Shown piece by piece: positions 1-53,952 of a stretch of 53,952 nucleotides of DNA. Position 1 is the stretch's first letter, and every line of letters begins with the position of its first letter. The notes under the pieces are model-generated. The model was not told the origin of the DNA. It did no database searches and worked only from the letters and a program-made list of their open reading frames with translations. The stretch covers positions 1 to 53,952 of the forward strand of contig JAEOTM010000183.1 in the NCBI GenBank assembly GCA_016839815.1, written 5' to 3'. The stretch is from Candidatus Hodarchaeota archaeon. Lineage in GTDB: Archaea; Asgardarchaeota; Heimdallarchaeia; Hodarchaeales; Hodarchaeaceae. The position numbers were made by a program, and so were the translations under genes.

Positions 1-1738
1 AGTAGTCTGCACATATATCCAATACATCAACCTCTTCTACGTATCCTTTCAATGGTTTTGCTTGGTCTATAATCAATGAGAAAGCTTTAGTTACACGGTC
101 GACATCGAAAATTACGACAGAAGGAGAGGAGGGCAATTCTGAAACAAGAAAATGACCCTGGTTTGAGAGTTGAGAAAGAATCTCATTAATCCTTTCATCA
201 GACAAATCTAGTTGAATTTCGTCTTCTACTTGTAGTTGCTTTACATCTTCTTGTACTTGTTCCAATGTTAAGAATATTCGCTCTTCACAGGATATGATAT
301 ACTCCTTGAGTTTAGAATAGACTTTTGGAATCTGTACTCCCTGATAATCGTTCATTGACCGTTTAATGATCTGTTCTACCTTGTTAATATTCTTTCCTTC
401 TGTATTTGACACCTTAATAGGCTCTGAAGTTTTGTAGGTAGTCATATAATCTTGTAATTTTGCCCAGTCATCTGAAGCGGTTAAACCGAGGACATTTTCA
501 CCTACTTCATCATAATGAGTAAGTATAGGTAATATCTGAGCCTTAGGTGCTTTTTCTCGAATGCTTTGTAACCAATAGAGTGCATGGTTTTTTTCAATGG
601 AGTCTCGAAGATTTAGAACTAGAATATAGAAGGCATCTTCGGTTAGGAATAATTTATGAGTGTCACGATAGGCATACTGCCCTGCAAAGTCCCACCAGTT
701 CACGCCTGTTATTAAATTTCCCTCTTGTTTTTCCCAGATTGTATAACGATCAATTCCAGCCGTACTCTGGAGAATTTCTGGGACTCTACCTGAGGATAAT
801 GCATGAAATAAAGCTGTTTTTCCCACTTGAGGTTCCCCGACAACAAAGACTTTTCGTTGTTTGACAATTAACTCGGGTTGATCATGTGAAACAGTGGGAA
901 TAGTTTCGGTTTCATTGAATAAAACTGGTAATAATTTGATTATTGTCTGAGAAAAGATATGTTCGGGTTGATCAACGGAAAAGATGATTCTCGAGGACTC
1001 CTGTCCACGTAACGTTTTAAGAGCTTGTTCAAACTCATAGTTTAACAATGTTTGATCCTGAGGGATCCAACCCAGAAAATCTACTACTTTATCCCCGATA
1101 TCTTTGGTGAATATCTTCTTAATAAAATCCTGGCTCTCTACCGTTTTTTCCTCATTCTTCACAAAGTCTTCAGGAATAAAGTTTGCTAGTACCATAGTTC
1201 TACTTTTCATTTCCTCATGTAGAGCTGATATCATTTGAGATGTACCAAGAATATCCGCATTACTCAATTTGATAATGAAAAGACTTGAATCAGTAGCAAC
1301 CATGACGTTTATGGTACTAAAAACAGCCCCAGGGGAACAATCTACAATGAGATAGTCTACTTCATAGGGAGCCTGCATGAGTTCTCTTTTTAGTTTAACA
1401 TACTTTCGAAGCATAGCGATGGAGGTATCTTTATCCATCTGTAATACTTTCTGAATGGAAGTGTGAGAGGGATCTGCAAACCCAATATATAATTTACCAG
1501 AAAGATTTAGCTGACTGGAGAATTCTTGCAAACATTCTGAAAGCTCACCATCAGCCAGGAGATAATTATTTATCCAAGTAACATTGGGTTTGAAGAAGGT
1601 GTAAATAGAAGGCCCATGAAAGTCATTATCTATTAAACAGACCCGCTTTCCTTTCGAAGCTAGAAAAACAGCGATATTCACAGCAATACTTGTTTTTCCA
1701 ACTCCTCCTTTGTGACTCAAAATTGCTAGTGATTTCAT
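1..1738 (-). CDS. MinD/ParA-family ATPase fused to Roc GTPase and COR domain (3' end runs off the window)
   Basis: Not in the ORF track. Manual translation from ATG at 1738 is open to base 1 (at least 579 codons). It has the deviant Walker A SHKGGVGKTS, LIDND and IVDCSPG. From about codon 296 come KVFVVGEPQVGKT, STAGID, WDFAGQYAYRDTHKLFL, THYD and VSNTEG, followed by COR-like IPKVYSKL...EILSQLSNQGHFL...VVIFDVDRV. Confidence 0.88.
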   Translation of the reverse strand, partial: MKSLAILSHKGGVGKTSIAVNIAVFLASKGKRVCLIDNDFHGPSIYTFFKPNVTWINNYLLADGELSECLQEFSSQLNLSGKLYIGFADPSHTSIQKVLQMDKDTSIAMLRKYVKLKRELMQAPYEVDYLIVDCSPGAVFSTINVMVATDSSLFIIKLSNADILGTSQMISALHEEMKSRTMVLANFIPEDFVKNEEKTVESQDFIKKIFTKDIGDKVVDFLGWIPQDQTLLNYEFEQALKTLRGQESSRIIFSVDQPEHIFSQTIIKLLPVLFNETETIPTVSHDQPELIVKQRKVFVVGEPQVGKTALFHALSSGRVPEILQSTAGIDRYTIWEKQEGNLITGVNWWDFAGQYAYRDTHKLFLTEDAFYILVLNLRDSIEKNHALYWLQSIREKAPKAQILPILTHYDEVGENVLGLTASDDWAKLQDYMTTYKTSEPIKVSNTEGKNINKVEQIIKRSMNDYQGVQIPKVYSKLKEYIISCEERIFLTLEQVQEDVKQLQVEDEIQLDLSDERINEILSQLSNQGHFLVSELPSSPSVVIFDVDRVTKAFSLIIDQAKPLKGYVEEVDVLDICADY

Positions 1739-1864
1739 TTCGCGAATCCCCTATCAGTCATATTTGTGGATCGGAAGTAAATATGCTTAAAAAAATTGGG
1801 TTTCTTCAAGAAAATCGAAAACTCTCTGAAAAAACCCTTTCGTAAACTATTTCCACTCACGTTT

Positions 1865-2524
1865 TTAGGAGATGGAAGTTTTACCTTTTTTTTTTGAGAT
1901 TACTTGTGTTGAAGTAATTCCCGAGATTGCTATTAATCCAATCAGCAAGGGTATAGGATGAGCAAAATTGATCTTTACGATTTGATCATTCCATTGCAAT
2001 AACCAGCTGTGATCGTCTTCTGGAATAGGATTTTTCAAAATTTCTATTGTACTACCATCATCTAAGTAAGTAATGACCCATGCATGACGATCATTCATTA
2101 TAACATAGCTATTGTATCCACGGTGAATTAGTAAGGAGCAGGCGACAATCGCTCTTCCATCGCAATCATCTACTCTGCTTTCAAAAACTTGGGTTACTGT
2201 AGGAAAATGTTCAAATGCTTGATAATCTGGATTTTCAAGATCAGTGCAGTAATCGATGCATTCTTTGATTTCATACTCAATATAGGATAATTCACCTTTT
2301 ATTGCCTCTTCTCCTGGATGATATTTGCTGAGTTCGGTCCAACCTTCTTCAATACATTCGTTTAATTCCTCTATCTCTGCATGATCAGGTTCTATGGTTG
2401 AAGGTAGGTCTAATTTGTGAGATAGTTGAGTAGGCCATTCAGAAGGTTTGATGCATCCCCCAGTGATAATTATTAGAATTCCAATTCCGATAACTGTTCC
2501 AATTATTATTTTTCTACTTTTCAA
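1865..2524 (-). CDS. Membrane-anchored transglutaminase-like (Cys-His) protein
   Basis: N-terminal basic plus hydrophobic segment, DDCDGRA and RHAWV motifs of the transglutaminase-like fold, and a C-terminal hydrophobic helix with a Lys-rich tail. Confidence 0.65.
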   Translation of the reverse strand: MKSRKIIIGTVIGIGILIIITGGCIKPSEWPTQLSHKLDLPSTIEPDHAEIEELNECIEEGWTELSKYHPGEEAIKGELSYIEYEIKECIDYCTDLENPDYQAFEHFPTVTQVFESRVDDCDGRAIVACSLLIHRGYNSYVIMNDRHAWVITYLDDGSTIEILKNPIPEDDHSWLLQWNDQIVKINFAHPIPLLIGLIAISGITSTQVISKKKGKTSIS

Positions 2525-2671
2525 TCAGTTTCCTCATCCCCCACTTGATTAACTAAATTAGTAAATTATATACTTAAAAGGTTTTCTATTGCTTAAAAAA
2601 GTATATAATTTTTCGATTTTATACATCGTTAACTTTTTAAGTATTCAATTCAATGGTTAATCTGAAGACGA

Positions 2672-3301
2672 ATGAAGACGTGTCAGATTGCTACAGTTGG
2701 TCGGAATCCAGAATGGATTCAATTAGGATTATTTCGGTATCCCACTACATTATTGGTGCTTATTACCACCGAGGATTATATGGATCAGGCAAAAGAAATA
2801 ACAAAGCTGGTTAAGGGTATAGAAGTCCGAATAGAAGTGATTGAAAAGCCTAGAAATTCATACTACATTGTAGAATTCTTAAAGAATTTAATTAATCAGC
2901 TTCATGCAGAAGAATATGAACTTTTGATGAATGTTACATCGGGACTTGTTAGTTGGCAATTGTTATTCTATAGCACGGCTACCATTTTACAAGAAAAAAT
3001 CAAAACATTTTATATTATAGACAAAGAGCGAAAAGAACCCCAAGAAATGGTCCTGTATCAAAAACTCCCCGAACCTGAAGAGAAAGTGTTACTTATTATT
3101 CCAGAAGAGGGAGATTCTCTAAAGTCTATAACCCAAAAATACAAAGAATTGCAAAAAGAGGGCAAGGGTAGCAGTGGTCTTCTCTCACGTTATCTTAAAC
3201 GATTAACTAGTGAGGGATTCGTAACCACTCGGGGTAGTTCGAAATCTAAAACCTTTTTACTTACTGAAAAGGGAAAATTAGTCAAGAAAGCATTAAGCTA
3301 G
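2672..3301 (+). CDS. CARF-like (Csa3/DUF6293-type) Rossmann domain plus winged-HTH transcriptional regulator
   Basis: N-terminal IATVG strand and MNVTSG motif (CARF-type D/N-x-T/S-G-G). C-terminal LLSRYLKRLTSEGFV...FLLTEKG is a wHTH. Confidence 0.7.
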   Translation: MKTCQIATVGRNPEWIQLGLFRYPTTLLVLITTEDYMDQAKEITKLVKGIEVRIEVIEKPRNSYYIVEFLKNLINQLHAEEYELLMNVTSGLVSWQLLFYSTATILQEKIKTFYIIDKERKEPQEMVLYQKLPEPEEKVLLIIPEEGDSLKSITQKYKELQKEGKGSSGLLSRYLKRLTSEGFVTTRGSSKSKTFLLTEKGKLVKKALS

Positions 3302-3413
3302 CAGAAAATTTCTCTCTTCTTTCCAAATATTGTATTTGCGCACACTAGTACAATGATCTAACACGATTAAGTTATATTTATCTCCCCAAGCATTAATCTA
3401 ACAAATCAACGTC

Positions 3414-4073
3414 TTGGAGATTTTTACTTTGGTTTTCAAATTGTTGGGAATAAACGGATCCCCCAAAAAACCTGCTGCAAAAACTAATTCTAAATTCTTG
3501 CTGGATGTCACTTTACAAAGTGCTAAGAAACATGGTGCTGAAACAACATCAGTTAATTTAACTGATTACAATATTGACCAATGTAATGGATGTGAAGTAT
3601 GTACCACCAAACCTTGCCCTCTTGATAAGAACGACGATTACATGAAGGTTGAGAAGCTTATTGAAGAGCATGATGGATTATTAATTGCCTCACCTTCGTA
3701 CTGGGCGGGACCCCCAGGTATTTTAAAGAATTTTTTCGATCGATCTCGCGACAATAAAATGCCCAAGCAGTTATGGGAAGGAAAACTCTTTTCTGCTATT
3801 GCTGTATCAGGTTTACGAGTCGGTGGGCAAGAAACCGTTATTTCTCAATTGACAACGTTCGGTTTAGCTCATGGTATGCTGATTGTTGGGGGTACTGGTC
3901 ACCCCTGGCATACTTCTCCCTTTCCTATGGGAACGATGATGTATGAAGAAACCGAAGAGGAAGAAGTGAAGGTTAAGTTTCGGCATGTAAAAAAAGACAT
4001 TATTGCTATCCGTGATGCGGAAGCTTTAGGTCGACGTATGGTCAAAGTTGGAAAACAGCTCTTTCGTAAGTAA
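3414..4073 (+). CDS. Iron-sulfur flavoprotein / NADPH-dependent FMN reductase (flavodoxin family)
   Basis: GINGSP, CNGCEVC...CP, ASPSYW and LKNFFDR motifs. The true start may be TTG at 3429. Confidence 0.88.
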   Translation: MEIFTLVFKLLGINGSPKKPAAKTNSKFLLDVTLQSAKKHGAETTSVNLTDYNIDQCNGCEVCTTKPCPLDKNDDYMKVEKLIEEHDGLLIASPSYWAGPPGILKNFFDRSRDNKMPKQLWEGKLFSAIAVSGLRVGGQETVISQLTTFGLAHGMLIVGGTGHPWHTSPFPMGTMMYEETEEEEVKVKFRHVKKDIIAIRDAEALGRRMVKVGKQLFRK

Positions 4074-4423
4074 TCTTCTCAAGAGGTATTGATTCTTATA
4101 ACCCAAGTTCAGAGTCAAAAACTGAAGGATATCATCAAAAAGAACTTGCGCTCATTATAAATTAATATAGAATCTTTATATGGAGCGTTTCTCATCTATA
4201 AATTCTAGAAAGTCCATCCATTTACGCCGATTACTTTTCCAATGCTCCTGTAACACTAAGCGGACGTATTTGTTACTTAATGTAATGTAGTATACCTTAC
4301 CACTCATGGAGGTTAACTTCCAGTATTGGCCTCATAATAGTCCTTATAATCTCCCAAATATTCCTCTTCAAACTAGATCCCCTCCTTCACTTTAATATTC
4401 GAAATTTCTGGATTGATGTTGTT

Positions 4424-5179
4424 TTGACATTCAAACGAGCCCTTGTCCGTGAACCAAGTAATTCCTTCCCTAGTTGTATCTCTTCCCATCCCTTGCATCA
4501 TTCTGTTAGTGTTAAGCAAGCTAAGCTTCAGCACCAGAAGTACTGTGAGGTACTTACCGAATTAGGATTAGAAGTATTCAAACTCCCACCAGATGATAGA
4601 TTTCCTGATAGTTGTTTTGTTGAAGATACAGCTATAATTCATAAGGATAGGGTACTCATTTCAAGGTTAGGAGCAAGAAGTAGACGAGGAGAAGAGCATG
4701 AAATTCGAGAATATCTTGATAAATATTTGAAAGTCAAAGAAGCTGCTGCCCCTGCTACTATTGAAGGAGGAGATGTCATCCATCTTCCCCAGTATCTGAT
4801 TTCTGGTATTTCACAGCGAACCAACAAAGAAGGAGTAATGCAACTCGCCGATTGGCTCCAATTAGAGGTGAAACCTATTCTTGACAAGAGTATTATTCAT
4901 CTCAAAAGTCATGTTACGTTTCTAGAGAGAAATACTGTTATTGTAAATGACTCCATCTCCAATCATCCAGTATTTAGATCATTTGCTAAAATTGTTGTAC
5001 CTACAGATGAAGAATATGCTGCTAATACACTTACAATTAATGGAGTAGTATTAATACCGGATGGATATCCTAAAACAGCACAAAAGCTCATGAATGCAGG
5101 ATTTGAGATTATTCAATTAGAGATGTCTGAATTTCAAAAGTGTGAAGGAGCTCTCACCTGTTTATCTCTACTCCTCTAA
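4424..5179 (+). CDS. Dimethylargininase (DDAH) / amidinotransferase family
   Basis: FPDSCFVEDTA, SRRGE, IEGGDV, HLKS and EGALTCLS, with the Asp-His-Cys catalytic residues present. Confidence 0.9.
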   Translation: MTFKRALVREPSNSFPSCISSHPLHHSVSVKQAKLQHQKYCEVLTELGLEVFKLPPDDRFPDSCFVEDTAIIHKDRVLISRLGARSRRGEEHEIREYLDKYLKVKEAAAPATIEGGDVIHLPQYLISGISQRTNKEGVMQLADWLQLEVKPILDKSIIHLKSHVTFLERNTVIVNDSISNHPVFRSFAKIVVPTDEEYAANTLTINGVVLIPDGYPKTAQKLMNAGFEIIQLEMSEFQKCEGALTCLSLLL

Positions 5180-5194
5180 TCTTCAGAAATTCAC

Positions 5195-6637
5195 TTATTC
5201 AAAACGTTTCCAGTCAAAAGTTTTTTGGATGTTAGTACTCCAGCGAAAAAGTACATCTGGACCAATGTAATAACTAGCTTTTGCACCAGGTATTTCATTT
5301 TCAAGAGAGGCAAATCTGTACAATAATGTATGTGTCCAAGAGAATGGAATAGTAACTATTCCTGATATTAATCCCTTTTGATCGTTATAAAAGATGTTCG
5401 TAAAAGGAAAGAACTTAAAATGCTGGAGTAACCGATAAACATATTCTTTCGGAATCATTGAGATGTAAAAATACACCATTGAACCAAGGCCAATATTAGA
5501 AAATGTTGGAAATCGGTGGATGATTTTATTACGGAGTAAATGCTTCCAATCCGAATTTATATTCTTTCTTGATCGGTTTAGTTGTTTTGCTAAGGACTTG
5601 TCATTCATTGTAGAATATTGATTAATGAGGCCTAACAATTTAGCTTCATCAGATGTTATCTGAAAATAGTCGTATTCAGGATCTAAATTGTACTCGAATC
5701 CTATATTTCCAACAATTAACTCTCGTAACCAACTTCCACCAGGTTGAAGTAATGGAGGTTTTAACTTCCATCTTTCTTCAGGCTTAGAAGTCAATCCTCC
5801 AAGGTTCCAATTTCGATACTGTTTTGTCGCAATAGTAAATGCCCCAGAAGATATTTCAAATGATTCTTCAAAACGTGATATAATTTCTGAATCCGTGTAT
5901 GGATATTGAACTATAGCAACATATTTTTGTAAGGGGGGTGCAGGGAAATTATAGAGGACGTATTCTTTTACAGTATCAGAGATATCTCTCATTTTTTTTT
6001 CATGTAGGAAAATAGTTGTTTGATATCCAATCTTCGCCATATCCACGGCATAAAACATACTGAGAATGTAACATTCGCCAAGAAAATCTAATCTACTTGT
6101 AACCGTTCTGACATCTTGACGTGTACCATATGCAAGTTCTCGTAATTTAGGGAATTTATCGAGGGATTTTGAGAAATGTGGATTCGCCAGCTTTTGAAGG
6201 ATTTTAATATCCGTTTTACGTAATGAATAGTTATAATCTCTCGAAAGGTGTAAAATAGTTTTTCTAAATTGTTCTAAACTGGGATTGTTTTGTAATTGTT
6301 CATAAATCTCCCCTTCCTCTATATTTGCTTCTTCTAATATTAGTTTCCAAGGTATAAGAACATTTAAACCGTCCATATGGAATAAAATGGAATGAAATTT
6401 AGTCGAATATGATTCTACGAAATGCATGTATTCTAGGGACTTCCATTTCTTGTAAAAGGGAAGAGTCATTTCCTGATACACTTTTTCTGCTAGTTTGCTC
6501 CAATTACGCCAGATTCTATAATTAGTGGTTTCCGAATTCATTAATTCGCGTATATTATCCCAGATTCCGAGAAAATCATCTATGAATTCCTTTTCTTGCT
6601 GTAAATTAATCATTTCAGCAGGATCTTTTAGAAACAT
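5195..6637 (-). CDS. Tandem winged-HTH / Lrp-AsnC-like transcriptional regulator (480 aa)
   Basis: Two HTH-like segments (TDIKILQKL...LRELAYGTRQDVRTVTSRLDFL and DEAKLLGLI...KSLAKQLNRSRKNINSDWKHL). Each is followed by an Lrp-type linker (VDMAKIGY and PTFSNIGL). Confidence 0.65.
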   Translation of the reverse strand: MFLKDPAEMINLQQEKEFIDDFLGIWDNIRELMNSETTNYRIWRNWSKLAEKVYQEMTLPFYKKWKSLEYMHFVESYSTKFHSILFHMDGLNVLIPWKLILEEANIEEGEIYEQLQNNPSLEQFRKTILHLSRDYNYSLRKTDIKILQKLANPHFSKSLDKFPKLRELAYGTRQDVRTVTSRLDFLGECYILSMFYAVDMAKIGYQTTIFLHEKKMRDISDTVKEYVLYNFPAPPLQKYVAIVQYPYTDSEIISRFEESFEISSGAFTIATKQYRNWNLGGLTSKPEERWKLKPPLLQPGGSWLRELIVGNIGFEYNLDPEYDYFQITSDEAKLLGLINQYSTMNDKSLAKQLNRSRKNINSDWKHLLRNKIIHRFPTFSNIGLGSMVYFYISMIPKEYVYRLLQHFKFFPFTNIFYNDQKGLISGIVTIPFSWTHTLLYRFASLENEIPGAKASYYIGPDVLFRWSTNIQKTFDWKRFE

Positions 6638-6794
6638 ACAGAATACCCATTTTTACATTGATTTATTGAATTTAGACTAAACCAATATTCCATCCTTTTA
6701 TGCATTTTTTCTCCTTCATTAATTTTATCTATTTTGTTATCTAACAATCTACATGAGTCAATAAAATTGAATTAAACATACGGATGAACTAAAA

Positions 6795-6962
6795 ATGAGA
6801 AGAAAATTAAGAAATCGCTTCCAAAAAGTGAAACCAACTCAAAATGGCTTGTATAAACTAATACCTCTAGCTTTCATCGTTTTCGTACTACTAATGACTA
6901 TAGGCATTGGAATTGCAGATCCTACTTTCCCTCCTATACCTCCACCACCTGGTGGCAATTAA
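6795..6962 (+). CDS. Small protein (55 aa): signal peptide/TM helix followed by a Pro-rich tail; putative secreted peptide precursor
   Basis: Manual translation gives MRRKLRNRFQKVKPTQNGLYKLIPLAFIVFVLLMTIGIGIADPTFPPIPPPPGGN*. It is below the track size cutoff and ends 25 nt before the next ATG. Confidence 0.7.
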   Translation: MRRKLRNRFQKVKPTQNGLYKLIPLAFIVFVLLMTIGIGIADPTFPPIPPPPGGN

Positions 6963-6987
6963 AAAACAATACATAGTATTAATCGGA

Positions 6988-7314
6988 ATGTCTAAAATGT
7001 CAGGGACAGTGTTATCTCAAAATCCAGCAATTAATCGTGGATTACTTTCAGCTCTATTACCGTTAACTTTCATACATGATTTTCAGCTTCAGGAATCAGA
7101 AATAATAGTTAAATTTTCCGCTAAATTCGAGGAAATACTACCTCAAATTCAATCATTCCTCGATGCACTTGGTGAAATTGCTGAAACACAATTCTACTTT
7201 GAGATGAAGACGAAAAAGATCGGTGTTCTGAAGGTTTATGATGCAAATCCTCTCCTATTGAATGAACACCTGTTGTTTGAACAGACGATTGATTGTGAAA
7301 TCAGAGAAAAATAA
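6988..7314 (+). CDS. Hypothetical protein (about 108 aa)
   Basis: Track ORF 6907..7314. The start was moved to in-frame ATG 6988 because the TTG extension overlaps the 55-aa ORF. Confidence 0.6.
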   Translation: MSKMSGTVLSQNPAINRGLLSALLPLTFIHDFQLQESEIIVKFSAKFEEILPQIQSFLDALGEIAETQFYFEMKTKKIGVLKVYDANPLLLNEHLLFEQTIDCEIREK

Positions 7315-7413
7315 TCTTATGCTGCTTAATAGCTTAAAATGCTGTGGTTAACTCATGTTTCCCAAAAAACCAGAACGTAACATGGAGTACGTCTTGTATA
7401 CAGAAATAAAATC

Positions 7414-8352
7414 TTGGAAACATCGACGAACCAAAGACAAGTGTCTTTCGAGGGAATTCCCCCAACCTACCAAGAAAACCAGGGGATGATTATGACCCAT
7501 CAGGAATTAACCACTGAAAAAGTATTTACCAACCCGTTTCAATCATATCTCATTACAGATGGTGATGTAATTCTATATTACACACAGTCATTTGCAGAAA
7601 TTAGTGGATTGAATCCATCACAATCATCCCCTCGTCTATCACAGCTCAGTACTCAAGATGTCAGCTTCAATCTCCTTGAGGATTCCCATCTCATCTATAA
7701 TGTCTATTCATGTCATAAAAACTCACCTATGCCTCTCCCTTATCAACAAATGTGGGTTGAAGACCTTATTCATGAATTACGCACTGCTAGCCTCATAATG
7801 GGTCTTGGAACGCGATTATTACAGGAGACATCAAGTTCCTCGCTTCCCTATCTTTTCAAGACCCTTCGCACAGCTTCCCATCGTCAAAAGATGTGTACTT
7901 TGATAGCCTCTGACTTCATTCAACTTCTTAGTGCTCCTCCTCCTTTGGCTCCTTCAACCTTATCTGGTGTGATTTCCAAAAGCTGGGGTTCTTCTCCTGA
8001 TCCTACCCGCGTCAGATTTCATGTTCAAGCAAGTAATGGTTATCATGAACCATATTTCAATCCAAATCCAATAATCTATGGGAGTGAGAATTTTCTGGCT
8101 AACTTTTGTATTACTACACTCACCTGGTTTGAATCGGAACCCGTTACCATTGAATTAGAACAGATGAATGGGATATCAACCCGATTAAGTTTTTGCATTC
8201 CCTTTGATCATTTCCTATCGTCATTACAGAGTTATCGTTTAATTAACCATTATTTTCAGTATATTGCTGCATACTTTAATTTACGCTGCTGGTTAACCCA
8301 GTCAACGTTCAACATTATTTTCCCTCTTTCAATTAAACAAAAAACAGCTTAA
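7414..8352 (+). CDS. Degenerate sensor histidine-kinase-like protein (possible PAS-like region plus HisKA-like H-box)
   Basis: DLIHELRTASLIMGLGTRLL resembles the HisKA H-box. YLITDGDVILYYTQSFAEISG resembles a PAS start. No N/G1/G2 ATP boxes are recognisable, and the start is uncertain. Confidence 0.45.
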   Translation: METSTNQRQVSFEGIPPTYQENQGMIMTHQELTTEKVFTNPFQSYLITDGDVILYYTQSFAEISGLNPSQSSPRLSQLSTQDVSFNLLEDSHLIYNVYSCHKNSPMPLPYQQMWVEDLIHELRTASLIMGLGTRLLQETSSSSLPYLFKTLRTASHRQKMCTLIASDFIQLLSAPPPLAPSTLSGVISKSWGSSPDPTRVRFHVQASNGYHEPYFNPNPIIYGSENFLANFCITTLTWFESEPVTIELEQMNGISTRLSFCIPFDHFLSSLQSYRLINHYFQYIAAYFNLRCWLTQSTFNIIFPLSIKQKTA

Positions 8353-8849
8353 TTCGGAGGAATGCTTTCATCAGGATCTTTATATCCATAATATGCTCCC
8401 ATATCAACTGCAATGTTATTTATTCGTAAATACGTAAACAACTGTCCTGAATGGAACCATTCATGGCCGATTTCTTCGAAAATTTCATGGTACAAAGAAG
8501 TTTTCTTTTCCTGATAGAAGAACTTTACATTTTTCTCTCGGGCATCTTCCAAATGTTCATTTAGATATGCAATTATTTTTTCAAGGCCCTCATCATAAAG
8601 TTTTACTAATCCTTGCGCATTCAATGGAAAATTTTGTTTTTCAAGTTCTCCAAATTCTTCTCCTGACTTGAGTTCTCCCTTGAACAATTCCAAGAGCATC
8701 ATTGGACTCGATGCCAAGTGATTAGCTAATTCAGCGGTACTACGCATTCCCGAACCGGGTTTCCAATCCCATATATCAAGGGGAATCATTTTCAGTAAAT
8801 AGACTATGCCTAAACGACGTTTTTGCAGGACTGCAATTAGTTCCTCCAT
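8349..8849 (-). CDS. DinB/YfiT family protein
   Basis: WKPGSGMRSTAELANHL and HEWFHSGQLFTYLR His pattern. Confidence 0.85.
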   Translation of the reverse strand: MEELIAVLQKRRLGIVYLLKMIPLDIWDWKPGSGMRSTAELANHLASSPMMLLELFKGELKSGEEFGELEKQNFPLNAQGLVKLYDEGLEKIIAYLNEHLEDAREKNVKFFYQEKKTSLYHEIFEEIGHEWFHSGQLFTYLRINNIAVDMGAYYGYKDPDESIPPN

Positions 8850-8927
8850 TCTATAACCTCCGAACTCTTATCGTAACTGAAGTACTTTTAAAGCTGACTC
8901 CCCTAACACCCTTGAGCTTGATCAGGT

Positions 8928-10478
8928 ATGGAAATTCCGGACAGCCTTTTTCAAGGATTGACTATAGATAAACGGGATTATCAAATCCAAGCAGTTCAAG
9001 AGATTCTTTCTCTTCATACAGCTAATCAATCTGTCTTGTTAAACTATCCTTATGGGACAGGGAAGACTATTATCGCTCTTTTAGTACTTTTAAAGCTTAA
9101 AACATCTCAACCAGGGAAACAATTTATTTTTACTTCTGCTCGTGAAGCTGCAGGGTTACGTTGTCGTCAAGCAGTCGAAATGGGCAAAAAATTTGGATTT
9201 GTAGATAAGCTGGGGTATCTGTTTAATCCTCAAACGGGAGGAAAAGGATTAAATCTCTCACAAAAGATGAAAATGTACCAGGCCTCTCAGGTAATCTTTT
9301 CTCCTATTCAGACACTTATGAATGACCGTTTCCAGATTAAGTCACGATTGAAAACAGATATTTTCTCAAATATGTCATTGTGTATCGTTGATGAAGCTAC
9401 AGATCTTCTCGCTCGTTCTATGTCAGGATTTCGTTTATCTAAATATTTCCAAGAATTGTTTCAAGTACGTAAAAAGAATAACTTCCCTATTCTAGCTATG
9501 TCTGGAACCAGAGATCAGCATAAGGCGAAATTCATTGTACAAGTGCTTGGGGAAAATGCTCATCAGATGTCTCGTTTGGATCTTTCACCCTATGAGACAA
9601 TCACACAAATTAATCCCATCAACCGTGAAGATTATATTCACAATGATCAAACCATCTCCAATCTTCTTACTAAACCCGTTGGTAGCATTCAAGAAATTCT
9701 TGATCCTAATTTAAGTCGTTTGGAAATTGTCAAGCTTTCATATGGAGGAGCGTTAGATCGATTACGGGGTGACAACCGTACTTATCCTATTAGATTGGGA
9801 AAGTACAAAGTCGAAAATAACGAAGATCGTGTCCAACTCGTGAATGCATTTGCTTTACTTTTTAAACTGACTCATGCACGATTACTGCTACTTGAAAGCA
9901 CACCAGGAGAATATCTAAAATACACAAAAAAGGAAGAGAATAAAGAGGTCTTTCAATCATTACTTGAGGTAAGTTCAGAGATTATCTCTTATCGCGTTGA
10001 TCTCCCTCGATATGATAAGCCTGAGGAAAAAACCACTCGTGGACTCATCCATCCTAAGGTTGAAAAAGCTATTAATATTATTCATGAACATATTATTCGA
10101 GGAGCTAAAGTTCTCTTATTTACACGCTATCTAGCCTTAGGTGATCAATTGAAGATGATATTGGAAACATTACAATATCCAGGAGTAAAATATCTTTCTG
10201 GTAAGACGAAAGAGGAATCAAGACATATTATTCTTGATCAATTCCGAAAAGAGGATGTCAATGTATTGATATTCACTCCAGTTGGCGGAAGAGGGTTGAA
10301 TTTAGAAGAAGCAGATGTTGTTATTCATTTAGATATTACAAGTAACCTTGATGATATGACACAGCGTCGAGAACGCGCTAGAGGTTGTATCGAATATGTC
10401 CTTGTTTTGCAGGGAACAAGCGAGGAAGGTAAGGTCAAAGAATACGCGAAATTAACCAATGCCTCTACTGTGAAATAA
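8928..10478 (+). CDS. Superfamily 2 (Hef/ERCC4-like DExD/H) helicase with divergent motifs
   Basis: RDYQ Q-motif, YGTGKT, IVDEAT, MSGT, HPK, LLFTRY, GGRGLNL and QRRERAR. Confidence 0.8.
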   Translation: MEIPDSLFQGLTIDKRDYQIQAVQEILSLHTANQSVLLNYPYGTGKTIIALLVLLKLKTSQPGKQFIFTSAREAAGLRCRQAVEMGKKFGFVDKLGYLFNPQTGGKGLNLSQKMKMYQASQVIFSPIQTLMNDRFQIKSRLKTDIFSNMSLCIVDEATDLLARSMSGFRLSKYFQELFQVRKKNNFPILAMSGTRDQHKAKFIVQVLGENAHQMSRLDLSPYETITQINPINREDYIHNDQTISNLLTKPVGSIQEILDPNLSRLEIVKLSYGGALDRLRGDNRTYPIRLGKYKVENNEDRVQLVNAFALLFKLTHARLLLLESTPGEYLKYTKKEENKEVFQSLLEVSSEIISYRVDLPRYDKPEEKTTRGLIHPKVEKAINIIHEHIIRGAKVLLFTRYLALGDQLKMILETLQYPGVKYLSGKTKEESRHIILDQFRKEDVNVLIFTPVGGRGLNLEEADVVIHLDITSNLDDMTQRRERARGCIEYVLVLQGTSEEGKVKEYAKLTNASTVK

Positions 10479-10594
10479 CACTCGCTGAATACTGTTGAAA
10501 TTCCTCTCTTCTACGCGATTCGCTTGATTTCGTGTAATATGAAATAACTGTAACGATTCATAGTTCTCTGAATACCCAAAATTTTTGAATAGAT

Positions 10595-11992
10595 TCAGAA
10601 TCGATCCCGATTTTCTGAACCTTTCGTTTGGTCGACTAGATCAGATCCACAAAAGGCGCAGAATTTGGCATTAGGTAATACTAAGTTTCCACACGACACA
10701 CAACGTTGACTACTTTCAGAAATAACAGTGGGAACGAAGTCTGGACGACGAAATGATCTCTGGGTTTCAAATTCATGAACCTTAGTGGAAACAAAGTTTG
10801 GTTCGCTAATTGGGTCCGTTTTGAATACAAATAGACCATAGATAATAATCAGCACTCCTACAACAATAATTTGGATGAAATAAAAGAATAATATTTCTGT
10901 ATCAGTGTTGGGATTAAGGAACTCTCTGAAAAGATCAAGGGAAATAGGCACAATTCCAGTAATGGCAATGAAGATTGCTAAAAAGAAACAGAATTTGAGT
11001 AATGCACCAGACTTATCTTTTGTCTCAGTAATAATTTGCATCCAAATTGGTTTGCTTTCCTCATCTTTCTCTTGAAAGTATTTTACAAGTAAATATATAG
11101 AAATACCTGCTCCTACTGCAAGAGCAATGAATATCCAATACATCATGAATAATGTAATAAGAGGAGAGCCTACATCGGGAAGATCTATATCAGAAAATTG
11201 ACCTATCAGCCCAAAACTGTTTGTCCCAGCATGAAAAAGGATTGGCCATAAAATATTCCGGGTTCGAAGATATAAGAAACCTAGTAATAATCCCCCAAAT
11301 AAAGTACCTAGGAAATGCTCCATAGCAAATCCTACCGATCCATCATAAAGATCTGTGGGTGTGTGTTGCAATGAAAACATCAAGCTAGAAAAAATCAATG
11401 CCCACATCTGGCCGACACCTCTTCGTTCAAATAAAGGGATTAATGTGCGACGAAATACTAATTCTTCCCAAATTGGTGCCCCAATAGCTAATACAGTGAA
11501 AAATAAAATCAGAAAGACTGGATCATTGATGGTTACTGATGTAGGATTAATCGCTTCATAAGGAGAATCTGTTGTAAGACCTCCTTCGTCTAAGAGGAAA
11601 TCCAAGGGTGTAATAAAGATAAAAATCAAAAAAATGTTGATTGCATGCAAGAGATAAGTAATAAGAGGGAAATGACTTTTAGGACCTTTGGGAGTCGTTT
11701 TTACCTCTGGTTCTATCTTCTTTTTCCTATATAAAATTGTAAATCCAAGGATAGCTCCCATCTGCGCTCCTAAGTTTAAAATTAAATTCAATATAGGTTC
11801 TATTTGGTTTGCATTGGCTTCTGTAACCTGTATCAGATCATAAACGATTGCATAGGAAATAAAGAATCGCATTATATTACCTAGGAAATCAAAACACGCT
11901 ACTAAGACCAAGATTAATGTAAAAACATAAATTATATCCTTTGAACTTGTTTCCATTTGTTTTTCTGGAGTATTTTCTACTGAATTTTCCAT
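10595..11992 (-). CDS. CPBP (CAAX/Abi) intramembrane glutamic protease with C-terminal zinc ribbon
   Basis: APIWEELVFRR, FSLQH and ILFHAGTN motifs, many TM helices, and C-terminal CVSCG...FCAFCG. Confidence 0.88.
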   Translation of the reverse strand: MENSVENTPEKQMETSSKDIIYVFTLILVLVACFDFLGNIMRFFISYAIVYDLIQVTEANANQIEPILNLILNLGAQMGAILGFTILYRKKKIEPEVKTTPKGPKSHFPLITYLLHAINIFLIFIFITPLDFLLDEGGLTTDSPYEAINPTSVTINDPVFLILFFTVLAIGAPIWEELVFRRTLIPLFERRGVGQMWALIFSSLMFSLQHTPTDLYDGSVGFAMEHFLGTLFGGLLLGFLYLRTRNILWPILFHAGTNSFGLIGQFSDIDLPDVGSPLITLFMMYWIFIALAVGAGISIYLLVKYFQEKDEESKPIWMQIITETKDKSGALLKFCFFLAIFIAITGIVPISLDLFREFLNPNTDTEILFFYFIQIIVVGVLIIIYGLFVFKTDPISEPNFVSTKVHEFETQRSFRRPDFVPTVISESSQRCVSCGNLVLPNAKFCAFCGSDLVDQTKGSENRDRF

Positions 11993-12010
11993 ATTTAACT
12001 ACCTTGAAAA

Positions 12011-12979
12011 TTAAGTGGGGATAAAGAAGATCCCAAAGAAAAATGCACCCAAAGCCACCCATAATGCCCAACGTGTGTATTTTCGGGCCTTTTTCCCTCC
12101 CTGTGTACTCTCTGTAAAGATTGTATAACTGGTCAACATAAGTATTCCTGCAAAAAATATGTCGAGAAGCCAAAAAATCAGATTTTTATACACGTAATAT
12201 CCTGCAACGAGTGAGGAAAAAATAGTTATTCCAAAAAAGATCGTGGCTACAATCCCAGCCGTTTTTGGACCAAACTTCACTGCTAAAGAATTAAGATTCT
12301 GTTGCTTATCTCCCTCATAATCTTGAATATCCTTAATGACTTCTCTCCCAACACTCATAAAGAAGGTAGAGTTTAAAATAATTGCACAAGCAATGACGGT
12401 TAATTCTTCTCGAGGATTTAACATGAAGAATCCTATAAATAATGGTGCTACATAGCCAATCGATACCCATACATTACCAATAAACCCTAACTGCTTCACA
12501 CCAAAATTATACCCAACACCAATTATTACGAATAATAATGTAAAGATGAATAGGGCAATAGTTACTTCATAAATCAAAACTAATGCACCAATAATCAGGA
12601 CAGCTGTGAAAAACATTGAAAAAGTCAAGATTTTAACAAAATCTTTTGAAAGATCACCACGAGCTAGGGGACGATCAAATCGCTGATTTGCTATATCAGT
12701 TTTCACATCAAACAAGTCATTAACTGATTGATTCCCCCAAGTAAGGAGCATTGTGGCAAACAATCCTAAGATTATTCCTGGCCACTCTAACACCCCATTC
12801 TCAAAGAAAAACGCAGTGAAATCAGGATTATTTCCTTCCAGTACATATACTATGAAACCAGCTGAAAGAACGGCAAAACTACTTAAAATCCCTAGGGTAA
12901 AACGTAAAAGATCGATTATTGCCCTAAGTTGTTTCATATTTGTCTCTTCTCTGGTGAGCTGATGCATGATTGAAGACAT
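12011..12979 (-). CDS. UbiA-family prenyltransferase (DGGGP synthase-like)
   Basis: NDLFDVKTDIANQRFDRPLARG and REVIKDIQDYEGD Asp-rich motifs, with multiple TM helices. Confidence 0.88.
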   Translation of the reverse strand: MSSIMHQLTREETNMKQLRAIIDLLRFTLGILSSFAVLSAGFIVYVLEGNNPDFTAFFFENGVLEWPGIILGLFATMLLTWGNQSVNDLFDVKTDIANQRFDRPLARGDLSKDFVKILTFSMFFTAVLIIGALVLIYEVTIALFIFTLLFVIIGVGYNFGVKQLGFIGNVWVSIGYVAPLFIGFFMLNPREELTVIACAIILNSTFFMSVGREVIKDIQDYEGDKQQNLNSLAVKFGPKTAGIVATIFFGITIFSSLVAGYYVYKNLIFWLLDIFFAGILMLTSYTIFTESTQGGKKARKYTRWALWVALGAFFFGIFFIPT

Positions 12980-13338
12980 TGAAGATATTATTCGATAATG
13001 ATTATTATCCTCAAATGTATTATTCTCACGGAATAGTCAATTGGTGTCACAAACTTAATTGTGGTTATTGAACCTGAACCAATTGCTTAGATATAACTCA
13101 ATAATTTCACCCAGAGTAGTGTAAATCACTAAAATTCTGCTGATAACGAACTATATAATAAGTACTTCTGGCTTTGATTACCTTTTGGGAGGCTTTTTTA
13201 AGGTGTGTCATTATTAAACAGGTGGTTTTCTATTAATCAAAATTTATTGCATTAATCGGAATGTAATACTTAATTGTGTATGAAAACTCGAAAAAGAATT
13301 TTGTGAGGTATTATAGAGAGATTTATAGAGGATTAATT

Positions 13339-14607
13339 ATGCCTGAACAACAACAAGTATTCATAGCAGGAGGAACGACCACTCCTTTTGATTATCCAGT
13401 AAATCTACAAATTGAGGAGCTTGTTGCCAATACAATTCGTCAATTATATGATGATGTACCAAATTTTCATCTAAAGGATGTGAGAGAGAATGGAATGGTT
13501 GTCTACAGCCATTTTAGCGTTCATTTTGCTCATCAATTAACTTCTTACTGGATTCTCCACGATCATCTCGGTCTAGTCGGAGTACCCCATTTTAGAATTG
13601 ATAATGGGGGTAATACAGGAGGTAGTGCCCTTTATGCAGCCTATGCACTGGTTAGAGCGGGATTAGCGGACGTTGTCCCGGTTATTGGTTATGAACTCAT
13701 GGGGTCTGTTTCTCAGAGTAAGGGTTCAGAGTTTATTGCCATTGCATCCGATACTCGATACGAAGCGATGTTGGGTGCCAATTATACAAACTATTACGCT
13801 GGACTTGCCCGTGTTTTCATGGAAGAATATGGTTTAACAGAAGAAGATTTTGCAGAAATCGCGGTAAAGAACAAAAATAATGCCATGGCTACTGGAGAAA
13901 AAGCCCAACATTATCGTAAGGTTGGCAAAAAACTAACTGTAGATGACGTGATGGACAGCCGTTTGATTTCTTATCCACTTAAAAAATGGGATTGCTGTTT
14001 TATGTCCGAAGGGGCCGCAACAGTTCTAGTTTGTAACGAAAAATATGCAAAAGAGTATTCTCCTGATCACTATGTAGAGATAACGGGTGCAGGTCTTTCA
14101 TCCTGTACAATTCGTGCAGGAGATCGATATGCATTCCCAGGTTGGACTGAAAGGTACGGAGAAGGATATCCTGGCCTCGGAGAATTTGCTGCCTGCCGTC
14201 ATTCTGCTGAAGTTGCTTACAAAATGGCTGGTATTGACTGGAAAGATTCCCATAAGCAAATTGATGTAGCTGAAGTACACGATGCGTTCTCTACGTCTGA
14301 GTTCCAGATTTATAACGCACTTGGATGGTGTGAATCTATTTCCCCTAAACAGTTCATTCGGGATCGTATGCCCATGATGGACGGAGAAATCCCCACTAAT
14401 CCAGGTGGAGGTTTGATTGGCTACGGTCATCCTGTAGGTGCGACTGGTTTAATGTCTGCTATTGAATGCTACTATCAACTTACAGGATTGATTCCAAGGG
14501 AACATAAAAACATTGATAATGAGGTTAAAGATGCCGAAGTGGGTCTTGTAAACTCTCATGCTGGTACAGGGACATCTATCAGTAATTTCATTTTGAAACG
14601 AGTATGA
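13339..14607 (+). CDS. Thiolase-fold protein (SCP2/archaeal type) lacking the N-terminal catalytic Cys
   Basis: AVKN, DCCFMSEGAA, EVHDAFS and NPGGGLIGYGHPVGATG. ATG 13339 follows GAGG and is preferred over the track's GTG at 13276. Confidence 0.88.
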   Translation: MPEQQQVFIAGGTTTPFDYPVNLQIEELVANTIRQLYDDVPNFHLKDVRENGMVVYSHFSVHFAHQLTSYWILHDHLGLVGVPHFRIDNGGNTGGSALYAAYALVRAGLADVVPVIGYELMGSVSQSKGSEFIAIASDTRYEAMLGANYTNYYAGLARVFMEEYGLTEEDFAEIAVKNKNNAMATGEKAQHYRKVGKKLTVDDVMDSRLISYPLKKWDCCFMSEGAATVLVCNEKYAKEYSPDHYVEITGAGLSSCTIRAGDRYAFPGWTERYGEGYPGLGEFAACRHSAEVAYKMAGIDWKDSHKQIDVAEVHDAFSTSEFQIYNALGWCESISPKQFIRDRMPMMDGEIPTNPGGGLIGYGHPVGATGLMSAIECYYQLTGLIPREHKNIDNEVKDAEVGLVNSHAGTGTSISNFILKRV

Positions 14608-14619
14608 GGTGTAAATAAA

Positions 14620-15279
14620 ATGACAAAACTTCATCCAACACCAAATAATAACGATTTTAAATGGAAAGAATGGAATAAAATAAGCAAACTCATCCCTGAG
14701 AAAGGATGGGTCTGGCAGAATTTCCGTAAAGGACTATCAGCTGATTCAACCTGGATAGAGCAGCAAATTTATTATGATATGCTGTACACTTTCCGTTTAG
14801 GTGCACTAAGTCCTTATGCTGAGGGATTACTCGAAGGTAAGCTATTGGGAACACAATGTCCTAAGTGTAGAGATATCACATTTCCTCCTCGTGTCAATTG
14901 TTGGCGACTTGATTGCAAATTAGAAGTTACTGACTGGATTGAAATGCCCCTAACAGGAACTTTGCATACTTTTACCATCTGTGGATTTGCTGCCAAAAGC
15001 GCATTAAAAAAATTACCCTTTGTCCTAGCTTATGTGCTTGTTGGTGAAAGTAAAACCGCTATTGCGAATATTCTTAAGATTAACGAACCTTGGCATACGG
15101 AAACAAATATGCCTGTCATCGTGAAATTTGCAAAAGAAGAAGATCGTGTGGGTAATATTATTGACTTTTGGTTTGAACCTGATCCCAAGTGGACTCCTTC
15201 TCCTATGAATGCAGAAAAAGAACGAATTGAAAAATTATGTGAACCTGTGTATGAATGGGTTCGCATCCTAAATCGTTAA
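14620..15279 (+). CDS. DUF35 zinc-ribbon/OB-fold protein (thiolase partner)
   Basis: EGKLLGTQCPKC...FPPRVNC...C and GTLHTFT. A GAGGTG RBS precedes it, and it lies directly after the thiolase. Confidence 0.9.
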   Translation: MTKLHPTPNNNDFKWKEWNKISKLIPEKGWVWQNFRKGLSADSTWIEQQIYYDMLYTFRLGALSPYAEGLLEGKLLGTQCPKCRDITFPPRVNCWRLDCKLEVTDWIEMPLTGTLHTFTICGFAAKSALKKLPFVLAYVLVGESKTAIANILKINEPWHTETNMPVIVKFAKEEDRVGNIIDFWFEPDPKWTPSPMNAEKERIEKLCEPVYEWVRILNR

Positions 15280-15280
15280 T

Positions 15281-15303
15281 GGGAGGAACATTCCTCCCTT
15301 TTT
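15281..15303 (+). terminator. Hairpin plus T-tract terminator
   Basis: GGGAGGAA-CA-TTCCTCCC followed by TTTTT, between convergent genes. Confidence 0.7.
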
Positions 15304-15311
15304 ATGACTCT

Positions 15312-17051
15312 TTAGATAAAACCAATAAGGGATATCATCAAAGGAGTTAACAGTAAGGTTAATACTCCAATTAGACGAGTTTGATTTGGAAGATCGAATC
15401 TTATTGAGAGAGCACCAATTTCTTTTACCAATTGAGTTGATTCAGGGATTGCATCGATATTCCCTATCCAATTTGCTAATGCTTTAGCATTTGCGGCTTC
15501 AAATTTTCGTAATATATCCTGCATCCTCTGACGGATTCGTGTTTGATCTCTATCAACTAATGCAATGATCCGTGTGAAGACTCCATCTTCAAGGATAATT
15601 TCACGCTCTCCTCGCTTAATTGAACGAAGATCGGCTTTTTCATCTTCGTCTAACTCTTTTGAAACACTAGAAATGGCTGTAAAGAAGCCAGAGATAAGGA
15701 CTTCATCTGATTGGAATAGTTTTAGTCTCTGTGCAATTGGAATCCCATCGGGCATTTTTACAAGTAAAACATCAAATACTTCTGTAGGTTCATAAGTTAA
15801 AACAATGATTGCTAATCCCACGATGACTACATAAGTTAGAGCATATACCAAGCTTATTAGTTCTGAAGAAAATACGTCTGGATTAACAATTCGCTGCGAG
15901 ACAATGTATTCAATAAAACCCGGGACAATAAAGGACAAAGTAAAGAATAAACCGAATATACCAATCGTAGCACGTAAAGATACCTCTTCACGAGATTTTT
16001 TAGTAAAGATTTCCCGAATATGACCTGCTCCTTTGCGGAGTGTTGAGAAATCTTCAGGTTTTACAAAAAACCAAAAAACAATGATTGTTAAGACCAATAA
16101 ATATGGGATAATCATCCATATGTAAGTTGATTCAGGTAGGGAGATAAAAATTAATGAGTTCAGTGATTTAAAAAGAGTTAGTCCAACGTTAAAGACAAAA
16201 TTTAAGAGAAATGGTAATACTACGGAACCTGTTTCAGCAAAAGCACTAAATGATATATAGAGCACAACAGCAAAGCTTAGAAGCATTGCCCAAAACATCG
16301 GTGTTTGAATCGCAGGAATTAGATGTTCAAACTTGCCTCTTTTATCGATCATAAAGAAAAATGCTAAGTATGCAACATAAAATGTTGTAGCAAGTAGATT
16401 GGCAATTCCAAAAGGAAATCGTGCTTTTAATGAATTGTGGACATAAGCGAAGAAGAAAAAACCAGCGGATAACGGCCATATGAATCCCATTTCAATAAAG
16501 CCAAAATAATATTCTGCTGAAAGTTGATGAGATGTCAATAAAGCACCATCATAATTAAAAGAATGATGTAAGAATATTGCTTCGGTAATATCTCCATTTA
16601 GGGCATATTGCACTAAAGTAACTAGAGTATACCACACAAAAGTAACAATTAATCCTAGAAGCAACCCTCGACGAACAAGAGCACTAAAGGAATAATTGGG
16701 GGTTTTCAAGGTATATCCAAGTTGGCTAAATGACCAACCATCACGTGCGCGGCGCATCCATAGGCCGAAGACCAGACTTACAGAAAAAAGTAGTAGATTG
16801 AAAATTAGAGTTACTCGGACAATCTCTTCGAAGTGTCCCCCGTTTAAATTCCCTACTCCTGCATCTCCTAAATAGTCACCCAACGGTTGATAGAGATTTA
16901 ATTCAAGAAAGGCGGCATCTACTAGCGTAATTATTGAATAACACACCATAAAGATGAATGAAATTTCAAGAATTTGGATAATCTGATCGAGACGATTTGC
17001 TTTAATTTTTGTGATAAGATTCTCATCAACTTGGGCTGTTGGACTACTCAT
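15312..17051 (-). CDS. Polytopic membrane protein with cytoplasmic longin-like domain and C-terminal TM helix
   Basis: About 10-11 hydrophobic segments, then VLLVKMPDGIPI...DEVLISGFFTAISSVSKEL...LRSIKRGEREIILE, then a terminal hydrophobic helix. Confidence 0.65.
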   Translation of the reverse strand: MSSPTAQVDENLITKIKANRLDQIIQILEISFIFMVCYSIITLVDAAFLELNLYQPLGDYLGDAGVGNLNGGHFEEIVRVTLIFNLLLFSVSLVFGLWMRRARDGWSFSQLGYTLKTPNYSFSALVRRGLLLGLIVTFVWYTLVTLVQYALNGDITEAIFLHHSFNYDGALLTSHQLSAEYYFGFIEMGFIWPLSAGFFFFAYVHNSLKARFPFGIANLLATTFYVAYLAFFFMIDKRGKFEHLIPAIQTPMFWAMLLSFAVVLYISFSAFAETGSVVLPFLLNFVFNVGLTLFKSLNSLIFISLPESTYIWMIIPYLLVLTIIVFWFFVKPEDFSTLRKGAGHIREIFTKKSREEVSLRATIGIFGLFFTLSFIVPGFIEYIVSQRIVNPDVFSSELISLVYALTYVVIVGLAIIVLTYEPTEVFDVLLVKMPDGIPIAQRLKLFQSDEVLISGFFTAISSVSKELDEDEKADLRSIKRGEREIILEDGVFTRIIALVDRDQTRIRQRMQDILRKFEAANAKALANWIGNIDAIPESTQLVKEIGALSIRFDLPNQTRLIGVLTLLLTPLMISLIGFI

Positions 17052-17172
17052 TCAATATCTTCTCCAATTTTATTTTACGACGACGAGGATTTAACTCAGG
17101 GACAAATTAAAATCACACTTCTTTATTTATCCTTCTCTGAAGAAAAAGGAAGAATGGAGAAAGTATCTCTCT

Positions 17173-18618
17173 CTAGAGTTGTTGTCCAAATAATAAAATA
17201 TCCTCAACATTTAATATTTGAAGTTGGTTCGTCTTACTTGGAAATCCAAGCATACTTCCTCCAACAGCTAAAATTATATTTTTGGGATCTAGCATTCCTT
17301 GTTCTGTTGCTGCTAAGACAATTTCATACAGAAGCTCATCATATGATGGTGTAACTTTTACACATAATGGATATACTCCCCATACTAACTGTAATTGTCG
17401 TTTTACTGTTTCATAAGGAGTCCCTGCAATAATTTTCTTCTCTGGACGACATTTAGCTATCATACGGGTGGTTGATCCTGACCGGGTGCTAGTTACGATT
17501 GCATCTATTCCCAATGAGCTTGCATCACTTATTAGATGAACCGCTCTTCCAAGTACTTCAGGAATATTAGGAGAATCTGTGGTCCAAGATGGTTCTGTGG
17601 AAATAAGATGAAGATTTGCCCCTATTTCATCAATAATTCGCTCCATATACCCTACTGTTTCCACAGGAAATTTCCCCACGGCAGTTTCTCCACTCAACAT
17701 TACAGCATCGGCTCCATCCATGATAGCATTGGAAACATCTGATACCTCCGCTCTAGTTGGCCTAGGATTAATAGTCATCGATTCCAGCATTTGAGTAGCC
17801 ACAATCACTGGTTTAGAGGCCTTATTGCACTTTGCGATGATCTGTTTCTGGACGATAGGTACTTTCTCACTTGGAATTTCAATCCCTAGATCTCCCCGTG
17901 CAACCATTATTCCATCTGAATGGTCTAAAATTTCATCAAAATTTTTCAAACCATCCTGATTTTCAATTTTACTTATAATATTCATAGAAGAATTCGCTTC
18001 ATCTAATTTTTCTCTCACCGCAAGAATATCTTCTTTTCTTCTTACAAAAGAGGCGGCCAAATAATCCGCTGGTTGACCAAATTTTCGTAGTACATATCTA
18101 ATATCATCTAAATCTTTTTGAGTTGGAAAGTATATTGAGAGAGGTACATCTGGTGCATTGATTCCCTTCCGTGATTTCAATACCCCTCCATTAAGTACTT
18201 TACATATCAGCTCTTTTTTCTTCATGTTCTTTTTTACTACAAGAAATTGTAACAATCCATCATCAATCGCTAAATGGTTTCCGACCTTAGCATCTTTTAT
18301 AAGTGGTGGATAATTCGTAGAAACAACTTCTGAATTTCCCTCCAATCCTATCTTTCCCGATATTCGGAATTCCTGTCCATTTTCTAAAACGGTTCCTTTT
18401 TCAACGTCTCCTGTTCGGATTTTAGGTCCACACAGATCGACAAGTACTGCCACATCTTTGGAAACGGAACGTATTCGTTCATAGCGTTCTAAATGATCAG
18501 GATAGGCACCATGACTAAAATTCAGTCGACAGACATCTACGTACTTTAATAACTCCTTTAAAACAAGAATATTGTCACTAGCAGGACCAATTGTTGCTAC
18601 AATTTTTGTTGTTACCAT
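17173..18618 (-). CDS. pyk: Pyruvate kinase
   Basis: TKIVATIGPAS, RLNFSHG, GPKIRTG, SKIEN, DGIMVARGDLG and ATQMLESM...PTRAE. Confidence 0.98.
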   Translation of the reverse strand: MVTTKIVATIGPASDNILVLKELLKYVDVCRLNFSHGAYPDHLERYERIRSVSKDVAVLVDLCGPKIRTGDVEKGTVLENGQEFRISGKIGLEGNSEVVSTNYPPLIKDAKVGNHLAIDDGLLQFLVVKKNMKKKELICKVLNGGVLKSRKGINAPDVPLSIYFPTQKDLDDIRYVLRKFGQPADYLAASFVRRKEDILAVREKLDEANSSMNIISKIENQDGLKNFDEILDHSDGIMVARGDLGIEIPSEKVPIVQKQIIAKCNKASKPVIVATQMLESMTINPRPTRAEVSDVSNAIMDGADAVMLSGETAVGKFPVETVGYMERIIDEIGANLHLISTEPSWTTDSPNIPEVLGRAVHLISDASSLGIDAIVTSTRSGSTTRMIAKCRPEKKIIAGTPYETVKRQLQLVWGVYPLCVKVTPSYDELLYEIVLAATEQGMLDPKNIILAVGGSMLGFPSKTNQLQILNVEDILLFGQQL

Positions 18619-18834
18619 TCTGTTATCACTCTGAATAGATACTTGACTTTTTTCCTAGAAGATATTCTGCTGGTGAGATTTGCCATACAAAAGGGTTTGC
18701 GTTTGATTTTATCTGTAGTAAAGGAAATCTTCATCAAGTCCAAACTACCACTAGCTTTGTGAAATTCGTAATACGATATTCAAATGACAAGAAAGTTATA
18801 TTACTTCATGTTAGAGTCTTCTTGAGAATGTAAA

Positions 18835-19824
18835 ATGAGTTGGTTGGATAAAAGAAACTCCATAATAGGAATTAGCACAATAATCTTACTTATTATTATC
18901 GTTCCTTTTATAGCTCAGTGGATTCCATTATCTTTCGACCCTAATTCCCCAGATAATAATATTTCTATCATTTCTCCACCTCCCAAAGGAACAGAGATAA
19001 ATGGAACAATATTACCTCCGCCTCCCCAGAGTAACACTACTCCCACTTTGCAAGGACAAATAACCATTGATTCTATTGGAGATTTCATCTTTAATCCGAC
19101 AAATATTGTATCTGTAAGGCCAGATTTATTTAATCCGGGTTATTTCTCCCTTTTTGACATCCTTGTTTATCTAGACAGTCAGGAAGAGATCGAACTCGTA
19201 TATTCCTTCAATAGTAGTCTTGATACACATAGAATTCATTCAATCAACGGTATAACAAATTGGTGGTACAAAGCTTATTATTCTGGAGGATGGTGGGAAA
19301 AGAACTATTTTCGTATGGATTACTATCCCTATAAGGATAAGATGACGATAAATGTTCTTCAGGAACCAGCGGAATTTTTTGATACTCTCTATGGAGTATT
19401 CCGCGAAGAAGTCTTTCGTAAGGCTTCAAACAATGGATCAGTTGTTGTTCCCACTGTAATTTTGAGAGGTCCAGCAAATGTGGTTTTAACATTCCATAAT
19501 GTGACTGTAACAGCGAAAAACCTTCGTCATGATGTTTTTCGTCCAGGTGTGGTTACAGCTATTGATACTATTCTTTCTCTTGATGAACAAGGGGAGATAG
19601 AATCTGGAATTACTTGGTATGAAACAATTGGGACAGCAGAAATCGTAAAAACATACTACGTAGAAAAAATCAATGAGTGGGAGGCATATGGTACGTGTGG
19701 ATTTGTTTATGAAACAGGAGATACTGATCAGGATAATTGGAGAGGAAATCATATACACATTCCTTCCGATTCCCGTATAATTCTTTCCCCCGAGTATGTT
19801 TATTATTTTTGGATTTGTTTGTAA
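18835..19824 (+). CDS. Membrane-anchored extracellular protein with two internally duplicated domains (DUF4430/beta-grasp-like)
   Basis: N-terminal TM helix and Pro-rich linker. Two repeats: VRPDLFNPG..SLFDILVYLD..RIHSING and LRHDVFRPG..TAIDTILSLD..YVEKINE. Confidence 0.55.
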   Translation: MSWLDKRNSIIGISTIILLIIIVPFIAQWIPLSFDPNSPDNNISIISPPPKGTEINGTILPPPPQSNTTPTLQGQITIDSIGDFIFNPTNIVSVRPDLFNPGYFSLFDILVYLDSQEEIELVYSFNSSLDTHRIHSINGITNWWYKAYYSGGWWEKNYFRMDYYPYKDKMTINVLQEPAEFFDTLYGVFREEVFRKASNNGSVVVPTVILRGPANVVLTFHNVTVTAKNLRHDVFRPGVVTAIDTILSLDEQGEIESGITWYETIGTAEIVKTYYVEKINEWEAYGTCGFVYETGDTDQDNWRGNHIHIPSDSRIILSPEYVYYFWICL

Positions 19825-19977
19825 ATCTGGGAACTTACTCGTTCGGATTGGTTGGAATAGACCACTCTAAACTTTTCTTTTCCTTCTTTCAGTTATGATT
19901 AGGACTCAAGTTGTCAGTCAAAATTGAGTCATAAACATTTATGTAATCTCGCTATGAATCGACAAAATGGTGTAAAA

Positions 19978-20493
19978 ATGCTCGATCAATTTGAAGATCA
20001 GAGGTCACGTAATATTATTACGATATTAATTGCTGGAGGTGGCCTTCTTGGATTTCTTGGACTTACATTACCTTATGAATCCATCCATTATCCTAGTTCT
20101 ACTATCCCATTGGTATTCGATGGATTTAGTCTCTCGTATATAGAGTCCATTCCACAAGCAATTGGTAACTTGATTGCTGTTACAACAGCTGTTTCTCTTT
20201 ATTCTTATAGTAAGAATATTTCTACCGACGAAGAAAAAGCTCAGAATCAGCTTGAAAAACACATATTTTTTGCAGTCAGTTCTAGTATCTGTACACTTCT
20301 TGGTCTAATATTCACAATTTACAACTTTATTGATGGAGTATTAACGAGTTCCTCAGAAGGTTCTGGAGAAACTCTCTACTTCGGAATTGGTTTCTATTTT
20401 TCCGTTATGGGTCTTATGGTAGTAATAAGCGGAATCTACTATCTTGTTAAATTACGAAAAAAACTCTTCTTACCTGAAAAAAAAAATTGTTAG
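19978..20493 (+). CDS. Hypothetical 4-TM membrane protein
   Basis: Four hydrophobic segments. The track starts at TTG 19924; ATG 19978 is more plausible. Confidence 0.65.
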   Translation: MLDQFEDQRSRNIITILIAGGGLLGFLGLTLPYESIHYPSSTIPLVFDGFSLSYIESIPQAIGNLIAVTTAVSLYSYSKNISTDEEKAQNQLEKHIFFAVSSSICTLLGLIFTIYNFIDGVLTSSSEGSGETLYFGIGFYFSVMGLMVVISGIYYLVKLRKKLFLPEKKNC

Positions 20494-20593
20494 CACAGAT
20501 AAATCATTTGATATTCGTGTTAAGCGCACAGATAACATATGAAAAGCTGCATTCATGATAAATATATTAAAGCAAAACGGGTCAATCATTAAA

Positions 20594-20621
20594 AAACCTA
20601 GTAACATTCTGTACTAGGTTT
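20594..20621. promoter_or_regulatory. Perfect 10-bp inverted repeat upstream of the dpp operon
   Basis: AAACCTAGTA-N8-TACTAGGTTT, just downstream of an AT-rich TATA-like stretch near 20560-20572. Confidence 0.45.
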
Positions 20622-20718
20622 ATTGGGTTATTAATTTCCAAATCATGCACTAGCTCTTCAATTCCCGCTCAAAATTGTAATGAAAGTAAGAGCTATAGTT
20701 TGTAATGTGGTTGAATAG

Positions 20719-21795
20719 ATGAAGCTAAGAGAATATATTTTAAAAAGATTGATTCTGTTAATCCCGGTTCTCTTTGGGGTTAGTATTGTTACATTCATTT
20801 TGAGTGATAGTGTGGGCGATCCTGTCGCTGCTTATATCGGTGCAACTGAAGCTGATAAAATTACTCAGGCACAAATTGAGACATTAAGAGCGCGATTAGG
20901 ACTAGATAGACCAATTCTAGAGCGTTTTTGGGTTTATGTAACTCGACTTCTGCAAGGTGATTGGGGACGTTCGCCAACATTACAGAATCGACCTGTACTT
21001 GAGATAATTGCTGATAGATTACCTGCCTCTGCAGAATTAGCTGTTTATTCTATGATCTTAGCAATAGCATTCGGGATACCCTTAGGAATAATATCTGCCG
21101 TAAAAAAGGATCAAATGGCAGATCAGGTATCACGACTTACTGCACTAAGCGGAGTATCAATGCCTATTTTTTGGCTTGGATTGATGGTCCAAATCATCCT
21201 ATTCAATTTTAACACTTTCATGAATGATGCCGATCTTCCCTTCAATATTCCGTATCATGAACGATTAACATTAAACAAATATTCAATGCCTCAAGACATA
21301 TTATTTGGGAATTTTGGACCCACTGGGTTTTTATTAATAGACTCGTTACTCTCCTTCGATATACCACTATTTTTTGACGCTTTTCTACACATTTTTGCGC
21401 CTTCATTCTGCTTATCATGGGTGCAAATGGCTATAATTACAAGAATGACAAGAATGGCAATGCTTGAAACAATGAAGAAAGATTTTATCCTTTTGGCCCG
21501 ATCCAAAGGATTAACCGAGCGTGTAATTATTTATCGACACGCACTACGAAATGCAATAATCCCTACATTAACGGTAGCAGGATTGGCTCTTGCTGGATTA
21601 ATGACTGGCGCAGTACTTACTGAAACAGTCTTTGATTGGCCAGGTTTAGGCTGGTGGGCAGTTGCATCGGTCGCACGCCTAGACACAGCTGCTATTCAGG
21701 GTTTTGTGATCATTACTGCTTTGATTTATGTATTAAGTAATTTGGCAGTTGATATTCTCTATGCAGTTGTTGATCCACGAATTAGATTTGATTAA
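20719..21795 (+). CDS. dppB: Dipeptide/oligopeptide ABC permease B
   Basis: YILKRL, LGLDRP, LLQGDWGRS, SMPIFW, ARSKGL, HALRNA and ETVFDWPGLG. Confidence 0.95.
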   Translation: MKLREYILKRLILLIPVLFGVSIVTFILSDSVGDPVAAYIGATEADKITQAQIETLRARLGLDRPILERFWVYVTRLLQGDWGRSPTLQNRPVLEIIADRLPASAELAVYSMILAIAFGIPLGIISAVKKDQMADQVSRLTALSGVSMPIFWLGLMVQIILFNFNTFMNDADLPFNIPYHERLTLNKYSMPQDILFGNFGPTGFLLIDSLLSFDIPLFFDAFLHIFAPSFCLSWVQMAIITRMTRMAMLETMKKDFILLARSKGLTERVIIYRHALRNAIIPTLTVAGLALAGLMTGAVLTETVFDWPGLGWWAVASVARLDTAAIQGFVIITALIYVLSNLAVDILYAVVDPRIRFD

Positions 21796-21818
21796 TAGAG
21801 TGAAAGTAGGTTACACAC

Positions 21819-23738
21819 ATGACATCAGATACAGAATATTTAGGTGAAGAGATTGTCGAAGATGCTTTTTCGTTCAGGATATCACTAAAAGCACGCTGGA
21901 AAGAGATAAAATATGCCATTTCTCTTTTACGCAAAAGTCCGTTATTCATTGTCGGATTTTTTGTAATATTTACATTAGTAGCATTAGCCATCTTTGCTCC
22001 AGTAATTGCTGCTTATGAGCCACGAGAATTCGATCTCAATATCAAGAATGAACCCCCACTCACTAAAGATGAGCGAACGACTTTAAAATGGACAGGTTTC
22101 TCATCTATGAACAAGCTTTTTGATCTTGATCCCGAGATGAAAGCGCGCACCTGGGTTGCTGATTTTACAAATGATTCTAAATTAGACTTTCTCATTGGCA
22201 CAGCAGAACCTTCATTACTTTTCTATGAGAACACAGGGGTTGGAGGGGTCAATCAATCAATTGAAAATCTTGATTGGGACCTAAGGGAAAACTACTTCAA
22301 CGTGCCTCTTCCCGTAGGTATTACTAGAATTGTTCCCACCGCTGGCGACTTAGATGGAGATAATGACACTGATGTGATAATTGGGGGTAGTGATGGACAT
22401 CTTTATGTAAGTCTTAACAATGGAACCCCTGTAGCACCTGTGTGGACTGAGTTCTCTATCCTGCGTAATTCAAACGGCCAAATATTCAATTTCACAGGTC
22501 AAGCCAATCCAACACTCATCGATTTTGATTCTGGAACGGAAAAAACATATGATAACGGATCGAATTTATTGGATTTAGTCGTTGGTTCCGATATTGATCC
22601 AGAAACAGGTAGATATCAGATCTATACTTATATGAATAAAGGGAATAAAACTCATTATTCGTTTGGAGTGCTTCGGAGTGGCTTCGTTGGTGGACAACCA
22701 GTCCCTTATGGTCCCAAAAATGTCACCGGAAAATTGCTTGAGATAAATCCAACGGCTGCTACCTCTGGGTCTTTGAGAATCTATTTTGCGATTATTAACA
22801 ATGATAAACGTCCAGATTTGATTTTAATGTTTGATTCAGGGAAATACGAATATTATACTGCTTCAAGTCTCGTAAGAGATCCACAATTCCTTCCATTAGA
22901 TAAATCAAAGGCTTCTGTTTTATTTGAATTTCCTGCACTCGATGAAGAACCATTTTTAGACTTTCGATGGACGGATTTTACGGGAGATAATGCCAGTGAT
23001 GTAATAATTTTCGCTAATAATGGTTCCGTTATCTATAATTTCCAATTCTACGAAGTCGATGGAAGATTCCATTGGTTAGGAACAGATGAGCAAGGGGGAG
23101 ATATATGGAGCAGAATTGTCTGGGCTCTGCGTACAGACTTTTTTCTAGCAATTTGGGTGGTATCAGTTGCTTCAGTCATTGGAACAATTATAGGAGCCAT
23201 AGCGGGATATTTCGGAGGTTGGGTTGATAATTTAATGATGCGAATTACGGATATATTTTTCGCATTCCCAGGACTAATCCTCGCAATGTCCATTGCCGCT
23301 GCATTAGGTCCCAGCCTATTCAATCTTTCTATTGCTTTGATTATCGTGTGGTGGTCTGGTTATGCACGGATTGCGCGGGGTCAGGTTATAAGTGAAAAGA
23401 ATAGACTCTATGTTGAAGCAGCTAGATCTATCGGAATGGGTGACCTGCGGATTCTTTTCAGGCATATTATTCCTAACAGTATATATCCGCTGATTGTTGC
23501 TGCTACTCTTGATCTTGGTGGTGTTGTTCTAACAGCGGCAGGACTTAGCTTTATAGGATTTGGAGCTCAACCTGGAGATGCAGAACTGGGAGTTATGATT
23601 GCTTCTGGACGAGGATTTATCCTATCAGCACCATGGCTAGTATTCTTCCCAGGAATCTTCATATTCTTGATAGTACTTGCATTTAATCTTGTTGGAGACG
23701 GTGTTAGAGACGTTATGGACCCCAAATTGCGTCGGTAA
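21819..23738 (+). CDS. dppC: Dipeptide/oligopeptide ABC permease C with inserted FG-GAP/VCBS repeat domain
   Basis: HWLGTDEQGGDIWSR, AGYFGGWVD, YVEAARSIG and GDGVRDVMDPK. An insert of about 335 aa carries DxxxDxxxD repeats. Confidence 0.92.
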   Translation: MTSDTEYLGEEIVEDAFSFRISLKARWKEIKYAISLLRKSPLFIVGFFVIFTLVALAIFAPVIAAYEPREFDLNIKNEPPLTKDERTTLKWTGFSSMNKLFDLDPEMKARTWVADFTNDSKLDFLIGTAEPSLLFYENTGVGGVNQSIENLDWDLRENYFNVPLPVGITRIVPTAGDLDGDNDTDVIIGGSDGHLYVSLNNGTPVAPVWTEFSILRNSNGQIFNFTGQANPTLIDFDSGTEKTYDNGSNLLDLVVGSDIDPETGRYQIYTYMNKGNKTHYSFGVLRSGFVGGQPVPYGPKNVTGKLLEINPTAATSGSLRIYFAIINNDKRPDLILMFDSGKYEYYTASSLVRDPQFLPLDKSKASVLFEFPALDEEPFLDFRWTDFTGDNASDVIIFANNGSVIYNFQFYEVDGRFHWLGTDEQGGDIWSRIVWALRTDFFLAIWVVSVASVIGTIIGAIAGYFGGWVDNLMMRITDIFFAFPGLILAMSIAAALGPSLFNLSIALIIVWWSGYARIARGQVISEKNRLYVEAARSIGMGDLRILFRHIIPNSIYPLIVAATLDLGGVVLTAAGLSFIGFGAQPGDAELGVMIASGRGFILSAPWLVFFPGIFIFLIVLAFNLVGDGVRDVMDPKLRR

Positions 23739-23759
23739 TGCATCTAGGAGATCACAGAA

Positions 23760-24803
23760 ATGACAGAAACAATACCTTATACAGAGACTCAAGATATCAT
23801 TTTGGATATTAAAAATCTGAAAGTTAATTTCTACACCTATGAAGGCGTCGTTAAAGCTTTAGATGGAATAGATTTATCAATAATTAAGGGTGAAAGCTTC
23901 GGACTAGTCGGAGAAACTGGCTGTGGCAAATCTGTTACAGTTAGATCTGTAATGCGACTGATTGAATCCCCAGGTAAAATTGTTGATGGTGAGATTTTTT
24001 ACAAAGGTGCTGACATCTTACAATTAAAAGAAAAAGAAATTCGGAAATTACGGGGTGCAAAAATGACTATGATATTTCAAGATCCGATGACATTTCTAAA
24101 CCCTGTTATCCAGATTGGTGAGCAAGTTTCAGAAATGTTTCTTATCCATCAAAAAATTCAGAAAGAGATCCTAGATAATAAAAAAAAGTTATCTAGATAC
24201 TTGAAAGAGAAAGTAGTTGAAATATTTGAGTTGGTCAAACTCCCCGACGCCGCCGAATTATTTAAACGATATCCTCATGAGTTATCAGGAGGGATGAGGC
24301 AAAGAGTTCTAATAGCAATGTCCATCGCAGCAGATCCTGATATTATTATTGCTGATGAAGCCACCACCGCACTAGACGTAACTATTCAGGCACAAATCCT
24401 CAATTTGTTGAATAAATTAAAAAAGGATTTGGGTCGAACACTAATATTCGTCACCCATAATCTAGGCATAGTTGCTGAAATGTGTGACCGAGTTGCCGTC
24501 TTATATGGAGGTCAGGTTGCTGAAGTCGCCACAACCAAGGAAATCTTTACCGATCCTATTCATCCATACACTCAAGGATTATTGAAATCAATACCACTTC
24601 TCCACAAACCTAAAGAGATCTTGAATTCTATTGATGGAGTAGTTCCCAATCTGGTTAATCCTCCCTCAGGATGCAGATTCCATCCTCGATGCCCTCTAAA
24701 AGAGGATATTTGTGTCCAAGAACGACCAAAATTGGTTCAAGTGCTTCCTGGGCACTGGGTCCATTGCCATGTCCGAGGACGTGAACACACAAATAAAATG
24801 TGA
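23760..24803 (+). CDS. dppD: Dipeptide/oligopeptide ABC ATPase D
   Basis: GETGCGKS, YPHELSGGMRQR, IADEATTALD and GCRFHPRC. Confidence 0.95.
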   Translation: MTETIPYTETQDIILDIKNLKVNFYTYEGVVKALDGIDLSIIKGESFGLVGETGCGKSVTVRSVMRLIESPGKIVDGEIFYKGADILQLKEKEIRKLRGAKMTMIFQDPMTFLNPVIQIGEQVSEMFLIHQKIQKEILDNKKKLSRYLKEKVVEIFELVKLPDAAELFKRYPHELSGGMRQRVLIAMSIAADPDIIIADEATTALDVTIQAQILNLLNKLKKDLGRTLIFVTHNLGIVAEMCDRVAVLYGGQVAEVATTKEIFTDPIHPYTQGLLKSIPLLHKPKEILNSIDGVVPNLVNPPSGCRFHPRCPLKEDICVQERPKLVQVLPGHWVHCHVRGREHTNKM

Positions 24804-25843
24804 GAAAAATGAGTACAAGTGAGAATCAAACCCAAATAAGTGACTTAAATCCCGAGCATGAGACGGATGAGACGGACTTCATATTAAGTGCGAGGAATTT
24901 AGTGAAATATTTCCCAATAACCAGTGGAATCATGTCTCGGGTCGTCGGTCATGTTCATGCAGTAGATGATGTTTCCTTTGATGTTCCCAGAGGGAAAACC
25001 ATTGGAGTCGTAGGTGAATCTGGATGTGGAAAAACAACACTTGGAAGAACAATTTTACGATTAAGTCAACCCACCTCTGGTGATGTTTTTTTTGAAGGAG
25101 ATAACATTGCTAAAATGAGTCTTAGGAAATATCGAAAATATCGTAGACAGATGCAAATCGTATTTCAAGACCCCTATGCAAGTCTTAATCCCAGAATGAT
25201 GGTTAAAAACATTTTAAGGGAACCTTTGCTCGTTCACAAGACCCTGCGTAAAAGACAGATTAATAATTACATTCTCAGAGTAATGAGAGAAGTGGGATTA
25301 GATCTTGAACATTTAAACCGATTCCCACATGAGTTCAGCGGTGGCCAGAGACAGCGGATTTGTATCGCTCGTGCATTAGTCCTGAATCCTCATTTTGTGG
25401 TATTGGATGAACCAACAGCTTCAGTTGATGTGTCGGTACAAGCTCGTGTCTTAAATTTGCTGAAACGTCTTCAGAAAATACGTAATTTGACGTATATGTT
25501 TATCTCTCATGATCTGTCAGTTGTTACTCATATGAGTGATATTGTTATGGTAATGTATCTTGGAAAGATCTTGGAAATTGGACCAAAACGAATTTTCACC
25601 TTGAAAGGATCTGAAGTTCACCCTTATACCTTAGCTCTTGGATCTGCATTACCGATTCCTGATCCTCTATACGAGAAAAAGCAGATCATTCTTCGTGGAG
25701 ATGTCCCTAATCCTGCGAATCCACCCCCAGGATGTCGTTTTCACACAAGATGTCCTGAAGCCAGGCAGATATGCACAGAAAAAGTACCTGAATTGGAAAA
25801 GACTGGATCGTTCCATTACATAGCCTGTCATTTCCGAGAATAA
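24800..25843 (+). CDS. dppF: Dipeptide/oligopeptide ABC ATPase F
   Basis: GESGCGKT, FQDPYASLNPR, FPHEFSGGQRQR and GCRFHTRC. The start may be ATG 24809. Confidence 0.95.
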   Translation: MRKMSTSENQTQISDLNPEHETDETDFILSARNLVKYFPITSGIMSRVVGHVHAVDDVSFDVPRGKTIGVVGESGCGKTTLGRTILRLSQPTSGDVFFEGDNIAKMSLRKYRKYRRQMQIVFQDPYASLNPRMMVKNILREPLLVHKTLRKRQINNYILRVMREVGLDLEHLNRFPHEFSGGQRQRICIARALVLNPHFVVLDEPTASVDVSVQARVLNLLKRLQKIRNLTYMFISHDLSVVTHMSDIVMVMYLGKILEIGPKRIFTLKGSEVHPYTLALGSALPIPDPLYEKKQIILRGDVPNPANPPPGCRFHTRCPEARQICTEKVPELEKTGSFHYIACHFRE

Positions 25844-25860
25844 TCAAAAGGGAAGAACAA

Positions 25861-26112
25861 ATGAGTACTGATAAAAAAGAGGAGCCTATTCTCCCAACAA
25901 ATGATCCTTTTCTTTCAGCTCCAATCCAATCCCAGTATCTAAGCCTCACATCGGAACATACAGAAAGTGATCTAGCAGGAACTCAACTCGACTTCAAAGA
26001 CTATATTGCACTGTTTATTGCCCTCATACAAACAGTTTTTCTTCCCTTACTTCTAATTATGGGGATTCTATTTCTTCTGTCTTTTATTTTCCATCAATTT
26101 CGAGCTACTTGA
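25861..26112 (+). CDS. Small membrane protein at the end of the dpp operon
   Basis: 83 aa with a C-terminal hydrophobic hairpin, 17 nt after dppF. Confidence 0.65.
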   Translation: MSTDKKEEPILPTNDPFLSAPIQSQYLSLTSEHTESDLAGTQLDFKDYIALFIALIQTVFLPLLLIMGILFLLSFIFHQFRAT

Positions 26113-26154
26113 AAGAAAGAATCCTCATTCTTCATATTTCACTTTATTTGTTAC

Positions 26155-27237
26155 TTAATTCCGAATTCTTGGATCTATCAATCCATACAAGATATCAACA
26201 GCTAGATTAACAAGAACATAAATGAGGGTTGAAAAGACCACAAAACCGTTGATCGTTGGCATATCAAGACTTTTAACTCCAGCCAGCATGAGACTTCCTA
26301 ATCCAGGCCAGTCATATACAATTTCAACGAATATGACCCCCGTTAATAAGTTGGCAAATACAATACTTACAATAGTCGTTACCTGTGCAGCAGCATTCTT
26401 GAGGGCATGACGATAGATTATTATTTTTTCTGGTAACCCCTTTGCTCTTGCCAAGAGAATATAATCCTCTTTTAAAACTTCCACCATGGCATTTCTTGTC
26501 ATTCTAGAGATTATCAGAATTTGAGAAAAAGCGATAATAAGTGCTGGTGTAATTAAATGAAAAAATGCGTCAATAAATAAGAGGAGATCAGGTGCAAGGA
26601 GACTATCTATCATAAGGAATCCTGTTGTAGGTAATAAACCGAAAAGAATACGATTAGGGTACGTTAATTCCCAGATATTGTATCTGAAATGGTATGGGGC
26701 CCAATTCATTATAAAGGAGTCTTTAGATGTTAGTGCTATCGTAAAAAATACCTGAATTATCAGGTATTGTACAATTATAGCAAGTAGAAATGAGGGGATG
26801 GACATCCCAGTTATTGATACTCCTTTCAATAAAATGTTTACTTTTGGTCGCTTCTCTGTTGCTGTGTATACTCCTGCTGGGACACCTATTATTACCGTAA
26901 TGATCATTGCAGTCAAACCTAATTCTATGGTTGCAGGAAAAGCATTTTGAAGATGTTTGAGAACTGGAACTTCTCTTCCCCCTATATAGCTATTTCCCCA
27001 GTCTCCTTTTAACAGGTTAAGTATGTAATCTAGAAATCTAACTGGCCAAGGTCTATTTAATCCATATCTTTCCCTCAATTCGGCTTCGAGTTCTTCTGTT
27101 AATACCGTATTCGGAGTGACATAGGCTGCAAGAGGATCTCCCGCAATATCGCTTAGGAACCATGTAATAAAACTAATTCCGAATAACATCGGTAGAAGAA
27201 AAATAATGCGTTTTATTAGGTAGCTTCTGTACCTCAT
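26155..27237 (-). CDS. dppB: Second dipeptide/oligopeptide ABC permease B
   Basis: YLIKRI, YGLNRP, LLKGDWGNS, ARAKGL, HALKNA and DPRIR. Confidence 0.93.
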   Translation of the reverse strand: MRYRSYLIKRIIFLLPMLFGISFITWFLSDIAGDPLAAYVTPNTVLTEELEAELRERYGLNRPWPVRFLDYILNLLKGDWGNSYIGGREVPVLKHLQNAFPATIELGLTAMIITVIIGVPAGVYTATEKRPKVNILLKGVSITGMSIPSFLLAIIVQYLIIQVFFTIALTSKDSFIMNWAPYHFRYNIWELTYPNRILFGLLPTTGFLMIDSLLAPDLLLFIDAFFHLITPALIIAFSQILIISRMTRNAMVEVLKEDYILLARAKGLPEKIIIYRHALKNAAAQVTTIVSIVFANLLTGVIFVEIVYDWPGLGSLMLAGVKSLDMPTINGFVVFSTLIYVLVNLAVDILYGLIDPRIRN

Positions 27238-27409
27238 TACTGATTGGGTAGGTTACTTCCTTTAAATCTTTTTTCGTATAGACAGAATAAACCTCTTTGG
27301 ATTTATAGGATTAAAAATTAAAAATTCACCAAAAAGAAAAATTAAGATAGATGGTTTATACAAAATTGATCTTAAATTAAAGAGAAAAAAAGAAAAAGAG
27401 GTAGAAGAC

Positions 27410-29629
27410 TTAACGTCTTCTCTTACGATAGAAAATAGCCATTACCGAAGCTGCAATTAAGAATGCTGCAAATTCGAATCCAGGTCCACCGTCATCGGTA
27501 GGTTCGTCAGTTGTCGTTGGTTCTGGTTCAGTTTCTGTTCCCGTGGGGGTGGTGTCAGGTTCAGTGGTGGTAGTGGTGGTTTCAGGTTCGACGAATTCGT
27601 ATTTCTCTAATCGCTCCCAGGGTTGATATTCGTTTCTCATGGGGTTGGTAACACTTTCGTAGTCACCTTGGATCCAGTCTTTCCGAACGCCAAGACCATA
27701 TCCTTGGTACAGTGGCATGAATGGATAGTCTAATGAGGCATTCCTTTCAATGTCAAAGTACAATTGTTCACGAACTGCTTGATCTGGTTCAGCTTTAGCG
27801 TCATCAATCATCTGGTTAACAACGGGATTTGTGTAGTTAGTTTGGCCAGCGAAGTATGTTTTGTAGAATGGATCAACATAGTTGTCAGGGTCTGCGTAAT
27901 CAGGTGCCCATCCAATTAAGAATGCTGGGAGGTCCAGTTTAATGGATAAGTATGTAGGCCAGCTAATTTCTCTGATGCTGATACTAATTCCGACATTCAT
28001 TCCTTCAATAGCACTTTCTAACAAGAGCGCAGCAGCTCGACGGACGGTATTACCTTCGTTGAAAGCAATAGTAATTGCGCCTTTCCAGCCTAGTGTTTCA
28101 AAGAGGGATTTTGCACCATCGGGATCGAATACGGGTTGATAACCATCATCGATCAAAGTGTCTAAATGGCCCATAAGACCCTCAGGAATACATCCTTGAG
28201 GAATTATACCAAATCCATTCAATACTTCAGCAATGTAAGCTTCACCATCTAAGGATTTAATAAAGGCTTGACGGAATAAATAGTTCGCAAATGGATTGTT
28301 ATGAACTGCTCTATCATCGGAGAAGGGGGGATTTCCAACTGCTTCACTCCATGCATAAGGATACCAATCACTGGCATTATATGTGGAAAACGATGCTTCT
28401 TCCATCCATTCAGAATCTATGACATCTTTTTGATTCATACCCAAAAACATAACAGTCAATCCAGGATTTTGGTTTACAGTAACACCATCAATGATGGGGT
28501 CAAGAGTACCATCAGCAAGGAAAGCGTCTATATCTATGATTTCGGGGGCAAGTTCAGTCATTCCAGAGGCAAAATCAGTTTCACCTAGTTGTAAATCAAG
28601 TAAACGGGTGGTTGGTACATTGACTGTCTTGATCAAGACAGTATCTACGGCATTTGGCCATGTGCTACCACCTTGTCCACTGACGAAACCTTCCCAAAGT
28701 TCATTCTTTTCTAGCTTGATTGCTTGACCAAATTGGGTTTCAGATGGAACGAGGTAGTAAGGTCCACTTCCACAACCAGATAGGGTCATAGCTTCATGAC
28801 GATAAGAACTATCAACACCAGTGGAGGGAACAACACCAGAGTCTAGGGGATCCCATGCTGGGTCGAAACCAAGCTTGTCAACCATAATTTCAGTGACGTT
28901 CTCGCCAACGAACCAATCGTTAAAGGAAAATTGACCTGAGGTATTATCTGCTAGAGTTCCTGTTCCTGAATCCTGTGTATAGGATGCTGGTGCATTTTCT
29001 GCAATCCATACAGGGTTCACAACGACACCTGCATTAAATGCAAAGATGGTAACTGCAGCTGCATAAGCAAATTCAAGATTAACTCGAACTAAATCATCAG
29101 CAAGTACTTCTACACCGCCAGCAGCAATGTAATCTTGTGCTTCAGATATATTGAGGTCTTGAGCGGAATTGGCACCTGAAATCAGACCATCTAACATCCA
29201 ACCATATCCACTTGGATCGGCCATAATGTTTGTACGATCAATGGAGTATTTTACGTGCCATGCATTGATTTCAATGCCTGTTGATGCTCCTGTTTCTGGG
29301 AGAACGAAATAGTGACCTGGTTCAATTGTGAAGTTGATTGATTGTCCGTCAGGGGCGACAGCCCAGCTTGACGCGACTTCACCTTGAAGATCACTAGGAT
29401 TATGACCGTATGTAATCAAAAATTCATACATACCATCAACTATTCCACCACCAAAGGTTTCATAGCTGCTGCCTGGGTCAAGTGTTTGTGGTTCGGAAAT
29501 TGTTTCGATAATCAATGTATCAGGATAATTGACTTGTGAAACACTTGCAACCACTGGACTTGCGGCATTTGCTAAGAAAACTAAGGTAGTGAAAAACGCA
29601 TAAAGCGTAATTTTACTTTTTAGTTTCAT
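27410..29629 (-). CDS. dppA: Peptide ABC substrate-binding protein (family 5) with Thr-rich linker and PGF-CTERM-like anchor
   Basis: Signal peptide, PQTLDPG, GSGPY and GWAPDYADPDNY. The C-terminus is PETTTTTT...GGPGFEF-TM-YRKRRR. Confidence 0.92.
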   Translation of the reverse strand: MKLKSKITLYAFFTTLVFLANAASPVVASVSQVNYPDTLIIETISEPQTLDPGSSYETFGGGIVDGMYEFLITYGHNPSDLQGEVASSWAVAPDGQSINFTIEPGHYFVLPETGASTGIEINAWHVKYSIDRTNIMADPSGYGWMLDGLISGANSAQDLNISEAQDYIAAGGVEVLADDLVRVNLEFAYAAAVTIFAFNAGVVVNPVWIAENAPASYTQDSGTGTLADNTSGQFSFNDWFVGENVTEIMVDKLGFDPAWDPLDSGVVPSTGVDSSYRHEAMTLSGCGSGPYYLVPSETQFGQAIKLEKNELWEGFVSGQGGSTWPNAVDTVLIKTVNVPTTRLLDLQLGETDFASGMTELAPEIIDIDAFLADGTLDPIIDGVTVNQNPGLTVMFLGMNQKDVIDSEWMEEASFSTYNASDWYPYAWSEAVGNPPFSDDRAVHNNPFANYLFRQAFIKSLDGEAYIAEVLNGFGIIPQGCIPEGLMGHLDTLIDDGYQPVFDPDGAKSLFETLGWKGAITIAFNEGNTVRRAAALLLESAIEGMNVGISISIREISWPTYLSIKLDLPAFLIGWAPDYADPDNYVDPFYKTYFAGQTNYTNPVVNQMIDDAKAEPDQAVREQLYFDIERNASLDYPFMPLYQGYGLGVRKDWIQGDYESVTNPMRNEYQPWERLEKYEFVEPETTTTTTEPDTTPTGTETEPEPTTTDEPTDDGGPGFEFAAFLIAASVMAIFYRKRRR

Positions 29630-30294
29630 TTTGTGAGTACACCTACAAAATATTTCTTTGTATCTTTTAGATATAACCTTGTATTCCTGAAAAGTGTTAA
29701 TTAGACTGCCAGATTATAAATTAAGTATAATATAACAGTGGCTATTGAATAGAATCAAGGTGATACGGGAGTTTATTCCAAAGCAAATCTATAGTTTTTA
29801 GTTTAAATAGATTATGACTGGTGAAGTTCTCAGTTATGACATTCCAATTACACCTAGATAGTATAATGGAATAGTAATTTATTTCATTAGAGGGGTCTAA
29901 TTGAGGATTCTTACGCTAAATGAGGAACTTGATTTAAATAGATGTCCCTTATTTATATTATATAAGTGATTAACTTTGTACTAGATGGGATAATCCATTT
30001 ACTAGGAAACTGGATTAAACTTCATGTTTTAGAATAGATGTTGACCTAGTTCATTTGGTTCATCAAATAAATCATAATTAACTGAGTACGTATTAGTGGA
30101 ATTAGGCAGATTGATTTGTTTCTTTCTCGAAGAAAATATCCCCCTATTATTCTGACTTAAGGTTTTCATGTAATACAAATTGCACTTCCCAGAAAAATTA
30201 AATATAACAAAAATTATAACTCCATTCGGATTTATAAGACATTTACCGTGATTATAAGAAAAACTATGATCTCTCTGCTCATCTTATTTACTTA

Positions 30295-30570
30295 ATGGTG
30301 AAAAATATGCAAATTTCAAAGAAAAATGAACGTTTAATAGTCCAAATTTCCGTTATACTTGCTATACCGATTATCATACTTGCATTAGTATTCTTCTTAG
30401 CTGTTGGAATCCATCAAGACAAAGCAGATTATTATTACAATGGAGGAAGGGTCGCTCTTGCTCAATACTATTCTAATCGAGCGGATGAGGCATTTCTCTA
30501 CAGCATAATATGTGCAGGATTCGCATTTATCTTTCTTAGCACGGCTGTCTTTCTCAAGCGTAGATATTAA
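30295..30570 (+). CDS. Small 2-TM membrane protein
   Basis: Two hydrophobic helices and a basic C-terminus. Confidence 0.6.
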   Translation: MVKNMQISKKNERLIVQISVILAIPIIILALVFFLAVGIHQDKADYYYNGGRVALAQYYSNRADEAFLYSIICAGFAFIFLSTAVFLKRRY

Positions 30571-30603
30571 TTCGCATAAACCTAAGGATAATTGAGTTAA
30601 TCA

Positions 30604-30632
30604 AAGAGAAAACGTAAAAACGGTTTTCTCTT
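30604..30632. terminator. Inverted repeat, possible terminator or operator
   Basis: AAGAGAAAAC-N9-GTTTTCTCTT after the 30295 ORF. Confidence 0.35.
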
Positions 30633-30731
30633 AAATACATTTCAGATTGCAGGGAAATTTATCTCTACCGTATAATCTACCAATAGTGTTGCATCTTCAA
30701 AGTCGTACATCTTATTTGAGGGCTTTCTCTC

Positions 30732-31895
30732 ATGAGTTTCCAATTGAATAACGACATAATTTTAAAAATAAATGATTTAAAATGCTATTATCAATTGAAG
30801 GGGTTTGATTTAACACAAGGATTAGATGCAAAAATTATGGAAATGCTCCAATATCGTCCATCGTTCGAACCTAAGCCCCTCGAGAAACAAGCAATTGAAA
30901 ACTACTGGTCTTTTGGGCGTGAAAAACGAGAACATGATGGAATTGACTATACTTATGAATTGGAACAACTTGTGATTAAAGCTGTTGATGGTACCTCACT
31001 TTCTCTTCATAGAGGTGAATCTATAGGTTTGATAGGTGAGACTGGCTGCGGGAAATCAACCCTGCTTACAGCAATTCTCCAGCTCTTTGCTGATTACCTT
31101 TCACATAAAGAAGGAGAAATCCTTTATTATCCCCCTGACGGCTTAAATCCGATCAATCTTTTATCCCTAAATAATGTAGAAATGAATAATTTGAGAGGAC
31201 TAGTATTTGGTTATATTCCTCAATTACCCAAAGAATCCTTGAATCCGTGGCTAACCATTGGTTTTCAGTCCGGAGAAATTCTTTTAGAGCGACTTTCCTT
31301 AAGACAAGAGACCATTAAAGAGAGAGTCTATGAATATCTGGGAAAAGTAGCTCTTCCTGCGCCTAAAACTAATTATAAAAAATATGTTGATAGTTTGAGT
31401 CATGGACAGGCTCAGCGTGTGTGTATTTCAATGGCTTTGATTGCAGATCCAGAAATTCTCCTAGCAGATGAACCTCTCGCATCACTGGATGCTGTAAATC
31501 AAGCAATAATAATAGACTTAATTCATTCCCTAAAGAAAGACCTAGGTGGCTCTTATATTTTTGCCACTCATAATATTGGAGCAGCAACTCGTCTTGCAGA
31601 TACAATAGCTGTGATGTATGGTGGAGAAGTTGTAGAAATTTGTTCTGTCTCAAAATTTCTGAGTAATCCACTTCATCCTTATTCACAGTGTCTGTTAAAC
31701 GCGTTACCGTGGTATGCTGTAGCAAAAGATGGTCTTTTAGAAGAAATCCCTGGAAAAACTCCAAAGCCAAATGACTGGCCTAGTGGGTGTAAATTCAATC
31801 CCAGATGTAGATATGTAATGGACAAATGTAAATCCCAAAAACCACCTCGGATTTTTACCGAAGATACTTGTGTGGGATGCTTTCTTTACGAATAA
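30732..31895 (+). CDS. Additional DppD-like ABC ATPase with N-terminal insertion
   Basis: GETGCGKS, LSHGQAQR (altered signature), LADEP, HPYS and GCKFNPRC. Confidence 0.88.
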   Translation: MSFQLNNDIILKINDLKCYYQLKGFDLTQGLDAKIMEMLQYRPSFEPKPLEKQAIENYWSFGREKREHDGIDYTYELEQLVIKAVDGTSLSLHRGESIGLIGETGCGKSTLLTAILQLFADYLSHKEGEILYYPPDGLNPINLLSLNNVEMNNLRGLVFGYIPQLPKESLNPWLTIGFQSGEILLERLSLRQETIKERVYEYLGKVALPAPKTNYKKYVDSLSHGQAQRVCISMALIADPEILLADEPLASLDAVNQAIIIDLIHSLKKDLGGSYIFATHNIGAATRLADTIAVMYGGEVVEICSVSKFLSNPLHPYSQCLLNALPWYAVAKDGLLEEIPGKTPKPNDWPSGCKFNPRCRYVMDKCKSQKPPRIFTEDTCVGCFLYE

Positions 31896-31906
31896 ATTCT
31901 TAAACC

Positions 31907-32653
31907 TTATACCTTTGGCAAATCATAATATGTTTGGATTTCTCTTACCCATTCTGAGAAAGATTGTTGATTCGAACATATTTTGTCTACAGTGACTCGA
32001 TATTCCTCCGCAGCAACTTGTGTGGGAATAAATATATAATTCTCTTTTACTTCCCTTGAGGACTGCATTCTAATCATTGGAGCTTCTAATTTGGTTACGG
32101 AATCTGCACACGCTAATTCTAACGCCAATAGATTTAAGAATTCTCTGGCAATAATATCAGGAAAACCGTATTTTCCCATTTTCTCTTGAGGTTTTATTCC
32201 TAGTAACACTAAACTCCACTCCAGGATCCATTGCTCATCTAAATGCCAATATTCAAAAAATTCTTTTCTTTCTGCTCTTATTTCAGATAAAACGACAAAA
32301 TATCTGATCATACATTCCCTCACACTTTTCATTAATTCCAAGCCAGGCCTATCATAAAGATAATTAAATCGAGCTCGTTCTTTACTAAGAATGACCATTA
32401 GTTTTATTATCTCTTCTAATTCTTTATCCGATGAAATCGGAATATACTGGGCCATCTTTTCTAACCACACAACCATTCCCTCAATATCTAAGCTAGAATT
32501 AGGAAATTTAGCGAATGAACGCCGTACATTTTGCTCATCGATAATTTTGCTTGTTTCTTTACTATCTGGAAATTTATTCCTTCTCTGTACTAGATCTTTA
32601 ACATTCCACTCTAAATGACCTCTTTGTTCCATCACATACACCTCTAATATCAA
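31907..32653 (-). CDS. Hypothetical helical protein
   Basis: 248-aa ORF filling the gap. The likely start is ATG 32632, after GAGGTG. Confidence 0.65.
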   Translation of the reverse strand: MILEVYVMEQRGHLEWNVKDLVQRRNKFPDSKETSKIIDEQNVRRSFAKFPNSSLDIEGMVVWLEKMAQYIPISSDKELEEIIKLMVILSKERARFNYLYDRPGLELMKSVRECMIRYFVVLSEIRAERKEFFEYWHLDEQWILEWSLVLLGIKPQEKMGKYGFPDIIAREFLNLLALELACADSVTKLEAPMIRMQSSREVKENYIFIPTQVAAEEYRVTVDKICSNQQSFSEWVREIQTYYDLPKV

Positions 32654-32768
32654 GTATTGTTAATTGATGAATATTAATAACTATTACTTTGGATTGGGAC
32701 ATCATTTCATAAAAGTTTGCGAAGAGTCTAACTGCATCTTTAATCTACCAAGCTCTGGTTGATTCCGC

Positions 32769-35522
32769 TCAAAAGAACCATTCGAAAAAGAACCAATACG
32801 CAAAAATTAGAACCCAGAAATAATAAAGAACAATCAATGCATTAAGTAAAACCTTTAAATAGGTTGGAAATAAGAGTTCTTCTTCTTGCATGAATTTTGG
32901 AAATAATCTTCTTCTTTTTTTCTTCTTCTTATAAATCCTCATTGGCCTTGCCGAGATTGTGGCAATGACTTCTTTGTGACTTGAGCGATATGCAGGTATA
33001 AATGTACTAACGAATGTGAAACCTAAGGACACTAGTAACCAAGTAATTATGTTAACAAGGGGGAGATGCAAAGTAATGGGTATACTGAATGAAATATACC
33101 ACAAAAGCAACCCTGCTCCCAGTATACCATCAAATAACCCGAAAATTATTGCTGAAACTCCGAGTGCGAATGATTCTGCAAGAAAAACAGTAAAAACACC
33201 CCTTTTCGTTAAACCCATACTTCGCATAATCCCCATCTCTCTTTCCATCTGCAAAGTAGATAAAAGAATGCCCACAAATTGCGAAATTCCAGCTAAGATG
33301 AATGACTCCATGAAAAGCACTTGGAAGAGATTTGCTTGAAACTGTAAGCTATTAGTAATGATATTCCGATAAAGATCAATACTAACAACATTGTCACGAT
33401 CGAGAAAAACAAATGAATCTGTTATATTATTTCGAGCTCTTACAACATTTTGGTCTTCATAGATATCACAAATAAAGATTTTAGCTAATGAAGAATTAAA
33501 CAGGGTTCGAAACTTATCGGAGGCTATATATAAATATCTCCCGTTTCCCAAAAATGCATTTCCTTTTATCACAGCTGCTAGAGTAACATTTATTGTACTG
33601 TTTGCTGAATATTTTAACGGTACTTCCTGACCCAGTGGGACATTGAGCGAATTATAAAGAAGATCAGAGATCAACACATTTGTCTGGTTTGTGGAATTTT
33701 CTGCAAGAATTTCATGAGAATCATTATCGAGAACCGAATCAAATACAATCTCCCCGAAGTGTTTATATTGTGATGGTTCCACACCATAAACATAACTATT
33801 TAAGTTTCCTATTTCAGTTCGGGTCTCTTGCAAAAATCCTGACTGCCTAACCATTTCTATAGAATCGAGCTGTTCCGTAAAATTCACTGGTAAAAGGTTA
33901 TTATCACTAGTTTCAATTACGATATCAATAGTTGTTCCCCATTGACCTTCATAATATTGAGGAACACTGGCAATTACTGCAGTGGATACAATACCTACAA
34001 AGATTACAAATGTTAATGCAACAGTGGATGTCATTATCGTAAAGAGTGATCTTTGGAACTCCTTAGCGATGTTCCGCATGGATATCGTTCTAGAAACTTT
34101 ATCAAACATAACAAAGAATCTTTCCCCTATCCTTGGCATAAATATTAATAGCCCCGCCTCTATAAGCAAAGTACCAAGAAACAAGAATATGATCACAAAA
34201 AAGTGACTGGAAAATAACGAGAATTTTAGAAATCTGGCTGGACCTACAAAATAAGAGAGAAGAAATCCTGAAACGGTCAATAATGCTCCAGTATAGACAA
34301 TATACTTCCAATAGTCCTTCATAAGACTGTAGCTATGTGTACTCATCCTTGAATGGATGTTTTGTACAACAGGGACTTTTATACTTAAATATGTGGGATA
34401 TAATCCTGAAAGGAGGGCAACAGTAATCCCTGAAATGAAAATAATTGCTAATGAGGAGGGTTTTGCAATTATTACTTGGAAATCTAAACTTGTGTAGAAT
34501 TGATCGAGGATCCCCACAAGGATGTTCGAAACCGCAATTCCTGATAAAATCCCAAAAATGCTACCTATTACTGAATAAATTAATACTTCGTAGAAGATTA
34601 GGGTGAGTAACTGAGTAGATTTCAATCCCATTGTTCTAAATATTCCATATTCCTTTTGTCGTTCCCTAACGACAATAGCGAGCATATTGGTGGTGAATAA
34701 AAACTCCACTAATAACGAGGAAAGGACTACAAGGTTCATTGCGACAGAATAGGCGCTAATTCCGAGCGCTTGTAGTTCAGAAATGTCTTTTTCTGCAAAA
34801 ACAGAATAGTTTGGTCCAAATTTATCTTTGATAAAATCAGCAGTACTTCGAATTTCTAGAAGATTTTTTACCATCACATCAATTTTGCTTTTTAACGAAT
34901 CAGTCAACTTTGACTCATTAAAAAGAGTTATTATTGTATCTATATCAATCAAAATGACCGCTGACGTTTCACGATTACCAAAGAATGGCGGTACGGTGAA
35001 AATTCCTCCAACTGTAAGATCTATTCCTTTAAAACCGAGCTCAGGTTTTTCATCCAGCTCTAATTTGGATTCCAACCCAATTGCTAATGTTTTTGCTATT
35101 GATTGAGAAATAAGAATAGTCTTATTCTTAGCACTTCTAAACCCTCTGGTTACATTGAGTGTAGGAATATCAGGATGCGTTTTGGAATTAATTCCATAAA
35201 TAAGAACATCTACAGGACTACCAGTTCGATTTGTTATAAAATCACTAGAAATATAATAAACCGCAGAAGCCTTTCTAACTCCAATGGTACTGGAGAGATT
35301 GTCAGCTAGAGTTAAGAGCTCAGGTAAATCCATCCACTTTCTTGGATGAACTGTGATATCAGTGTAATTTTGATTTCTATTATCAAAGAGGAAATCAGTA
35401 TAAATTGTGTCAACAGTGACAATGACAGCTGTTTCTAGAGCCAGAGTCATAGTGATTCCAAGTATCAGAAGGAAAGACCTTTGTTTTGACCTGAAAATAT
35501 TTCGATAGGCGAGCTTAAGCAT
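32769..35522 (-). CDS. FtsX/MacB-type ABC permease (duplicated, 917 aa)
   Basis: KLAYRNIFRSKQRS, ERQKEYGIFRTMG and EREMGIMRSMG, with two large extracellular domains. Confidence 0.9.
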   Translation of the reverse strand: MLKLAYRNIFRSKQRSFLLILGITMTLALETAVIVTVDTIYTDFLFDNRNQNYTDITVHPRKWMDLPELLTLADNLSSTIGVRKASAVYYISSDFITNRTGSPVDVLIYGINSKTHPDIPTLNVTRGFRSAKNKTILISQSIAKTLAIGLESKLELDEKPELGFKGIDLTVGGIFTVPPFFGNRETSAVILIDIDTIITLFNESKLTDSLKSKIDVMVKNLLEIRSTADFIKDKFGPNYSVFAEKDISELQALGISAYSVAMNLVVLSSLLVEFLFTTNMLAIVVRERQKEYGIFRTMGLKSTQLLTLIFYEVLIYSVIGSIFGILSGIAVSNILVGILDQFYTSLDFQVIIAKPSSLAIIFISGITVALLSGLYPTYLSIKVPVVQNIHSRMSTHSYSLMKDYWKYIVYTGALLTVSGFLLSYFVGPARFLKFSLFSSHFFVIIFLFLGTLLIEAGLLIFMPRIGERFFVMFDKVSRTISMRNIAKEFQRSLFTIMTSTVALTFVIFVGIVSTAVIASVPQYYEGQWGTTIDIVIETSDNNLLPVNFTEQLDSIEMVRQSGFLQETRTEIGNLNSYVYGVEPSQYKHFGEIVFDSVLDNDSHEILAENSTNQTNVLISDLLYNSLNVPLGQEVPLKYSANSTINVTLAAVIKGNAFLGNGRYLYIASDKFRTLFNSSLAKIFICDIYEDQNVVRARNNITDSFVFLDRDNVVSIDLYRNIITNSLQFQANLFQVLFMESFILAGISQFVGILLSTLQMEREMGIMRSMGLTKRGVFTVFLAESFALGVSAIIFGLFDGILGAGLLLWYISFSIPITLHLPLVNIITWLLVSLGFTFVSTFIPAYRSSHKEVIATISARPMRIYKKKKKRRRLFPKFMQEEELLFPTYLKVLLNALIVLYYFWVLIFAYWFFFEWFF

Positions 35523-35752
35523 TTATCTCACTGCAGAGGTGCGTGTTCTCTATAGAGAAAGTTTAGAAATTCTATATTAAGAGTGAATCGTTCAGTGCAT
35601 TGAATTTTCACTCATATGGTAAGAATCCTGATAACAAACCATAAGAAAAAGACTCAAAGCATTAGGTACAAAACCTACTAATAAAGAGAATAATTAGTAG
35701 ATTTGAATTTACAATCGTTTTTCCTTAGAAATAACTAAAGGTCGATCTTCCA

Positions 35753-37063
35753 GTGGATGTTCTAACAGGGTATGTATTAACGGGAATTTTCTTTATCATT
35801 TTAGTCATAATAGCTTCTGAGAAGATAGATAAGGTATCTATCACTTTAGTTGGGGTGGTTATTACTATTTTGATAGCTATTTATGCGGATTTAATTCAAG
35901 AAATCCATATTGTATACCAATGGTTTGATATTGAACTTATTATGACTATCATTGGTGTTACGATAATCATGGAAATGTTAAAATCTTCTGGATTGCTAGA
36001 AGTATTTATACTTTACATATTGCGAAGTATTCGTGGTTCCTTTTATGTACTAACCATGATTCTGTCTTTATCTGTAGTAATACTAAGTATGATGATTACG
36101 AATGTGTTAGCACTAATTATTGTCTCATCAATAACAATTTTGATAGCAACTATTGCTGAATTTGACCCAAAACCTATATTATTTCTCGAACTAGTATATT
36201 CGAATCTTGCTGGTATGTTAACACCAATTGCTTCCTATACAGCCGCATATGTATCTCTAGAACAGAATTGGTCTTATCTTGATTTCCTTGTTCTTAGTCT
36301 ACCTTTTGTCGGTATAATGGTGTTAATCACCATACCAATAACGTATATCATGTTTAAAGACTCGTTCCTTGCCATGAAAGAAAAAGAAATGACTTTCGGG
36401 GTTGAGCTTCAGCGTCTGTTACATACAATTGACCCATGGAGTTTTGTAGATTCACGTAAGGATTTCTATAAAGCTTCAATTATTTTTATATTTGTTACAA
36501 TATTTTTAGCTATAGGTACTTCAGTAGGATTTAGAGTAGACATTATTTGCATAGGCGGAGGGGTATTTGTCTTAATTTTTTTTTCCGATCATGTAGATTC
36601 CTTTATAAGAGCAATAGACTGGCCAATGTTGTTCTTCTTGACAGGAATTTTCATAATGTCGGGTCTAATTCAAAAAACAGAACTTCCACGCCTCTTAGAA
36701 GAACCAACCTTGAGGCTAATTCAAATTTCCCCTGAAATAGGTATTGTGACCTTTTCAGGAATTCTTGGAGCGCTAACAAGTATAATTGAAAATATTCCAC
36801 TTATTTTTCTTTTACGACCCTTAATAGACCTATTAAGTACAAATACTGATCCTCGGATTGTATGGTGGGCAATTCTTGCAGTAGTAAATATTACAGACTC
36901 TGTTATTTTAATCAGTAGCGTGAAAGGAATTTACATCATGGAAATGAGTCATAGAGAAGGAGTTCCAATCACTTTCATGGAGTACATTCGATATGGAGTC
37001 ACGATTACAGGAATTCATCTTGGAGCAATGGCACTCTATATTTTTGTCTTATTTCTCCTCTAA
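35753..37063 (+). CDS. ArsB/NhaD/SLC13-family ion transporter
   Basis: About 11-12 TM helices, SNLAGMLTPIA, IDWPMLFFLTG, IIENIP and ITFMEYIRYG. Confidence 0.85.
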   Translation: MDVLTGYVLTGIFFIILVIIASEKIDKVSITLVGVVITILIAIYADLIQEIHIVYQWFDIELIMTIIGVTIIMEMLKSSGLLEVFILYILRSIRGSFYVLTMILSLSVVILSMMITNVLALIIVSSITILIATIAEFDPKPILFLELVYSNLAGMLTPIASYTAAYVSLEQNWSYLDFLVLSLPFVGIMVLITIPITYIMFKDSFLAMKEKEMTFGVELQRLLHTIDPWSFVDSRKDFYKASIIFIFVTIFLAIGTSVGFRVDIICIGGGVFVLIFFSDHVDSFIRAIDWPMLFFLTGIFIMSGLIQKTELPRLLEEPTLRLIQISPEIGIVTFSGILGALTSIIENIPLIFLLRPLIDLLSTNTDPRIVWWAILAVVNITDSVILISSVKGIYIMEMSHREGVPITFMEYIRYGVTITGIHLGAMALYIFVLFLL

Positions 37064-37122
37064 GTGTTGAGCTACATTTATCAAATCTATTCAGTTTTGA
37101 GGAGGATTAGTGTTGGTTCATA

Positions 37123-40100
37123 ATGTCTGAAGTTCAAAAGGAGTTAGAAAAAGCCCAAGCCTTTGAAACAGCAGGAAATTTCGAAAAAGCAGCAAAAATA
37201 TATTTCCAATTAGCCAAGAGTATTCCAGATGGTCAAAGAAGTCTAAAACTTTATAATAAGGCATTTTTTACTTCACAGAAGACTGGAAAAAATTCCCTGA
37301 TGTTTGATTACGCTCATCAATACTACCACCAATTATTAAGAGAGGAAGATGAGAAATCAATCAAAGAATTTCTTCCGACATTTTTAGATCTGTCTGGACG
37401 GATGAGGAGTACAATTGGGGATCTTAAACTAGAGGGAAAGTTGAAAGTCTTAATTTGGTCACTAGAACTATATAAACTTGCTAATAACACCACTGTTGCC
37501 TATGAAATTAGTCAAGAAATAGGAGATGCCTATTTTGATCATGGTAAACAATTATTAGCTCCTGGACATCTTCTAGGTAAAGAAGATAAATACAACAAAG
37601 GTGTTGAATTATTTAATAAAGCAATCGATAGCTACCAATCGATTTTACTTGATAAAACGGTTATGGAAAAGATCCTTGAAGTCAAACTTGAAAAAGTTAC
37701 TCGATATATTGATATCAATCGACCCGCTGAAGCGATGGAAGATACCGCCAATTTAATGCAGTTCTATAAAGCTCAAGAAGCTAGCATACTTCCTTATACT
37801 CAAAAAGAACTTTCTCTGAGGATTGCACAAGTATTGGCAATGAAAGCTCTAGAAAAAGCACAGAAAGAAATAGATATCGCTCGTGTACTACAGAAAACAG
37901 CAAGTGCAGGTTTTATTGAGGCGGATGCTGCAGCGAGAGTAGCACCGTTTTTATGGTCCCTTGCTCAGCTTTATAATACTACTCATCATCTAGAAGACTT
38001 TAAAACTACCCTCGCAGAGGCTTTCGAGGCCGCCATCAACTATGATGATAAAAATATATCAGGAGAAATATTCGAATTTTTATTTGATCAAGGCCAAACC
38101 CACTGTGAGAATACTCTGAATTCACGTATGCTATTAGTTAAAAAGGGTTCGATCGAATTTCAGAATAACAAAGGGATTAGCTATCTTATTCAAAGAATTA
38201 ATTTAGCCAAATCAGTAGATGACGATATTATAAATCAAACGGTTGAGTATCTATTTAATTATGCCCAATTAATGTTTGATAAGAAACTCAGAATTCGTTC
38301 ACTTCCATATTTTGAATATTGCGCACGAACTTGGTGGGATTTATATCAAGAATCAGGGAGAGCAAGAGAAATTACTACTTTTCTTCAAAGTAACTTTGGT
38401 GTCATGTTAAGCGAAGGAAAACTAGATGATGCAGCCACTCAATTGATAGCAATTGTTGATCTATTCACATACTTTGGAGATATAGCAATGGCTGGTGATA
38501 CAGCTTTTTCATTTGCTCAAACTCTTGGTCAAGAAAAGAAAACGAAATATGAATATGAATTCCTAGAAAGGGGATATTCGAATTTTCACAAGATTGATGC
38601 AAAAGAGAAACTTCAATCACTCCTCGAGTATCTCACTACCCGTTCAGACCCCTTCTTTTCACAGTATGACAGTACTCATGAGTTCCTTCTGAAATTTCTA
38701 ACACTAAGTAGTAAATGCGGAGCTGCTATTTCAACGGAGAAGCATGGAGAAGTATTAGCAGCCACCACTTATAAAGCTATTAATTCGGATTTAATTGATC
38801 TTGCTACAGTATATGCTGAACAGGCATTTGAGATTTACTCTTCTTACAACAAAGAATTAGCAGCGGATTTCTATTTTAAAATTGGAACGAATTTATTAGA
38901 GAAAAATCCAGAACTGGCAATTGAGATGATCTCTAAGTCAACCCAATTAGCAGCAGATGAAACCGAACTTGATCAAATTGTACTACGAAATCTCCAGTAT
39001 CTGATAGATCAAACGTTTTCATCTCCAATTCTAGCAAAAAAATTGTTTATCGCAAACCAACTGGAAAAAATTTCTTCTTTAGTTCACAAAAAAGCTGTAT
39101 TCAATACTTTCATCTTCCCATTTGTCCATAACCTCGCAGAAAAGGTGAATGAACCAGGTTACTTATCTGAAATTAATAATTACCTCATGAAAGACTTTAC
39201 CATACATTATGCAGAAAGTAAAACCCATCCCCATTTAGAAGAGGTAGTAGAGTGGACTAATAACTTTATTTTAGGTCTGGATAAACAAATCAATATTATT
39301 GATATGATTCTCTTAAGTTTAGACTTCCACGAAAAGATAAATAAGCCTGATCAATTTATCTCGTTTATTTGGCCCGTGATGGAAAAGCTTTCTTCGGAAA
39401 AAGAAGACTATCAACAAGCGATTACTATTTATGGACAGACGTTTGCATTTTTAAAACGACTTGATGCCGAAAATGATGAATTTACTGATAAAGTTGTTTC
39501 TTTACTCGATCGTGATCAGAAGTCACGTATCCATGATGAACAGTTTGATGAGGCATGGGCTATCCTACAAGCTCTTTTTCAAATACTCACCGACTCAGAT
39601 ATGAAAACTCAAGCAGTTCGTCTTTACAAGGATAATGCTATACTATTTTCACCACTTCGTTTAGACCTTGCTCTAACCATGTGGACACAAGCCGGTGATG
39701 AAGCGAAATACCTGGAAGAATATCATGAAACTATTAAGCGTCTAAGTACAGATATTATCGAACACGGATTAAATTCCTATAAGGAACAACAGAACCAACC
39801 AGCAGTAATTCAGCTTTATAATTTACTAATTGAATTAAATTCAGCAATATCATATACCACAGGGGTGACGGAACATAATCTTGAAAGAGCTAGATTCCTC
39901 TTAATGAATGGTGATTTCCCCACACTCCTTGAATGGGGTGGTAAGAGCTTGGATATAGCACTTGAGAATCAGAATGAAGACCTACTCTATGAGATAACAA
40001 ACATGTTTTATTCTGCAGGAAGAAGTCTTCTTGAGGAGAATCCAGAAATCGCCATTGCTTTAATTAATTCTGCATCAGATAAATTAAAAGCATTTGGGGT

Positions 40101-40593
40101 AAAAGGAACTGATCGATATATAACTAAAATTGCAGAAATATATGAAGAACTGTATAAATCTCCCGTTGGCAATCAATTAGCAATATCAGAAAGAGAAAAT
40201 TTGATAGTTCACTTTAAAGAGAATAATCAACCGCAAGAAGAAGCTAAGTTCCTTTTGACATCAGCAAAAATTGCATTTACTGAAGGGAATTTCAATGACG
40301 CAATTGATCAAATTTACAAATCAACTAAGATGTTTCAAGAACTTGAAGACAAGGAAGGTCTATCAGAGATCGTTACTTTTTGTTTAAAAACCGCATCAAG
40401 ATTCCCAGTGGGATCTCCTGAATACAATTCATTATCACAGCATGCAGCGACAATTCAGGAAGGAGGAATCGCGCTTTCTGATGAACAAAGTCAAGAAGCT
40501 TTTGGAGATTTATATGATGGACTTCTTGATGATATGGAGTCATTATTCGATCCGAAGGAAAAAAGAAAACGGATGAAGCAAAAGAAGCAATAA
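37123..40593 (+). CDS. Large alpha-solenoid (TPR/SNAP-like) protein, 1156 aa
   Basis: All-helical acidic soluble sequence with recurrent TPR-like patterns such as AGNFEKAAKIY and EGNFNDAIDQIYKSTKMF. Confidence 0.75.
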   Translation: MSEVQKELEKAQAFETAGNFEKAAKIYFQLAKSIPDGQRSLKLYNKAFFTSQKTGKNSLMFDYAHQYYHQLLREEDEKSIKEFLPTFLDLSGRMRSTIGDLKLEGKLKVLIWSLELYKLANNTTVAYEISQEIGDAYFDHGKQLLAPGHLLGKEDKYNKGVELFNKAIDSYQSILLDKTVMEKILEVKLEKVTRYIDINRPAEAMEDTANLMQFYKAQEASILPYTQKELSLRIAQVLAMKALEKAQKEIDIARVLQKTASAGFIEADAAARVAPFLWSLAQLYNTTHHLEDFKTTLAEAFEAAINYDDKNISGEIFEFLFDQGQTHCENTLNSRMLLVKKGSIEFQNNKGISYLIQRINLAKSVDDDIINQTVEYLFNYAQLMFDKKLRIRSLPYFEYCARTWWDLYQESGRAREITTFLQSNFGVMLSEGKLDDAATQLIAIVDLFTYFGDIAMAGDTAFSFAQTLGQEKKTKYEYEFLERGYSNFHKIDAKEKLQSLLEYLTTRSDPFFSQYDSTHEFLLKFLTLSSKCGAAISTEKHGEVLAATTYKAINSDLIDLATVYAEQAFEIYSSYNKELAADFYFKIGTNLLEKNPELAIEMISKSTQLAADETELDQIVLRNLQYLIDQTFSSPILAKKLFIANQLEKISSLVHKKAVFNTFIFPFVHNLAEKVNEPGYLSEINNYLMKDFTIHYAESKTHPHLEEVVEWTNNFILGLDKQINIIDMILLSLDFHEKINKPDQFISFIWPVMEKLSSEKEDYQQAITIYGQTFAFLKRLDAENDEFTDKVVSLLDRDQKSRIHDEQFDEAWAILQALFQILTDSDMKTQAVRLYKDNAILFSPLRLDLALTMWTQAGDEAKYLEEYHETIKRLSTDIIEHGLNSYKEQQNQPAVIQLYNLLIELNSAISYTTGVTEHNLERARFLLMNGDFPTLLEWGGKSLDIALENQNEDLLYEITNMFYSAGRSLLEENPEIAIALINSASDKLKAFGVKGTDRYITKIAEIYEELYKSPVGNQLAISERENLIVHFKENNQPQEEAKFLLTSAKIAFTEGNFNDAIDQIYKSTKMFQELEDKEGLSEIVTFCLKTASRFPVGSPEYNSLSQHAATIQEGGIALSDEQSQEAFGDLYDGLLDDMESLFDPKEKRKRMKQKKQ

Positions 40594-40686
40594 TTTGTAT
40601 ATTTTGAAAATAGAGGGGGAGTCCTTAAAGGCAATTGATTTTTAAAACTATTATCTACAAAATCATCTTAGGAGAATAATGTACTT

Positions 40687-41253
40687 ATGTTAGACACGTT
40701 AATCCAGTCGAGAAGAGCGTATCGAGCACTTGAATATGTGCCTATTTCCCCAGAAGAAATAAAAAAGATTGCTAAACTTGTATCACTCAGTCCCAGCTGT
40801 ATGAATAACCAACCTTGGCGCTATATCTTTGTTTTAGATCCTGAAACTCTCCAAACACTTTTTACTTGTTTAAATCGTGGCAATGCATGGGCAAAGAATG
40901 CCTCAATGGTTGTAGCAGTGTTTTCTGAAACAAGCTTAGATTGTCAAATCTCTAATCGGGATCCCTATTTCTTATTTGATACTGGTATGGCAACTGCTTA
41001 TTTAATTCTATTACTAACTGAAATGGGTTTAGTAGCCCATCCAATTGCAGGATTTGACCTAGAAAAATCGAAAGAAGTCCTCAATATTCCAAAAGATTAT
41101 TCACTTATTACTTTAATAATAGTTGGGAAACATGCATCTGAATATCCTGATGAAATGAGTGAAAAACAAAAAGAAACTGAACCTAATAGACCTAAACGAA
41201 AATCAGTTGAGGAATTTACGTTTTTCAATCGTTATTCAGAGGAAAAATCGTAA
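40687..41253 (+). CDS. Nitroreductase family protein
   Basis: SRRAYR, SPSCMNNQPWRY, FDTGMA and HPIAGFD. Confidence 0.93.
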   Translation: MLDTLIQSRRAYRALEYVPISPEEIKKIAKLVSLSPSCMNNQPWRYIFVLDPETLQTLFTCLNRGNAWAKNASMVVAVFSETSLDCQISNRDPYFLFDTGMATAYLILLLTEMGLVAHPIAGFDLEKSKEVLNIPKDYSLITLIIVGKHASEYPDEMSEKQKETEPNRPKRKSVEEFTFFNRYSEEKS

Positions 41254-41274
41254 CGTATACTCTATTTGAAATAC

Positions 41275-41871
41275 TTAAGCGGATATCAATAGGTCCTGCT
41301 CATCTTCATCATCTTCTCGTAAGGGATAAAAATAATGAATGGACGAATGATTCAACGTTAAGTCATGTTCTACAAATCCACACACTCTGAATCCTTGTTT
41401 TAAAAGAAAGGTATGAGCATTAACTAACTGTTCATCTGCAAAGCATCTAAGAATAGTATATTGAGTATTCTTCTTAGCAAACTTCTTAATATGTTCCATT
41501 AATTGCTTACCATACCCCATTCCCCGGTATTGCTTCCCAATGATCAGGGTCAATATGAATATACCACGACTGAAGAAATCGATTACTGCAAATCCAACGA
41601 CAAGTTCCTGAGATTCTGCCTGTTCCGTCTTCTCTTTTCCATCATCATCTTCATTAGATGAATTCTTTGTAATGCATACAGTAAACACTCTTCCCTTTTC
41701 AGGAACTTGTACAAAGAAATCTATTCGACCTTTTTCACTTTTGAGCACAGTGGGACCATATGCAGTATAAATATCTGATTCTAGTAATACCAGTTTCACT
41801 GATGGCCAATCTTCTCCTTGATAATTCCTAATCGTAATAGTATTGCTCATGTGATCTCCTGTTTTTATCAT
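41275..41871 (-). CDS. GNAT family N-acetyltransferase
   Basis: YRGMGYGKQLM motif A and FLLKQGF. The start may be ATG 41850. Confidence 0.85.
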   Translation of the reverse strand: MIKTGDHMSNTITIRNYQGEDWPSVKLVLLESDIYTAYGPTVLKSEKGRIDFFVQVPEKGRVFTVCITKNSSNEDDDGKEKTEQAESQELVVGFAVIDFFSRGIFILTLIIGKQYRGMGYGKQLMEHIKKFAKKNTQYTILRCFADEQLVNAHTFLLKQGFRVCGFVEHDLTLNHSSIHYFYPLREDDEDEQDLLISA

Positions 41872-41979
41872 TGGGAGAGTAATATAAAATGATTCGCTGT
41901 AAAAATTATATTCAAAAAGAATTAGTGAAGGGTTTAGAAGAAGAAAAAGGGAGGGTTAGGAAGTGTTCATATCAAAAAT

Positions 41980-42381
41980 CTATATCTTATCCCAAGCTGC
42001 GTGTACCCGTTCACTAGTTTTCTTGATCACAGGGGCCATTCCTTCTTTAGAAGCTAGCTCTAATTCAGCAGCTATTTTCATGATTGATACATGCGCTACT
42101 TTAATTTCAGAGCCTTCTTCATAAACCACAAAGCTACAGGGGAATAAAGTACCAACATTCTTGTCTACATCTAAAGCAGCCTTTGCTAAGTCAGCTCCAC
42201 AAGCCATGATACTTGTATACCGAGGATAATCTTTTACACCAAGTTTAGTCTCAATTACCTTATCGATTGATTTTGTTAATAGGACTGTAAATCCTTCACC
42301 AGCTACTATAGATTCTACGTGCTCAACAATTTCATCAAAACTTTTAGACGCTGGCATTGTTTTTCTTAAGATTTCTACCAT
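41980..42381 (-). CDS. DUF302 domain protein
   Basis: EGFTVL...IMAC...VGTLFPCSFVVYE. Confidence 0.85.
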   Translation of the reverse strand: MVEILRKTMPASKSFDEIVEHVESIVAGEGFTVLLTKSIDKVIETKLGVKDYPRYTSIMACGADLAKAALDVDKNVGTLFPCSFVVYEEGSEIKVAHVSIMKIAAELELASKEGMAPVIKKTSERVHAAWDKI

Positions 42382-42516
42382 GAAAATTCACCAATAAGTG
42401 AGATTTATTGGGGCTTTTAATATTTTATTCTGCTATAAACGTTTATTTTGAACTAAGTTAATGATTGAGTGTTAAACTCAAGGATGTAGTATCTACTTGA
42501 TGAACAGTTTTTCAGA

Positions 42517-44490
42517 CTATTTTGAAATGTCTCCTCGGATTTTCTCATAAAAATCTAATGATTCCGGATTGGAAAGAGCATCGCGATTTGTGACGGGTTT
42601 CCCATGTATTATGTTTGTGACAGCCATTTCAACTTTTTTCATACTAAAGGTATATGGAATATCAGGAGTTTCCTTAATAATTGCAGGAACGTGTCTAGGA
42701 GAGGCTTTTGCTCTAAGCTCCATCTTGATTTTTTTCCGTAGTTCATCTGTAAGGGACGAATTTGCAACAAGTTTTACAAAAAGGATAATTCTTTGATCAT
42801 TTTTCCATTTTTGACCGATAGCGAGACTATCTGCTATCTCTGGAAGGGATTCTACAATGTTATAGATCTCGGATGTACCAATTCTTACTCCAGAAGGTTT
42901 TAATACTGCATCAGAACGACCCAGGACAGTCATTCCTCCAGTATCACTATGGATGATTATATAATCTCCATGTCTCCATACGATCTTATCAAGATTTGTG
43001 TAATAATTAAAATAGGCATTCTTGTAACGTACATTTTCAGGATCATTCCAAAAGTAGAGAGGCATGCTTGGAGACGGATTTTCACAGACAAGTTCTCCTT
43101 GTTGATCTCGAGTTGGATTTCCATTCTCATCAAACGCTTCAATACGCATTCCTAGGGCATTTGCTTGGAGCTGACCTGCATAAACAGGAAGAATTGGACA
43201 ACCACCAGCAAAGATTGCATTTAAGTCTGACCCCCCTGTTATTGAGTTAAAATGCATATCCTTTTTGATTGCTGAATACATCCATTCATTTACCTCAGCG
43301 GAAATCGGTGAAGCTGTCTGTGAGATTACTCTTAATGAGGATAAATCATATAATTGAGCAGGGTTTGCTCCGATTCCATGTAGATAATGGAGGTAACTTG
43401 CAGAGGTTCCAAAAATATTAATTCTTTCTTTCTCGATTATTTCCCACATTGCTTCCCAGCTTGGAAAAAGGGGATTACCATCATAAAGAAATATGGTTGC
43501 TCCGACAGCTAATGCCGTCGTTAACCAGTTCCACATCATCCATGATGGAGAAGTAATGTAGGTTATACGATCGCTTCTTGTTAGATCTGTATGCAACATT
43601 AAATCCCTTAATTGGGTTAAAAGAACACCACCAGCGCCTTGAACCATCGATTTAGGCTTACCTGTTGTGCCAGAACTGAACATAACATATCCAGGGTGAT
43701 TAAATTTCACTTGCTCAAATTCTATTTGCGATGTAAGTGATGGAGAGGTAAATTCCTTCATTGAAATCGCTTTGGGAATCGTAGAAAGATCCAACCCGTC
43801 TTTTTTTGTATAAGAGGTTACGATCACTTTCTCTACTGATTTTAATCCTTGAAGAGCTTTCCTAACATTAGGAATAAGATCGATAGTCGTTCCTTTGTAG
43901 AAATAACCGTCAGCAGTGAACAAAACCTTGGGATTAATTTGCCCCAGACGATCAAGAACCGCATCGGGCCCTAATTCACCTCCACAGGAAGCCCAGGTTG
44001 CACCAATACTTGTTGCTGCAAGCATTGCGATAATGGTTTCAATAAGGTTCGGTTGGTAAGCTGCTACAAAATCACCTTTCTTAAGCCCCATTTCTCGTAA
44101 AGACTGTGAAAGTTGCGCTACTTTCAAATTAAGTTCATAATAGGTCATTGTTTCACGATACTGAGCTTCTCCACGAAATATAAATGCCAACTGATCATCT
44201 TTATACCTTAATAGATTTTCTGCAAAGTTTAATCTTGCTCCTGGAAACCATTCATTATCAATGAATTGATCTAAGTTCTTACCAACTTTATCGTATGTAC
44301 GGGAGGAGATAATATCTGTAAAATCCCATAATGTTGCCCAAAAATCCTCAATACTTCGTGTTGACCATGTGTGCAACTCTTGATAATTCGTTAATTGAAG
44401 GTTATATTTATCGTTTACATACTTCATGAATCGAGTCATATTTGCCCGTTCAATTTGTTTTTCAGAGGGATTCCATAGTAATTTGCCCAT
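42517..44490 (-). CDS. Acetoacetate-CoA ligase (acetoacetyl-CoA synthetase)
   Basis: WFPGARLNFAENLL, FSSGTTGKPK, WMMWNWL, PSMPLYFWND, WRHGD and SPRHVP. Confidence 0.93.
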   Translation of the reverse strand: MGKLLWNPSEKQIERANMTRFMKYVNDKYNLQLTNYQELHTWSTRSIEDFWATLWDFTDIISSRTYDKVGKNLDQFIDNEWFPGARLNFAENLLRYKDDQLAFIFRGEAQYRETMTYYELNLKVAQLSQSLREMGLKKGDFVAAYQPNLIETIIAMLAATSIGATWASCGGELGPDAVLDRLGQINPKVLFTADGYFYKGTTIDLIPNVRKALQGLKSVEKVIVTSYTKKDGLDLSTIPKAISMKEFTSPSLTSQIEFEQVKFNHPGYVMFSSGTTGKPKSMVQGAGGVLLTQLRDLMLHTDLTRSDRITYITSPSWMMWNWLTTALAVGATIFLYDGNPLFPSWEAMWEIIEKERINIFGTSASYLHYLHGIGANPAQLYDLSSLRVISQTASPISAEVNEWMYSAIKKDMHFNSITGGSDLNAIFAGGCPILPVYAGQLQANALGMRIEAFDENGNPTRDQQGELVCENPSPSMPLYFWNDPENVRYKNAYFNYYTNLDKIVWRHGDYIIIHSDTGGMTVLGRSDAVLKPSGVRIGTSEIYNIVESLPEIADSLAIGQKWKNDQRIILFVKLVANSSLTDELRKKIKMELRAKASPRHVPAIIKETPDIPYTFSMKKVEMAVTNIIHGKPVTNRDALSNPESLDFYEKIRGDISK

Positions 44491-44578
44491 CTAATAGTAC
44501 TCCTACGATTCAAACTATTCATTAAATATAATAAATTTCGGTTGTCAATCCTCTTCTGGATAATCACCCTGATCTTCC

Positions 44579-46333
44579 TTAGATTGGGAGAACTGAGGTA
44601 AGAATCCAAACAAATAGTAAGGTGTTACATACTGCTCCAGGTAAGATGGAATTGTTGTGTCGATACCAAAACCATGAAATCATTGATCCAGCCATAATGA
44701 ATATTCCCATTACCCAAAAAAATTGGATTGAAAGTGCAATTAATCCACCTGGTAGTAAATTAATACCAAATATTACCCGAGGAATGTATATACCAATAAC
44801 AATTAGGATAAATGGCCAAGATTTTGCTATTAGTAATTTTATTAATCCTATTAGCTCATCAGTGAGTTCTGATTCTCTATTTATTGCATTTGGGTGTGAA
44901 TAGAACATTAATCCATCAATTATGAAGTAGACGAAAAACAATGGTAATAGTATCAGAAAACTAATTATTCGTGGAACTTGGAGGAGATTTGCGAACAGAG
45001 TAATTATAAAACCTAAATTTATTGAGAAAATAATTTCGAGTAGAAACATGAATACATATAGACAAACAACAAGAGAAATCGCTAATCCCACACCTTTTCT
45101 GGGTTCCCATAATTGGGATTTTCTTCTGAAAACTTCTTTAGGAGAGAAACTGATACCAAAATAAGAAGGGAACAGTAATGTAAGAGTTAAGAGTCCTACA
45201 TTAATCGTGAAAAACCATAATGTTATTGAAGAAGCATAAGTCATGGGGGGAATTGGAATAAATGTTCCAATAAGCATTACTGGAAAGTAAAGTATAATAG
45301 CGAGACACCCCCAAACTAAACTTGTATTTATGAGCACGGGTTTTGTAAATTCAAAACTAAGAGTATCCTTTTCTTCCTTAAAGACTTTAAAATTGTATAA
45401 TAGAGGTAAGACCGACAAAAAGAGACTCACAATCGAGATAAGAGAAACTATAGAAGCAATATCACGGTAGGAATAGATATGGTTATTGTGTGGGACAAAA
45501 TAATCATCGAAATGCCCCTCTGTCTTCAGTGCATTCTGCATCCATTGAATCGTTTCCGTGACTATTACTGGATCTATTGGTTCTAAAATATGAATAGTCT
45601 CAGAAATAACCAGACGTCTTGCATCCTGGTCATCAGGATGAAAACTACCATAAAAAGCATAATTAGGCACTACTGGACTAGATGTTCCGAATAAATCCAT
45701 CAATTCTGTGTTCAAAGCTTCAATATTTCCAAAAAACTCATCATATTTCCCAATCGCAATTAGCACATTCTTTGGAAAAGTAGCGTTAAACTTACCGCTA
45801 TTTTCACCATCAGAGCTAAGATCAGGGAGGCCTCCAAGTAAAACTGAAGCGGTAATATTTTTGTGTTCAAGCGCAGTAGCCCATGTAGCAAATGCTCCCA
45901 TACTATGTCCTGCAACACCAATATTAGTCACATCTGCATATGGTAAGGAGTCGAGATATTCAATAGCAGATAATATACCTAATGTTGAATCATTATTATT
46001 TGGATCTGAACCACCATGTCCAGCTAAATCTAACGCAAGTGCCACAAAACCCCGACGGCTTAATTCAAGTGCCAGACCACTCATCGCCTGTTTAGAATTA
46101 GAAAATCCATGTGCACAGATAACAGTAGGAAGAGGATTCTCTCCTGAAACATCCCTTGGCTTATAAAGTAACCCAGTTAGGGATGAAGTTTGATTAGGTA
46201 TTCTTACAAGAGAAAATTCAACTGTTCCATAGTTGGTGCTAAGTAAAAATACAGAAATTAGACCTGTACCACTGAAAATCAATAGTATTAGCAATATTAG
46301 GTAAGATGATTGGTTTTTTTTTCGTTCAGGCAT
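44579..46333 (-). CDS. Membrane-bound alpha/beta hydrolase with C-terminal multi-TM domain
   Basis: HGFS, DLAGHGGS and GHSMGA, with an N-terminal TM and about 8 C-terminal TM helices. ATG 46333 (after GGAG) is preferred over the track start 46459. Confidence 0.85.
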   Translation of the reverse strand: MPERKKNQSSYLILLILLIFSGTGLISVFLLSTNYGTVEFSLVRIPNQTSSLTGLLYKPRDVSGENPLPTVICAHGFSNSKQAMSGLALELSRRGFVALALDLAGHGGSDPNNNDSTLGILSAIEYLDSLPYADVTNIGVAGHSMGAFATWATALEHKNITASVLLGGLPDLSSDGENSGKFNATFPKNVLIAIGKYDEFFGNIEALNTELMDLFGTSSPVVPNYAFYGSFHPDDQDARRLVISETIHILEPIDPVIVTETIQWMQNALKTEGHFDDYFVPHNNHIYSYRDIASIVSLISIVSLFLSVLPLLYNFKVFKEEKDTLSFEFTKPVLINTSLVWGCLAIILYFPVMLIGTFIPIPPMTYASSITLWFFTINVGLLTLTLLFPSYFGISFSPKEVFRRKSQLWEPRKGVGLAISLVVCLYVFMFLLEIIFSINLGFIITLFANLLQVPRIISFLILLPLFFVYFIIDGLMFYSHPNAINRESELTDELIGLIKLLIAKSWPFILIVIGIYIPRVIFGINLLPGGLIALSIQFFWVMGIFIMAGSMISWFWYRHNNSILPGAVCNTLLFVWILTSVLPI

Positions 46334-46586
46334 AGTAACTCCTTCTAGAATCACTATCAAATAAATGATAGATAACAAGTCAGATTGGTAGAAGAGTATT
46401 TGAATTTTATTTGATCCTTTGATAAAATTGGAGAGTTCTTCTGACACTGCATTCATCAAATAACTTAACGTGAGTTAAGCCGGGCTCTTCCCAGAGAAAA
46501 ATGATTTGGAAAAAAACTTAAAACTACCTGCTCAACGCGCATGAATTAGAATCGTTGATTCATTAAAAATGTCGGAGATATAATGA

Positions 46587-46802
46587 ATGGCAAAAACAAG
46601 ATTTGAAGAAGGAGATTTATGGGTAGAAATTGATCTAGACCTTTGTACAGGATCTGGCGAATGCGTTGACGTATGCCCAGAAGAATGCTACGAAGTAGTT
46701 GATGGGAAAGTTAATGCCAATAAAATCGGTGCTTGCATAGAGTGCGCTGCATGCGATGGCGTCTGTCCCAACGATGCAATCCTTGATCAAAACTCTTGGT
46801 AA
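46587..46802 (+). CDS. 2x[4Fe-4S]-type ferredoxin
   Basis: CTGSGECVDVCP and CIECAACDGVCP. The first motif has Ser for the second Cys, so it may bind 3Fe-4S. Confidence 0.92.
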   Translation: MAKTRFEEGDLWVEIDLDLCTGSGECVDVCPEECYEVVDGKVNANKIGACIECAACDGVCPNDAILDQNSW

Positions 46803-46827
46803 CAACCCTCATTTTTCCTCTGCATAA

Positions 46828-46862
46828 GGGGGAATTTTCTTTTCCCCAAGTTTATTTTTTTC
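46828..46862 (+). terminator. Hairpin plus T-tract after the ferredoxin
   Basis: GGGGAA-TTTTCT-TTCCCC followed by a T-rich run. Confidence 0.5.
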
Positions 46863-46982
46863 TTATTTATCGTACTCACGTATTTTTGGAGTGAGCTACC
46901 AATTTACAGAGACATTTATATCTCACTGAAGATCATCTTTTTGTTGATGTAGCATTCCAAAGAAGAGCGTGCAGAGTAAACC

Positions 46983-47846
46983 ATGTCAATAAAAAAAGTA
47001 ATATATGAAATCGAAACCTCTCAGGGGATTGCAGAACTTTTTCATATGACACGGAAATCTACTGGTCCTCCTGTACTCTTTGTGCATGGATTCGGTTCGA
47101 ATGCTGACATTTGGTTCACTTACCAAGATTCACTTGGGAATTATTTGAGGAAACAAGGAAAAGATTGTTGGTCACTTCATTTAAGCAATTCTACAACTGG
47201 GAACATACCCTCACTTGCAAATGAAGATCTCTATGCAGCTATTTCCTTTATTCACAAAGAAAAACAAAAAGAAGTTTTGGTTATCGCACATTCCATGGGT
47301 GGAATAATCGCACGAGTATTAACTAGTCCACAATTCGAACATCCATTTCCTTTAGCAACACTGGAGACAAAAATCAGGGGAATAGTTCTTCTCACTGTTC
47401 CAAATCATGGAGCAGAAATTGGTGATATAAAGAAACTAGAAGAATCTGCCCATCAACTTCGGACGATTCTCAAATGGAAAGGTTCCTTTTCACCCGATTT
47501 CGACCTTGGCTTTATTCAACTCACCTCTAAAAGCACTTTAATTCAAACATTGAATACTCCTCCTTTTTTAAATCCAAATATTACTTGGCTAAATGCGGTA
47601 GGAAAATATGACCATATAGTACCTGTTAAAAGTGCTTCCTTTTCTCCAGTAGAAGTAGATGTTCCTGCATTTGAGCAACGAGGCTTTGATAGTGATCATA
47701 TGGTATATCCTTTTGCGAATACTTTACGAAAGATTGCTGATACAATTGGAGAAATCGCAACTATTTTTGGTTCTTCTTTTAAAATATACCCCGCAATTCA
47801 TAGAACAGAAGAAGTAGGAGAATGGATTCAAAATACCTTCAGATAA
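46983..47846 (+). CDS. Alpha/beta hydrolase (lipase/esterase-like)
   Basis: LFVHGFG, IAHSMGG, VPNHGA and YDHIVP. Confidence 0.88.
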   Translation: MSIKKVIYEIETSQGIAELFHMTRKSTGPPVLFVHGFGSNADIWFTYQDSLGNYLRKQGKDCWSLHLSNSTTGNIPSLANEDLYAAISFIHKEKQKEVLVIAHSMGGIIARVLTSPQFEHPFPLATLETKIRGIVLLTVPNHGAEIGDIKKLEESAHQLRTILKWKGSFSPDFDLGFIQLTSKSTLIQTLNTPPFLNPNITWLNAVGKYDHIVPVKSASFSPVEVDVPAFEQRGFDSDHMVYPFANTLRKIADTIGEIATIFGSSFKIYPAIHRTEEVGEWIQNTFR

Positions 47847-48636
47847 TACCGCTGATCCACGCGTCTTTATTCCTGGAGCAGAACCGTTATTTATCGAAGG
47901 GAATAAAATCGGTTGTTTACTACTCCATGGAGCGGGTGGTGGGACTGCATGGGATTTAAAGGAGTTTGCTCAATATATTCATCAAAATTTGGGTGCTACA
48001 GTATGGCTTCCATCCTTAAACGGATTTGGAACAAAACCCGAAGATCTTTTTGCAGTAACGTTTGACTCATGGATGACTGATGCACAAAATGGGTTGAAAC
48101 GTCTTCAAGATCATTGTGATAGAGTAACTGTAGTTGGACATTCTTTTGGAGGACTTTTAGGGCTCCTACTAGCTGCAAAAACTAGTGAAATATCTTGTAT
48201 GATTTCTTGGGCAGGAGTGTTTGACCTTAAAGATCGAAGACGGGCTGTAGTAGCCTCAATGTACAAAATACCCATCCTTCGAAAATTGATCCCTGAAAGA
48301 GTTTCAATGAACCTACCCGATGAACTTATTGAGCAAGGATGGGTAGGATATTCATGGATGCCCGTATCTATTATTCTTCCTATAACAGAGGGGATTAACC
48401 AAATTCATTCAATGATTTCTAAGGTTTCTTGTCCTACTTTCGTCATACAAGGAACATTAGATGAATCAATCACTGATAAAAGTCCCCATAAGATTTATCA
48501 ATCTATTAACTCTTCGCTTAAAGATATCTGGATAGTCGAAGGTGGTAAACATCCAATAATGCAGGATAAGCACATTAAGGAGGAGCTATTCAAACGATCT
48601 GTCCATTTTATTCAAAAATCACTCAATGACAACTAA
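47833..48636 (+). CDS. Carboxylesterase (Est/YvaK-like alpha/beta hydrolase); start codon unresolved
   Basis: VGHSFGG, QGTLD and GGKH. The frame stays open upstream of the track start (47989) to 47818 and encodes IPGAEPLFIEGNKIGCLLLHG. The listed start is a tentative in-frame ATA. Confidence 0.8.
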   Translation: MPSDNTADPRVFIPGAEPLFIEGNKIGCLLLHGAGGGTAWDLKEFAQYIHQNLGATVWLPSLNGFGTKPEDLFAVTFDSWMTDAQNGLKRLQDHCDRVTVVGHSFGGLLGLLLAAKTSEISCMISWAGVFDLKDRRRAVVASMYKIPILRKLIPERVSMNLPDELIEQGWVGYSWMPVSIILPITEGINQIHSMISKVSCPTFVIQGTLDESITDKSPHKIYQSINSSLKDIWIVEGGKHPIMQDKHIKEELFKRSVHFIQKSLNDN

Positions 48637-48649
48637 AGAAGTGTCGTTT

Positions 48650-49606
48650 TCATCTAAGGGTTCGTAAGGTTTCCTCTGTAGTATATTTGGGAGAAAACCC
48701 TTCATTCTGTAACTTGCTACTAGAAGCTACATAGGGACAAGCTACAAAGTCTAAGTATGAGGGGGGCACTTCTGACAAACGCACTTTCCATTGGAACCAT
48801 AATAACAATTTCAATATCCGTAATGGTATCCGTACTCCTCTTCCATTGAGTATATGAGGGATCTCACCTACAGTAACAGAATGAGCTGGAGTAGCATTGT
48901 AAGCTCCTTCTAAACGTTTGGAAATCATGGTATAGAAGGCTTGAATAGCATCATCAACATGCATGAATTGAATGGGAGTCTTTGAATTAGGATGAGGTAA
49001 TAAAAAGAATGTACGCCATCCTCCTTGCAATATTGTGGTAACAAAGCTATTTAGATCGGCAGAGAGGATAGGTGAAGGACGAATGCGGCCAATCTTCATA
49101 CGATTCCCATTTTTTCTTTCAAACTCGTCAATATATTGTTCCGCCAATAACTTATGGTAGGAATAATGGAACTTAGTGTTCCCTTGTAATGGATGATCTT
49201 CTGTCAATGGATTAGGGTTATGTTTATACGCTCCATAAGCAAGCGTGGAGGATGTATGTAGAAAATATTGTACTCCTGCAATCTGGGCTTGCTGTAAAAC
49301 ATGCTTAGTTCCATGGATATCAACATTATAGGCTTTTTTCACATTATGAGTGGGAGTAACTGTCCAGGCCATATGTATTATGTCGGTAACTCCATGTTGT
49401 TCTAAGATATCCGGAGTAAGAGCAAGAATATCCATAGGATAGTATTCAAAAAGAAAATTAATCTTAGGAACACGTTTTTTAACATCAAAACCAACAAGGA
49501 GATCACATTCTGGAAGATGCTCCCCTAGATATTGTAGAAGGTGTTGAGCTAAGTACCCTGCTGCACCAGTTACTGCTACGACTTTGGACATACTTTTGAC
49601 CTTCAT
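48650..49606 (-). CDS. NAD-dependent epimerase/dehydratase (extended SDR)
   Basis: VTGAAGYLA, IIHMA, TSSTLAYG and YSYHK (YxxxK). Confidence 0.92.
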   Translation of the reverse strand: MKVKSMSKVVAVTGAAGYLAQHLLQYLGEHLPECDLLVGFDVKKRVPKINFLFEYYPMDILALTPDILEQHGVTDIIHMAWTVTPTHNVKKAYNVDIHGTKHVLQQAQIAGVQYFLHTSSTLAYGAYKHNPNPLTEDHPLQGNTKFHYSYHKLLAEQYIDEFERKNGNRMKIGRIRPSPILSADLNSFVTTILQGGWRTFFLLPHPNSKTPIQFMHVDDAIQAFYTMISKRLEGAYNATPAHSVTVGEIPHILNGRGVRIPLRILKLLLWFQWKVRLSEVPPSYLDFVACPYVASSSKLQNEGFSPKYTTEETLRTLR

Positions 49607-49971
49607 CCGAGTTTTTTTTTCTTCTCTCTTAAATATTGCATTTGAAGATAACTGGTTAAAGGTTTCCTAAAAAAAATTCATGTACAGGGTTGTTCTTATT
49701 CATTTCACCCCATTACAATTGAAATTTGTTATTTTTCAACCTTCTACATTGGGAGAATTAGAGAATTTAATATTGTCATTATAATAACATTTCCGACAAA
49801 ACCTCGGTGTTAAGGAGTCTTTGAATAAAATTTCGTTTTGCGGAAATTCATTACGCTGCCATTAATAAAGGGCCATTCCTAATAACAGGCTTGTACTTTA
49901 ATTTAAAAATAACTCTAGAGAAGTTATTCGGAAATTGAATAAATTACGCTCATATCACCAATTCCAAATTA

Positions 49972-52900
49972 ATGTCCTTGGCAGGTTTAAAAGAAATGTA
50001 CGAAGTGGATGTTATTCGTGAATATATTAAAACTAATAAAATTACGCCTAAACGAGTTATGCAGCTTAGTTTGGGATTAATTTTTATAATGATTATGCTT
50101 AGTAGTACCGTAAGCGGTATTGCTTATCGAGCGGACACCTCAAGAGCGGTAGAAGCTCAAACAAAGAAAATGATCTATAGCTACGAGCTAGATGAAAGAA
50201 TAGCCGTTTTTTATACTGGAAACGATCCAGTTATCGCAGGTACCGCTATTTCTTTATATAATTCACTCAGATTAGTTTATAAATCAATAGATCTCATTCC
50301 TGTGGGAAATTTACAGGATATACGGTCAGTTAATGCACCAAGATATAGTATTGCAATATATGTCTTTGGTACGACACTAGAAGGGGTGATGATAGGAGAT
50401 CTGGTGAGTTGGAAGGAGTTTGCATCTTATCTAAAATCACACCCACAACAAGAGCACGTCTTAGGGATGGGAAATGCAAACCAGCTATACAAGTATTTAC
50501 CTCAGAAATATGTCCACAATGTTTGGATTGAAGGTACAGATATACTAGATGCACAAATGGTTTTTCTCTGGTGTATTTGGTCTGTAGCCGATATTTTGGA
50601 AACACATCATGAAGAATATACTGATTACTACAATGCTGGGCTTAACATCCGAAAACTCAGTATCAAATATTTCTCAGAAAACATCAACAGTCTGGTGGAG
50701 AGGAATTTTGAAGCACAAGACCCCATGGGAGAAGAGGATCTGGATCAAAAACAAGCACGTTATGATAAAATGAAAGAACGTTTTCCAGCCGAAATTAAAT
50801 CGAAATATACTTTAGAGCAGTTACGGGAGCTACCTGATGAAAATAAACCTGCCATGTACATAAAATCATCCACAGAAGAATCAGTTAGCATCGGTGACTT
50901 GATAATCGGCTTTTTACCACTTGAATCCGGTCTGCAAGGACCTATTGGAGGGATTATTGATTTATTACTTGATATATTCATTGGTATGGTGGGTGACGAG
51001 ATTAATCTCGGCGAAGATGCCATGGAACAAATTGAACTGGCATTTAAGGCCATCGAAGCTATCTTCGGTTTCTTCAGTGGTGAAGACATTTCTGTTGAAT
51101 CAGCTCTCTACGACCTATTTGTTTTGTTAGAAGACATGATTCCCTTCGCAGAAGAGTTGAAACCGTTCGTAGGGATTTTACTGAATTCTATACCTCTTTT
51201 ACGAGGTGATTTCTCGGCCATCAGTGACCTTATTGGTCAATTGTTGGATTTAATTATTCCAGAAGACTGGGGATGGTTTAAAACCATAATTAGTGAAATT
51301 CTGGACTTGTCAGTTGCATTAATCGATGAAATGAAAGAGGATGGAGGAAACTTCCTTGATGCATTACTATCAGTTATCAGCGAACGGTACCTCGATACTC
51401 TTATCTCACATTTCTTAGGCTTACTCGGTCTAGATGTAGGAGAAGTAACTGATTATATATCGGGAATAAGTACCCTATTGAAATCGATAATGGATTTCTT
51501 ATCCAGGGGAAATTTAAAAAATACTATTAAAGAATATTTACCACAGTTTATTGAATTCCTGTTTAACGCTATTGGAGGAGGTTCAGGCGCCGCAGTTGTA
51601 AGTACAGAAGATACACAAACTTGGGGGAAATTAATTGGAATTGTGGTTAATTTACTTATGTCTGCTATAGGCCTCACTGATGGCTCGGTAGCTGACGCCT
51701 TAGGTAAGGTACAGGATCTTCCAACAGAGGATAATCTTGCTAGTGTATTTGGATATCTACTCGAATTAATCGATGAACAGATTCCTGAAATAACTTATGC
51801 AGCAAACCAAATTCAAGAACTAATTCATAAAGTAAACATGGCTATATCTGAAGCAAAGGAAACAACAATGACTGATGTCAACACTTTTGTTTCAAACCTT
51901 GACACCACATTAGATACATTCAAATCCCAGACTGGATTCGAATTCCATAGTGATGGGACTAAAGATACACAAATTCAGGATATGATTGTGAAAGGTGCAA
52001 CAATGATTGCTGGGGCCATCAATGGAGACTTTACTAATAAAGACCAATTACCCAACCTTAATGCAACCATGGATCTCGTCATAACTGTTGCTGAATATAT
52101 GATGGGAGACATACCTGCCGAACAAGAGACAAAAATCAAGAAGGCGGTTAATAATATCGTTGCTATTATCGCAGTCATAAGTGACAAGGATGAGATTAAA
52201 CAATATATCAGTAGCACCATTGATCAATTTAAGCAACAATTTGCAGACCCAGCTACAGTCATAGATAACACAATCAATTTCCTATTATCAATGGCGAGTA
52301 GTCTAAGTATCGATACATCGATTCTTGAAAAAATCCGTACTTTCTCCGAAATGGGATCAGCTCTCTTTCAAATTATAATGTCAGCGAAGGATAACAGTAT
52401 TCAAGGAATTCTTCAAGGATTAATTCAGAATATCGGCATGAGTCTGATCAAAGAATTTGCTGGTATAGATATTTCATTTGTTAAGGACATCTTAGAGTTT
52501 ATATTCCCAAAGTTCTTTGGCAAAGAAACATCGGAACTTCCCACTGCACGAGAAATGATTACAAATCTATTAGGACAATTAGATCAAGTTCCCGGATTAG
52601 ACGGTGTTGTTAGTGGATTAGGGATACCTGGAATTAGTGGATTAAATGATCTAAAAGATGCTGTTGAAGGAATACTCGGTATAGTCTTTAATGCAAAGGA
52701 TATCTTCACAGATGGCCTTAGATGGCTCTTTGGGATGCTTATGGACTGGGTGGGTGGCCAAATCGAAATTCTAATTAACCAATTAATGACGGCAATTACC
52801 AGTGCTCTTGATAGCTCAGATTTGATTCCTCCTGAATGGTCGGGAAGTTTACCAGTAGGATTAGGAGGATTTAGCCTCTTTGAGATTGGAATTGAACTAG

Positions 52901-53952
52901 GATTATATCCTCATTTTGGATTCGATACTGATGCTTTTACCGATTGGATTCTCGAAATAGTTTTTGGAGGATTAAATCCATTTAGTGGTGGAATTGGTGA
53001 TTTCTTTTCGGAAATTTTCTCATTCTTCGAGCTAATACCTACATTTAAGGCAGGATTTGAGCTAGGCGGGTTTGGAACCGAAGAAAACCCGTTAATGGCA
53101 TTTTTACTTGAATCCCTAGGGCTGGAATTAGAGTTCTCTGGGAAAGGCTGGTTCGAACTTGAACTGTTTACGATAAAGGGTGGAGTATTTGATACTGATA
53201 ATTTCTTCAAGGTAATCGAGTGGGGATTCAGTTTCACAATAACTGTCTCCAGGACTATTACCTTACTCGACTTCTTAACAGGCGGGACCGCTGGTGCGCT
53301 GAATGCAGTTGGAGAGTATTTAGGTCTAGATGCAATTACTGTCACTGTATCATTTGGTATATTTGTAGAGGTTGTGAAGCGCGCAGCGTCTGCTACAGGT
53401 CCAGAAGAAGGATCATTCACTTTGAAAATTACCTTAGGTCTAGCAGTTCACTTTGGAATAGACCTGTTTATCGTAGGCATATCGTTTGACTTTTCCATGG
53501 AAATAATCCTGACGTTTTTCCAGGACTTGGTGAACCCGGTGCCGCTTAAGATTTTCTTAGAAATTATACTACGGTTCAGTGTGACGCTCACATTCCTATT
53601 TGCCGACTGGGAAATAGAATTTGAGTGGAAACCACTAGATCCGTCTCCCTTGGAGCTGACTCCGAGTGATCCGGAGGAGCAGAAAGATAGTGGAGCCATG
53701 GGCCTGGATGCTGATTCTGATGGAATCTCAGATGATGACGAATTAAAAACTCCAGGTCTTAATCCCTATTCTGAGGACACAGATGGCGATGGATTGACGG
53801 ATAAGTTTGAAACGCAAACTTCCAAGACTGATCCCATCTTACCTGACTCTGATTCAGATGGATTGGATGATTTTGTGGAATATCACAATACGAAGACCAA
53901 TCCTCTTCAACCAGATACCGATTGGGATGGATTGACTGACTACGAAGAGGCA
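49972..53952 (+). CDS. Very large secreted/surface protein with Ca-binding TSP3-like repeats (3' end runs off the window)
   Basis: Not in the track. The frame is open from ATG 49972 (alternatives 49996 and 50062) to the window end, at least 1327 codons. It has a signal-like LSLGLIFIMIMLSSTVSGIA and ends in DADSDGISD, DTDGDGLTD, DSDSDGLDD and DTDWDGLTD repeats. Confidence 0.9.
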   Translation, partial: MSLAGLKEMYEVDVIREYIKTNKITPKRVMQLSLGLIFIMIMLSSTVSGIAYRADTSRAVEAQTKKMIYSYELDERIAVFYTGNDPVIAGTAISLYNSLRLVYKSIDLIPVGNLQDIRSVNAPRYSIAIYVFGTTLEGVMIGDLVSWKEFASYLKSHPQQEHVLGMGNANQLYKYLPQKYVHNVWIEGTDILDAQMVFLWCIWSVADILETHHEEYTDYYNAGLNIRKLSIKYFSENINSLVERNFEAQDPMGEEDLDQKQARYDKMKERFPAEIKSKYTLEQLRELPDENKPAMYIKSSTEESVSIGDLIIGFLPLESGLQGPIGGIIDLLLDIFIGMVGDEINLGEDAMEQIELAFKAIEAIFGFFSGEDISVESALYDLFVLLEDMIPFAEELKPFVGILLNSIPLLRGDFSAISDLIGQLLDLIIPEDWGWFKTIISEILDLSVALIDEMKEDGGNFLDALLSVISERYLDTLISHFLGLLGLDVGEVTDYISGISTLLKSIMDFLSRGNLKNTIKEYLPQFIEFLFNAIGGGSGAAVVSTEDTQTWGKLIGIVVNLLMSAIGLTDGSVADALGKVQDLPTEDNLASVFGYLLELIDEQIPEITYAANQIQELIHKVNMAISEAKETTMTDVNTFVSNLDTTLDTFKSQTGFEFHSDGTKDTQIQDMIVKGATMIAGAINGDFTNKDQLPNLNATMDLVITVAEYMMGDIPAEQETKIKKAVNNIVAIIAVISDKDEIKQYISSTIDQFKQQFADPATVIDNTINFLLSMASSLSIDTSILEKIRTFSEMGSALFQIIMSAKDNSIQGILQGLIQNIGMSLIKEFAGIDISFVKDILEFIFPKFFGKETSELPTAREMITNLLGQLDQVPGLDGVVSGLGIPGISGLNDLKDAVEGILGIVFNAKDIFTDGLRWLFGMLMDWVGGQIEILINQLMTAITSALDSSDLIPPEWSGSLPVGLGGFSLFEIGIELGLYPHFGFDTDAFTDWILEIVFGGLNPFSGGIGDFFSEIFSFFELIPTFKAGFELGGFGTEENPLMAFLLESLGLELEFSGKGWFELELFTIKGGVFDTDNFFKVIEWGFSFTITVSRTITLLDFLTGGTAGALNAVGEYLGLDAITVTVSFGIFVEVVKRAASATGPEEGSFTLKITLGLAVHFGIDLFIVGISFDFSMEIILTFFQDLVNPVPLKIFLEIILRFSVTLTFLFADWEIEFEWKPLDPSPLELTPSDPEEQKDSGAMGLDADSDGISDDDELKTPGLNPYSEDTDGDGLTDKFETQTSKTDPILPDSDSDGLDDFVEYHNTKTNPLQPDTDWDGLTDYEEA
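53707..53952 (+). repeat. Protein-level DxDxDGLxDxxE...T/LxP repeats (bacterial TSP3 / binary-toxin-like Ca-binding type)
   Basis: Four repeats of about 22-23 aa are visible before the window ends. Confidence 0.85.

Follow-up and report, generated by a model that had tools for sequence, protein, structure and literature searches.

The segment at positions 5195 to 8352 represents a single copy of a gene module that occurs in multiple copies, is specific to Hodarchaeales and pairs a tandem Lrp/AsnC-like regulator with a small, putatively exported protein. This regulator and small-protein module is new and conserved, and peptide signalling by it is plausible but unproven. Its members are labelled only as 'hypothetical protein' in all source records, and our full-text literature searches found no description of the regulator/small-ORF module. 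The copy described here lies in a 53,952-nucleotide stretch of DNA from a Candidatus Hodarchaeota archaeon, referred to below as the window. An earlier sequence-only reading had proposed the layout of this region, and all of its features were confirmed at the following positions:

5195 to 6637, minus strand: regulator gene, 480 aa (open reading frame call)
6638 to 6794: divergent spacer, 157 nt, 75.8% AT (sequence and composition)
6795 to 6962, plus strand: small ORF, 55 aa (open reading frame call, family profile and alignment)
6988 to 7314, plus strand: 108-aa orphan ORF, 'p106', starting 25 nt after the small ORF (open reading frame call)
7414 to 8352, plus strand: histidine-kinase-fold protein, 312 aa from a TTG at 7414 (alignment and model)
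10595 to 11992: Rce1-like CPBP protease, within the window
20719 to 31895: Dpp/Opp-type genes, within the window

A small protein family paired with a regulator family

The full-length regulator family, with members of 448 to 535 aa, was found in Hodarchaeales only, where each genome carries 1 to 11 copies. The sequence-only reading had staked its signalling proposal on finding small ORFs beside regulator homologues, and such ORFs are indeed present: the 89 loci hold 64 unique full-length regulators, of which 63 are testable, and a small ORF adjoins 52 of these, lying divergently at a distance of 14–250 bp in 50 cases and just downstream on the same strand in two. Eight of the 11 testable regulators that lack a small ORF are found within tandem regulator arrays, some of which hold one small ORF per 3–5 regulators. 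Conversely, none of 81 small-ORF profile matches is located more than 700 bp from any regulator, and in a whole-genome profile search only 2 of 52,273 ORFs matched the family (E ≤ 1e-17, next best E 0.054), both adjoining the genome's two regulator genes. The pairing is kept through deep paralogue divergence, with regulator identity down to 21%.

Sequence conservation marks the small ORF as a real gene. Purifying selection acts on it across five orthologues (dN/dS 0.165, dS 0.71), the ratio in the window's own orthologue trio is 0.25–0.37, and the window protein matches the family profile with an E value of 5e-18. This protein opens with a basic N-region (net +8 over residues 1–21) that leads into a hydrophobic core (hydropathy 2.94 over 15 aa), followed by G-I-A at positions -3 to -1, with A41 encoded at 6915–6917, and a final 14-residue tail, DPTFPPIPPPPGGN (6918–6959). 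A comparable '...SGIA' junction occurs in a large protein of secreted type that the window also encodes. In an alignment of 53 unique homologues (43–79 aa as called), the net charge ahead of the hydrophobic core is +2 to +9, the median hydropathy is 2.70 over 15 aa, and small residues occupy both -3 and -1 in 50 of the 53 proteins (G in 38 and A in 7 at -3; A in 38 and G in 10 at -1). The n/h/c anatomy of a signal peptide is present, which would suit a signal-peptide-like leader of the Sec type. The tails that follow are 9–15 aa long and rich in Pro (29%) and Gly (18.5%), with a net charge of -2 to 0 that is never cationic; 19 of the 53 end in Asp, and tail ends are conserved within clades.

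Other properties of the leader are more particular. Its N-region carries clade-specific sequence motifs beyond charge, and the uncharged, Pro-free run, with a median of 17 and a maximum of 24 residues, is long enough for the small protein possibly to span a membrane. A genome profile search found no larger protein with this leader, indicating that it is not a general secretion leader; a collection of 5.8 billion proteins likewise yielded no longer protein with the leader among the 8000 candidates scored, which is weak evidence. Constraint also differs along the protein, as dN/dS in the clade II set is 0.074 for the N-region and 0.087 for the hydrophobic segment versus 0.66 for the tail, while in the window trio variability is no higher in the tail (0.25) than in the leader (0.31).

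On the evidence of profiles and a predicted structure, the 480-aa protein is a putative DNA-binding regulator of tandem Lrp/AsnC-like build, in agreement with the sequence-only reading. An N-terminal helical domain (residues ~1–130), for which no clear fold match was identified, precedes two fused Lrp/AsnC-type modules, each a wHTH with a RAM domain (~131–276 and ~321–480), that are connected by a conserved Trp/Pro-rich linker (277–320). When a profile of 31 homologues was compared with solved structures, residues 133–264 matched PH1519 (E 6.4e-5) and residues 321–419 matched PH0140 (E 6.8e-8). The AlphaFold model (pLDDT 89.4, pTM 0.88) aligns with NirDL (4czc) over residues 141–477 (VIA Z 13.8, rmsd 4.2, 270 residues aligned; Foldseek E 1e-7) and with single Lrp/AsnC regulators over residues 324–477 (Z 6.2–7.6). 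Both halves consequently have, by profile and by fold, the wHTH and C-terminal RAM layout of the Lrp/AsnC (FFRP) family. Matches to wHTH families in Pfam and NCBIfam are weak and under cut-off: the only such Pfam match of the window regulator is HVO_A0114, at 20.7 bits against a cut-off of 27.6, the cut-offs of the curated HTH_AsnC-type and AsnC_trans_reg models are not reached, and one paralogue matches HTH_AsnC-type at E 0.021. Among orthologues, the most variable parts are the N-domain and RAM1 (0.39 and 0.40 identity), compared with 0.61 for HTH1. To our knowledge, the known ligands of RAM domains are amino acids and not oligopeptides.

The sequence-only reading had proposed a test for co-variation of regulator and peptide, and tail class does follow regulator clade. 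Two deep regulator clades (100/100 support) differ in the tail class of their small proteins, and the tail-class label changes 6 times on the regulator tree versus a shuffled mean of 22.3, a pattern that is no proof of co-evolution because kin share labels. In an exploratory partial-Mantel analysis, confounded by shared descent, N-region distances follow the regulator N-domain and RAM2 (partial r 0.29 each) and the small-protein tail follows HTH1 and the linker. Co-folding of the regulator with the small protein, run with no folded controls, gave a score of 0.19 (mark 0.32) and is evidence neither for nor against an interaction.

The shared spacer and accessory genes

The spacer between the divergent genes had been described as AT-rich, and its AT content does exceed the 63.2% of the whole window. 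It contains a conserved block, TTCATTAATTTTATCTA, at 6715–6731 that is common to the orthologous spacers of G002, G018 and G013 and occurs clade-wide in a looser form; a strict regular expression for this putative window-clade promoter block yields no more than 6 sites, of which 4 are in spacers, and the spacing of the block varies by one base. Also present are a direct repeat, TTATCTA, at 6725–6731 and 6737–6743, and an SD-like GGATGA at 6782–6787; an SD-like motif lies 13–16 nt upstream of many small-ORF copies. Across 629 kb of loci, a composite element, CTAGA-N7/8-TYCGNAT, occurs at 18 distinct sites. Of these, 16 fall within the spacers between regulator and peptide genes and another lies at the start of a regulator; all point towards the peptide gene, downstream of a TATA-like box. 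Rfam has nothing in 5000–8600 at E ≤ 1. The sequencing runs listed for 5195–8352 are 4 DNA runs from a single marine-sediment study, with no RNA run among them.

Downstream of the small ORF, p106 is the commonest accessory gene of the module, occurring less than 1 kb after the small ORF in 24 of 40 testable cases. As had been supposed, it belongs to no known family, with no match in Pfam, NCBIfam, PADLOC or the ESM Atlas, and a search of 1.84 billion representatives yields no more than 53 relatives at E ≤ 1e-3, a small orphan family with no functional lead. The 312-aa H-box protein, which 11 of 39 testable cases carry downstream of the small ORF, was correctly interpreted as a degenerate histidine kinase. 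Its HELRT motif is invariant in all 13 aligned homologues, and its model (pLDDT 75.5) displays a PAS-like/DHp/CA-like histidine-kinase fold, with DHp helices at residues 113–173 and 146 PDB matches at E ≤ 1e-3. The Foldseek matches include HK853, DivL, RetS and LOV-kinases, the DHp of CpxA is matched at E 0.008, and the Atlas lead is to HisKA/PAS clusters. Pfam detects no HATPase_c domain, the alignment contains no Gly-rich ATP-binding boxes (by eye, an Asn at an N-box-like position is variable), and the protein has no TM segments. Orthologue starts indicate that its true start is probably the ATG at 7486. A longin-like protein is a further accessory of the module. PADLOC returned no defence-system match for any cassette protein, and a neighbouring helicase gave generic helicase matches only.

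The sequence-only reading had also drawn on a Dpp importer and a CPBP membrane protease. Both are present in the window, but neither is a conserved neighbour of the module: the CPBP protease accompanies it in the closest relatives only (4 of 14 larger loci, one at 30% identity), and no Dpp components occur in these 14 loci, whose reach is ~7 kb versus a distance of 13–25 kb in the window. No exporter, processing protease or importer recurs beside the module. In two loci, L069 and L070, FtsX-type ABC genes are located directly behind the peptide-p106 pair. Haem-pathway families are absent among the annotated neighbours in the window and 11 related loci.

Candidate workings of the module

We consider a cognate signal/receptor circuit to be the most likely working of the module, with a probability of roughly 0.4. 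The small protein would insert into the membrane N-in/C-out, and its tail would either be cut off behind the conserved small-x-small motif and released or, at a minimum, be exposed outside the cell. The paired regulator would sense the peptide and bind the shared spacer, such that the peptide controls transcription of its own operon and of the regulator gene. Paralogous cassettes with different tails would then act as separate channels and, in the window clade, p106 and the cytoplasmic pseudo-kinase have been added to the operon, probably modulating the response. By analogy, the diversification of tails and the multiple regulator copies resemble pherotypes. Against a signalling circuit speak the window trio, whose tails vary no more than their leaders, the lack of a recurring exporter, processing protease or importer beside the module, the 11 testable regulators that have no small ORF, and the amino-acid ligands of known RAM domains. 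The N-region is also the most constrained part of the small protein in clade II, and a generic Sec leader would not need such constraint.

That constraint appears to fit at least as well with a different possibility, which we hold tentatively, wherein the small protein remains whole in the membrane, anchored like a signal-anchor or tail-anchor protein, and works as a tether or anti-regulator. Its N-region would hold the regulator, p106 or both at the membrane, loss of the small protein would free the regulator, and the outside tail would set the protein's stability or sense the surroundings. Consistent with this possibility are the low dN/dS of the N-region and hydrophobic segment relative to the tail, the clade-specific N-region motifs, a leader private to the family, a hydrophobic run able to span the membrane, and the extra regulator N-domain; the N-region distances that follow the regulator N-domain and RAM2 point the same way, with kin again not independent. 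A mere anchor, however, would need neither small-x-small residues in 50 of 53 proteins nor a narrow range of tail lengths with clade-conserved ends, and arrays with one small ORF per 3–5 regulators poorly fit a 1:1 tether. We judge it unlikely that the regulator is simply a local transcription factor for an exported Pro/Gly-rich peptide with a non-signalling job at the surface, such as envelope or adhesion work or the antagonism of neighbours, and that the regulator's ligand is something else, for example an amino acid. Lrp/AsnC regulators are commonly divergent from the operon under their control and bind amino acids, which would suit such an arrangement, as would the absence of importer linkage and the FtsX-type ABC genes of L069 and L070, which could serve export or self-protection. 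Set against it are the strict pairing through deep paralogue divergence, the tail classes that follow regulator clades, and the observation that, outside Hodarchaeales, no full-length regulator was seen without a small-ORF partner. Finally, NirDL is the best structural match of the 480-aa protein, yet it is highly improbable that this protein works as a siroheme decarboxylase (NirDL/AhbAB kind) and that the small ORF is incidental. No other match is a fused tandem Lrp-like chain, which means that NirDL is matched for its architecture; sequence profiles match bona fide Lrp/AsnC regulators and not NirDL, genomes hold up to 11 copies, haem-pathway genes are absent among annotated neighbours, and the small ORF is not only conserved but also subject to selection.

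We know of no peptide signalling system described for Archaea. Should the signal/receptor circuit operate between cells, Hodarchaeales would possess peptide communication whose parts bear no relation to those of bacteria, a prospect that we regard as doubtful at present. A receptor-regulator of tandem Lrp/AsnC build would detect a Sec-exported, Pro/Gly-rich peptide of 9–15 residues, the up to 11 cassettes per genome would represent separate 'pherotype' channels, and Archaea would gain their first described case of peptide quorum sensing. Few known archaea are more closely related to eukaryotes than Hodarchaeales, an order central to debates on eukaryote origins. The introduction of a 2025 preprint calls quorum sensing in archaea largely unexplored (PMC12642392). 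The candidate is compact, conserved and easily synthesised (a single regulator, a 14-residue peptide and a DNA target of 157 nt), and how the module works can be studied in vitro, with no need to grow the organism. Should signalling prove wrong, a new ~50-aa protein family under selection, a new fused Lrp architecture and a conserved 19-bp cis element would still stand.

Relation to known systems

The criteria for RRNPP systems given in PMC10075063 comprise a propeptide of 10–100 aa, its secretion by Sec (SignalP) or PptAB, a receptor of about 250–500 aa, peptide-binding TPRs in that receptor, and receptor and propeptide genes that are direct neighbours (PMC10075063). Three of these five features are found in the module (propeptide size, receptor size and gene adjacency), whereas Pfam detects no TPR in its regulator at E ≤ 0.1. 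The sequence-only reading had termed the proposed circuit analogous but non-homologous to RRNPP, which is a fair description because the receptor fold is not TPR. Like Rap-Phr, PlcR-PapR and Rgg-SHP, the module has a small propeptide gene adjoining a cytoplasmic regulator of 250–500 aa, a leader with a basic N-terminus and hydrophobic region, a short C-terminal part as the candidate signal, and numerous paralogous copies of the cassette in a genome. Divergent placement relative to rgg is common for shp genes as well. In contrast to the RRNPP systems, which are hosted by Bacillota, the module resides in an archaeon, its candidate receptor adds an N-domain to a tandem Lrp/AsnC fold, no exporter or Opp importer is linked to it, and p106, the longin-like protein and the pseudo-kinase have no RRNPP counterpart.

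Each half of the regulator resembles Lrp/AsnC proteins such as PH0140, PH1519/FL11 and LrpA in placing a wHTH ahead of an alpha-beta RAM-type domain. The regulator differs from these proteins in fusing two such modules with a 130-residue N-domain and a Trp/Pro-rich linker, and in scoring under the Pfam family cut-offs. It shares the fused tandem Lrp-like architecture of NirDL and AhbA-AhbB, but it is multi-copy, carries the extra N-domain, lacks a haem-pathway context and is directed by its profiles towards regulators. The 312-aa protein recalls DivL and RetS in its PAS-like/DHp/CA-like fold and conserved H-box; unlike them, it has no recognisable ATP-binding boxes, TM sensor or receiver-domain partner in the cassette, and it is confined to part of the module family. 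A likeness of layout, with no homology claimed and no surface receptor encoded in the module, extends to the plant CLE, CEP and IDA peptides, in which a signal peptide precedes a short, Pro-rich C-terminal peptide, roughly a dozen residues long, that acts on surface receptor kinases.

Cassette layout and the fold of the regulator

A regulator separated by an AT-rich spacer from a peptide ORF that is followed by two further ORFs, the arrangement claimed in the sequence-only reading, is borne out as follows.

Cassette and flanking genes (coordinates, strand, feature, basis)
5195-6637, -, regulator ORF, 480 aa (ORF call and sequence)
6638-6794, spacer, 157 nt, 75.8% AT vs 63.2% for the window (composition)
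6795-6962, +, small ORF, 55 aa (ORF call and sequence)
6988-7314, +, p106 ORF, 108 aa, 25 nt after the small ORF (ORF call and sequence)
7414-8352, +, ORF of the 312-aa protein, whose orthologues begin at the position of ATG 7486 (ORF call, alignment)
8349-8849, -, DinB-family gene (flanking neighbour in each of the 9 orthologous loci)
8928-10478, +, DEAD/ResIII helicase gene (flanking neighbour in each of the 9 orthologous loci)

Across the nine loci of the window's orthologous group, the DinB and helicase neighbours are 62-93% identical vs 39-74% for the regulator, indicating that the cassette evolves faster than its surroundings. Searches of Pfam and NCBIfam returned zero matches for the small ORF, p106 and the 312-aa protein, and sub-threshold wHTH matches alone for the regulator (Pfam HVO_A0114, E 3.7e-4; NCBIfam Sta1, 4e-5, and Lrs14, 7e-4). 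All 32 close homologues matched are labelled 'hypothetical protein' or nameless, the closest named one being from 'Candidatus Heimdallarchaeota archaeon B3_Heim' (74% identity) and others having Hodarchaeales labels.

A profile of 31 regulator homologues matches two solved Lrp/AsnC regulators, PH1519 over 133-264 (E 6.4e-5) and PH0140 over 321-419 (E 6.8e-8). The structure model (pLDDT 89.4, pTM 0.88) is most similar to NirDL, a fused tandem Lrp-like protein (Foldseek E 1e-7; VIA Z 13.8, rmsd 4.2, 270 residues aligned within 141-477), followed by about 14 single Lrp/AsnC regulators (Z 6.2-7.6, model residues 324-477), while residues 1-125 are helical with no outstanding structural match (Z <= 5.5). 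The profile matches to both halves, together with the structural matches, confirm the two HTH/Lrp-like modules recognized earlier. A NirDL-like enzyme identity was set aside and the match read as architecture in common rather than enzymology, because sequence profiles favour regulators, genomes carry up to 11 copies, and no haem-pathway gene is found among the annotated neighbours in the window and related loci. Judged by its modelled fold, the regulator is a member of the Lrp/AsnC superfamily, with a new fused architecture.

Pairing of the regulator with the small ORF

A search with the regulator protein detected it in all 21 other genomes of the genus, one of two from the sister family and none of 37 from the rest of the class, at 1-11 matches per genome. 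Some match to the regulator profile at E <= 1e-5 occurs in 189 of 400 phylum genomes; those spanning most of the profile are confined to the genus and one sister-family genome (E 3e-98), the remainder being single Lrp modules (E about 1e-12 to 1e-5). We fetched 89 regulator-homologue loci (L numbers), used the ORFs in them to construct profiles of five gene families, and counted neighbours for 64 unique full-length regulators.

Position of the small ORF relative to the regulator
49/64, divergent, 14-250 bp off
1/64, divergent, called regulator start overlapping the small ORF (L035)
2/64, just 3' on the same strand (L018, L069)
11/64, absent
1/64, contig end, not countable (L022)

The gene-neighbourhood analysis proposed at the outset thus reveals a conserved small ORF adjoining 52 of 63 countable regulators, divergently in 50. 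Eight of the 11 regulators without one lie within tandem regulator arrays holding a single small ORF, and three are solo, including one (L054) with an unscored look-alike ORF 354 bp off. Arrays of 3-5 paralogues with one common small ORF are found at L037 (contig C14 of genome G001), L039 (contig C234 of genome G020), L036 and L085; the first also contains a stand-alone receiver gene of the response-regulator type (9158-9637). A single in-frame stop interrupts some copies of the regulator, which may be pseudogenes.

The association also holds from the side of the small ORF, as none of its 81 profile matches in the fetched loci lies >700 bp from any regulator. Because these loci had been picked around regulators, we scanned the whole window genome (52273 ORFs >= 20 aa) and recovered two matches only (E 5e-18 and 1e-17), each adjoining one regulator, with the next at E 0.054. 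The single regulator paralogue of this genome, at 21% identity, likewise has a divergent small ORF of the same build, ending ...GIADPLEGPYPPIGY. The regulator and the small protein are firmly a cognate pair.

Anatomy and diversification of the small protein, and its spacer

A maximum-likelihood tree of 51 paired regulators resolves two clades with 100/100 support, the window falling in clade I. Tails are Pro-rich in 22 of the 24 clade I rows and end in a hydrophobic residue plus Asp/Glu in 17 of the 27 clade II rows. Tail class changes six times on the tree vs a shuffled mean of 22.3, a measure of clustering rather than co-evolution since relatives have labels in common. Among orthologues, the regulator varies most in its N-domain (0.39 identity) and first RAM (0.40) and least in HTH1 (0.61) and the linker (0.58).

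Substitution patterns indicate that the small ORF is a gene, with dN/dS of 0.165 at dS 0.71 among five clade II orthologues, partitioned as 0.074 for the N-region, 0.087 for the hydrophobic part and 0.66 for the tail. In the window trio (genomes G000, G002 and G018), where dS is saturated, the peptide gene is the faster-evolving of the two (dN 0.38 vs 0.18 for the regulator). Its leader (0.31) and tail (0.25, one pair) are under similar constraint.

Aligning 53 unique members reveals a basic N-region (net +2 to +9; window +8) with clade-specific motifs, a hydrophobic core headed by Leu-Pro (median hydropathy 2.70 over 15 residues), and a polar small-residue stretch in which positions -3 and -1 are both occupied by a small residue in 50/53 (G 38 and A 7 at -3; A 38 and G 10 at -1). 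Asp follows at +1 in 18/53 and Pro at +2 in 30/53, and the tail spans 9-15 residues of net charge -2 to 0, with 29% Pro, 18.5% Gly and a terminal Asp in 19/53. Judged from sequence, this is the n/h/c organisation typical of type I signal peptides, and cleavage would occur after the small-x-small motif; a similar '...SGIA' junction is present in a large secreted-type protein of the window. The leader was found on no larger protein in a profile scan of the window genome, nor, in a weak test, among 8000 longer candidates scored from a large protein collection, and does not serve secretion in general. Public data contain 24 members of the family, 45-55 aa long, all 'hypothetical' or nameless, with Hodarchaeales-type labels.

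Clade II spacers contain a composite 19-bp element, CTAGA-N7/8-TYCGNAT (for example L046:4475-4493, L034:11539-11557 and, duplicated, L037:6322-6366). It is nearly restricted to such spacers: across 629 kb of loci, in part redundant, distinct sites number 18, of which 16 fall in regulator-peptide spacers and one at a regulator start. The whole window genome, which is without a typical clade II cassette, has six. In spacers it is oriented to the peptide gene about 8-13 nt after a TATA-like box, a frequent binding place of archaeal repressors, and may serve as an operator or as a promoter-proximal element. In the window's clade the candidate block is another, TTCATTAATTTTATCTA (6715-6731), for which a strict pattern gave six sites, four of them in spacers; its TTATCTA recurs at 6737-6743, and an SD-like GGATGA lies at 6782-6787.

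Accessory genes and the possible mode of action

Accessory genes are less constant. Located 3' of the small ORF are p106 (<=1 kb) in 24/40 countable cases, the histidine-kinase-fold protein in 11/39, and, in 6/39 and not in the window, a 145-aa protein with weak Longin-domain matches (E 5e-4). p106 is an orphan: a search of 1.84 billion representatives gave only 53 relatives (E <= 1e-3), almost all of 70-125 aa. In some cassettes a further recurrent family, of unannotated 120-160-aa proteins with a common '...LLSFKDT...' stretch, lies 3' of p106 (L046:5514-6002, L046:6507-6884, L011:3645-4013). The 312-aa protein keeps HELRT in 13/13 aligned homologues, and its model (pLDDT 75.5), in which PAS-like strands are followed by a DHp hairpin (113-173) and then by a CA-like alpha/beta domain, matches HK853, DivL, RetS and LOV-kinases (146 chains at E <= 1e-3). 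With an H-box and this fold, and neither HATPase_c in Pfam nor recognisable Gly boxes in the alignment inspected by eye, it is fairly labelled a pseudo-kinase, as had been suggested.

The pair would join a tandem-Lrp protein predicted to bind DNA to a small protein predicted to be membrane-targeted, with an outside-facing, diversifying tail. We consider peptide signalling, with the regulator as putative responder, the best reading, at a probability of roughly 0.4, favoured by the conserved cleavage-type motif, the narrow range of tail lengths, tail ends conserved within clades, the diversification of tails, and cassettes multiplied as in Rap-Phr. Against it stand the strong constraint on the cytoplasmic N-region and the lack of a linked gene for transport or processing: among 59 neighbouring proteins annotated with Pfam, from nine paralogous or orthologous loci, no exporter, protease or importer recurs. 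A CPBP protease occurs in 4/14 larger loci, one copy just 30% identical, and these loci, reaching ~7 kb where the window's Dpp genes lie 13-25 kb off, show no Dpp component except generic ABC ATPase similarity. Two clade I paralogues have genes for an FtsX-type permease and two ABC ATPases immediately after the peptide-p106 pair (L069:9592-13878, L070:1170-5771). That the small protein instead serves as a membrane tether or anti-regulator is somewhat unlikely, and that it is plain 'regulated cargo' would be more surprising still; simple in vitro tests can separate these models from signalling.

Compared with the five published criteria defining an RRNPP cassette (PMC10075063), the cassette agrees in three; the regulator departs from the TPR criterion, and secretion of the small protein is a prediction from its n/h/c anatomy. 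At most, the cassette works like an RRNPP cassette and is not a member of that group. A full-text literature search, judged mostly on abstracts and on passages of PMC12700828, PMC10075063 and PMC12642392, found no description of the regulator-small ORF module.

Several other genes were observed in these regions. One clade I subgroup has a DUF7388 protein (E 1e-14) directly 3' of the regulator (L068:5969-6748, L019:2881-3837), and in genome G001 a full-length actin homologue (L069:4523-5701, -; Pfam Actin E 1e-132) has a paralogous cassette 1.2 kb away. Within the window, an ORF incomplete at the window start (2-1738, -) fuses a ParA/MinD-type ATPase (AAA_31, ParA) to a Roc/Ras small GTPase (Roc E 3.9e-20), and an FtsX-type gene lies distant from the cassette at 32769-35522. 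The region 20719-31895 holds three permease, three ATPase and one family-5 binding-protein gene, including a 639-aa Dpp/Opp permease (21819-23738, +) with an insertion between OppC_N and BPD_transp_1 that gives a weak FG-GAP-like match.
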